64,000 nt of DNA from Macrostomum lignano (Eukaryota): positions 620,001-684,000 of the forward strand of contig NIVC01000130.1 in assembly GCA_002269645.1 (NCBI GenBank). The letters run 5' to 3'. Positions 1 to 64,000 of the stretch are shown here, one piece after another (position 1 is the first letter of the stretch; the number at the start of each line of letters is the position of its first letter). The translations under genes were made by a program, and so were the position numbers. The notes under the pieces are model-generated. The model worked only from the letters and a program-made list of their open reading frames with translations. It ran no database searches and was not told the DNA's origin.

Positions 1-510
1 ATAGTTAATAGTGGATTGCTAATCTAGCTATATCGATAATTGATGGAGTGGATTGCTAATATATTCAACTAGATCGATGAATAGTTAATAGTGGATTGCT
101 AATCTAGCTATATCGATAATTGATGGAGTGGATTGCTAATCTATTCAACTAGATCGATGAATAGTTAATAGTGGATTGCTAATCTAGCTATATCGATAAT
201 TGATGGAGTGGATTGCTAATCTATTCAACTAGATCGATGAATAGTTAATAGTGGATTGCTAATCTAGCTATATCGATAATTGATGGAGTGGATTGCTAAT
301 CTATTCAACTAGATCGAAGAATAGTTAATAGTGGATTGCTAATCTAGCTATATCGATAATTGATGGAGTGGATTGCTAATATATTCAACTAGATCGATGA
401 ATAGTTAATAGTGGATTGCTAATCTAGCTATATCGATAATTGATGGAGTGGATTGCTAATCTATTCAACTAGATCGATGAATAGTTAATAGTGGATTGCT
501 AATCTAGCTC
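1..510. repeat. 80-bp tandem satellite, ~6.4 copies, truncated by window start
   Basis: ATAGTTAATAGTGGATTGCTAAT recurs at 1, 81, 161, 241, 321, 401 and 481; each unit has an internal GTGGATTGCTAAT duplication. Confidence 0.95.
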
Positions 511-1266
511 AGCGTATTTTTATATAACGCCTAAGCGTTGCCTCATCTACTTTGCTTGTTATAAATTGCTTCGTTAAGATAGTGCTTTTTTGTACTATAT
601 TTACATTCTGTTAGCATCTCCACTATAGTCTATCCGTGTTTGGCCTGTTAATCTGTTTATCATTTTTGTCATTAATTGTTTGCAGTTTGTTAAGGGCGGT
701 TCGAGCTTTATCTATTAAATTTGCCAATAAATTTTATTTTATCCATTTATAGCGCTCCTCATTTAAACTTACTGCATAAGTAGTTATAACTGCAGTTATT
801 AGAAATTGATTTCAGCAATGATTGTCAATAATTTCAAGCACTCCTCTCATGTTTGCCAACATTTTTGCTGCGTGGTTTTCTCTGTTTTTTGTCTGTCTCT
901 CTCCTGTTTTCTAATTCCGGGGTTAAAATCTTTGTGTGCGCCATAGTTTCCTCTCGCTTGCCATTGTGCTCCTTCACCGCACCTTTATTCGGCTATATTG
1001 ACAGGTTTATTTGGTTATTTATTATATTTTTGTTTAAATTTAGCTAGAATAAAAATAAATTAATTAATTAAAATGTCACACATGCTTTGCTCGCCTACTC
1101 GCAGTAGGTGAATGCGGACTTTATTGCTATTTTATTTTCGGCACTATTAAGAAGCATATAAATTTATACAGTCTTTTATTATATTAAATATTGGGTTTCT
1201 TTCTCTGCTCAATGCGGTGTCCAATTTATTGATATATCAGTTTCCTATGCTTGAATAGTATATATA

Positions 1267-1460
1267 GGGCCGTATGCAGAAAGCTCTGTCTAGGGTAGTC
1301 CGGTCTTGAAAAGCTAGTCTGGACTTGGATTTGGTATGCAGAAACACAAAGTTAGACCAGTCTACTATAGACAGAACTAGACTAGCTGGACCATAGACTA
1401 TAGACTGAACTACCCAAGTCCGGACTAGCTAGTCTAGACTAGATTTTCTGCATACGGCCC
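1267..1460. mobile_element. 194-bp MITE, PIF/Harbinger(Tourist)-like
   Basis: TIR GGGCCGTATGCAGAAA ... TTTCTGCATACGGCCC with ATA on both flanks (3-bp TSD); no coding capacity. Superfamily inferred from GGG termini and 3-bp TSD. Confidence 0.7.
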
Positions 1461-1905
1461 ATATAGTAGTCATAATAATGCTCCTATTTTGTATAGATAT
1501 ACAAATCAATAGAGAGAATTCCCGTGTACACAGCGCTTCCTTGTCAATTGTATTCTCTGCCATTAATTTTATTATTTTTTTCTTCTAGAAAACGCCATTT
1601 TTGTGTCAAGAATTTTTTAAACTTCCAATAATATTTAATGCTTTAATATTTATTTCCAATTAAAATTGTATTTAATAGCAGTCAGTAATTGCAGCTAAAT
1701 AAATGGTGGTTGGTATACCTGGATGCGTTTTTTGCCTGGGTCTTGGCTGGGCCCTCTTTCTAGCCATATCCTGGTCTAGAATTCCATTGTTGTGTCAGAT
1801 GTTGCACAAATTTCCCAATAGATTTGTTGCTTTTAATGTGTTTTTCGGTTTTATTTTATGTATATTGCGGGCTTTGATTTTAATGGCAAGTTGGATGAGT
1901 TCGGC

Positions 1906-4900
1906 GTGTCAGAGGGCGCCAGAACTGGGGTGTCAGAGGGCGCCAGAACTGGGGTGTCAGAGGGTGCCCCAACTGGGGTGTCAAAGGGTGCCACAACTGG
2001 GTGTCAGAGGGTGCCACAACTGGGTGTCAGAGGGTGCCACAACTGGGTGTCAGAAGAGGGCGCCAGAACTGGGGTGTCAGAGGGTGCCCCAACTGGGGTG
2101 TCAAAGGGTGCCACAACTGGGTGTCAGAGGGTGCCACAACTGGGTGTCAGAGGGTGCCACAACTGGGTGTCAGAAGAGGGCGCCAGAACTGGGGTGTCAG
2201 AGGGTGCCCCAACTGGGGTGTCAAAGGGTGCCACAACTGGGTGTCAGAGGGTGCCACAACTGGGTGTCAGAGGGTGCCACAACTGGGTGTCAGAAGAGGG
2301 CGCCAGAACTGGGGTGTCAGGGGTGCCCCAACTGGGGTGTCAAAGGGTGCCACAACTGGGTGTCAGAGGGTGCCACAACTGGGTGTCAGAAGAGGGCGCC
2401 AGAACTGGGGTGTCAGAGGGCGCCAGAACTGGGGTGTCAGAGGGTGCCCCAACTGGGGTGTCAAAGGGTGCCACAACTGGGTGTCAGAGGGTGCCACAAC
2501 TGGGTGTCAGAAGAGGGCGCCAGAACTGGGGTGTCAGAGGGCGCCAGAACTGGGGTGTCAGAGGGTGCCCCAACTGGGGTGTCAAAGGGTGCCACAACTG
2601 GGTGTCAGAGGGTGCCACAACTGGGTGTCAGAAGAGGGCGCCAGAACTGGGGTGTCAGGGGGTGCCACAATTGGTGTCAGAGGGTGCCAGAACTGGGTGT
2701 CAGAGGGTGCCACAACTGGGTGTCAGAAGAGGGCGCCAGAACTGGGGTGTCAGAGGGTGCCCCAACTGGGGTGTCAAAGGGTGCCACAACTGGGTGTCAG
2801 AAGAGGGCGCCAGAACTGGGGTGTCAGGGGTGCCACAATTGGTGTCAGAGGGTGCCACAACTGGGTGTCAGAGGGTGCCACAACTGGGTGTCAGAAGAGG
2901 GCGCCAGAACTGGGGTGTCAGAGGGTGCCCCAACTGGGGTGTCAAAGGGTGCCACAACTGGGTGTCAGAGGGTGCCACAACTGGGTGTCAGAGGGTGCCA
3001 CAACTGGGTGTCAGAAGAGGGCGCCAGAACTGGGGTGTCAGGGGGTGCCCCAACTGGGGTGTCAAAGGGTGCCACAACTGGGTGTCAGAGGGTGCCACAA
3101 CTGGGTGTCAGAAGAGGGCGCCAGAACTGGGGTGTCAGAGGGCGCCAGAACTGGGGTGTCAGAGGGTGCCCCAACTGGGTGTCAAAGGGTGCCACAACTG
3201 GGTGTCAGAGGGTGCCACAACTGGGTGTCAGAAGAGGGCGCCAGAACTGGGGTGTCAGAGGGCGCCAGAACTGGGGTGTCAGAGGGTGCCCCAACTGGGG
3301 TGTCAAAGGGTGCCACAACTGGGTGTCAGAGGGTGCCACAACTGGGTGTCAGAAGAGGGCGCCAGAACTGGGGTGTCAGGGGGTGCCACAATTGGTGTCA
3401 GAGGGTGCCAGAACTGGGTGTCAGAGGGTGCCACAACTGGGTGTCAGAAGAGGGCGCCAGAACTGGGGTGTCAGAGGGTGCCCCAACTGGGGTGTCAAAG
3501 GGTGCCACAACTGGGTGTCAGAGGGTGCCACAACTGGGTGTCAGAGGGTGCCACAACTGGGTGTCAGAAGAGGGCGCCAGAACTGGGGTGTCAGAGGGTG
3601 CCCCAACTGGGGTGTCAAAGGGTGCCACAACTGGGTGTCAGAGGGTGCCACAACTGGGTGTCAGAGGGTGCCACAACTGGGTGTCAGAAGAGGGCGCCAG
3701 AACTGGGGTGTCAGGGGTGCCCCAACTGGGGTGTCAAAGGGTGCCACAACTGGGTGTCAGAGGGTGCCACAACTGGGTGTCAGAAGAGGGCGCCAGAACT
3801 GGGGTGTCAGAGGGCGCCAGAACTGGGGTGTCAGAGGGTGCCCCAACTGGGGTGTCAAAGGGTGCCACAACTGGGTGTCAGAGGGTGCCACAACTGGGTG
3901 TCAGAAGAGGGCGCCAGAACTGGGGTGTCAGAGGGCGCCAGAACTGGGGTGTCAGAGGGTGCCCCAACTGGGGTGTCAAAGGGTGCCACAACTGGGTGTC
4001 AGAGGGTGCCACAACTGGGTGTCAGAAGAGGGCGCCAGAACTGGGGTGTCAGGGGGTGCCACAATTGGTGTCAGAGGGTGCCAGAACTGGGTGTCAGAGG
4101 GTGCCACAACTGGGTGTCAGAAGAGGGCGCCAGAACTGGGGTGTCAGAGGGTGCCCCAACTGGGGTGTCAAAGGGTGCCACAACTGGGTGTCAGAAGAGG
4201 GCGCCAGAACTGGGGTGTCAGGGGGTGCCACAATTGGTGTCAGAGGGTGCCACAACTGGGTGTCAGAGGGTGCCACAACTGGGTGTCAGAAGAGGGCGCC
4301 AGAACTGGGGTGTCAGAGGGTGCCCCAACTGGGGTGTCAAAGGGTGCCACAACTGGGTGTCAGAGGGTGCCACAACTGGGTGTCAGAGGGTGCCACAACT
4401 GGGTGTCAGAAGAGGGCGCCAGAACTGGGGTGTCAGGGGTGCCCCAACTGGGGTGTCAAAGGGTGCCACAACTGGGTGTCAGAGGGTGCCACAACTGGGT
4501 GTCAGAAGAGGGCGCCAGAACTGGGGTGTCAGAGGGCGCCAGAACTGGGGTGTCAGAGGGTGCCCCAACTGGGGTGTCAAAGGGTGCCACAACTGGGTGT
4601 CAGAGGGTGCCACAACTGGGTGTCAGAAGAGGGCGCCAGAACTGGGGTGTCAGAGGGCGCCAGAACTGGGGTGTCAGAGGGTGCCCCAACTGGGGTGTCA
4701 AAGGGTGCCACAACTGGGTGTCAGAGGGTGCCACAACTGGGTGTCAGAAGAGGGCGCCAGAACTGGGGTGTCAGGGGTGCCACAATTGGTGTCAGAGGGT
4801 GCCAGAACTGGGTGTCAGAGGGTGCCACAACTGGGTGTCAGAAGAGGGCGCCAGAACTGGGGTGTCAGAGGGTGCCCCAACTGGGGTGTCAAAGGGTGCC

Positions 4901-5368
4901 ACAACTGGGTGTCAGAGGGTGCCACAACTGGGTGTCAGAGGGTGCCACAACTGGGTGTCAGAAGAGGGCGCCAGAACTGGGGTGTCAGGGGGTGCCCCAA
5001 CTGGGGTGTCAAAGGGTGCCACAACTGGGTGTCAGAGGGTGCCACAACTGGGTGTCAGAAGAGGGCGCCAGAACTGGGGTGTCAGAGGGCGCCAGAACTG
5101 GGGTGTCAGAGGGTGCCAGAACTGAGGTGTCAGAGGGTGCCAGAACTGGGGTGTCAGAGGGCGCCACAATTGGGTGTCAGAAGAGGGCGCCAGAACTGGG
5201 ATGTCAGAGGGTGCCAGAACTGGGGTGTCAGAGGGTGCCAGAACTGAGGTGTCAGAGGGTGCCAGAACTGGGGTGTCAGAGGGCGCCACAATTGGGTGTC
5301 AGAAGAGGGCGCCAGAACTGGGGTGTCAGAGGGTGCCAGCCACAACTGGGATGTCAGAGGGCGCCACA
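1906..5368. repeat. GC-rich complex minisatellite built from ~19-26-bp variant units (core GTGTCAGAGGGTGCCACAACTGG)
   Basis: Direct tandem repetition of several interspersed unit variants over ~3.5 kb. Confidence 0.97.
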
Positions 5369-5789
5369 CAAGTGAGAGTTGTGTGCTATGCACTAACATT
5401 CGAGGCAAAGGCAATCTTTGCAAGCTTATATTTACCATACAGGTACCATTGCAGTACAAAAAGCAGAATCTTCATGGCATACATGTATAAGCCTTGTATT
5501 GAGAGTGAGTTGGCAAATACAATATGAAAAGCATACTTTTATAGATGCACCCAACTCTACATGTATGCCTCTACAGGATGATGTAGCCTTATGGACTCTT
5601 GGCCTTCAATAAATAGACTTTCAAAGGAGTTGTTTGCTTTCAGTCCCGGTAGCTTCTTCTCGAAACAATTTCAGCAAACAGACTTGTGTTTCCTTTCTCC
5701 TATATTTGAATTGAAACACGGAAATTGAAAACGGCTCAGTAGTTGTACAACTGGTAGATACTGTAGTCTGACAGACTCTGACAGTCCGA

Positions 5790-8424
5790 ATGTTCAACGT
5801 AGAGACCAGCGCTCACGGTGTTGCGAGGATCTTTGGCAACTCGTCCAGTTCGAGTCGTCGGAGTCTACCAGTGAGACTGGCTTGGTCTGCTGCATGGCTC
5901 CTACTCACTGTCCTGCTGTTGCGAGGTGTGGCCACCTACTTGGCCAAGCTCGCATCTAGTCGTCAGCCAAACGCCGGACTTAAACGCGTCTTTGTTGCTA
6001 ACGGGGCCGCCTTCGAGTTTCCAGATTTGTACTTTTGCAACGAACTACAGATTGGCGGCGGGAATAGCGTGCTGCTTAACTACAGCGAAGCTGCTTCTGT
6101 TAATTCGGCCCTGGATTTGGCTAACAACACCTTTGAGAAGGCGTTCGGCCAGCTAAATGATAGCGGGTATTGCATGCTTTATGTTTTAACTAGAATTTTA
6201 TGCTTTTGGCTGGAGCGCTGTAAGTGTTGCCTGATTGAGTTCAGCACACTGTAGGAGAGTCAGATTGAGTTGAGCACACTGTAGGAGAGTCAGATTGAGT
6301 TGAGCACACTGTAGGAGAGTCAGATTGAGTTGAGCACACTGTAGGAGAGTCAGATTGAGTTGAGCACACTGTAGGAGAGTCAGATTGAGTTGAGCACACT
6401 GTAGGAGAGTTAGATTGAGTTGAGCACACTGTAGGAGAGTCTGATTGAGTTGAGCACACTGTAGGAGAGTTAGATTGAGTTGAGCACACTGTAGGAGAGT
6501 CAGATTGAGTTGAGCACACTGTAGGAGAGTTAGATTGAGTTGAGCACACTGTAGGAGAGTCAGATTGAGTTGAGCACACTGTAAGAGAGTCAGATTGAGT
6601 TGAGCACACTGTAGGTGAATGTCAGATTGAGTTGAGCACACTGTAGGAGAGTCAGATTGAGTTTAGCACACTGTAGGTGAATGTCAGATTGAGTTGAGCA
6701 CACTGTAGGAGAGTCAGATTGGGTTGAGCACACTGTAGGAGAGTCAGATTGACTTAAGCACACTGTAGGAGAGTCAGATTGGGTTGAGCACACTGTAGGA
6801 GAGTCAGATTGGGTTGAGCACACTGTAGGAGAGTCAGATTGACTTAAGCACACTGTAGGAGAGTCAGATTGACTTAAGCACACTGTAGGAGAGTCAGATT
6901 GAGTTGAGCACTCAAAAGGCTATTGAACCCGAGCCTGCACTTTCTCTCTGAGACATTCCAGCTCGCTTTCCGAGTCTGAAAGACTCCGCCTGCTGAGGCT
7001 GCGACCTGTTTCCCTGCTCCGCTCTGTGCCGTACCGCCTTTTGTCCGACGTCGTTGGACAGAAGCTGAAGCAGACTTTTCTAGGCAACTTCGGAGTCTAC
7101 AGCGTCGGCGAAAGACCTCCAAACGATCGTCCCGTTGCCGTGTCGGAGTTTCACCATCCGGAGCACCTGAAATGCTTCCGAGTAGAGCTCACCAACTCGG
7201 AGCGACTGGCTATGCGCAGAGATAATAATCGACTGACCTTTCACTTGACTCTGGACGCGTATTATGCTACCATGCGACATGTGGCCAGTCCTTATCGGCT
7301 GCCAGACATCCCTGTACCCACTGGCAGACGTGGACAGTCGATGAATATCCGACCTCTTGACTGGAACCTCAACGATCCTCTGCAAATCGACTCTGGTAGC
7401 GGCATGGTTCTCTACTTGGTTCCGCCGGGGCACTATCCGTCTCCCCTGGCAACCAGCGGCTGCAAACGACTCCTCCTGGGTCCGGGACGCGCCTACGACA
7501 TTGCCGTGGGCATGACAGTCACCGAGCTGCTTCCGGCTTCAGATTTCACTGACAGGTAATTTTTACGCTCGTAAGCGTGTTGATGGCCTTTTTCCAAAGC
7601 TTTAAAAAATTTAAATCGTCGAAGCTACACAGTGCGCTTATAAGCTCGGAGTTTTATTGGCCAACCAACCCTTCACTCACAGGTGCGTGTCCCGGCACGA
7701 ACCAGTCGCCTTCTATAATCCGTACAACGGAGGCCGCCAATGGTTCAACTACAGCGGCTCTGTGCCCCACTATTCGCAAATTGCGGCAAATAATCTAGCC
7801 AAGTTCAACTGTTAGCCGATGCCTCAGGCTTTGCCATGGAAATACCGCGGCCTGCCCGTGTGCCTGAACCTTAGCAGCGCCATAGAAATCAACGAGACCC
7901 GAGCGGAAATACTCTGGCGAGGACTTCAAGCAATGAATTCTAGCGAACAGAACGACTGGAAGCAAAGTCTGCAACCGGACGACCGCAAGTTGCCGCCGTG
8001 TCGTCAAAGTCGCTACTGGACGGTGGACTCCTACGGCCGGTGGCCAAACTCGGCCAGCCTGTTTCGCTACGCTACTCAACTGGTGGCCTCCGAGTTGGCA
8101 TTGGCTCCAGAAAATTATCGATCCTTATTGGCCGGTCTGAGAATCGTGTCCACTTTCAAAGACGTGTCCGAGTACGCGCACGCCGAAGCTATCGAGGAGT
8201 ACACCAGGCGGGGCGGTCTGAAACTGACACTGCGAGCGGCTTCCAGTTTCAGCGATTTAAATGTCTTGGCCAGGGACTACAATCTGCAGCAGTTCGTGGC
8301 GGACACTGGCGGGGCAATGGGACTTTATCTGGGCTGCTCGATGTTGACTCTGTGCGAGCTGCTTGAGTTGCTGCATGGAGTTGTGCTCAGCCTGGCTGCT
8401 AAGCTGCGGAACGGAAGGGGTTGA
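5790..8424 (+). CDS. DEG/ENaC (ASIC/amiloride-sensitive channel family) subunit, 3 exons, ~570 codons, with an in-frame TAG at 7813-7815 (possible pseudogene or error)
   Basis: Exons 5790-6166, 6962-7555 and 7683-8424 join in phase with GT-AG (1713 nt). Motifs: TSAHG (HG motif), TM1, FPDLYFCN (FPAVTxCN-like), and FVADTGGAMGLYLGCSMLTLCELLE (TM2 with GxS filter). Confidence 0.88.
6234..6910. repeat. 30-bp intronic minisatellite (GATTGAGTTGAGCACACTGTAGGAGAGTCA) in ENaC intron 1
   Basis: ~22 tandem copies visible. Confidence 0.97.
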
Positions 8425-8428
8425 CGAT

Positions 8429-9616
8429 GGGATCAGGGATCAGGATCAGGGATCGGGATCAGGGATCGGGATCAGGGATCGGGATCAGGGATCGGGATCA
8501 GGGATCGGGATCAGGGATCGGGATCAGGGATCGGGATCAGGGATCGGGATCAGGGATCGGGATCAGGGATCGGGATCAGGGATCGGGATCAGGGATCGGG
8601 ATCAGGGATCGGGATCAGGGATCGGGATCAGGGATCGGGATCAGGGATCGGGATCAGGGATCGGGATCAGGGATCGGGATCAGGGATCGGGATCAGGGAT
8701 CGGGATCAGGGATCGGGATCAGGGATCGGGATCAGGGATCGGGATCAGGGATCGGGATCAGGGATCGGGATCAGGGATCGGGATCAGGATCAGGGATCGG
8801 GATCAGGGATCGGGATCAGGGATCGGGATCAGGGATCGGGATCAGGGATCGGGATCAGGGATCGGGATCAGGGATCGGGATCAGGGATCGGATCAGGGAT
8901 CGGGATCAGGGATCGGGATCAGGGATCGGGATCAGGGATCGGGATCAGGGATCGGGATCAGGGATCGGGATCAGGGATCGGGATCAGGGATCGGGATCAG
9001 GGATCGGGATCAGGGATCGGGATCAGGGATCGGGATCAGGGATCGGGATCAGGGATCGGGATCAGGGATCGGGATCAGGGATCGGGATCAGGGATCGGGA
9101 TCAGGGATCGGGATCAGGGATCGGGATCAGGGATCGGGATCAGGGATCGGGATCAGGGATCGGGATCAGGGATCGGGATCAGGGATCGGGATCAGGGATC
9201 GGGATCAGGGATCGGGATCAGGGATCGGGATCAGGGATCGGGATCAGGGATCGGGATCAGGGATCGGGATCAGGGATCGGGATCAGGGATCGGGATCAGG
9301 GATCGGGATCAGGGATCGGGATCAGGGATCGGGATCAGGGATCGGGATCAGGGATCGGGATCAGGGATCGGGATCAGGGATCGGGATCAGGGATCGGGAT
9401 CAGGGATCGGGATCAGGGATCGGGATCAGGGATCGGGATCAGGGATCGGGATCAGGGATCGGGATCAGGGATCGGGATCAGGGATCGGGATCAGGGATCG
9501 GGATCAGGGATCGGGATCAGGGATCGGGATCAGGGATCGGGATCAGGGATCGGGATCAGGGATCGGGATCAGGGATCGGGATCAGGGATCGGGATCAGGG
9601 ATCGGGATCAGGGATC
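8429..9616. repeat. 13-bp tandem repeat (GGGATCAGGGATC)n, ~91 copies, directly after the ENaC stop codon
   Basis: Near-perfect array; the 13-aa periodicity in the ORF track equals 3 units. Confidence 0.97.
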
Positions 9617-9763
9617 GGGGTCATTGCTGAGAAAGAGGGGTCATTGCTGAGCAAGAGGGGTCATTGCTGAGCAAGAGGGGTCATTGCTGAGCAAGAGGGG
9701 TCATTGCTGAGCAAGAGGGGTCATTGCTGAGCAAGAGGGGTCATTGCTGAGAAAGAGGGGTCA
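9617..9763. repeat. 20-bp tandem repeat (GGGGTCATTGCTGAGCAAGA), ~7 copies
   Basis: Direct tandem copies abutting the 13-bp array. Confidence 0.93.
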
Positions 9764-10137
9764 TCGATGTGCGAGAGTTGTTATCGATATCACTCCTTGC
9801 GAGGGACACGGATATCGGTTTTTTTTTAATCTATTCGCTATGACAAACAAATGGCTCTATGGCTCTAGCTACTTAGTCAGACTAGAAAAACAAACTCTGA
9901 ACCCAATTAAGGCCAACACGACTAAAGGCTGTAACTACTACATATAATGTAAATATTTGTCTCATTCTGCAAGTCTCTCTTTCACTCCAGCAGCTGCGCA
10001 CAAAATTTTGCTATATTGAAAGAAGATAAGCAGCGACTAGTTTAGAGGTTGATAAACTTATATAAACTTCTAATAACGATATTGCAAAATGGCAAACAGT
10101 TAAACATATTTGAGTTCTTATCCATCCAGAAGTTGAA

Positions 10138-13789
<3,652 letters not shown>

Positions 13790-14516
13790 TCATAGACAAT
13801 TTCATATGTAAAGAGCTTATAGCTTCAGTTTTGCATCTTAAAATCATTTTCTGTCTGTGTAGTCACTGTAGTGAATACTTTCCTGCAGCACCCATTGGCT
13901 GATTTCGTTGCGCAAGGCATGGGGGTCCTTGGACATCAAGGTGTCCATGCCAGGTCAGCACTTCAGCATGGAGGGGAAAGTAAACAGGGCCTTATAAGGC
14001 AGGAATCGCGGCTGCGACAGACAATGGACAGTGAACAGAACAGACGACAGACAGTGCTGGCCTCCTAGGGGCTTGTGTGGCGTTGGCAAAAGTGCGTGAA
14101 GGCTAAGAGTGCATACTTTGAGTGAAAAGCTGGCAAAGAATAAGTGTGTGAAGTTTTGCGTTTTCGATGTCTATCGTTTCAAAACTAGATGGGTAATACG
14201 TAAGAACTTTTTGTACAACCCGTCCTTAACTTCGTTTTTTCTGTCCCAGGTGCACTGCTGAGCGAGCCACAGTCTCAAAAGTGTTATGTTGTCTTTTCGA
14301 AGAGTCTTAGCTCCCAAGTGACCGTTTTTATTTCTCTTTTGGTTTAACAGCCAGCCTTTCCTTTTCACATAAGCCAAGCGTTCCTTTTACGTACAGTACA
14401 GAGACGCTTCCGCTAAGCCATAGACAAAAGTCTGCTGTGGCTGATTCAATAGAATGTCATACAATTTATAAAATAAAAACAACTCCACCCACAGCAAAGA
14501 GTACCACTCCTGTCAG

Positions 14517-17500
14517 GTCAACCTGCCCAACAGTGTCGGCATGACTCCGCTGATGCTGACAGTTGCTGAAGGACAAGTTGACGCGATCGACGTGCTGCAC
14601 AGGATGGGCGCAGATTTGGATATTGAGGTGGGGCTTGAAAAATCAGTTTTTAGCTGGCTTATATTGTTTTGCTATCGCACTGAATCAATTGGCTTTTTGG
14701 CCATAGACATTTTTTATCCCTTTATCCACGACCATTGATGATGGCGTTTATCGATGATATTGAAAAAAATAATCAATATTTTGATTTTCCACTCGATTTT
14801 CCTAGAAATGACCTAGAGCAGGGGTCGGAAAAATTTTCACCTCCAGGGCCAGGTAGAGAACCTAGCGCATGACTGTGGGCCAGAGGAGGGGAGAGAGAAG
14901 AGTGAATAGACAAGAGAAATAAGAGAAAGGAGTGGCGAGGGAATAAAGGACAAGAGAAGACGAGATGGTTGATGATGACAATGTTGAGTGGAGAGGAGAA
15001 GAGAGAAGAGGAGAGGATAGGAGAGGAGAGGAGAGGAAAGGAGAGGAGAGGAGAGGAGAGGAGAGACGAGAGGAGAGGAGAGGAGAGGAGAGGAGAGACG
15101 AGAGGAGAGGAAAGGAGAGGAGAGGAGAGGAGAGGAAAGGAGAGGAGAGACGAGAGGAGAGGAAAGGAGAGGAGAGGAGAGGAGAGGAGAGACGAGAGGA
15201 GAGGAAAGGAGAGGAGAGGAGAGGAGAGGAGTGGAGAGACGAGATGAGAGGAGAGGAGATGAGAGGAGACGAGAGGAGAGGAGAGGAGATGAGAGGAGAG
15301 GAGAGGAGAGGAGAGGAGAGGAGAGGAGAGGAGAGGAGAGGAGAGGAGAGGAGAGGAGAGGAGAGGAGAGGAGAGGAGAGGAAAGGAGAGGAGAGGAGAT
15401 GAGAGGAGAGACGAGAGGAGAGGAAAGGAGAGGAAAGGAGAGGAGAGGAGAGGAGAGGAGTGGAGAGACGAGATGAGAGGAGAGGAGATGAGAGGAGACG
15501 AGAGGAGAGGAGAGGAGAGGAGAGGAGAGGAGAGGAGAGGAGAGGAGAGGAGAGGAGAGGAGAGGAGAGGAGAGGAGAGGAGAGGAGAGGAGAGGAGAGG
15601 AGAGGAGAGGAGAGGAGAGGAGAGGAGTGGAGAGACGAGAGGAGAGGAGAAGAGAAGAGAAAGGGGAGAGAAGAAAGCTAAGTAGAGACACAAACTTTGA
15701 GCGGCCCGGATTGCTATTGTGCAGTTTCAAGAACCCTAAGACCAGATAGAGAGGATTTGCGGGCCGCATGTGGCCTGGGAGCTGGAGTCAGCCGACCACT
15801 GAGCTATAGGAATGTGTATACGTCTTAAGCGTTTCTAACAATGTCTTACTTTGGTTGTGTTTTCTTTGTTTAGCCAGACATCTCCCTGCCCCTTGAATTG
15901 AATGTTGTCTTCTTGACCTTGAATCACGGCATTAACTTGAGTCTATACATTTCTAGTGAACTTCTGTCGCGGGTTCAGTACAGACTTTACCGCCCTCAAA
16001 AACCCATCGTCCAAACCGTGTCAGGACAAGCTAAGCTTCACCGCTCTGACCCACGCATCGGTGCGCAACAACTCGCCGGCTGTGACAAAACTGCTCAAGC
16101 TTCAAGCTAGGCCGGATCCGCAGGACTTTTGCGGCAACACGCCGCTAATCTGGGCGGCCAGGTGCGGCAACGCGGATGTGATCAGGGAGCTGCGCGAGAG
16201 CCTGACAGATCTGCCCCAGTGGTTGCACAAAGGCGAATACAAAATGGATGCCGGGCAGTGGGCTGCCTATTTTGGTCACAATGAGTGCAAGAGAATCATT
16301 GATGAGAGGTACGACTAGACTAGCTCTGTGAACATTCATAGAGCTTTTCGCTTAAGAAAGTTAGGATTCTATGTGAATTTTGTATCCTACACACATGTCC
16401 TGTGCCTAAAATTCATGAAAATGGTAAAGCAGTGACTAGACAACCTGCGACAGATCCTAAACGATGTCTAGACAACCTGCGACAAATCCTAAACGATGTC
16501 TAGACAACCCTCGATAGATCCTAAACAATGTCTAGACAACCCGCGACAGATCCTAAACAATGTCTAGACAACCCTCGATAGATCCTAAACAATGTCTAGA
16601 CAACCCTCGATAGATCCTAAACAATGTCTAGACAACCCTCGATAGATCCTAAACAATGTCTAGACAACCCACGATAGATCCTAAACAATGTCTAGACAAC
16701 CCCAGATATATTTTTAACAATGCCCGAAACAACCAACGGTAGATCCTTGAAACAATGTCTAGACAACCCTCGATAGATCCTAAACAATGTCTAGACAACC
16801 CACGATAGTTCCCAAAAAATGTCTAGACAACCCAAGATAGATTTTTAACAATGCCCGAGACAACCAATGGTAGATCCTAAACAATGTCTAAACAACCCAC
16901 GATAGATCCCAAAGATGTCAACCCAGGATAGATCCTAAACAATGTCTAGACACAACCCACTAATCGATGCAGTGCCCAAACAACCCACTTCTTTCTAAAT
17001 GAAGTCTCAACCCAGTTTAGATTAGAGTCTCTGCCAGATCACCGTCTGTTAAATTAAAAATCTATCCTATCTTATACCGATCACAACTCAAATCTTTTAT
17101 GTCAGAGTCAAACAGTTGATGCAGTTGGATGCCGCAGCATCATCTGACCCTGTCCAACCCGAAATTGAAACGGCCAATATAACGGCCAATGAAACGGCAT
17201 CGTATCCGGCGATAGACGCACGAAGGCCTTGGTACACAATGCAATCGCGCAGGTGAGATGATAGCCATCTGATTTCTCATCATTGGTTTTATTACTTGAG
17301 CAAGCAATTCTCCTAGGTGTTATTGTCTGCGATTCTCCTCAGACGTGGCTACGCCATGATAATTAACATAATTGACTTCGAAAACGAACTAAATCTGACA
17401 AAACGACACGGCGCCGAACTGGATTTTCATGAAGAGTTAAAAAGTCTCCTTCACGCGTTTGTTAAAATGGGCTTTGAGACGAAATATTTCGAGAATAAGT

Positions 17501-20500
17501 AAGTTGTTTAAGTGTTACAATTTGTACATACTGCTGGAATTCTCGTAATAACAGACATCTATTAACTGCGTTCTTCCTCTGGACCACGACATATTAAGGA
17601 AAAGAAATTAGCATTTAAAACAAGAGAAAAGGTTATCTATCTATGTTTACTATTATAGCTCGTACTACAGCCTAGCATACGCGTTAATCGTTACTTTGAA
17701 ATTTCCTCCGCGTATAAGCTTCAGCCAGTAAGAACTTAGGGTGGGGACTATTATGAAATTCCAGCAGTCAATGAAATTCATGGGGTGGGGAATATATCCC
17801 AATTTTAGGAAGTGTTGGCCATAGACTCGCTTTCAGATGAGCAATCCTTTCTATTCCATTATCCATGGGGAACAACACACTGCATGCGGTAGTTATGATC
17901 TCCATTGCCAAGACCTCAGTCACAACACAGTCTATGGTCTCCATTGCCAAGACCTCAGTCACAACACCGTCTATGGTCTCCATTGCCAAGACCTCAGTCA
18001 CAACACCGTCTATGGTCTCCATTGCCAAGACCTCAGTCACAACACAGTCTATGGTCGTCTCCATTGCCAAGACCTCAGTCACAACACAGTCTATGGTCTC
18101 CATTGCCAAGACCTCAGTCACAACACCGTCTATGGTCTCCATTGCCAAGACCTCAGTCACAACACAGTCTATGGTCTCCATTGCCAAGACCTCAGTCACA
18201 ACACAGTCTATGGTCTCCATTGCCAAGACCTCAGTCACAACACAGTCTATGGTCTCCATTGCCAAGACCTCAGTCACAACACAGTCTATGGTCTCCATTG
18301 CCAAGACCTCAGTCACAACACAGTCTATGGTCTCCATTGCCAAGACCTCAGTCACAACACAGTCTATGGTCTCCATTGCCAAGACCTCAGTCACAACACA
18401 GTCTATGGTCTCCATTGCCAAGACCTCAGTCACAACACAGTCCATGGCCAACTTTGCTGTTTAGGCCACAGATTCGATATTACCTCGTAGATGTGTCAAG
18501 CCAAGAACATGGATGAAGGAATCCTTCCATGTTATTCCTTCATCCATTATCCAGCATTCTAGGAATATACGAATATAGAATCTGTGGACTAGGTCTTATA
18601 CGAGATACGAGTATTACCTATCAAATGGAGCCCTATCGCTAACCTGGAACTTGAAATTCTTTACAGATGTGTCGAATTCTTCAAAAATCTGATGTCAAAC
18701 ACTGACTGGCCATTAAGTGACTTCAATGAGCACGACGCCTTCCTGCTGTGCATCTGCAGCCACGGCGGCGAAGGATTCGTGTACGCCACCGATGGAAAAG
18801 TGAAGTTGGAAGACGTTTTCAGTCAGGTACATGTATATTAGTATTAATATTAATAATTGATATTACACCTGCCCCAATTGGGCCAGATATGTGCAACCGA
18901 CAGCTCAGCTGCAGCTATTGTGCGCGGCGCATCTGAAGGCTGCGTAGTACGGCTGTTCAGTCCAAGGACTGGGAGGGGGTCACCACGCACCCTCAATTCT
19001 GGTACCAATTTTACAGCTGGGTGAACTGACACAATGCATGAGTTAAGTGTCTTGCTCAAGAACACAAATTGTTTTGAGTGGATCGAGAATCGAACCCCCG
19101 ACCTTTCGGTCGTAAGTCCGACGCTCTAATCACTATAGGAGTTACAACCCCTCAGTCAAATATCAAGTATAACCTATTCTTGATCTTATAACTATTTGTA
19201 CTCTTATTTAGCAAGCAAGCGCTAAACTTAATAAGTTAGAAAGTTACATATCGTCGAAAATTTTTGCCGATCAATCTGCTTAGCTTTTAATAGCGATCCA
19301 TGGCTACAAAAAGTAATCACCTGTCTTACAAGCAAATAAACTAAATAAATCACTATCTCTCATTTCTATCTCTTGAACCTCAGTGACGTAAAATTTTCGG
19401 TATTAGGTCATCATCGTATTTTAATATGCCTCCTTAATATTTGAGAAGCTTCCTAAGTTGTCTGGTGAGCGCAAATATGTAATTAATTCATATTTGGTGA
19501 AACTTTCGTAATTCTCGGCAGCCTCTTGCGTTTCTTCGTAAATCTAAGACCAAGGACTACTAAAAGTATAGAAGGTTGCAACACTCAACATCTATGGAAA
19601 ATGTTTCGAAGGCCACTTTTGAAAGCTTTTCTTTGTGGAAGGTTCAAAGCAGAATATGCGGATTATTTGTCCTTTTTACATATCGTTCCCCAAGCCTAAT
19701 TAAGCAACACAAATTTATTTTGCAGGTGCAGCAAACTAGCGGACTCAAAAATAAACCGAAACTGTTCGTGGTACAGTCGTGCCGCAACCTGGATACGGAT
19801 GCAGATCAAGTTCAAGACAGCAGGCCAGATGTCCACTACAGAAATCAGCAGGACTGCTTCTACGCCTACAGCGTTGTCGAGGGCTGTTTGTCGCATCGAC
19901 ATCCGGAGCGCGGCTGCCTGTTCGCTCAGGTGCAGGGGCGTCGCCATGAATTTTCTCCGGGGACAAAGCAAAGAGTTTTACATGTACATGTACATGACTA
20001 AATTCCTACATGTACGAGAGTACATTATTTTGAGAGTCGGTGTTGTCAGCGCTCATTTTAGCACCGCAGGCACTCATTTTAGCGCCGCAGGAACTCATTA
20101 TGGCGCCGCAGGCACTCATTTTAGCGCCGCAGGCACTCATTTTAGCGTCGCAGGCACTCATTTTAGCGCCACAGGCACTCATTTTAGCGCCGCAGGCACT
20201 CATTTTAGCGCCGCAGACACTCATTTTAGCACCGCAGGCACTCATTTTAGCGCCGCAGGCACTCATTTTAGCGCCGCAGGCACTCATTTTAGCGCCGCAG
20301 GCACTCATTTTAGCGCCGCAGGCACTCATTTTGGCGCCGCAGGCACAATTTTAGCACCGCAGGCACTCATTTTGGCGCCGCAGTCACTCATTTTAGCGCC
20401 ACAGGCACTCATTTTGGCGCCGCAGGCACTCATTTTAGCGCCGCAGGCACTCATTTTAGCGCCACAGGCACTCATTTTAGCGCAACAGGCACTCATTTTG

Positions 20501-22270
20501 GCGCCGCAGGCACTCATTTTAGCGCCGCAGGCACTCATTTTAGCGCCACAGGCACTCATTTTAGCGCCACAGGCACTCATTTTGGCGCCGCAGGCACTCA
20601 TTTTAGCGCCGCAGGCACTCATTTTAGCGCCGCAGGCACTCATTTTAGCACCGCAGGCACTCATTTTAGCGCCGCAGGCACTCATTTTAGCGCCGCAGGC
20701 ACTCATTTTAGCGCCACAGGCACTCATTTTAGCGCCGCAGGCACTCATTTTAGCGCCGCAGGCACTCATTTTAGCGCCGCAGGCACTCATTTTGGCGCCG
20801 CAGGCACAATTTTAGCACCGCAGGCACTCATTTTGGCGCCGCAGTCACTCATTTTAGCGCCACAGGCACTCATTTTGGCGCCGCAGGCACTCATTTTAGC
20901 GCCACAGGCACTCATTTTAGCGCCGCAGGCACTCATTTTAGCGCCGCAGGCACTCATTTTTGGCGCCGCAGGCACTCATTTTTGGCGCCGCAGGCACTCA
21001 TTTTAGCTCATTTTAGCACTGCAGACCTCATTTTAGCGCCGCAGGCACTCATTTTAGCGCCGCAGGCACTCGTTTTAGCGCCGCAGGCACTCATTTTAGC
21101 TCATTTTAGCACTGCAGACCTCATTTTAGCGCCGCAGGCACTCATTTTAGCGCCGCAGGCACTCGTTTTAGCGCCGCAGGCACTCATTTTAGCGCCGCAG
21201 GCACTCATTTTAGCGCCGCAGGCACTCATTTTAGCGCCGCAGGCACTCATTTTTGGCGCCGCAGGCACTCATTTTAGCTCATTTTAGCACTGCAGACCTC
21301 ATTTTAGCGCCGCAGGCACTCATTTTAGCACCGCAGGCACTCGTTTTAGCGCCGCAGGCACTCATTTTAGCTCATTTTAGCACTGCAGACCTCATTTTAG
21401 CGCCGCAGGCACTCATTTTAGCGCCGCAGGCACTCGTTTTAGCGCCGCAGGCACTCATTTTAGCGCCGCAGGCACTCATTTTTGGCGCCGCAGGCACTTA
21501 TTTTAGCTCATTTTAGCACTGCAGACCTCATTTTAGCGCCGCAGGCACTCATTTTAGCTCATTTTAGCACTGCAGACCTCATTTTAGCGCCGCAGGCACT
21601 CATTTTAGCTCATTTTAGCACTGCAGACCTCATTTTAGCGCCGCAGGCACTCATTTTAGCGCCGCAGGCACTCGTTTTAGCGCCGCAGGCACTCATTTTA
21701 GCGCCGCAGGCACTCATTTTAGCGCCGCAGGCACTCATTTTAGCGCCGCAGGCACTCGTTTTAGCGCCGCAGGCACTCATTTTAGCGCCGCAGGCACTCA
21801 TTTTAGCGCCGCAGGCACTCATTTTAGCGCCGCAGGTGCTATATTTAAGCTCACTGAAACAAAATTATTGCTTTCCACAACGGGTCACAAGGTGGGGGGG
21901 GGGGACAAAGGATTGGTATGTACTTCCCATAGCTTTCACTGGGTGGGACATGCCTCCCTTATCCCCCCCTCCCGGTGGCGAAGCCCCTGCTCAGGTGAAA
22001 CACAAAATATTGAATCAACCAGCTCTACTGTTGAGCAATTTCTGATGATGAAAGAATGATTTTCTTAATTTGAATTTCCAGGCCCTCCGCGACGTTCTTC
22101 TCGACGAAGATAGCGACCTTCGTGTGGATGAATTCACCAGCTTATTTCCGGCAGTAACTCACCGGGTAGCCATTGAGACAAACGACAAACAGATTGCCTG
22201 CACAAAGAGTACATTGAGGAAGCTGTTGTACTTTCCACCGCTGCCAAGCTGCCCCAGTTGGGTATCTTGA
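14517..22270 (+). CDS. Ankyrin-repeat + caspase (peptidase C14A) protein, at least 7 exons, >=416 aa; 5' exons uncertain (candidate ATG 14189)
   Basis: Exons 14517-14627, 16025-16308, 17106-17252, 17343-17498, 18667-18826, 19726-19929 and 22082-22270 join in phase (1251 nt). ANK motifs GMTPLM, SFTALT and GNTPLIWAA. Caspase motifs RGYAMIIN, CSHG, KPKLFVVQSCR, YSVVEG..SHRHPERGCLFAQAL and KSTLRKLLYF. The ANK and caspase parts are each confident; their fusion rests on the phase-2 junction 16308/17106. Confidence 0.8.
14985..15670. repeat. Polypurine (GGAGA)n low-complexity array in an ANK intron
   Basis: Almost pure A/G on the + strand. Confidence 0.97.
16437..16960. repeat. 32-bp intronic minisatellite (GATAGATCCTAAACAATGTCTAGACAACCCTC), degenerate distally
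   Basis: Period 32 (TGTCTAG at 16561 and 16593); lies between the ANK and caspase exons. Confidence 0.9.
17905..18445. repeat. 39-bp intronic minisatellite, ~14 copies
   Basis: CTATGGTCTCCATTGCCAAGACCTCAGTCACAACACAGT tandem; 13-aa periodicity in the ORF track. Confidence 0.96.
18841..19151 (-). mobile_element. tRNA-derived SINE with a CORE-like central domain, in a caspase intron
   Basis: Minus strand: A-box-like TAGTGATTAGAGCG, B-box-like GGTTCGATTCTC, then GTGTTCTTGAGCAAGACACTTAACTC...CTGTAAAATTGG resembling the MIR/CORE consensus, then an AT-rich tail. Confidence 0.68.
20048..21836. repeat. 21-bp intronic minisatellite (GCAGGCACTCATTTTAGCGCC) with higher-order blocks
   Basis: Tandem array in the last caspase intron; variant GCTCATTTTAGCACTGCAGACCTC units recur periodically after ~21000. 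Confidence 0.97.
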
Positions 22271-23239
22271 TGAAACAATTCCTGCAGTGATTGAATTCGC
22301 GCGTATAGCACAGAGATTCTGGTCTGTGAAACTTTTTAAAGACTTGCGAATCGAATAGACAAAATGATGTAAATTTCGCTTTCAATGTAGAGGCAATACG
22401 GACTTCGTTATTAAAATCATAAATTCTTGTGTATTATAGGCGTTTAATAGTCCACCATAGATTCGGCATTATTTGTTTCACTTTGCCATTGCTTATTAGC
22501 GTTTACCAGGCGTTTGATTTTCTTAGCTAACCGCAAATACGAAAGCATGGTCTTGATTGTATAAATTTAATATAATATTATGTATACGTATTGCCTACGG
22601 CCCTCTACACGAAAATAAAATTATACGAAAATTATATGGTGAAATAATCGTGGCATGCGGCACATGTATGGACTATTGGACTTAGTTAATTTCAAAAAAT
22701 TAAAAAAAATTTGTCAAATAGAATCCACTTATTTATTTTGTTAGAGCATAATGCACTCGATCGTACATGTCAGTTATAGATAGTGGACCAAATGTAGTTA
22801 GGTTTAGTGGACCAGAACTAACTACTCAGACGTGTGTGTTTTAGATTAAAGCATGTACAGTAAATTAGTTTGATCAGATTAAGATAAAGATTAAAGATAA
22901 AGAATAAACAATAAAGATTGTATAGATTGTAGCACGATTGTATAGATAGGAATAAGGGGAACTTCGTCGCAATGTACATTCTTCAAACGTAGATTGACTG
23001 CTGGGCTGGCTTGCTAGCTCAATATTATTCGGGATGGGGGTGGTTTTTTGCAGGCAGGGGCCTGCGTACGCTGAATGTACAAGAATTGATTTGTTGAATT
23101 GGGGTGGTGGGTGGCGTGGGGCGGCGGGCGTGGGGGGTGGGTTGAAAAGACCGCGACAAACCGTCTTGTCTATACCGTCTTGTTTATACTCTCAGAACAA
23201 TTTAAACTAGAGCTCAGTTTATAGCGTGCGAGCAGAAAA

Positions 23240-23400
23240 TTGAAGGAAGCCTTTTCGTCGTGACGTGAGCGGCGCGGCGCGGCGCGTACATGCAGTATTC
23301 TTACGCACGCTATAAACTTGTGTTTGTAGCAAGAAGTTAGTAAGCAAGAATTCGGTACAAAAAGCGAGCTGACCCTGACGTACTAAGATTTCAAGGAAAG
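23240..23400 (+). promoter_or_regulatory. Candidate core promoter of the second GTPase
   Basis: CpG-dense patch with TGACGT (CRE-like) at 23261 and 23376 and TATAAA at 23311, upstream of ATG 23443. Motif presence only. Confidence 0.25.
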
Positions 23401-23442
23401 TTACCTGCAGCAAACCGACAAACCTACTAAGCGACGGAAAAA

Positions 23443-25216
23443 ATGGAAAACGAAGCTGAGAATGTTGAACTGCAGCTAATAAACCAACGACTTGGCTGTA
23501 GAGCTGATTTAAAGTTAAAACTGCTTGTTGTCGGCTCAAGTCTTGTTGGCAAGACTAGCTTAGTTAGTAGGTTCGATAATCCAAAATCGAATATTGACCA
23601 TCTAAAACGCACGCTGCCCGGCTCCTTTCATCACTTCATTATGCCAGTTGGTGACGGTCGAAATGCTCAAATTAGAATCTGGGACATGTGCGGGATGGTA
23701 AGGATCGTTTCACCTATCCAATTACATCACAGTTTAATGTATATCCGTGATTCTTAGTTTTCGAAATTTCGTCTTGTCTAGTAACTATGTCTAGTCTAAT
23801 CAAGTCTTAGTCTATCTAGTCTCATCTAGTCTAGTCTCACTCTCGTCTAGTAGTATCATGATCTCATCTAGGTCTAGTCTAGTCTCACTCGTCTAGTGTA
23901 GTCTCATCTAGTTAAGTCTCACTCGCGTATTGTCTCGTAGTCTCATCGAATCAAGTTTTACTCTCGTCTAGTCTCATCTAATCTAGCCTAACTCTCGTCT
24001 AGTCTAGTCTAGTCTCATCTAGTCTAATATCATCTAGTCAAGTCTCACTCGTGTCTAGTCTAGTCTCATCTAGTCAAGTCTCACTTTCGTCTACTAGTCT
24101 AATCTCATCTAATCAAGTCTCACTCTCGTCTAGTCTAGTCTCACTCTCGTTTCGTCTAGTCTCACTCTCGTCTAGTCTAGTCTCACTCTCGTCTAGTCTA
24201 GTCTCACTCTCGTGTAGTCTAGTCTCACTCTCGTCTAGTCTAGTCTCACTCTCGTCTAGTCTAGTCTCACTCTCGTCTAGTCTAGTCTCACTCTCGTCTA
24301 GTCTAGTCTCACTCTCGTCTAGTCTAGTCTCATCTAGTCTAATCTCTATCGCCTCGTCGCATTTAGTCGAGTCTCATCTGTTCTAGTCTAATCTCATCTA
24401 ATCTAGTCTAGTCTAGAATAGTCAAGTCTAAGGCCTCATCTCATATCCTCTGAGTCTTTTTTTATCCTTTCGGCATCTCTCTTCTTGAGCAATTTAATCT
24501 CCGTCATCCGTCATATATATATGTCACTGCCCTCTGTTCTCACTGCCCTCTTGTATGGACGCAATTTTTTCATTTTCTCACTTTTACATTCTCAAAGCCC
24601 GTGCACAAAAAGGAAAACGAATCGGCCAATTTTCCACAACTCGCACCCAACACCAACCTGCACCCATCGCGCGTTCCAGGAGAAGCTGCACGAATACAAC
24701 GCAGAATTTTACGCTGGCGTCAACGCTGTGATGCTGGTATTTGCGTTAGACAACTACGATTCGTTCAATCAGCTTCCCGATTGGCTGGATAGAATTGGGC
24801 GCCTATCCAAATGTAGCCAGTGCCAAAAACTGCAAAAGCAGACAATTGCAGACCAAGAGCCGCAGCAGCACCAGCAGCAACAGGAATTGAGTAAGAAGCC
24901 GAAAAAAATAAGTCCCTGTCAGCACATTGACCTCGCCTTAGTTGGCAACAAATCCGATTTAGGCAACAATCGCCTAATTTCATCTATGGAAGCTGACGAG
25001 TTTGCACTTCATTACGGCATGACTTACGTGGAGACGTCGGCTCTTTCGATGGACAACGTGCAAAAAGCTTTCTACGATTTGGTTCTATCAGCTGTTAGAA
25101 GACAACAGCAAGTTGCAGATCAAGATGGATTAGAAGCTGGAGGTCATAAGCATCAGCGATTGGCTGGTTGGAAGGCGCTGTGCTGCAGCTGCACTACTGG
25201 TCGTTCTGGGGCTTAA
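23443..25216 (+). CDS. Divergent Rab-like small GTPase, 2 exons, ~263 aa
   Basis: Exons 23443-23697 and 24680-25216 (phase 0). KLLVVGSSLVGKTS (G1), IWDMCGM|EKL (G3), LVFALDNYDSF, LVGNKSDL (G4), YVETSAL (G5), and a CCSC cluster near the C-terminus. Confidence 0.9.
23790..24430. repeat. TCTAG-rich intronic repeat, 21-bp unit (TCTAGTCTCACTCTCGTCTAG) in its core
   Basis: Tandem/degenerate array in the Rab-like intron. Confidence 0.9.
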
Positions 25217-26586
25217 CTAGCGCGTTGTTCATTTTTTTATTATTTTTTAAAATTTACTGCATCAAATATAATATGACGATGAATTCATTTGCTGCTGCAA
25301 CGCTTATTATAATAATATACTATTTCCAAATCTAGCCATTGCGTAAGTTTATTAAATAAATAAAATTGCTATAGTTAATCCACTGTTGCTGCGAGCCAAA
25401 CCTTAGATATACGCACATTTGATATACATTTAGATGTCCACGTATGCAGTGTATTACTTCAGCTACAGAACTTTTCTTGTTGAAGTTTGATTCACCGTGT
25501 TTCTGTGTATAAATTGCAGAAGGTGGCTAGCTTAGTTAATAATCGGTGTTACCATGTTAAAACAAAACAAAATATTTATTTGCCAGATTTGTCATTTAAT
25601 AGGCTAGAATTTAAAAAATGCTTATAATGAAACACATTGCTTAAAGAAAGAGTAATTTACATAAGTTGCATTTAATAGTTAGGATTTTATGACGGCATTT
25701 TAATTTCCTTGCGGAAGAAGAAATTGGGCGTTTCTTATTAACAATTTTCTATTGTTGATGTTTTTGTTTATAAATTCTGCTATCCAGTTACTGTATTTAA
25801 TAATTGTTCATTCATTCAATTCATTCATTTATTCAATTGTATTTTAATAAGTGTCAGACTCAACAAAAAGACTTGATATCAATTTTTCTATGTGTATCTG
25901 ACTGTATAAAATAAAATATGTTGTTATACTCTAGGCTATTTATTATAGTGTTATTCTAAAGAAATTCTTATTAGCTTTTAAATATAACATTGCATGACTA
26001 CTACATGGAGTGCCATTTTTGTAAAAACACCACTAGCCTGACCTATTCCTAACAATTGCTTTGCCATTGTTGTTGTATCTATAATCTAGTATCTATCTAC
26101 AAATTATCAATAGGCCCAATACTAGGCCTAAGTAAAAATTCAATAGTTCCCTAAACTTATAGTTTTAATAAAAATTTGAATTTTTTACATTTTAGATGCT
26201 ATCCTATTAATAGAAAATTTCTTACTTAATTAGTTTATTACATTGTTGGCATTATCATTGCCATTGGAATTAGCTTAGATCCTTAGACCCTATGACCTAT
26301 CTTAGTCTATAGACTAGCCTATATGCTAGGGGGCCTATAAATTTATTAAAAAAATTTATAAAATATTTTTTATGTACTATTTATTAGGGGCCTAAGTACT
26401 TACTTAGGCCTAATAATATTATGGCCAAAGCCCAAAGGCCTAGTTTTTTTATCTTATTGTTATTAACATTGTCCCATAGTCAGGAGAGCAGAAGATTTTA
26501 CCAAACTTTATTGTATAAATTAAGCTTAGGGCCTAAGATGGTTTTAATTAGGCATATAATAACTTTTACTAGATAATTGTTAATTG

Positions 26587-27853
26587 TAGTTCAGTTGTTG
26601 AGAAAGTTCTCACAGTTTCTAGAAAATTTGATTCAAAAACTTTATAGAACATTCTAGAAGCTTATCGTGTGGATATATATTGAGGGTGGGTATATACAAT
26701 TTTGATAAACTTCTTTTCAATTTCATGATTATTGCTATCAAAGCCAGATCAACTACATGGATCTCTCTCAACCCCATATTTGTGGTCTATTACTTTATGA
26801 CTTTAAATTTGGTATCAAAGATCAAAGTAGCCAAATTGAGCAGTTGCATTAACAGTGCATTTGGTACTAATACTGTCTAAATGCATTGTGCAATATTGGT
26901 TTGCTCACTTTTGCAAGGCTCAGCCTCAAAGATTTGCCCTGGTCAGGGTGTCCTTCTAAGGTTGATGATGACTACCTGCATACACTTATTGAAGTTGACC
27001 CTCAACAAACCATGCGTGAGTTGGCGCAAGTCCTTGGGGTAGACCATTAAATGATTGCCACTCACTTGCATCAACTGGGCAAAGTGCACAAGTTGACTCA
27101 ATGGGTATCCCATGAATTGTCCAATGGGACTGCAAATGCAGGTCAGAGGCGGCCACTACTCTTCTCTCCTATTGGCTCACACACAATTGGCTAAAGTCAA
27201 TTGTTACTGGCAATGAAAAATGGTGCTTATACATGAACATCAAGCATCAACGGTCATGGGTGGATGCTGATGTGACCCCTGAGCCATAGCCTAAAGTTGG
27301 ACTCCATCCCCGCAAGGTCATACTGTGCATTTGGTAGGATTGCAAAGGTGTGATCCTCTACAAGCTACTGCCACCCAACACATTGATTATGGCCAACCTG
27401 TACTGCTAACAGCTAGACAGATTGGCCACTGCTATTGCATAGAAGTGACCAAATTATGGCCTGGTCTGATTCTTGCACAATAACGCCTGCCCCCACATTG
27501 CCAAGATGACTCATCAAAAGTTACTGGACCTTGGCTAGGAACTGGTGTCTCATCTTCCATATTCCCCCAACCTGGCACCTAGCAACTACCATCTTTTCTT
27601 GGCCCTGACCAATGCCTTGACGAGCAAAACTTTTGCTGATAATGAAGCCCTGGATAACTGGCTCAAAAAGTTTTTTGCCCAAAACCTGAGAAATTCCACG
27701 CTGATGGCATTATGTCTCTGCCTGAAAAATGGCAGAAGGTGATTGATTCAGATGGCAATTACTTCATTTCTTAAAGTCTTTCCATATTTAAAAAAAAACT
27801 TGTTTGGAGGAAGGTTTTAGAAACTATAAAAACTTTCTCGACAACCCAATATA
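26587..27853 (+). mobile_element. Full-length decayed mariner (Tc1/mariner, DD34D) transposon, ~1.27 kb
   Basis: Degenerate TIRs (GTTGTTGAGAAAGTT at the 5' end; AACTTTCTCGACAAC at the 3' end, TA-flanked). Transposase relics SLKDLPWSGCP, WVSHEL, IVTGNEKW, LHNNACPH and YSPNLAPSNYHLF; many stops and frameshifts. Confidence 0.93.
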
Positions 27854-28934
27854 AACATAAAAGGCTGCTCAAAATTTAAACTTGATTTGCTATTTGCTAT
27901 TCACTTTTTGCTATGTGGGCAATGTCCTAGTTTCCCATGTTAAATTATTTTAATGCCAAATTTTATGCAAATGGACCGAAAAAGTTAATCAAAGTTAATA
28001 CAATAGCCCCCCCCCTAATAAAATTATAGCTTTTAGCCTTTAATAAAAGTATGCTTAAAGTTTATGTTTAGTAATAAAGGTCCATTTTCAATATATTGAA
28101 GTTTACTATGAAGGTTATATCTAAAGTTTTTAAATGGCACTAGTGACAAGCTTTTTAAGTCCCACCTCAACAAGTTTCTCTGCTACCAACTATCCCAAGA
28201 GAAGTAATTTAACAACTTCCTACGTACTATTGTAGGTGACCTACTATTATATATTTACAAAAAATTGTAACCCATGTAAGAACATGCAACAAAAAAATAC
28301 AAAAAAATGAAAAGTTTAGACAAGATGTTTTATTTAAGATTATCAAAATATATTAATTTAATTTATAAATGTATAACAATGTTAAATCTCTTGTTTGCCA
28401 TAGACATAATCTAGAAGGTGGTTTTTATACTAGATAATTCTGGCATATTTTCTGGCCCTCCCAATTGCATAAGGAGGTGATTGTTAGGAGTCTGGGTCTA
28501 GCCAGATGCAACTTTTGTCAACCTCAAAAATGGTGCTTATTGCTTTAACCCCTCAACAAATGTCATTTATTGTTGCAACTCATTGGTACATATGGACAAT
28601 CTTCCTTGCCCCTTTCCCCCTAGTCATTGGCAGCCCCCCAATAGGAAATACTGGGTATGCCACTGATCATCATAAGAATAAGAATAGCTTTTCCATAGGC
28701 ATATTTGTGGCTGCCAAAGGACCTAATTTATTGTAGTTGATATAGTATTTTATAGCCATGGCTATAATTACAATGAATCATTGGTATTTTTAATTTGGCA
28801 CCTAGCTTGCTGCTTAGATAGTAAGCTATATTCCTAAAGACAAAAATAGGAGTTAATAGGATAATTTTTGTCTTTTTCTAGCAATGAGAGTGGGAACTAG
28901 CCATTTTTATTTCATATATACATATATACATGAT

Positions 28935-29721
28935 GGCTCATTCTATATAAGATGGACATATTTGGAAAATAGAAAAAAGTCAATATTTTTGCTTGCCATT
29001 GCCTTATTAGCCTATTTTTTACCAAATGTTTTTTATGTGCAATATATACAATCTAAGAATAAAGGAATGGTAAAATGTTGGATTAGTATGTTATCAATTG
29101 GCAAAAAGTCATTTTTGTAAAAATTTTGACATTTTTTGAAGCAAAAGACATCATTAAGATTTTGTACCTTTTAAAAACAAATAGAAAGCTTTTGAAGGTT
29201 GAAACAAACTATAGATAAAAGTATAGTACTTGCATCATCAGATAAAAGCATTGGTGACCAAATAATCTATTATATTTTTAATATATTAGTACCTCAAAGT
29301 TACTGAATTGACAGAAAAAAATATGTTACGACCATAATGTTATGACCATAAGGCTGCCTTTTCTTTTGTATCTTTGTTGCCTTTTGAGTTTATATATTCT
29401 AATAAATGAGTATGATTTCTAAAGATGTTCTTAGTCAAATTTTAAAAATGTATTGCAAAATATCCAAAATGAAAAATGTTATTTAAGACTTTTACCTTTT
29501 AGTTTCTATATGTCAAAAATCCAGTTGTTACGAGCATAAGTGTCATTTAAGGTTTAATAGCATCTATACTAATGATGATATCTATATGAAACTCTATAAA
29601 TATATTCTAGACAAAACAATCTTTCATTTGAAATATTGGTTTAGTATAATCTATTATTAAATTTCATTTTATAAGTAAAAATAGCCTGTCATGTTACGAC
29701 TGTGCTTATATGGAATGAGCC
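28935..29721. mobile_element. 787-bp non-autonomous DNA transposon, copy A
   Basis: TIR GGCTCATT(C/T)CATATAAG-type termini, 4-bp TSD TGAT on both flanks; homologous along its length to the reverse complement of 60045-60831. Confidence 0.9.
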
Positions 29722-29923
29722 TGATAGTATTTTGTGGAAATGAAACTGTCTCTAAGATTAAAAAAATGCACAATGGTCATCATATCCCATGTTTCTATGT
29801 GAACCCCCCCCCCCATCCAATCTCACTTAAAATTGTAGATTTATATGCTGATTACTACATAAAATTGCTACAGTAAAAAATTTTTCTTATTGATTCCAGT
29901 CCAACTGCTAATTGCCCCCAGTC

Positions 29924-32900
29924 ATGCAGTCGGCCTCGCAACACGAGACTGAGCGAATAGAGCTCATTAATCGAATACGCGAATGGAACGAGAATCGTCT
30001 AGATTTATTCGAAATCTCCTTCCCTAATCAGAACTTGGAGTTTTTCGGCGCTATGCGCTTCTATTTTCAAGGCGACGATCAGAAATACCAGACTAAATGC
30101 CTTCGAGTGTCCAGCACGGCAACCACTCGCGATTTGATTGGTCCTCTGGTTGAGAAATTTCATCCGGATCTGAAAATGCTCGGCTGCGATATCTATGGCC
30201 TCTACGAGGTTCACTCCAATGGAGAGGAGCGCCGGTTGTCTGAACAAGATCGCCCACTGCTAGTGCAGCTGAATTGGGGCAAAGATGATCGAGATGGCAA
30301 ATTTATATTGAAAAACGAGACTAAAGTTAATCGGCAGAGAGAGGTGAGACTCTCCGAGTTCTGTTGAATTTGTTATTGCTGCTGCTAACCGGTTGAACTG
30401 CTTGTTCCTGACACCCAGCTTGAGACTTCTGACACCCAGCTTGGGATTCCTGACACCCAGCTTGGGACTCCTGACACCCAGCTTGAGACTTCTGACACCC
30501 AGCTTGGGACTTCTGACACCCAGCTTGAGACTTCTGACACCCAGCTTGAGACTTCTGACACCCAGCTTGGGACTCCTGACACTCATTTGAGACTTCTGAC
30601 ACCCAGCTTGGGACTCCTGACACCCATCTTGAGACTTCTCCTGAAACCCATCTTGGGACTTCTGACACTCAGCTTGTGACTCTGACACCCAGCTTGGGAC
30701 TTCTGACCCCCAGCTTGGGACTTCTGATACCCAGCTTGAGACTTCTCCTGACACTCAGCTTAAGACTTCTTCTGACACTCAGCTTAAGACTTCTTCTGAT
30801 ACCCAGCTTAAGACTTCTTCTGATACTCAGCTTAAGACTTCTGACACCCAGCTTGGGACTTCTCCTGACACCCAACTTGACGCTTCACCTGACTCAACTT
30901 TGAACTTTGAACAATTTCAGTGTGTTTAAGCTGCGCCATTTGACTTTACAGGTCATTCTTGGGACAAATGAGACTTTAGGGTCATGATTTAGTGCCAGGT
31001 AAAGTTTAATGTTAGGTTTTTTTGAAGACACGTGACTCACAACGTGCCATATAGTTTTATATAAAACAACGCGTTGCATAAACATTACACAGCATTGCAT
31101 AAGCCTGTCAAAATTAGTTTAACTCAATATATAACTCGGGTTGATTCCCCCCAAACAGATGAACAACAACGCCAGTTCAGTCGGCGGCGTTGGCACTGCA
31201 GGCGAAAGTTTCAAACGCGACAAGAAGCGCCTGTCTAAACGCGAGAAAAAGAAGAAAGAGCAAATGGAAGCTGAGCAGAAAAAGGCAACAGCCGTGCCTG
31301 ATTCCACTTTTACTAGGACAATTTCTAATCCGGAACTGGTGATGGCGCGTCGGAGGAAGCAAAAGCTTGAGAAGATTGAGCAGGTGAGGAAAGCACTTCG
31401 TATTTTTTATATTGTGCTCTGATGAGTCTGCTTAATGCTTCTGTTTAGGCAGATTTTGAGGAGTCTCAAAATCTCAGGCTTACAATCTTACTGTAAGCCT
31501 GATTGAGGCTATGAGATTTTGATACTGTAAGCCTGATTGAGGCTATGAGATTTTGATACTGTAAGCCTGATTGAGGCTATGAGATTTTGATACTGTAAGC
31601 CTGATTGAGGCTATGAGATTTTGATACTGTAAGCCTGATTGAGGCTATGAGATTTTGATACTGTAAGCCAGATTTTGAGGCTATGAGATTTTGATTCTGT
31701 AAGCCATAATGAAGCTATGAGATTTTGATGCTGTAAGCCATAATGAAGCTATGAAATTTTGATACTGTAAGCTAGATTTTGAGGTTATGAGATTTTGATT
31801 CTGTAAGCCATAATGAAGCTATGAGATTTTGATACTGTAAGCCATAATGAAGCTATGAGATTTTGATACTGTAAGCCAGATTTTGAGGTTATGAGATTTT
31901 GATGCTGTAAGCCATAATGAAGCTATGAGATTTTGATACTGTAAGCCATAATGAAGCTATGAGATTTTGATACTGTAAGCCAGATTTTGAGGCTATGAGA
32001 TTTTGATACTGTAAGCCATAATGAGGCTATGAGATTTTGATACTGTAAGCCTGATTGAGGCTATGAGATTTTGATACTGTAAGCCTGATTGAGGCTATGA
32101 GATTTTGATACTGTAAGCCTGATTAAGGGATGCCCTAAACTGTGAGAGTTTCCCACCCGAAGCCGCAATCTTCGAGCCCTAAATAATCAGACATCGAGGC
32201 CATTTATCCCATTGGTAATCCTCTCGCCCGCCACAGGCCAGCGCCGCCGGTTCAAAAAGTGCCACCCTGAAAGTTTACGGCGACGCACTGAAGCCGGACA
32301 TACCCTACAAAGCGCTGCTGCTCACCACTGATGACACGTGCGCCGATATCGTGTCCGAGATGTTAGAAAAGTACAACATGCTACCTGCCGCTAATCCGGC
32401 GGATTATTGCCTGATTAAAATTTGGCTGCCGCCAAGAGAAGATCGGCAGTCTTACAGGCCAGACCAGCTCGAGGAGCCGCTGCCACCAGACGAGCGACCC
32501 TTGGATATCATGTTTAATAGGCCGCCAGCTAAAGGGACTTTCATGTTTCAGGTTAGTGCGCTGGATGGGATATGCATGACAAATTTATTTTATCATTAAC
32601 TTCTAAATATCGCCCTTTACCTACTTTCCAAGAATCGCTTTCTATCTAATTTGTAAGAATTGCCCTTTTCTAGAATCAACCTTTCCTAGATTCGCCCTTT
32701 CCAAGAATCCTCTTCTGTGTTAAATTTCCAGAAACGCCCTTTCTAAAAATCGCTCTTTCCAAGAATCGCTGTTTTCAAAAATCGCCCTCTGTATCCAATT
32801 TCCAATAATCGTCCTTTCCAAAAAATCGACATTTCCAAGAATCTTCCTTTTAAAAAATCGCCCTTTCCAATAATCGTTTTCGATAATCGCCCTTTCCAAG

Positions 32901-35900
32901 AATCGCTCTTTTTAGCAAGCGTCCTCTGTATTCTATTTTTCAAGAATCGCCTTCATTCTACTTCCCAGCAACCAATTCCAACATTTTCCAGGTCCGCCCA
33001 TTGCCGGCCGGCATACGCCAGCAATACCAACAGCATCTGAAGCAATTTCAACAGCATCGCGAGCAACAGAAGCAGAGTCTGCAACAACAACAACAGCCTC
33101 AGCAGCCTCAGCAGCAGCAGGGGCCATTGAACGGTCGCACAATATCGGCATCTGTGTCGCATTCGTCTCTGGTACAGCCTCAGCAGCCCCAGCAGCAACA
33201 TCGGCCGCAACCGCCGCCTCAGCAGCAGCAGAAACAACAACAACAGCAGCAGCAGCAGCAGAACCTCGACCTACCCTACCTGGTCGAATTGAACGCCGAT
33301 GGTAGCGACTGCCCATCCGGCCGTCTGGTCCGTCTGCCTATCGATAAGCCGCCCCCGATTCATCTGGGCAGCGGCGGGCCCAGCGTAGCGGCCACGATCG
33401 GCTCCAATGCTACTTTTGTCCAGCTGGCTCATCCTGAGGTGCAGCCGGTGCACTGCCTCATCAGCCAGCGGCCCGGCCAGCCTCCTAGTCTGGACTTGTC
33501 GCCCTCCGGTCCCTCTAGCGCCGTGTGGATTAATAATCAACGCGTCAGTCCCGGCAGCTGGGTCGCCCTGCGTAGCGGAGTTAGCGTTAGATTTGGTCGC
33601 GATCTGCTGCTAAGATTCATCGACCCGCTGGCCGAGAGGAGGTATATGCAGCAGCAGCAACAGCAGCAGCAGCCACCGCCGCATGTTGCCGCCGCAGGTG
33701 TGTTAAAATTCAAAATTAGAAATTTTAGATTTGAGTATTGGAATTCTCTGATTTGGGATCTGGGGATTTAGATTTGGGATCTGGGGATTTAGATTTGGGA
33801 TCAGGGGATTTAGATTTAGGATCTGGGGATTTAGATTTGGTTATATCTGGGGATTTAGATTTAGGATCTGGGGATTTAGATTTGGTTATATCTGGGGATT
33901 TAGATTTGGTTATATCTGGGGATTTAGTTTCGGGATCTGAAGATTTAGATTGTGGATGTAGGGATTTAGATTTGAGATCTGGGGATTTAGTTTTGGGATC
34001 TGGAAATTTAGATTTGAAATCTAGGGATTTAGATTTGGGATTTCAGATTCGGGATTCGGGATTTCAGATTTGGAATTTCAGATTCGGATTTCTGATTCGG
34101 GATTTGAAATTCCGAATATCAATCTGGGGATTAAACAATCTACCAACACTTCAGCCGCTCCAACCGGCCCGCTCGACGACCTGCCGTGCGGCCTCATCGT
34201 CCAGCCTCAGCACGACTCTCGCCTCATTGAAGAGGCCGTGTTCCGCTGCTCGCCCCAGCTGGTCCGTTTCCGCCTGGCTCCCGCCTACGCGCTCTACCTG
34301 ACCGAACGGGCCGTGTTTAGAGCAGTGAACGAATCGGCCGAACTGAATCCCGGCCGCCTTGACAACTGCCTGCTCCGCGTGGCCGATAGTCTGTCAGCAG
34401 CGGTGGCCGACAGTCAGACGGAGCCGCAGTCGTTGGTGTTCTGGTTGGCCAATGCTAGCGAGCATTTGCACTTTGTCAAGCGGGACATGAACTTGTCCGA
34501 TCTGTCTCCGGGTACCGTTGAGCACGCCTGCGATATCATTGCAGCAGCTGTGCAGTCAGCTTTCAACATGCTGCTGGCTGACCTTCAGGACCGCCTGCAG
34601 GCCGACACGCCCGCGCTGCTGGCACCGGAGTCTCAGGAGGATATGGCGCCATACGGCGGACCCGAGGATGAACCTGTCGAACTGCAGGTAAATATTGGTA
34701 TCAAGATCCCAATTTTGAGTACTCAAAGATCCCAAATTTGAGTACTCCTTAAAGATCACAATTTCGAGTCCTTAATCCCAAAGATCCCTATTTAGGCAAT
34801 CCCAATTTCGAGTCTTTTATCCCAAAGATCCCTATCTAAGAAATCCCAGTTCGAGTCTTAGATCCCAAAGATCCCAATTCAAGAAATCCCAATTTCGAGT
34901 CTTTGATCCCGAAGATCTCTATTCAAAAAATACCAGTTTCGAGTCCTTGATCCCAAATATCCCTATTCAAGAAATCCCAGTTTCGAGTCTTTTATCCCAA
35001 AGATCCCTATTCAAGAAATCCCAATTTCGAGACTTTGATCCCGAAGATCCCTATTCAACAAATCCCAGTTTCGGTCTTTTATCCCAAAGATCCCAATTCA
35101 AGAAATCCCGATTTCGAGTCTTTGATCCCAAAGATCCCAATTCAAGAAATCCCAGTTTCGAGTCTTTGATCCCGAAGATCCCAATTCAAGAAATCCCAAT
35201 TTCGAGTCTTTGATCCCGAAGATCCCTATTCAAGAAATCCCAATTTCGAGTCTTTGATCCCGAAGATCCCTATTCAAGAAATCCCAATTTCGAGTCTTTG
35301 ATCCCAAAGATCCCAATTCAAGAAATCCCAATTTCGAGTCTTTGATCCCAAAGATCCCAATTCAAGAAATCCCAATTTAGAGTCTTTGATCCCGAAGATC
35401 CCTATTCAAGAAATCCCAATTTCGAGTCTTTGATCCCGAAGATCCCAATTCAAGAAATCCCAATTTCGAGTCTTTGATCCCGAAGATCCCTATTCAAGAA
35501 ATCCCAATTTTAAGTCTTTAATCCCGAAGATCCCTATTCAACAAATCCCAGTTTCGGTATTTTATCCCAAAGATCCCTATCTAAGAAATCCCAAGTTCGA
35601 GTCTTTGATCCCAAAGATCACAACCCAAAAATCCTTTCGCCATTCCAGTCGACTCCGCCGAACAATCCGACCGCTTCGCTGCTGCAACTGCTTCGCTGCC
35701 TGTCAGGCGCCATGGTTGTTCTTCGTCGTTGCCGAGTCAACGCCGCCTTGACAATTCAGCTGTTCTCTCAGCTGTTTCACTACGTTAACGCCTGCGTTTT
35801 CAATCAGCTGGTGTCGCTTCAGGCAGCCGGGGAAGCCGCTTCCGGTTACCTGACGGCCAGTTGGGGCGACTTGCTGTTGCGCAGGTTGGAGCGAGTGAAA

Positions 35901-38900
35901 GCGTGGGCGGAGAGGCAGGGCTTGGAGCTGGCCGCCGAGTGCCATTTGGCCAGGTGAGACTTGAGGCCAGGTTTAATGGGGTTGAAGATTGTCTTTAAAA
36001 ATTGCTTTTGAAGCATTCCTGAGAATCATTTCTAAGAATCATTTCTGAAGAATTACTGAAAATCATTCCTGAAGCATTCCTGAAAATCATTCCTGAAGCA
36101 TTCCTGAAAATCATTCCTGAAGCATTCCTGAGAATCATTTATAAGAATCATTCCTGAAGCTTTCCTGAGAATCATTCCTGAAGCTTTACTGAGAATCATT
36201 TCTAAGAATCGTTCCTGAAGCATTACTGAGAATCATTTCTAAGAATCGTTCCTGAAGCATTACTGAGAATCATTTCTAAGAATCGTTCCTGAAGCATTAC
36301 TGAGAATCATTTCTAAGAATCGTTCCTGAAGCATTACTGAGAATCATTTCTAAGAATCATTCCTGAAGCATTACTGAGAATCATTTCTAAGAATCGTTCC
36401 TGAAGCATTACTGAGAATCATTTCTAAGAATCGTTCCTGAAGCATTACTGAGAATCATTTCTAAGAATCATTCCTGAAGCATTACTGGGAATCATTTCTA
36501 AGAATCGTTCCTGAAGCATTGCTGAGAATCATTTCTAAGAATCGTTCCTGAAGCATTGCTGAGAATCATTTCTAAGAATCGTTCCTGAAGCATTACTGAG
36601 AATCGTTCCTGAAGCATTTCTGAAGCTTTATATCATTTTATAAGCTTTTCCAAGGCCTCTCCTCGAGCATTATCCATTTAACTACGCATCTGATAACCGC
36701 CTCTGAACTGCAACTGAAACCGACGCCTGCACATTCTCTAAGAATGATGCACAAATGTTAACTTACCCTTTGACATAAACTTGCTATTTTTATATAGCCG
36801 AGTTAATGCTGGCTTGCTAGATAGTATCCGACATCAAATATTATGATTTATGCATATATTGACTGAATAACAAAGGAAGTAATAATATATAATTAATAAT
36901 TAATTAATCATATACAGAAGTGTCCAAGCGTGCCACCTTCTACTATGCGACAAATCAGATTTCAACGCTTTATCAGAGACTGCCGCTAATTGTTTGCGCT
37001 TAAACTCCATTCAAACTGGAGCCCTGCTGGCCGGCTTCAGGCCGTCGCTGCCGCGCACCTGGATTGACAGCTTAGTTGAAGCGGCCAGGCAGTCGGCCGA
37101 TCCTCTACACGAAGAGGAAGGCCTGGCTATTGAACTGTTAGAAGAGCCAGATCTTAATCTGCCACTGCTCCTACCCGACGATGGGTACACCTGCGATGCT
37201 CCACTGGGGATGCCGAACGGCTTGGAGGAATTCCTCACGCCGCTGGCCCGACAGGGTCTCTGCCAGGTGGTGCCGCATCCAGGCCATCAGAGATCTGACG
37301 GCTTGTGGACTGTCTATATGCAGATTGATGGCGAAATTACTGACGACTCTGCTGATGGAAAGAGACCGGTGCAGCAGCAGGTTCAGGTAATGAAGATGCT
37401 GAGCGTGTGGTCCTCAGATTGAATTCATAATTAGTGACTGTGGTCCTCAGATTGAATTCATAATTAGTGACTGTGGTCCTCAGATTGAATTCATAATTAG
37501 TGACTGTGGTCCTCAGATTGAATTCATAATTAGTGACTGTGGTCCTCAGATTGAATTCATAATTAGTGACTGTGGTCCTCAGATTGAATTCATAATTAGT
37601 GACTGTGGTCCTCAGATTGAATTCATAATTAGTGACTGTGGTCCTCAGATTGAATTCATAATTAGTGACTGTGGTCCTCAGATTGAATTCATAATTAGTG
37701 ACTGTGGTCCTCAGATTGAATTCATAATTAGTGACTGTGGTCCTCAGATTAAATTCATAATTAGTGACTGTGGTCCTCAGATTGAATTCATAATTAGTGA
37801 CTGTGGTCCTCAGATTGAATTCAGGACTAGGGACTGTGGTCCTCAGATTGAATTCATAATTAGTAACTGTGGTCCTCAGATTGAATTCATAATTAGTGAC
37901 TGTGGTCCTCAGATGGAATTCATAATTAGTGACTGTGGTCCTCAGATTGAATTCATAATTAGTGACTGTGGTCCTCAGATTGAATTCAGGACTAGGGACT
38001 GTGGTCCTCAGATTGAATTCATAATTAGTGACTGTGGTCCTCAGATTGAATTCATAATTAGTAACTGTGGTCCTCAGATTGAATTCATAATTAATGACTG
38101 TGGTCCTCAGATTGAATTCATAATTAGTGACTGTGGTCCTCAGATTGAATTCATAATTAGTGACTGTGGTCCTCAGATTGAATTCAGGACTAGGGACTGT
38201 GGTCCTCAGATTGAATTCATAATTAGTAACTGTGGTCCTCAGATTGAATTCATAATTAGTGACTGTGGTCCTCAGATTGAATTCATAATTAGTGACTGTG
38301 GTCCTCAGATTGAATTCATAATTAGTGACTGTGGTCCTCAGATTGAATTCATAATTAGTGACTGTGGTCCTCAGATTGAATTCATAATTAGTGACTGTGG
38401 TCCTCAGATTGAATTCATAATTAGTGACTGTGGTCCTCAGATTGAATTCATAATTAGTGACTGTGGTCCTCAGATTGAATTCATAATTAGTGACTGTGGT
38501 CCTCAGATTGAATTCATAATAAGTGACTGTGGTCCTCAGATTGAATTCATAATTAGTGATTGTGGTCCTCAGATTGAATTCATAATTAATTACTGTGGTC
38601 CTCAGATTGAATTCGTAATTAGTGACTGTGGTTCTCAGATTAAATTCATAATTAGTGACTGTGGTCCTCAGATTGAATTCAGGACTAGGGACTGTGGTCC
38701 TCAGATTGAATTCATAATTAGTAACTGTGGTCCTCAGATTGAATTCATAATTAGTAACTGTGGTCCTCAGATTGAATTCATAATTAATGACTGTGGTCCT
38801 CAGATTGAATTCATAATTAATGACTGTGGTCCTCAGATTGAATTCATAATTAGTGACTGTGGTCCTCAGATTGAATTCATAATTAGTGACTGTGGTCCTC

Positions 38901-39886
38901 AGATTGAATTCATAATTAGTGACTGTGGTCCTCAGATTGAATTCATAATTAATGACTGTGGTCCTCAGATTAAATTCATAATTAGTGACTGTGGTCCTCA
39001 GATTGAATTCATAATTAGTAACTGTGGTCCTCAGATTGAATTCATAATTAGTGACTGTGGTCCTCAGATTAAATTCATAATTAGTGACTGTGGTCCTCAG
39101 ATTGAATTCATAATTAGTGACTGTGGTCCTCAGATTGAATTCATAATTAGTAACTGTGGTCCTCAGATTGAATTCATAATTAGTGACTGTGGTCCTCAGA
39201 TTGAATTCATAATTAGTGACTGTGGTCCTCAGATTGAATTCATAATTAGTGACTGTGGTCCTCAGATTGAATTCATAATTAGTGACTGTGGTCCTCAGAT
39301 TGAATTCATAATTAGTGACTGTGGTCCTCAGATTGAATTCATAATTAGTGACTGTGGTCCTCAGATTGAATTCATAATTAGTGACTGTGGTCCTCAGATT
39401 GAATTCGTAATTAGTAACTGTGGTCCTCAGATTGAATTCATAATTAGTGACTGTGGTCCTCAGATTAAATTCAGGGTTTTAGTGAATGTGGTCCTCAGAC
39501 ATATGGTCCAATGACAGCATGGTCCAATAATTCCATAATTACAGGTGGAAAATCAACGTGATTCAAGCCGCCTCTCCCAGCATGAGCAGCAGCAACAGCA
39601 ACAGGTCCTTAAGCCAGCTGTACAGCAAATCCAGCTAGCTAAATACAATAACTCTCTGGGTTTGAGCATAGTCTCAGCCACGGCTCTAGCTGGCCCTGAT
39701 CAGGGCGTTGTTGGCACCTACGTGAAGGCTGTGATACCTGGCGGCGCCGCGGACAGAGATGGCCGCATAGAGACCGGCGATCAGCTGCTGGCTGTTAACG
39801 GCCTGTCTCTGGTTGGACTGTCCCAGAGAGAGGCTGCTGGCGTGCTTCAGGTGTGTCCAGCAATCAGATTTTTTAGTTGGTTAGTC

Positions 39887-39941
<55 letters not shown>

Positions 39942-40026
39942 CAGTCAGTTAGTCAGTTAGTTAGTTAGTTAGCTAGTCAGTCAGTTAGTTAGTTAGTTAG
40001 TTAGTCAGTCAGTCAGTTAATTAGTC

Positions 40027-40105
<79 letters not shown>

Positions 40106-40198
40106 CAGTCAGTTAGTCAGTTAGTTAGTTAGTTAGTTAGCTAGTCAGTCAGTCAGTTAGTTAGTTAGTTAGTCAGTCAGTCAGTCAGTTAGTTAGTC

Positions 40199-40253
<55 letters not shown>

Positions 40254-43200
40254 CAGTCAGTTAGTCAGTTAGTTAGTTAGTTAGTTAGTCAGTCAGTCAG
40301 TTAGTTAGTTAGTTAGTTAGTTAGCTAGTCAGTCAGTTAGTTAGTTAGTTAGTCAGTCAGTTAGTTAGTCAGTCAGTTAGTTAGTTAGCTAGTTAGCTAG
40401 TTAGTTAAATAGTTAGCTAGTTAGTTAGCTAATTAGCTAGTTAGTTAGTTAGCTAGTTAAGTTAGTTAGCTAGCTATCTAGGTAGTTAGTTAGTTAAATT
40501 AGTGACCCTAGGTAGGTAGTGACCCTCAGTTGAATGTGTTAGGACGCTACCATGCCTCTCATACGCACTGCAAGTGTCAAAGTCAGCTTGTCAGAAGAAG
40601 TACGCTAAGAACTTTTTTCTGTTGACATTCTCAGCGCACCGGCCAGTCAGTCGGCCTGACGGTGGCCAAACGAGCCGACAGATTTCACGGCCTGGCTGAA
40701 ATACTGAGGCAGCCCAGTCCGCCGAGGTCGCCTGCGCTTCCTGGGCATCCGAAACAGCAGCAGCCGCAGCAGCAGCAGATGACGCCGCCGTCTCCGCAGC
40801 AGCAGCAGCCACAGCAACAACCAAGACCAGGTTCTCAGCATTTTCAGCAGCAACAAAGACCCATGCCGCAGCAGCAACAACAGCAACAAAGACCCATGCC
40901 ACGGCAGGAACAAAGACCTCTGCCACACCAGCAACAACAACAGCAACAAAGACCCATGCCACAGCAGGAACAAAGACCTCTGCCACACCAGCAACAACAG
41001 CAGCAACAACAAAGACCTCTGCCGCAACAGCAACAACAGCAGCAACAAAGACCCATGCCGCAGCAGGAACAACAGCAACAAAGACCCATGCCACAGCAAC
41101 AACAACAGCAGCAGCAACAACAAAGACCTCAGCATCAGAGGCCGCTGTCTAGCATGCCGCCTCCGCCTCAGGCGCAGCAGCCTCAGCCACCGCAGCAGCA
41201 GCAGCAGCCTCCGCCTCAGGCGCAGCAGCCGCAGCCACCGCAGCAGCAGCAGCAGCATTATCAGACAATGCAACGACCTGGCAAGCATTCTGCTAACCGC
41301 TACCAACAGCAGCAGCAGCTGCCGGGTCCGCAGCGAGCCAAATCAACATCTAACATGCTTGACGATGTTAACAATAGTAACAGTAGCGCTAGAGCCGTTT
41401 TAACCGGCGGCACGCGGCGGACTTCAACGTCGAATAACTACGCCGACGAGGCCGCGGCCAGAGCCGCCGTTGACAGTTTGCGTCGTCAGGATCATCAGCC
41501 TCATCAGCCTCAGCCTCATCAGCGCCAGCCGCCCAGAGTCATCACTCCGATGGACGCGCCTAAAGTAGTTATAAAGCAGGGCCGCCGGGGCAGCGCCAAT
41601 GATAACAACAGTCGCTCGTCTCTGTCTGGCAGTCAATCGTCTTTAACTCTGCGCTCGTCGCGTCAGCCACCGCAACAGCCTTTAACAGCAACAAGTACTA
41701 CTGGGGTTTTTGTTGCCAAGCCGGCTCAGGCTGTGCTGGACTCGCCAGCCGCACCGTCTAGTCCTGACGCTACCAGCAGCGCTAGCGGCGCCACCTATAT
41801 GAACCTGCCGCCGCCTCCCAAGCCAATTGAAGACCGGGCCCTGTTCTTTGGCCAGCGACACCCGCCTCCGCCACCATCTGGGGTGCAGCAGCGGTGAGGA
41901 GTTATAGTGACTAGCCTGTTTAGATTTTTGTGCTTGCTCTTTGTTCTCATGGTGAGATTCTGGTGAGATTCGGGTGAAATATGGATGATTCTCAGGGTGA
42001 GATTTAGATAAAATATGGATAATTCTCATGGTGAGATTTTGGTGAGATTCGGGTGAAATATGGATGATTCTCAGGGTGAGATTTTGGTGAGATTCGGGTG
42101 AAATATGGATGATTCTCATGGTGAGATTTTGGTGAGATTCGGGTGAAATATGGATAATTCTCATGGTGAATTTTAGTGAGATTTTGGTGAGATTCGGGTG
42201 AAATATGGATGATTCTCATGGTGAGATTTTGGTGAGATTCGGGTGAAATATGGATGATTCTCATGGTGAGATTTGGGTAAAATTTGGATGATTCTCATGG
42301 TGGAATTCGGGTAAAATATGGCTGATTCTCAGTGTGAGATTTTGGTGAGATTCAAATAAAATATGAATAATTCTCATGGTGAGATTTGGGTAAAATATGA
42401 ATGATTCTCAGGGTGAGATTTTGGTGAGATTCAAATAAAATATGAATAATTCTCATGGTGAGATTTGGGTAAAATATGACTGATTCTCAGGGTGAGATTT
42501 TGGTGAGATTCAAATAAAATATGAATAATTCTCATGGTGAGATTTGGGTAAAATATGACTGATTCTCAGGGTGAGATTTTGTTGAAATTCGAGTAAAATA
42601 TGGCTGATTCTCAGGGTGAGATTTTGTTGAAATTCGAGTAAAATATGGCTGATTCTCACAATAAGATCCTACGCTCAATTCAGCTATGCTCCATCGGCGG
42701 CTGAGCTCAATAAGACTGCTCAACGAGTTCGCACGCCTAGTCCTCAGCCACCGCCGCCGCCTCAGCAGCAACAGCAGCAGCAACAGCAGCAGCAACAGCA
42801 GCAGCAACAACACTCATCTGGACCGCTGAATCGTCTAGCTGAAATGCGGGCCAGACTGCGCGAACTTGAAGACGAGCTTCAACGGACTGGCACTCTGGAC
42901 AGAGACGACCGGCTCAAGCTCGACTATCTGCGCGTTGAGGTGCCCTTCCAGGAGCGAGTGCTGGCCGAGGAGCAGGGCTACGAAGAGGACAGATCGAGCG
43001 AGGATAGCGCTGCTGTAAGTTGCCCAGTCTGTTGAACTGTGCAGGCTTGTGCAGCGTCATGTGATTATTACCTGTAGAAGCTAAATAGGCTGATTTATCT
43101 CTCTGCGAAGTTCTGCAGTTCGTAGGTTGTTATTAAAACTGTCTATATCATCACTCTTGTCTTTTCTACTCTTCACCCTCCTCTCTACACTCTCCCTCTC

Positions 43201-46200
43201 CTCTACACCCTCTCCTCCTCTCTACACTCTCTCCTCTACTCTCTCCCCCTCTCCTCTCTACACTCTCTACTCTCCTCTCTACACTCTCCTCCTCTCCTCT
43301 ACACTCTCTCCTCTCCTCTCTACACTCTCCCTCTCCTCTCTACTCTCCCTCTCCTCTCCTCTACACTCTCTACCCTCCTCTCTACCCTCTCCCTCTCCTC
43401 TACACCCTCTCCTCCTCTCTACACTCTCTCCTCTACTCTCTCCCCCTCTCCTCTCTACACTCTCTACTCTCCTCTCTACACTCTCTCCTCCTCTCCTCTA
43501 CACCCTCTCTTCTCCTCTCTACACTCTCCCTCTCCTCTCTACACTCTCCCTCTCCTCTCTACACTCTCTCCTCTACTCTCTCCCCCTCTCCTCTCTACAC
43601 TCTCTCCTCCTCTCCTCTACACTCTCTACTCTCCTCTCTACACTCTCCTCCTCTCCTCTACACTCTCTCCTCTCCTCTCTACACTCTCCCTCTCCTCTCT
43701 ACTCTCCCTCTCCTCTCCTCTACACTCTCTACCCTCGTCTCTACACTCTCCCTCTCCTCTACACCCTCTCTTCTCCTCTCTACACTCTCTCCTCTACTCT
43801 CTCCCCCTCTCCTCTCTACACTCCCTCCTCCTCTCCTCTCTACACTCTCCCTCTCCTCTCTACACTCTCCCTCTCTACACTCTCTCCCTCTCCTCTCTAC
43901 AATCTCTCCCCTTCTCCTCTCTACACTCTTCCTCTCCTCTCTACACTCTCTCCCCCTCTCCTCTCTACACCCTCTTCACCTCTCCTCTCTACACCCTCTC
44001 TCTGCACCTTCCTCTTTCTATTCTACACCCTCCTCTCTTCCTTCTTCCCCCTCTTTACCTCTCTCTACCCCTGTCCCTCCATCTCAACTAGTCCTACATA
44101 AACTCGGCCTTCATAATCTTACAATCTAAAATATTTTTTCGATACATATCGCCATCGTTTTTCTCAACCTACCCAACAGATCCGAGCGATGCGCCTTCGT
44201 GAGGTTCGCGAAACAGTGGAAAGAAACGCCGCCCGTCGGGAAGCCCAAGAAGAGGCCGAACGGCGTCAGCGCGCCGCCGAGGCCGCCCAGCGCCAGCGCG
44301 AATCACTCGAGTTGTACGAGCGCGAACGACAATTAGAGAAGCAGCGCGAGGAGGCGCGCCAAGCCGAAAGAATGCGCCAACACGAGGAGTGGCTTCGCGA
44401 TCAGCAGCGCCGCAGCGGCCTCGGCAGATACAGCGGCGCCGCCGATGACGATGACGATGAATCGACCTCGTCGTCTTCATCGTCCGAGGATGAGGAGGAA
44501 GACCAGGCCCAGGCCAGTCGCGAGCGGGAACGTCAGAGAACTCTCGAGCGGGAGCGTCGGCAGCAGGAGGAGGCGGAGCTTAAACGGAAATTGCAGCAGC
44601 AGCAAATGCAGCAGGTTGGGCTGAGGCACTATCGGTTCAGGCTGTGAGATTGTAGGTTCAGGCTGTGAGATTGTAGGTTCAGGCTGTGGGATTGTAGGTT
44701 CAGGCTGTGAGATTGTAGGTTCAGGCTGTGGGATTGTAGGTTCAGGCTGTGGGATTGTAGGTTCAGGCTGTGAGATTGTAGGTTCAGGCTGTGGGATTGT
44801 AGGTTCAGGCTGTGGGATTTTAGGTTCAGGCTGTGGGATTGTAGGTTCAGGCTGTGAGATTGTAAGTTCAGGCTGTGAGATTGTAGGTTCAGGCTGTGAG
44901 ATTGTCTGTTCAGGCTGTGAGATTGTAGGTTCAGGCTGTGAGATTGTCTGTTCAGGCTGTGAGATTGTAGGTTCAGGCTGTGAGATTGTCTGTTCAGGCT
45001 GTGAGATTGTCTGTTCAGGCTGTGAGATTGCAGGTTCAGGCTGTGAGATTGTAGGTTCAGGCTGTGAGATTGTAGGTTCAGGCTGTGAGATTGTAGGTTC
45101 AGGCTGTGAGATTGTCTGTTCAGGGTGTGAGATTGTAGGTTCAGGCTATGAGATTGTAGGTTCAGGCTGTGAGATTGTCTGTTCAGGCTGTGAGATTGTA
45201 GGTTCAGGCTGTGAGATTGTCTGTTCAGGCTATGAGATTGTAGGTTCAGGCTGTGAGATTGTAGGTTCAGGCTGTGAGATTGTCGGTTCAGGCTGTAAGA
45301 TTGTCGGTTCAGGCTGTGAGATTGTAGGTTCAGGCTGTGAGATTGTAGGTTCAGGCTGTGAGATTGTAGGTTCAGGCTGTGGGATTGTCGGTTTAGGCTG
45401 AGATTGTCGGTTCAGCTATTCAGACTGTAGGTTCAGCCCTTCAGACTGTAGATTCAGCCCTTCAGGCTAGAGTTTTCCAGGCTGTTGGGTTCGAGAGCAT
45501 TCAAGTTGTGGCATCAAGGTTCATAATTGTTCTCAAATGTAATTTCAGGAAGAATCTGAACGCCGTCGCAAACAAGACGAAGGGGAGCGTCTACTTAGAC
45601 AAGTAGTAAGTTGACGAATTTCCATTTTTAAACTAGATTTGAATACAGGCTGCAAAAACTTTATTTGTCGTCTGTGAACTTTCTACAGGAGGAAGAGCAA
45701 AGGCGAAAGCAGGCAGAACGAGAGGCTTCGGAACGCGACAAAATGCAACGAGTGAGCGCTCGCTAATTTGCATATAGTGACGAAAAAAGGCAGTGAAATG
45801 TTTTATGCGCTTCTAGTTAGCAGTTTGTGTTTAATTAATTTGCTAATTCTAATAAAGTTGTTAAAATCGTTTATTCGTAAGGATTTCACTTTCTTATTAG
45901 TAGTGAAACAGAGAAAGCTTTGTTTATTTAAGGTGTAAATTTCAGGCTAAAGTTTTGACTAACGGTTTTCTATTATACTTACTCTACTATTTAAAGTAAG
46001 CTGTGAAGCAAAAAGCTCTTGACCAAAACCGCTCCTGACCAAAACCGCTTCTGACCAAACCCACCCCTGACCAAACCCACTCCTGACCAAACCCACCCCT
46101 GACCAAAACCGCTCCTGACCAAACCCACCCCTGACCAAACCCACTCCTGACCAAACCCACTCCTGACCAAAACCGCTCCTGACCAAACCCACCCCTGACA

Positions 46201-47523
46201 GAACCCACCCCTGACCAAACCCACCCCTGACCAAACCCACTCCTGACCAAACCCACTCCTGACCAAAACCACCCCTGACCAAAACCACCCCTGACCAAAC
46301 CCACTCGACCAAAACCACTCCTGACCAAAACTGTCATTAAAAAACCGCTCAGGAAGCCGCCGCGGAGCGCCGCCGTCAGGAGGACGCCGAGTTGGCCGCG
46401 GCCGCCGCCGAAGCGGAGCGTCGCCGCCTTCTAGCCGAAGCCGAGGAGGAAGAGCGGCTACGTCGCCAGATGGAAGAGGAATGGCGCCGCAAAGATGAAG
46501 AACGAATGCGCCGATTTCGCGAACTCGAAGCCCAGCAACAACAGTTGGAGCAGTCTCGAAGGCGGCAGTCCGAGGAGCAGGAGGAGCTGGAAAGACAGGC
46601 CCGACTGCGTCAGATACTGCAGGTATTCCGCCGTCTCAGAATTGGAAAAGTCATGACCTTAAATATCATTTGTGTGAAATGTGTGCCACTCCCAGCCCCA
46701 GGGGGGGGGGGGGCAGGGGGCATAGCCTAATGGTCTACCCGTTAAAAACGATACCGTAACAAGCACAACAAGCATCACAAGCGCGTTAGGGCGAAAATTG
46801 GAATCTCGGCTTGGCTCTTCTCGCGCTATTAACGCCTTTGAATTGTACATGTCTGACGATAAATAAAGTAGGGTCGCTGTACACACTCCTGTGTGAGTGT
46901 GTGCCTGCTCAGGGGAGTCGGCGGAATAAGCAGCAATGCCTCTCGCCGGTTGAGCGACAAGGTCGCTTAAAGTGCACCGTTAACCCTTCTTGCAGGCTCG
47001 CGGCGCTACAGCTGGCGGAGTGACAGCCGCCCCGCCGCCGCCGTCGTCCTCCACTATCCCTAAAAAGTCGGTCAGCTTCGATAACAATCTGAACAATAGC
47101 GGCACCACAGCGTCGGAGCATAATCACGAAGACATTGTTCGAGTACAGCGGCCATCAGTGATGCCGCCGCCTCCGCCGCCGGTGAAGCCGAAGCCGAAGC
47201 CCACTAATTCGTCTTCTCGGCCGACTAGCGGCTATTTCGACTCCTCGGCACCTCAGCAGCAGCAGCAGCAGCCGCCGCAGTCTGTGACAGTAATCGGCGC
47301 CCAAGAAGTCTATCGGGATCCGCTGTTGCGCGGCGCCAATCGTCAACAACGTCGCAACGTTGACGGCGACGCCGGGGTAGAGCGGTTGAGTTTTCACGAC
47401 AAAATGCGCCGATTCGCTGGCGGCGACGAGTCCAATATTATCCAGTATAGCGAGCGCAGCAAGGCCAGCAGCGCCCAGCGGATGTTCGACCGGCCCGAGG
47501 ACTACGACGAGGAGGGAAATTAA
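29924..47523 (+). CDS. AFDN: Afadin (AF-6/canoe) orthologue, 15 exons, ~2073 aa: RA1-RA2-FHA-DIL-PDZ, Pro/Gln-rich, coiled-coil, C-terminal region
   Basis: Exons 29924-30343, 31159-31383, 32237-32551, 32992-33697, 34155-34687, 35649-35953, 36918-37386, 39545-39850, 40635-41893, 42684-43014, 44180-44614, 45549-45605, 45689-45751, 46353-46622 and 46996-47523 join in phase (6222 nt). Signatures WNENRLDLFEIS..EFFGAMRFYFQ, LKVYGDALKPDIPYK, LRRCRVNAALTIQLFSQLFH, PDZ NSLGLSIV..GIYVK-like, and VIGAQEVYRDP. Confidence 0.96.
30405..30890. repeat. 21-24-bp minisatellite (CTGACACCCAGCTTGAGACTT), afadin intron 1
   Basis: Direct tandem copies. Confidence 0.93.
31490..32125. repeat. 34-bp minisatellite (TACTGTAAGCCTGATTGAGGCTATGAGATTTTGA), afadin intron 2
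   Basis: Period 34 (GATTGAGG at 31501 and 31535). Confidence 0.94.
32625..32955. repeat. Degenerate ~20-bp repeat (AAGAATCGCCCTTTCC core), afadin intron 3
   Basis: Recurring AATCGCCCTTT / AAGAATC motifs. Confidence 0.75.
33750..34130. repeat. 21-bp minisatellite (GGATCTGGGGATTTAGATTTG), afadin intron 4
   Basis: Tandem copies; 7-aa periodicity in the ORF track. Confidence 0.9.
34725..35625. repeat. 44-bp minisatellite (AGTCTTTGATCCCGAAGATCCCAATTCAAGAAATCCCAATTTCG), afadin intron 5
   Basis: Period 44 (35161 and 35205). Confidence 0.93.
36015..36620. repeat. 37-bp minisatellite (AAGAATCGTTCCTGAAGCATTACTGAGAATCATTTCT), afadin intron 6
   Basis: Period 37 (36241 and 36278). Confidence 0.93.
37407..39500. 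repeat. 33-bp minisatellite (TGTGGTCCTCAGATTGAATTCATAATTAGTGAC), ~63 copies, afadin intron 7
   Basis: Homogeneous array filling nearly the entire intron. Confidence 0.98.
39878..40500. repeat. (GTTA)n/(GTCA)n tetranucleotide microsatellite, afadin intron 8
   Basis: Directly visible. Confidence 0.98.
41945..42660. repeat. 45-bp minisatellite (TGGATGATTCTCAGGGTGAGATTTTGGTGAGATTCGGGTGAAATA), afadin intron 9
   Basis: Period 45; 15-aa periodicity on the minus strand. Confidence 0.92.
43160..44090. repeat. Polypyrimidine low-complexity array (CTCTACA/CTCTC), afadin intron 10
   Basis: Almost pure C/T with periodic ACA. Confidence 0.95.
44634..45420. repeat. 21-bp minisatellite (TTCAGGCTGTGAGATTGTAGG), afadin intron 11
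   Basis: Period 21 (44641 and 44662). Confidence 0.96.
46020..46330. repeat. 16-bp minisatellite (TGACCAAACCCACCCC), afadin intron 13
   Basis: Period 16. Confidence 0.94.
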
Positions 47524-47679
47524 ACTACAGGTTTATTATTAGTAATGGCAATTCATTTTTAAAAATTCGATTTCGCATATTCATCAAATTTAAAACAAAG
47601 CGCCCGAGAATTGTTATAAGGGTTATCTGAAAGTTATAGATTTTATGGGTAGAATTATCGATTTTTATCGGTAAAATTA

Positions 47680-47940
47680 TGGATTTTCATTTATCAGTAA
47701 AATTATCGATTTTCATTTTATCAGTAAAATTATCGATTTTCATTTATCGGTAAAATTATCGATTTTCATTTATCGGTAAAATTATCGATTTTCATTTATC
47801 GGTAAAATTATCGATTTTCATTTATCGGTAAAATTATCGATTTTCATTTTATCAGTAAAATTATCGATTTTCATTTTATCGTTAAAATTATCGACTTTCA
47901 TTTTGCCAGTGAAATTATCGATTTAGTTTTATCAAATGAA
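47680..47940. repeat. 26-27-bp repeat (GTAAAATTATCGATTTTCATTTATCG) downstream of the afadin stop
   Basis: Period 26 (47761 and 47787). Confidence 0.9.
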
Positions 47941-49624
47941 AATGATCGATTTTATCGATTCTTCGATCATTGCAGTGCCATCGGTTTTTTTATTTTGTCG
48001 GTAAAATTATCGATTTCATAATTGGTAGTTTCATATTTAGCGTCAATTTAATGCAAAATAATAATTCCCAAATTAGCCGCTGATTTAACGATATCGCTGT
48101 TGCTGCTTTTCGCAGTTTGCTTTTAAATAATTAATGAAACTTGTCGTAGAGGAAAAATCATCAACTGCACTTTTAAATATAGCCTAAGACTACTACTCAT
48201 TCCGTGCGTTTCTAAGAATAGTTATGCAGTCTTTAGCCCGTATCTGGCAATTTTTATTATTATTTTTAAAAAGTAACTTCACTACTCTGGCAGTAGTATG
48301 TTCATTGTGTCAAGTGTAATATTATCTAATTTTTACAGTGTTTTGTTTCAATCCAACATTGATCATCAAGTGCTAATTAGTGAAATTTGTTAATAAAAAG
48401 GCTGTGTATTTTACGACAAAATTATATCTATTCCACACGCGTTATTTTCTATTGCCCGTCAATAGTTCAGCCTTCAATACAATAATATTCATAAATATTT
48501 TAATAGTTATGTTTGTAATCACTTTTTATATTATTATTTTTTTACTGACCGTCATTGCCACAAAATCTGTTTTTCTGTCCCTGTTGCTCAATTTGCCTGG
48601 AAATAGCACGGATAAATATGCACTCCGCATATACTACTTACGATTACCAATTTGTCAGCTTTGTGTAGAACTAATTTTTGCTTTATTTAAAATGCTGCTT
48701 TCTGGTTTTGATTTTCGATAACACAACTATGGCACAAGCAACAAAGATCGTCTGATTTTTGGGTCTTTGTCCCGCTGTTAAACTGTATTTTGAATTTAGT
48801 TTTTTAAATTGCTTATTTTGTACATGTGTTTTATAGTTTTCTCTCCTTTGTGTGTTTTCGCATAAAATAACCCAGTATTTTCTTTATAAATAACCATATT
48901 ATTAAACTATAGCAGTACTATAAAGCTTGTTTCCAGTTGTGCACCTCCAAGCACTGCTGCCGCTAACGGGACCACGTATTGTATTGAACAATGTGACTTT
49001 ACATGTAATCCCTTTACCCTGTACCTGATTCTCACGCTCTTAACAAACTATTTCAAACTCTTATATGCATAGAAATTGCTTACTCTAACCAATAATGATC
49101 ATTAATAAATAATACTAGAACCCGCATATACCACTTGCGCGTCGCATAAAAACCACTAGCGTATTATTAAAAACGGTTGGCCTATTTAAGAGGCAAATCG
49201 TTCAATTACTGGGTGATAATTTTCTTAGCTTATCTATTAGCGTATAATATCTGCACAATTTAACCAATGTAAAATTTTATTGCTTAATTCTTCACGCGCA
49301 CAATGATTAACTCGAAATTGTTCCAATTAACTGTTTGTTCAATCGTTCGCTTTGTTGGGCGATTAAAATATATAAATGTCTCTACTGCCTGGCCGTATTT
49401 ATAGCGTCTCCATAATTTTTTGTTTCTGATTTTGTCTTAGTAGCTTATCGTGTACAAAGCAGGCCATTGTGAACCTCGTTTAACGATTAATTGGTAAAGC
49501 ATCGCTTTGCTTACTGCTTTATTTATTTTAAATTTCAATGCAACGGATAGTAGTACGTATAGTAGTGAGTAGTAGTGACAAGAAAATGTATTTAAAAAGC
49601 TGGTAATCTGATAGCCTGATTCTG

Positions 49625-50455
49625 ATAGAAACGTCATGTAAACAATCATAGAAGCGTCATGTAAACAATCATAGAAGCGTCATATAAAAATCATAGATGC
49701 GTCATTTAAAAAATCATAGAAGCGTCATGTAAACAATCATAGAAGCGTCATGTAAAAAATCTTAGAAGCGTCATGTAAAAAATCTTAGAAGCGTCATGTA
49801 AACAATCATAGAAGCGTCATGTACACAATCATAGAAGCGTCATGTAAACAATCATAGAAGCGTCATGTACACAATCATAGAAGCGTCATGTAAACAATCA
49901 TAGAAGCGCCATGTAAAAAATCATAGAAGCGTGATGTAAACAATCATAGAAGCGTCATGTAAAAAATCGTAGAAGCGTCATGTAAACAATCATAGAAGCG
50001 TCATGTAAACAATCATAGAAGCGTCATGTACACAATCATAGAAGCGTCATGTAAACAATCATAGAAGCGTCATGTACACAATCATAGAAGCGTCATGTAA
50101 ACAATCATAGAAGCGCCATGTAAAAAATCATAGAAGCGTGATGTAAACAATCATAGAAGCGTCATGTAAAAAATCGTAGAAGCGTCATGTAAACAATCAT
50201 AGAAGCGTCATGTAAACAATCATAGAAGCGTCATGTAAAAAATCGTAGAAGCGTCATGTAAACAATCATAGAAGCGTCATGTAAACAATCATAGAAGCGT
50301 CATGTAAACAATCATAGAAGCGTCATGTAAAAAATCATAGAAGCGTCATGTAAACAATCATAGAAGCGTCATGTAAACAATCATAGAAGCGTCATGTAAA
50401 CAATCATAGAAGCGTCATGTAAACAATCATAGAAGCGTCAAGAAAAAATCATAGA
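49625..50455. repeat. 23-bp minisatellite (ATAGAAGCGTCATGTAAACAATC), intergenic
   Basis: Period 23. Confidence 0.96.
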
Positions 50456-50599
50456 AGCCTCATTTAAAACTAATTAAAGTGTCATTTAAAAAATTAAGAA
50501 GCGTCACGGTAGAATAAAAGAAACGTCATGTCAGACATGAAGGGTTCATGTAAAAATTAAATGCAACTATAATGCTGTGCTGGGGAGAAAAACTGAGAC

Positions 50600-51640
50600 G
50601 TAAAGGCTCTCAGAGAATAACTGAGATTACGGGGGGGGGGGGTTTCTGAGATGTCAAAGCAAAAGTCAGAAGCTACTTCAAGGTTCATGTACTTTACTCC
50701 ATTTTTTTATTGCATTCTTTGTTGGCTCGTCACGGGGGGGCGCTGATAGAAGAAAAGTCATGTAAAAAATAAAAGTAGCACTATGTATACATAAAAGAAA
50801 AGTCATGTCGAAGTTAAAAGATTCATTTGGGAATTGCTACGATGTCAAAGCTTGGTGGAAATCGTTATAGTGCTGTGATTCTTAAAGAAAGAATCACTAA
50901 AATGTCAAGGCTTAGGGGAGAAGAATTGCTGAGATTTCAAGGCTTTAGGTTGGGTTAAAGTTAGGTTTAGGTCAGGTGTGGGTTGAGGGTTATATTTTAT
51001 CGGGTTTCAAGGTTAACAGGGGATTTTTTGGATTTCAAGGTTTATGGGGGCCATTGCTGACATGTTAAGGCTTACGGGGGGAATAGCTGAGATGTCAAGG
51101 CTCACGGGGGTATAAATGAGATTTCAAGGCTAAAGTCAGAAGCTACATGTAGTTTATTGAAAACTTTTTATTACATTATTTGATGCCTCCTCAGGGGAGG
51201 GATCGCTGATAAAAAAAGCGTAATGTAAAAAATAAAAGAAGCTTCATGTCGAAGTTAAGAGATTCATTTGGGAATCCCTACGATGTTGAGGCTTGCAAGG
51301 AATCGCTATAATGCTGTAGTAGTGCTATAATGACTCTTAGAGAGAATTACTGAATTACTTCAATGCTTTAGGGTTAGGTTAGGGTTAGGGTTAGGGTTAG
51401 GGTTAGGGTTAGGCTAGGGTTAGGGTTAGAAGGTTGACAGATATTTTTAGATTTCCAAGGCTTATTGGGGGCATTGCTGAGATGTCAAGGGGGGGAGTTG
51501 ATATGTTAAAGCTTGTGGGGGGGATAACTGACATGTCAAGGCTTACAAGGTTTGACAGGAGATTTTTTAAGATTTCAAGGATACATGTAGCTTATTAAAA
51601 AAACGTGTATTGCATTTCTTTGGCTCCCCAACGGGGGGCG
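50600..51640. repeat. Diverged ~480-bp tandem duplication containing a (TTAGGG)n tract at 51368-51429
   Basis: Shared landmarks AAAGTCAGAAGCTAC, CATGTCGAAGTTAA.AGATTCATTTGGGAAT and a TTAGG(G) tract occur in successive units. Confidence 0.75.
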
Positions 51641-52106
51641 AATTTTGCTAGTATATTCCTGTAATTCTAGCGCTGTATGTTAAATTTACCACGAAACACT
51701 ACGGCGAATTTCACTGGGGCTAGAGGGGGGCAGCTGAGCCCAACTTTTCCAATCATTTGTCACCGCAAAACTTTTTTGCCATTGGGAAGCCAAATAAACG
51801 GTACTAATTTGCTTTTAATTTAGGTTTCTAAAAAATAATTAAAAATCACTCTTTAGGACAAAAAATGTTTTAAAGAAGTTGTAAAAACATATTGTTAAAT
51901 TAGCTTTCGTTGTTGTTATACTGAATAACAGCAAGATTTTGAAATTATATTTAGTCAGTATTTCTAAAAGCTTAACTTAGAGTGTTAATTCGTAATCAAT
52001 ATTATGCTAACAGACTGAACTTGTTATGCCCAAATACTTACTTATTAACACTATGTGTTGAGATATTTCAGCCAAATCGCTTATAACATTAATTAACTAA
52101 AAAATC

Positions 52107-55100
52107 ATGGCAGCTAATCGAAAGTTGTTAGGTGAGTCAATTTTTCTAAAGTGTTATGTGTAAGTTATTGCTGTAGTCAACCTTTTAATATATTTTAGTC
52201 AGTATTCACAACATGTGCCAAAAATTGCACCGAGCTATTTTCTAGACATGTACCAGTCACTATCTGTGTCGACACCAGAATGATATTGCTATTATTGGGA
52301 AGTAAGTTTCCTATTCAATATTGCTATCGTATCAGTGTTGGGCACCAGTCCATTAATAAGCATTAATAAGTGTTAAAAATCTACTCATGAAAACTGAATG
52401 ACCTTTTTTTGGAGGATTTTTTTTTGTGTACATTTTAGGGAAAATTTTTTTTGGTGTACACTGGCATACATTTAGCCGAGATAGGATTCTTGTTCTGGCA
52501 TATACTACTACTACACAATCCAAACTATGGCAACTAGATTTATTTGAATTTACCTAAATTTCCAATAAATCTCTTTATGATGATCATGCAAAGTAACAAT
52601 TTCTTACTAATGAACTTTATTGCTTGTTGTGCATGAGCATAGATCACTTAATTCACTTCTTTCCAAATCTTTATTTGTAACTTTCTGCTGCGCCTGCTAA
52701 TGCTACTGAAACAACCTTTGTATTCATATTTTATTTTTAACTAATTAGCTTTTAAGTTTCAAATAAGTAAGTTATTTCTTTTACTATATATTTACTTTTA
52801 GTAGTATTATATATACAAGTTTTTTAAATATATTCTTTAATACTTTTTAGCTTGTAAATCAGTTAGATGACCTCTATACACAAGGTAGAAAAGCAAAGAC
52901 CATGTATAGTGGAAGTCTGTTTTGAAAAAAGTGCCAGATTTTTATAATTTAAGATTTACAGATTAACACTTATTAATGACTATCCCTATAGGAAAAAGTT
53001 GTAAAATTGCGGACGGTGTCCGGTGCACTTTTAAAATTTTTCTAAAGTGCAGCGTGCACACAGGCGCATCCCCTGCGCGCGCGCTGCACTTTCTTACTGG
53101 CTGCTGTTCTAGCAAATACATATACATGGAAATGGGTATAATACCTCTATTGAAGGGACTTATACACTCATAATTTATTAAGCTTAGAGATGTTCCAAAA
53201 ATTCAATTTCAATTTTCCAAAATTTGAAATATTTTAGAGCAAATTTCAATTTTAAAAAAATTTATAAGTGAAAATTTTGGTAGTGTCTAAAAAGTCGCTA
53301 AAAATAAAACTACTTTTTTCTATATATACATGTATTACTTTTTGCTTAAGCAGTAAATTGAAAGTAAAAAAGTGAGTGTTGATCATACTAAACTTTGTTT
53401 TTCTGAATTATGATTTCGGCAAATTTCAATTTTAATTTTGGAAAGTTAGCGAATTTTGATTTCGACAAAACTGCAGATCTTTCGGAACATCTCTAATAAT
53501 CCTAAAGCGCAGTAAAATAGTTTGAATCTTTTCTAAAGCGCGTGTTTGCGGGTTTTTTACATTTATTCCAATAGGGATGACTATCAGTTAATGTTTAGTT
53601 AACTTAATAAAATTAAGAGTTAATAAGTTAAGATTTTTTTGTTTTAATGCTAATGCTTTTGCCATTAATAGAAGTTAAGATTTATTAATTCATTAATTCA
53701 TTAACTCATTAATAAGATTCATTAATGGTGCCTAACATTGGATTGTATTGCATTTTAAAAAGTTTTTCCAAGTCTGGCTATCATTTAAAATTATTCATTA
53801 AATTCACTGTATGCACATTTCTTAGCTATTGACATGAAACTTTCTAAAAATGAATGTTTTCATGATGTCAACACTTTAGAAGTATTTAGAAGTGTCCATA
53901 TTTGTTAGTTCAAGGGCTAGGTAAACCTCTTAAGATGGCACAATCTATGTTGGGGCAAAAGGTCATCTGCTAGCCATTTTGAAAAAGTGGAAAGCACTTT
54001 ATTTGTAGCATTTTTAGCTTAGCAGCACCCTTCTCCTTAAAGCCCCAGAGTTTTTTTTTAATACCAAACAATTGCAAGATTTCATGCCCTTTTGATTTGT
54101 ATTTTAAATTTAAGTATATTTGGAATAAAATGATGGTGTAGAAATAAATAAATATAAGATAGAGGATTCTGAGCACTTAAAATTTGATGCATAGATACAT
54201 TAATAATTGAAATTAGTGCAATATGAACTACAAGCATATAAATCCATGCATAGGATGATATGAAAATGAATAATACATATTAGTCAATTGTTGCTAGTAA
54301 ATAAATTGTATTTGAAAACCTTGGGGCCTGTACATTAAACTAGCATAGGTAAGCAACAAATGCAAATAGGAAATCAGCCAGTATAGTCAATTAGGCCAGA
54401 GATCTAATGGAATTGCAGCTATATAGTTTGTTACAAATGTTTGCAGCCAAAACATTGTTAAAGTTTGCATATTTTATTTTATTGTTGCTACATATTTGTG
54501 CATATAGAATATCATTGTATATCTTAAAATTATTGTATTATTCTTCAATATATCACTTCTCTAGATTTATATCAGTCTAAAGGCTTATTGTTATTAGTTT
54601 TATATATGTTTATAGCAAAATCTCGTGTCTTGCTTTGTAGCTCATATGGTTGGCATAGTTTGATCCTTGCTTATAGTTTTAATAGCTAATTGGCCAATTG
54701 TCTGATAGATTAGTCAATCCCCCCAAGACCAGTCAGCTATTCATATGCTTTTGATTTTATAAATGAGTCTCTGAATATTATGGGAGTCTTCAAATTAAAA
54801 CATCTATATAAGCTAGCAGAAAAAGCAAAGCTTAACACACCTCCAATTCAAGTGCATCTTGGCATTCTTGATTGGCAAGACTTGCTGCCGTTAGTCTTAG
54901 TTACAGTCTATTCAAAAGCAGTGGTTGATAGAAAATTGACAACTGGGGGCACTATACTTGGTTGACTTGGCAAAATATAGTTGGGTTTTTTGGTAGTTTT
55001 AGGAGTTGCTCTGGTCAGTGCATGCTAGCTTTCTAGTTCAGATTTTTCAAACATGAGCTAAGATATGCATAGAGTATAGAGGTGATTTACCCTACATAAT

Positions 55101-58100
55101 ATATACATATATACTTTGAAAGAATGTCAAATTCATTAGAGATAAGCTTAGCATTATGCCAAAATAAGTATATTATTTCATATATTATTGATAGCAATAG
55201 TTTCTACTATTTATATTATTGTAAACTAACTGACAACTATATGTCTGATTAGTAGTAGTGCAGATACTACACAATAATGATATTAAAAAAATGGAGCAAA
55301 GTTTATAATGCAACATAGAGCCCAAAAATAGTAGCTGATCAATCTTACCAAAGGTGGCAAAAACTGTCTCTTGTCACTTCTGATTCTTCTTGAAATCTTC
55401 TTTAAAAGCTTTGCTGCAATTTTGCATTTCTTAGTAGAAATCATGTTTTTGGCAATTTTTCGGCATACTTTAGATCAGACTTAGAATCTGCAACTTGAAC
55501 TTATGACAGGGTATTGCTTCGTAGAGTCTAAAACAATCCCATAAATTAGCCACCAGTTGTTACAGGTGTCTTGCTTTTCTGATTATAAATTCCACTGATG
55601 CCACCAGCTGTGACAAGTTGCCTTCCTTTGTCTATTTCAATATCCTATAAGCTGCCACCAAAGTTGTAACAGGCCTTTTGGCTCTCCAAAAGCTTTGGAT
55701 TAATCCTAGCTGCTTTCTGTAAACATCATATTAGTCCTAACTTCTATTTCCAAATTTTGATATCATTCTTAGTAGCATTCTGGTAGCATTCTTGGTAGCA
55801 TTCTTAGCATCATTCTGGTAGCATTCTTAGTAGCATTCTGGTAATGTTCTTATACTGTATGGCCTGAGTAGTCTTACTAGTACATACTTTCTCTCCAATC
55901 TGGGCATTACCAAGATTAAAGGGGTCACAGCACTTATTCTTAGTACTCCTTTGTATGAGTTCCCAACTTCTCTTAACCTTCTAGCAAGTTTCTTTGACAC
56001 ACTCTTAGAATCTCTTACTGGTAAAATGATTAATGCTTTGAAGATCTGAGAACAATTTAGCAAACACTTATTGTTAAACTAGCTATAAACAATTTAATTG
56101 CATGAGCAAATTGGTTCTCTCTCCCTAAGCTTTGCTCCTATTTATACCAACTGAAATGAGTATATTTTAAAACCTAATTAATTGTTAATTTTAACACCTA
56201 TATAAATTTTTACACCTAAGTTTGAATTTAAGTTTTCTGAGAAACCCTATTACAAACTACAATACCAGTATATTCATCCTTATAAAAAATACTTTGAGCT
56301 GTATCAGAACTAGAGAGTCCACATGATCAACTTGTCATTTCAATGAGAGTCCATTTAAGGGAGCTAAAAATTATGAGGGTGCAATTTTCTAAAAAGTAAA
56401 GCAATATGTACTTGGACAATGAGGATGATATTTTAAATAATTTTCTAAGATGCATAACATACTAGCTGGCCTAATGCAGTTTGTGTTAAAACTATGACTA
56501 AGAAAAAGAAGTTTCCAGAGGATAAAAATTTTGATGCCATTATGCCAAATAGCATAACAATGTTAACAAAAAACCTAGGTAATAGCAATTATTTTTATTC
56601 TTATCAGATTCAGTAAAACTGCACATTCCTTTTTTCTAACCTTCCCATTTCCAATACTAATAAAAAACTCACTTTCCTGGCCTGGGGTTTGTTCTTTGTT
56701 CCAGCCAGCAACCTGCCTAGTTCTTTTATTACACTCTATATAGAGCCAATAGGTTCCTTCAGAAATTTTTCCAGACCTTCTTTATATACCACCAATAAGA
56801 TCCCAAACTAAATAAATACAAAGCAGATAGTCATACTTGTCTAAGCCATCTGCTTTGTAAATAGATTGAACAGACATGGATCCCTGCATACTAGCACCAT
56901 TTAAGTGTACAAGGATTTACAACAGCCCATAGAACAGTTAGTATTCTAGATTTCTCTGAATAGGCTTACTATTGATGGGGAGAGGAGCGCCATGAATCAT
57001 ATATAACATAGTATACATATAATTAATTTCTTATGTCAAGGGAAAATTCCTTCTTTACCTTAAAGTTCTAGAAAAAACCTAGTCACAGGCTTAAAATGGC
57101 CTAGTCAAAGCTCCACTTCCTGTCCAGCTTTCTAGCTTGAGGCATCCCTGCATAGTGCTTCCCTTCATATTGGTAATACATGTCTTTGCTTTTAGTTTAG
57201 AGATCCATAATTGATTGACTGTACACATAGACAAAGAACTATATACAGGTTTTTTTATCATATAGCTTATATTACAGACCATTTAGGAACAGACTAACAA
57301 AAAGAAAATAGGTCTTTTAATTATAATTAAAAGGTCTTAACAATAATAAGAGTCCCTTTCCCCTACCCCTCTATGATTGCAATCTATTTCTATGTTTGGT
57401 GTGCATCCTACATACATTGCATTTACATTTATCATATTGATAAGCAACTAGATGCACACTTACCATAATCACAGACTATATAGGAATGGACTGATAAAGA
57501 GAAAAAAGTGTCTTTCCCCTACAAGAAAATGGTCCCTAGGCCCATCCTTCACAATTGATATTTGGGGGTTTCTTTCTAAGTGCATTCATTTCTATTCTAT
57601 GCAACTTGTTTTTTAAGTATGTATAATACCTTAAACACTAGTTGACATAGAGATACAATAAAATTCTTTTGATGGAAAACACCAATTGACTAGTTCTATT
57701 TAGGATGCAGGTGTACCAACTCAGGTCTCAATCAGGTTGATGAGCTTGGCAAATTCAGATCAAACTTGTTAATTACTTTCCCATTCAAATATAATAGAAA
57801 TTAGGGGAATCATTGTCTTTAAATATCTCAAACACTAATTGACATATAGGCACAATTTTTCAATGGAAAACACTGATCAACTAGCATGCTGAATGTAATT
57901 ATGAATATATGAAAAGAATTATCAGTTTGCCAAATATGTAGGCAAATAAAAAGTAGAATTATTTTTCAACATGCAATGTTAAAAAGATGAATAATCAAGC
58001 AGAGTTGGAAAATGCCCATTTCTACTGAATGAGTAGTACATGCAATAAGATTTTTAGCATCAAAATATTATTGTTAATTTGACCATGAAAGTTTTCCGTC

Positions 58101-61100
58101 CATGAGAATTCTGTCTTTGATGTGGATTTTATACATTTGATATAGAATTTTTTAGCAGGTGTAGATACATATAGCTAGTACCCCTTTCCCAAATAGCAAG
58201 TACCCCCCCTAGAGAGCAAGCATCACCTGATACTAAGCACCATCCCCCAAATGCAATTGTAAGCACTCCCAGATACAATAGCAAGCATCCTCTAGATACA
58301 ATAGCAAGCATCCTCTAGATACAATAGCAAGCATCTACCAAATAACAAGTTGCTAGTGCAAATATTTCCTCTGCTAATGCAATAATTACTTTCTCAGGTA
58401 GTGCAATAATCCTTTACTCATCAAGTGCAATAATCCTTTACTCATCAAGTGCAATAATCCTTTGCTCATCAAGTGCAAAAATTCTGTCAGTCTCAGCTAG
58501 TGCAAAAGTCCAATGTGCAATGTGAATCACAAATGTGCCAGGGAGAGCATGGCAATGAATCAATAGTAGCAGCATTTACAGCTATGTAGTTAATAACAAA
58601 TTGTCTTATTGCACTATGCTTAGTTATACCAAGTACCTACTGACAAGGTTTTTGTGCACTTTGGTAGTACTTTTGGTAAAAGTACTCTATTTTTCTGCCA
58701 AGACCACCAAGTTCCATTAGATTATCAATGAGGTACTAGGCAAATATATCTCTGAGAAACTTTTGCTAATCAATAATTACATCATTGCCAATATTGCAAT
58801 GTCATTAGCATTTACCTTATGTTACTTCCATAGCTTACCACCAAATAAGATCTAGCAAAAGGTGCATCACAAAGTGGCTAGCTTTAAAAATAAGCATTTT
58901 GTAACTAATTTCTAGGCATAATAGTTGGGATATTTGGCAGCATGCCCATGAAAATCTATCAAATAATTTTTTACCCATTTGCAATTTAAAGTACATATCT
59001 AATGTCATATTGCCAATATCACAAATTAAATATTGCCAATATCAAATTAAAAGCTTAGCTAAATTGACTTAGAAGCCTTAGGTATAGTCTATTTAGTCTT
59101 ATCCCTGCTAATCCCCTTAGAGCCCCATAGTATTGACCATAGTTATAATTCAAGTTCTGCCACATTTTAGTACAATTTTGAACATCTCATGTTTTCTAAA
59201 TGGTCTAGAAAGGTCTTGGTGCCCTACTTTTATCATTTTCCATTGTTTAATGTTAAATCTATTTCATTTGAAACAAAAATATTCTTTAAATAAAGTAAAT
59301 TTAGGGTATAATCTTTTATCCTAAAAAACAAATTATTTTGAAACAAATTTGTACTTTAAAATACATGTCCTAGAGATGCCTTTATGCCTGCTTGATGTAT
59401 CTTCAAGAATATATTTGGAAATATCATTTTGGGACCAATATGTTTAGAAACTTAGTCTATTAGATCTGGCATTACTACCCTTGCTAAATGAATAGCTATT
59501 AAATATCAATAATTTTAAACAAATTTATTGTAAAAAGCTAGTTTTTTAAGGAAAAGTTAATATCCTGGACCTAGAAATAACTTTTCTTAAAAATCTTTTT
59601 AGTTAACAAATTTATTTTTAGAATTTATAGAAGATATGGAAGGATTGCCATTTGATGAATATCAAATGAGCATTGAACTTGAACATTGAAAATAATTATA
59701 TAATTTCCCATGCAAGATGCTAGCTGCTTAGCTTGCAGTTGTAATCAGAGAAAAATTGCTCACTAGATAAGAGTGGATACTTCTCAATGTCTATGAGTAT
59801 ATGAAAAATTGCATTTTTAAAAGATGGAATATATTTTATGTTTAAGATAGTGTTATATATTATATGGCTCTTTAATATTATACTGGCAAATTTTTTAAAT
59901 TTACAAAAAATGCAATTTAATATTTTAAAATCCAAAAAACAAAGTAAAAATAGTCTTTAAATTGTTGTCACATTTTGTAGAAAGTAATCAATTATACTAC
60001 TTACCACTAGTTTACTGTAACTTACATTAGCCAAGATGTGGCTAGGCTCATTCCATATAAGCATGGTCGTAACATGACAGGCTATTTTTACTTATAAAAT
60101 GAAATATAATAATAGAATATACTAAACCAATATTTTAAATGAAAGATAATTTTGTCAAAAATATTTTTATAGAGTTTCATGTAGATATCATCATTAGTAT
60201 AGATGCTATTAAACCTTGAATGGCACTTATGGTCGTAACAACAGGATTTTTGACATATAGAAACTGAAAGGTAAAAGTCTTATAACATTTTTATTTTTGA
60301 TATTTTGCAATACATTTTTTAAAATTTGACTAAGAACATCTTTAGTAATCATACTCTTTTTGTAGAATATATAAACTCAAAAAGGCAACAAAGATACAAA
60401 AGAAAAGGCAGCCTTATGGTCGTAACATTATGGTCGTAACATATTTTTTTCTGTCAATTCAGTAACTTTGAGGTACCAATATATTAAAAATATAATAGAT
60501 TATTTGGTCACCAATGCTTTTATCTGATGATGCAAGTACTATACTTTAATCTATAGTTTGTTTCAACCTTCCAAAGCTTTCTATTTGTTTTTAAAAGGTA
60601 CAAAATCTTAATGATGTCTTTTGCTTAGAAAAATGTCTAAATTTTTACAAAAATGACTTCTTGCCACTTGATAGCATACTAATCTAACATTTTATCATTC
60701 ATTTATTCTTAGATTGTAGATATTACACATAAAAAACATTTGGTAAAAAAATAGGCTGATAAGGCAATGGCAAGCAAAAATATTGACTTTTTTCTATTTT
60801 CCAAAAATGTCCATCTTATATGGAATGAGCCGCTAGGTCATTTTGTAATTGTGCATATAAATAGTGCTAATTAAATCACAAACCATTTATATCTTAAAGA
60901 CCTTATGAAAATGAAAAAATAGCACCTACCAATATTTTACCAAACAAGAAAAAATATTTCAAAAAAGCTTTGCTTATTTATTAATACACTTTAAGTTTTA
61001 AATGGCTACAGTAAGTCCTAAATGTTTGTTTTACTAAAGAAAAAATGTATTATAGATAGCATTTTAAAATATAATTTTGAAGTTAAGGATTAGTATATTA

Positions 61101-64000
61101 CTAAAGATAGTAATATATAGAAGATATGGAAGGATTGCCATTTGATGAATATCAAATGAGCATTGAACTTGAACATTGAAAATATATAGTAAATAAAGTG
61201 GCTACAACGTTTAAAAATTGTAAAGCTGTATAATTACATGTACACTATTTTTGTAGGAATATTTTTGTTAATGTAATTGTTTTAACAAAATAGCAATGTA
61301 ATATGTGTATCTAGATATGTTGCAAGGTATGCTAAAAATTAAACACAGAACACAAAGAATTTAGTATGAATATGTATTGTTCAATCATTAATATTTTATT
61401 CCGTTACAAGTTTAAAGTTTAATTCAGTTAAATTAAGCATTTTCTTGGCCTTTGCACAAATTACTTAAACAATATTCATTATTTCAAAACACTTAGCTGA
61501 CGTGGAAAAAAACTCTAAAGAAGATTGGAGAAGGCCAGAAGGCATTTCAAGATATTTTCGACAAGTTTAATGAGTCCGTCAACCAAGCTCAGAAGGAAAA
61601 GTTTGAGAATGAGCTCAAACGCGAGATTAAAAAGTTGCAACGATACCGCGAACAGATTAAGACCTGGCAGGCGTCAAATGAGATTAAGGACAAGCGAAAT
61701 CTTGCCGAAGCAAGAAAGAACATCGAGAGCGTAAGTTATAGATTCAATGTACTTTTTAGTTCGCTGTAAATTGTTAGCAGAGATAATCTACAATTAATTC
61801 TCCTCAGGATATGGAACGGTTTAAGATAATCGAAAAGGAGACAAAGACCAAAGCCTACTCAAAAGAGGGGCTGGGCGCGGAGCAGAAGAAGGATCCGCTG
61901 CAAAAAGAAAAAGAGGACATCATGGACTGGGTTCGAGTGAGTGTTCAAAGTTGCTTTTCAATAAGGTTCCTTTGTCTATGTGCAAGTTTTTAAATTAATG
62001 TGTATATTCTTTGCAACAGGAGAACATCAGTACCCTTGAAAAGCAAATTGAAAAGCTGGAATACGACATCGAGCTGTTGATTGCGAATAGCAAAAAGAAG
62101 AAGTTAGATCGCGATGTAAGTTCATAATAGAATTTAGCATCAAATTTTCCTATATTTCTGTACTTTTCCTTCAGTTTTATTGCTTAAAAATCTCTTTTAG
62201 AAGCAAGACGAAATGGACTCAAAGAAAGACATTATTGGCAAGCATCGGTTCCACATTCAGCGCCTCGAAGCCATCATGCGAATGCTGGACAATGACAACT
62301 TGGAGCTTGAGAAGGTACAAAACGTTATAAGAGTTCGATTTTTGACCAAGATTCCCGACTTCGGGCCTTGGGGACAGGGAAGCTCGGCGATCGGGGGTTT
62401 GTCTTGCGATGTCACACTTATGAGGACCAATCCACAATGCGCAGGGAGTGTACATGTCTGACGATTAGAAAGTCAGGTCCACTGTGCACCCTGTGTGAGC
62501 GTGTGCATGAGTGCGTGCCTGTGTACAGTATTGGTGCGCTTGTGTGTGCTCAGCAGTCAGCAGAATGAGCAGAATTGTCTTAGGCGCTGCTTGTGGGCCG
62601 ATGGCAAGTCATCACCTTGTTTTATTAACTTTCCCAGGTGAAAGACATTAAAGACGACGTTGAGTATTACGTCAATCAAAATGAGGAAGCCGATTTCTGG
62701 GAGAACTACAACGAAAATATCTACGACGAACTGGAGTTGGAAGATATTGGCGGTAGGTTGTTAATTTTGTCCTGACTTGCTGACACAAATTTTCAGTAAA
62801 TTTTCTGAAAATCATCATGTATTGTCTGTCATTCTCACGACCTTCGTAACACAGCGCTGCCGCTTTTATGACTCAATATCACGAATTTCTTAACACAATC
62901 TCGCGACTTTCGCTGACACAATCTCACGACTTTCACTGACACAATCTCACGACTCACTGACACAATCTCACGGCTTTCACTGACACAATCTCACGAATTT
63001 CTTAACACAATCTCACGACTTTCGCTGACACAATCTCACGGCTTTCACTGACACAATCTCACGGCTTTCACTGACACAATCTCACGACTTTCACTGACAC
63101 AATCTCACGACTTTCACTGACACAATCTCACGACTTTCACTGACACAATCTCACGACTTTCACTGACACAATCTCACGACTCACTGACACAATCTCACGA
63201 CTTTCACTGACACAATCTCACGACTTTCACTGACACAATCTCACGACTCACTGACACAATCTCACGACTTTCGCTGACACAATCTCACGACTTTCACTGA
63301 CACAATCTCACGACTTACTGACACAATCTCACGACTTACTGACACAATCTCACGACTTTCACTGACACAATCTCACGACTTACTGACACAATCTCACGGC
63401 TTTCACTGACACAATCTCACGACTTACTGACACAATCTCACGACTTACTGACACAATCTCACGGCTTTCACTGACACAATCTCACGACTTACTGACACAA
63501 TCTTACGACTTTCACTAACACAATCTCACGGCTTTCACTGACACAATCTCACGGCATTCACTGACAATCTCACGACTTTCACTGACACAATCTCACGACT
63601 TACTGACACAATCTCACGACTTTCACTGACACAATCTCACGACTTACTGACACAATCTCACGACTTACTGACACAATCTCACGACTTACTGACACAATCT
63701 CACGACTTTCACTGACACAATCTCACGACTTTCACTGACACAATCTCACGGCTTTCACTGACAATCTCACGACTTTCACTGACACAATCTCACGACTTAC
63801 TGACACAATCTCACGACTTACTGACACAATCTCACGACTTTCACTGACACAATCTCACGACTTACTGACACAATCTCACGACTTACTGACACAATCTCAC
63901 GACTTTCACTGACACAATCTCACAGCCTTCCTGACGCTGGTATCCAACAACACCCTCCTACATCCGCAGCAATCCTCGCAACTTCGCCGCACGACTCCGT
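52107..64000 (+). CDS. CNOT3: CCR4-NOT complex subunit 3, 5' part, running off the window; apparent +1 frameshift in the A7 run at 61506-61512
   Basis: Exons 52107-52131 (MAANRKLL), 61497-61730, 61808-61936, 62020-62115, 62201-62314, 62638-62752 (or 62756) and 63926->. Not3 signatures [47 protein letters not shown] and [11 protein letters not shown]. Confidence 0.95.
53185..53495. mobile_element. ~311-bp hAT-like MITE in CNOT3 intron 1
   Basis: TIR TAGAGATGTTCC ... GGAACATCTCTA; 8-bp flanks ATTAAGCT / ATAATCCT match only 5/8. Confidence 0.55.
60045..60831. mobile_element. 787-bp non-autonomous DNA transposon, copy B (inverted relative to copy A)
   Basis: Perfect 17-bp TIR GGCTCATTCCATATAAG, 4-bp TSD GCTA. 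Confidence 0.92.
62880..63922. repeat. 21/23-bp minisatellite (CTGACACAATCTCACGACTT(TC)A), CNOT3 intron
   Basis: Tandem array ending at the next splice acceptor. Confidence 0.96.

Follow-up and report, generated by a model that had tools for sequence, protein, structure and literature searches.

Gene structure and predicted protein

We analysed a window of 64,000 nucleotides of the Macrostomum lignano assembly GCA_002269645.1, and we are fairly confident that positions 14517-22270 of its forward strand hold a single seven-exon gene encoding a caspase with an ankyrin-repeat (ANK) prodomain, 408-417 amino acids long. When the seven exons are joined, the coding sequence runs in a single frame for 1251 nucleotides (416 amino acids plus a TGA stop, with no internal stops), and every exon is flanked by GT..AG, all 12 of 12 splice sites being canonical. 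The one-frame, 1251-nucleotide model proposed in the preliminary description was thereby reproduced. Each of the seven exons was individually matched by paralogous proteins in tblastn searches, with E values as low as 1e-19 for exon 2. Every sequence element listed in that description was confirmed to be present, and the pattern is far beyond chance, because the seven exons are separately matched by paralogues and the introns on either side of exon 2 keep their position and phase in other loci. The features of the locus are as follows.

14511..14516, + strand: acceptor tgtcag ahead of the first coding exon; candidate site of spliced-leader (SL) trans-splicing, alternatively a cis acceptor
14517..14627, + strand: exon 1; ANK repeat 1, beta-hairpin and helices (VNLPNSVGMTPLML...DLDIE), with the first genomic ATG at 14541
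14628..16024, + strand: intron 1, phase 0, with a (GAGAG)n array at 14986-15660 inside
16025..16308, + strand: exon 2; ANK repeats 2-4, ending ...KRIIDE plus the AG of a split Arg codon
16309..17105, + strand: intron 2, phase 2, holding the TAG at 16316-16318 and a 32-bp minisatellite at 16436-16952
17106..17252, + strand: exon 3; completion of the last ANK helix (VKQLMQL), followed by a predicted disordered linker with QLD/A, SSD/P and AID/A
17343..17498, + strand: exon 4; start of p20 (GYAMIINI...KRHGAELD), with R202 (17404-17406) aligned with the caspase-7 P1-pocket Arg
18667..18826, + strand: exon 5; p20, with the predicted catalytic His265 (18761-18763) in CSHGG
19726..19929, + strand: exon 6; predicted catalytic Cys305 (19780-19782) in QSCRN, intersubunit linker with LDTD/A and QVQD/S, and start of p10 at SHRHPERGCLF (R344)
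22082..22270, + strand: exon 7; remaining p10, with the TGA stop at 22268-22270
22410..22619, + strand: candidate polyadenylation signals by pattern match only, ATTAAA at 22410 and AATAAA at 22614

ARAGORN and Rfam gave no matches, and a tRNA-like stretch suspected in intron 5 was not confirmed.

The claim of about four ankyrin repeats, tandem helix-turn-helix units of 33 residues, is borne out by the Pfam profiles Ank, Ank_2, Ank_3 and Ank_4, which match residues 3-94 (Ank_2 at 49.7 bits against a cut-off of 27.3, Ank at 47.8 bits against 21.1), and by an AlphaFold model with four helix pairs before residue 143 at a pLDDT of 80-95. The Asp-containing linker that had been described is also there in full, with QLD/A at residues 138-141, SSD/P at 144-147 and AID/A at 167-170. 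Residues 145-170 have a pLDDT below 50, and the intersubunit loop is likewise predicted to be disordered. Peptidase_C14 (PF00656), the profile for caspases (MEROPS C14A), matches residues 182-404 with 102 bits (cut-off 21.4; E=5e-29) over its full length (profile positions 1-233 of 233), in agreement with the proposed order of p20 then p10, with the catalytic SHG His and QSCRN Cys intact. The Pfam scan and the structure model, both named as checks in the preliminary description, thus came out in its favour: Ank and full-length Peptidase_C14 score above cut-off, and the modelled ANK helix is followed by a disordered linker. The best PDB sequence matches are caspase-7, -3 and -8, at about 1e-20 and with the catalytic residues aligned, and Foldseek gave a TM score of about 0.8 to caspase-3, -6 and -7.

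The motifs CSHGG (His265) and QSCRN (Cys305) are the same in every member of a six-sequence alignment and line up with the caspase-7 dyad. R202 (KRHGAELD) and R344 (SHRHPERG) align with caspase-7 Arg residues, are invariant in the family alignment and are the equivalents of caspase-1 R179 and R341. The predicted protein retains R202, H265, C305 and R344, the four residues diagnostic of caspase catalysis and of P1-Asp binding, and we read it as a complete and apparently active caspase.

The exon 2-3 junction and the 5' end

Read as a raw, bacterial-style ORF (15956-16318), the ANK segment terminates at the TAG at 16316-16318. It had been proposed that this stop lies in read-through of an intron and hides the fusion, and the proposed pairing holds: the donor GAT GAG AG|gtacga at 16308|16309 and the acceptor ttatgtcag|A GTC at 17105|17106 are both phase 2, and the frame stays open across them. 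Four paralogous loci of the assembly have an intron of the same phase, and in each it falls at the same residue of the alignment.

P0014, L001 10249-10836: intron-2 counterpart, phase 2, same aligned residue
P0024, L002 5671-5753: intron-2 counterpart, phase 2, same aligned residue
P0086, L004 10103-10439: intron-2 counterpart, phase 2, same aligned residue
P0010, L003 7170-7442: intron-2 counterpart, phase 2, same aligned residue

In the six-sequence alignment the junction residues E-R|V-K-Q-L match E-C|I-R-Q-L, E-A|I-R-S-L, K-L|I-R-R-L and T-C|I-R-K-F, and AlphaFold predicts a helix at 123-143 that spans the junction with a pLDDT of about 90. Because the phase-2 intron is conserved in four paralogues, the junction residues are homologous and the predicted helix is continuous, we favour an ANK-caspase fusion, in which the TAG at 16316-16318 is predicted to be intronic and the ANK and caspase parts to form one spliced ORF.

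The same evidence makes it extremely improbable, in our view, that the locus instead holds two genes, an ANK-only protein ending at the TAG at 16318 (...IIDERYD and stop) and a caspase-only gene starting at the ATG at 17119 (MQLDAAASS...). This ATG is in frame within exon 3, and a caspase-only product is formally possible. Moreover, public protein sets hold the locus only as fragments, with exons 1-2 carrying the label of an ANK protein (UniProt A0A1I8IED9, beginning at the Met at 14541) and exons 6-7 that of a caspase (UniProt A0A1I8IF03, identical to exon 6 and reproducing the exon 6-7 splice). The fused product was absent from a set of 15 billion proteins. Word-indexed searches with the full model, the caspase-domain profile and the junction-spanning segment as queries, of a type that missed even known paralogues, found no junction-spanning protein, and exons 3-5 were in no protein of a 5.8-billion set. 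However, the two public models correspond to residues 9-114 and 287-416 of the fused protein and are truncated fragments, not complete alternative genes, and the four paralogues that share the position and phase of intron 2 are annotated as fused products. Just past the junction, the encoded residues are homologous to the helix of the paralogues. A pattern scan of 16309-17052 found no AATAAA after the 16318 stop, and the only variant hexamer in intron 2 is an ATTAAA at 17053, at the intron's far end. The stop itself carries no weight, because read-through of the phase-2 GTA/GTG donor gives an early stop in every paralogue. On the fused model, which we retain, the locus is mis-split and mis-annotated in public sets, and the fused family member is new.

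The preliminary description began the gene at 14517, and here it was not upheld: 14517 is an exon edge defined by an acceptor, and the genomic sequence has its first in-frame ATG at 14541. The reading frame is open only from a stop at 14469, and the residues encoded ahead of the ATG at 14541, VNLPNSVG, align with VNRPDSLG, TNRPDNMR and INAEDNLR of the paralogues. The acceptor at 14516 is phase 0, and an ATG at the 3' end of the SL joined there would give M-VNLPNSVG. About 30% of M. lignano genes undergo SL trans-splicing, and both the SL sequence and its acceptor motif, [T/C]TNCAG, have been described (PMC8629364; for SL biology see also PMC10468722 and PMC12582326). TGTCAG is a partial fit to this motif, in that CAG matches and position 2 is G instead of T. 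A frame that opens at an acceptor and has no upstream ATG, a modest new point that the preliminary description had missed, is consistent with a start codon supplied by the SL, and translation most likely begins either at such an SL-donated AUG, spliced on at 14517, or at the ATG at 14541 in the genomic sequence. The SL sequence was not found within the window. Searches for upstream exons with the ANK consensus, with the paralogues (tblastn) and with phmmer --max against six-frame fragments of 1-16100 found nothing upstream of 14514.

A phase-0 acceptor with homologous residues preceding the first ATG could also mean that 14517 is the cis acceptor of one or more unseen upstream exons. These might belong to the Ras-family (Ras/Roc-like) GTPase encoded by the same strand 1.1 kb upstream, in which case the product would be a GTPase-ANK-caspase, and a ROC-prodomain caspase has been reported in the annelid Owenia (PMC11463336). 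However, the GTPase ORF has its own stop at 13422-13424, and its only phase-0 GT sites (e.g. TCT|GTAGCT at 13278) misfit the GT[G/A]AG donor motif (PMC8629364). On these grounds a cis fusion to the GTPase was rejected. Moreover, a GTPase domain occurs in no paralogue, and both public models of the locus have the same starting Met. We therefore consider a longer gene very unlikely and retain the seven-exon model.

Paralogues and the ANK-linker-caspase cassette

The same ANK-caspase cassette is present in the deposited M. lignano proteins PAA77988.1, PAA59752.1, PAA89054.1 and PAA93319.1. Exhaustive HMMER searches returned single alignments across ANK, linker and caspase to P0014 (query 51-408) and P0024 (query 2-407), and the window gene is 35-44% identical to its paralogues. 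Three of the four loci that share intron 2 also conserve the position and phase 0 of intron 1.

P0024, L002 5314-5386: intron-1 counterpart, same position and phase
P0010, L003 6779-6876: intron-1 counterpart, same position and phase
P0086, L004 9697-9779: intron-1 counterpart, same position and phase

At the level of gene models, these comparisons show that the ANK-linker-caspase cassette is conserved as a module within an M. lignano gene family, and that the window gene is its stand-alone short form. What precedes the cassette differs between paralogues: it can be a kinase together with a pseudo-caspase, a long array of ANK repeats, or a region whose Mab-21-like match is weak. In P0024 the N-terminal Mab-21_C match falls below the Pfam threshold, which makes 'cGAS-like' a hint only, and a PDB sequence search with this region gave no match. 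The closest paralogue, PAA77988.1 (P0014, 356 amino acids), is 43-44% identical and has ANK, caspase and the same junction intron. It and the longer model A0A1I8G2I6 (P0047) represent a locus separate from the window gene; P0047 differs in having many more upstream ANK repeats and an intronless caspase domain. The kinase-prodomain caspase PAA89054.1 / A0A267GUE2 (P0010) has the cassette in common with the window gene, with both cassette introns conserved in position and phase and a caspase domain 40% identical, but also has a protein kinase at its N terminus and a caspase-like domain in which catalytic residues are replaced. One exon encodes the whole caspase domain of P0010, against four extra introns in the window gene; a crude NJ tree gave no resolution on whether these were gained or are ancestral.

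A short form of this kind could have arisen by partial duplication of a longer family member and be silent or decaying, as a C-terminal cassette with neither a promoter nor a start codon of its own. The absence of paralogue-like N-terminal exons upstream within the window, the conserved coding of VNLPNSVG with no ATG before it, the unusually large, minisatellite-filled introns and the lack of a full-length model in public protein sets would all fit such an origin. However, the seven-exon ORF, its 12 splice sites and its catalytic residues are all intact, and because this is so at only 35-44% identity to the paralogues, a long independent history free of frameshift or stop is indicated. Near-identical second-copy models (P0156-P0158) are open too, and the missing ATG would be accounted for by SL trans-splicing at the frequency given above. 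Decay is thus an unlikely explanation, and we continue to regard the gene as intact.

Splicing from 16308 to 17106 would carry the last ankyrin helix into the flexible linker and then into a complete caspase domain. The enzyme would be a zymogen, with the ankyrin repeats as a protein-binding recruitment module in place of CARD or DED. Binding of a partner or scaffold would bring monomers together, dimerisation would activate the protease, and cleavage may follow at the Asp sites LDTD/A and QVQD/S of the intersubunit loop, possibly with further cleavage at the linker Asp residues that would free the ANK domain. The protein may act as an initiator, perhaps within an immune or cell-death module.

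More tentatively, the cassette may be a portable 'effector cassette', marked by the two conserved introns and coupled to varied putative sensor or regulator heads (kinase plus pseudo-caspase, possibly a Mab-21/cGAS-like region, and very long ANK arrays), with the window gene as a free-standing cassette translated from a spliced-leader-donated AUG. We hold this to be possible but rather doubtful. If true, ANK caspases arose before flatworm parasitism and not as an adaptation to it, and the family would represent lineage-specific, modular cell-death or immune signalling with a logic comparable to that of death-fold or NLR modules. For annotation, the fused model restores a complete and apparently active caspase at a locus that is public only as two unrelated-looking fragments. 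As a regeneration model amenable to genetics, M. lignano provides a practical route to the partners of the ANK prodomain and to its mode of activation.

Comparison with known caspases

The first identification of ANK caspases, in Schistosoma, is credited to Lee et al. 2014 as cited in PMC11463336. The 'ANK caspases' of platyhelminths were named and analysed in 2024 (PMC11463336, Genome Biol Evol), where they were described as restricted to parasitic flatworms, their architecture was interpreted as linked to parasitism, and they were proposed to be initiator-type enzymes recruited via the ANK domain. Like them, the window gene belongs to a platyhelminth and has N-terminal ankyrin repeats that replace CARD or DED, followed by p20 and p10; these lie in one predicted polypeptide, the fusion being backed by a conserved intron. 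The published clade, however, comes from parasites, whereas the window gene comes from a free-living worm and has a short, four-repeat ANK domain. No neodermatan ANK caspase was found among the best 150 HMMER matches or in the word-indexed searches. The link to the parasite clade is indirect, through the kinase-type M. lignano caspase, which shares the cassette and was placed sister to ANK caspases in PMC11463336. The view that an ANK prodomain is unusual beside CARD and DED holds for model organisms; as a claim of novelty it does not, since flatworm ANK caspases have been described (PMC11463336) and M. lignano paralogues deposited. What would be new relative to that survey, which treated the architecture as parasite-specific, is the presence of several ankyrin-prodomain caspases in a free-living, early-branching flatworm. 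This novelty is modest, and the gain is incremental, given that the architecture was already published and the paralogues already deposited.

The CARD/DED initiators (caspase-9, -2 and -8) likewise have a long N-terminal interaction prodomain, a flexible linker and a catalytic domain whose intersubunit loop contains Asp sites, and their activation is driven by recruitment. Their prodomain is a death-fold six-helix bundle, whereas that of the window gene is predicted to be an ankyrin solenoid, for which no adaptor is known. The executioner caspases-3 and -7 are the best PDB matches in both sequence and structure (E about 1e-20, TM about 0.8, 27-29% identity), with the catalytic residues aligned, but unlike the window gene they have only a short prodomain. 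We make no claim of orthology to executioners, because caspase-8 scores nearly equally. Ankyrin repeats and Peptidase_C14 also occur in one polypeptide in the molluscs Batillaria (KAK7463151.1) and Haliotis (XP_048241358.1). The crude NJ tree, however, places their caspase domains outside the M. lignano cassette clade, and the domain order is reversed in Haliotis; these mollusc proteins look like independent fusions.

Gene model and the 16308-17106 junction

The window DNA is animal genomic sequence, with introns filled with minisatellites. Rebuilt on the junctions of the preliminary description, the ANK-caspase gene indeed reads in one frame through seven exons, with GT..AG borders at every intron and a 1251-nt CDS (416 codons plus TGA) free of internal stops, and this gene model is strongly supported.

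Exons of the rebuilt model
14517-14627, +, exon 1
16025-16308, +, exon 2
17106-17252, +, exon 3
17343-17498, +, exon 4
18667-18826, +, exon 5
19726-19929, +, exon 6
22082-22270, +, exon 7

The raw ORF 15956-16318 terminates at TAG 16316-16318, three codons into the intron after the phase-2 donor GAG AG/gtacga, and the earlier claim that the ANK stop is intronic holds. Four independent lines indicate that the 16308-17106 junction is real. In an exhaustive HMMER search, single alignments run over ANK, linker and caspase in PAA77988.1 (P0014; query 51-408) and PAA59752.1 (P0024; query 2-407), and Pfam finds both Ank and Peptidase_C14 in these two proteins, PAA89054.1 (P0010), P0013 and A0A1I8G2I6 (P0047). 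In a six-sequence alignment the residues directly past the junction are homologous across paralogues, IIDE-R/VKQL of the window matching FIRE-C/IRQL, FIQE-A/IRSL, LEKL-I/RRL, YIRT-C/IRKF and LIVL-S/INSL, and the read-through ending in ERYD plus stop has no counterpart among them. When the exons of four paralogous loci taken from GCA_002269645.1 were mapped, all four had a phase-2 intron at exactly the junction's aligned codon, bearing out the phase-2 donor (16308) and acceptor (17106) originally proposed; intron 1 (phase 0, ...E/D(K/R)L...) is likewise kept in L002, L003 and L004.

Junction introns in the paralogous loci
10249-10836, phase 2, L001 (of PAA77988.1)
5671-5753, phase 2, L002 (of PAA59752.1)
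7170-7442, phase 2, L003 (of PAA89054.1)
10103-10439, phase 2, L004 (of P0086)

AlphaFold (mean pLDDT 74.6), a check proposed at the outset, models residues 123-143 as one helix across the junction (pLDDT ~90), followed by a disordered linker at 145-170. No AATAAA was found after 16318 within the intron (up to 17052), and because reading through the phase-2 GTA/GTG donor yields an early stop in every paralogue, the stop at 16318 is uninformative.

The exhaustive search also returned two short Macrostomum lignano proteins, each matching a segment of the model with 100% identity: P0017 (UniProt A0A1I8IED9, 'ANK_REP_REGION domain-containing'; 106 aa, model aa 9-114), beginning at ATG 14541 and spliced across exons 1-2, and P0008 (UniProt A0A1I8IF03, 'CASPASE_P20 domain-containing'; 130 aa), spliced from exons 6-7. 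Public annotation thus represents the locus by no more than two fragments that look unrelated. The fused product, as a 408-aa or 417-aa form, is absent from the 15-billion-sequence collection, and the protein search placed exons 3-5 in no deposited protein; the corrected model is one addition from the present data.

The 5' end and neighbouring genes

Position 14517 is not a start but an acceptor. The frame upstream of exon 1 is open only from a stop at 14469 and holds no ATG before 14541, and VNLPNSVG, ahead of that ATG, matches paralogue VNRPDSLG, TNRPDNMR and INAEDNLR in the six-sequence alignment. It resembles the usual ankyrin hairpin pattern, VNxxDxxGxTPL. Translation could alternatively start at ATG 14541; a TATAAAA lies at 14467. 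In M. lignano a 35-nt spliced leader (SL) ending in ATG is added to the transcripts of approximately 30% of genes (PMC8629364), and translation can initiate at flatworm SL AUGs (PMC12582326, citing Cheng et al. 2006; PMC10468722). We infer that an SL ATG joined at 14517 would be in frame and would yield M-VNLPNSVGMTPL...; the acceptor, TGTCAG, fits the [T/C]TNCAG motif (PMC8629364) in part only. An unseen cis exon might also feed this acceptor; no paralogue-like N-terminal exon lies upstream within the window, and the upstream neighbour, a Ras-family GTPase, has its own stop at 13422-13424.

That neighbour lies 1.1 kb 5' on the same strand and is without an ATG before the P-loop. Its first coding exon begins at the acceptor aattTTACAG/ACA (phase 0), a match to the SL acceptor motif of M. 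lignano, and an SL-donated AUG there would give an in-frame product. The two genes may form an operon, an idea for which the AATAAA at 14472, 40 nt before the 14517 acceptor, is cited. A second Ras-family GTPase gene, also on the + strand, begins 1.2 kb past the caspase stop, so that small-GTPase genes lie on both sides of the ANK-caspase gene.

Other genes and remnants in the window
5772-8421, +, ASC/ENaC-type channel gene (last exon 7816-8421, Pfam ASC 1.8e-11)
11224-11433 and 12924-13424, +, Ras-family small GTPase gene (Pfam Ras 5.7e-16)
23443-25213, +, second Ras-family GTPase, from ATG 23443 (Pfam Ras 4e-27)
26871-27739, +, ORF fragments (...SPNLAPSNYHLF...) resembling a mariner/Tc1-type transposase remnant, putative; no Pfam match at E<=0.001
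29912-33700, +, afadin-like gene, exons 29912-30364, 32219-32596 and about 33300-33700; its domains are two RA and one FHA

Long tandem arrays occupy nearly every intron and intergenic stretch of window 1-26000.

Examples of tandem arrays
1906-5368, period 24
8429-9623, period 13
11501-12829, period 20
14986-15660, GAGAG
16436-16952, period 32
17894-18447, period 39
20052-21836, period 21

Catalytic residues, paralogues and published ANK caspases

In the window protein the caspase catalytic machinery is intact, the ankyrin repeats form a solenoid, and the flexible linkers contain Asp residues. The proposed Pfam scan returned ankyrin repeats (aa 3-94 and further) and a full-length Peptidase_C14 (aa 182-404, E=5e-29, profile positions 1-233/233), and the linker Asp motifs listed initially are in the sequence. 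Catalytic His265 (SHG motif, 18761-18763) and Cys305 (QSCRN, 19780-19782), together with R202 and R344 of the P1 pocket, all align with caspase-7 counterparts (4/4). We suggest that the protein would be a zymogen recruited via its ANK domain, that induced proximity would activate it, and that the active caspase would self-process at LDTD/A or QVQD/S; its role may be in cell death or immunity.

With the other M. lignano proteins that bear the ANK-linker-caspase cassette the window gene shares 35-44% identity, and the caspase domains of these cassette proteins group together in a crude NJ tree (80% bootstrap). Mollusc ANK + caspase proteins lie outside this clade and therefore look like independent fusions. 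The caspase domain is one exon in 4/4 mapped paralogues, and the window gene has four extra introns in its linker/caspase region (17253-17342, 17499-18666, 18827-19725, 19930-22081), which may be gains, or ancestral with 3'-biased loss in the paralogues. The regions before the cassette differ among paralogues.

N-terminal regions
P0010 and P0013, kinase and caspase-like domain with substituted catalytic residues
P0086, ANK array of roughly 1700 aa
P0024 and P0159, sub-threshold Mab-21_C match

From N- to C-terminus, P0010 and P0013 carry a kinase, a caspase-like domain, ANK repeats and a caspase; in the first caspase-like domain GCG replaces SHG and QTHRD replaces QxCRx, which makes it a pseudo-caspase upstream of an active cassette. 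For P0010, PMC11463336 describes only a 'kinase-like pro-domain'. The Mab-21_C match in aa 1-590 of P0024 reaches 21.9 bits, below the 24.1-bit cut-off, these ~590 aa have no PDB sequence match, and PAA80948.1 has the same kind of region; a cGAS/Mab-21-like head on a caspase would be interesting if true, and is a candidate only.

The preliminary description was right about an ANK-caspase fusion, and its interpretation is supported in part: 'ANK caspases' are a platyhelminth-specific clade (PMC11463336, Genome Biol Evol 2024), according to that account first seen in Schistosoma by Lee et al. 2014, and the architecture was therefore already known. The window gene resembles them in architecture but comes from M. 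lignano, a free-living flatworm, whereas PMC11463336 confines ANK caspases to parasitic species and gives M. lignano only a kinase-prodomain caspase, sister to the ANK-caspase clade. Evidence that a genuine ANK-caspase cassette is present in several M. lignano genes, the kinase type among them, is the second addition from the present data and calls the confinement to parasites into question.
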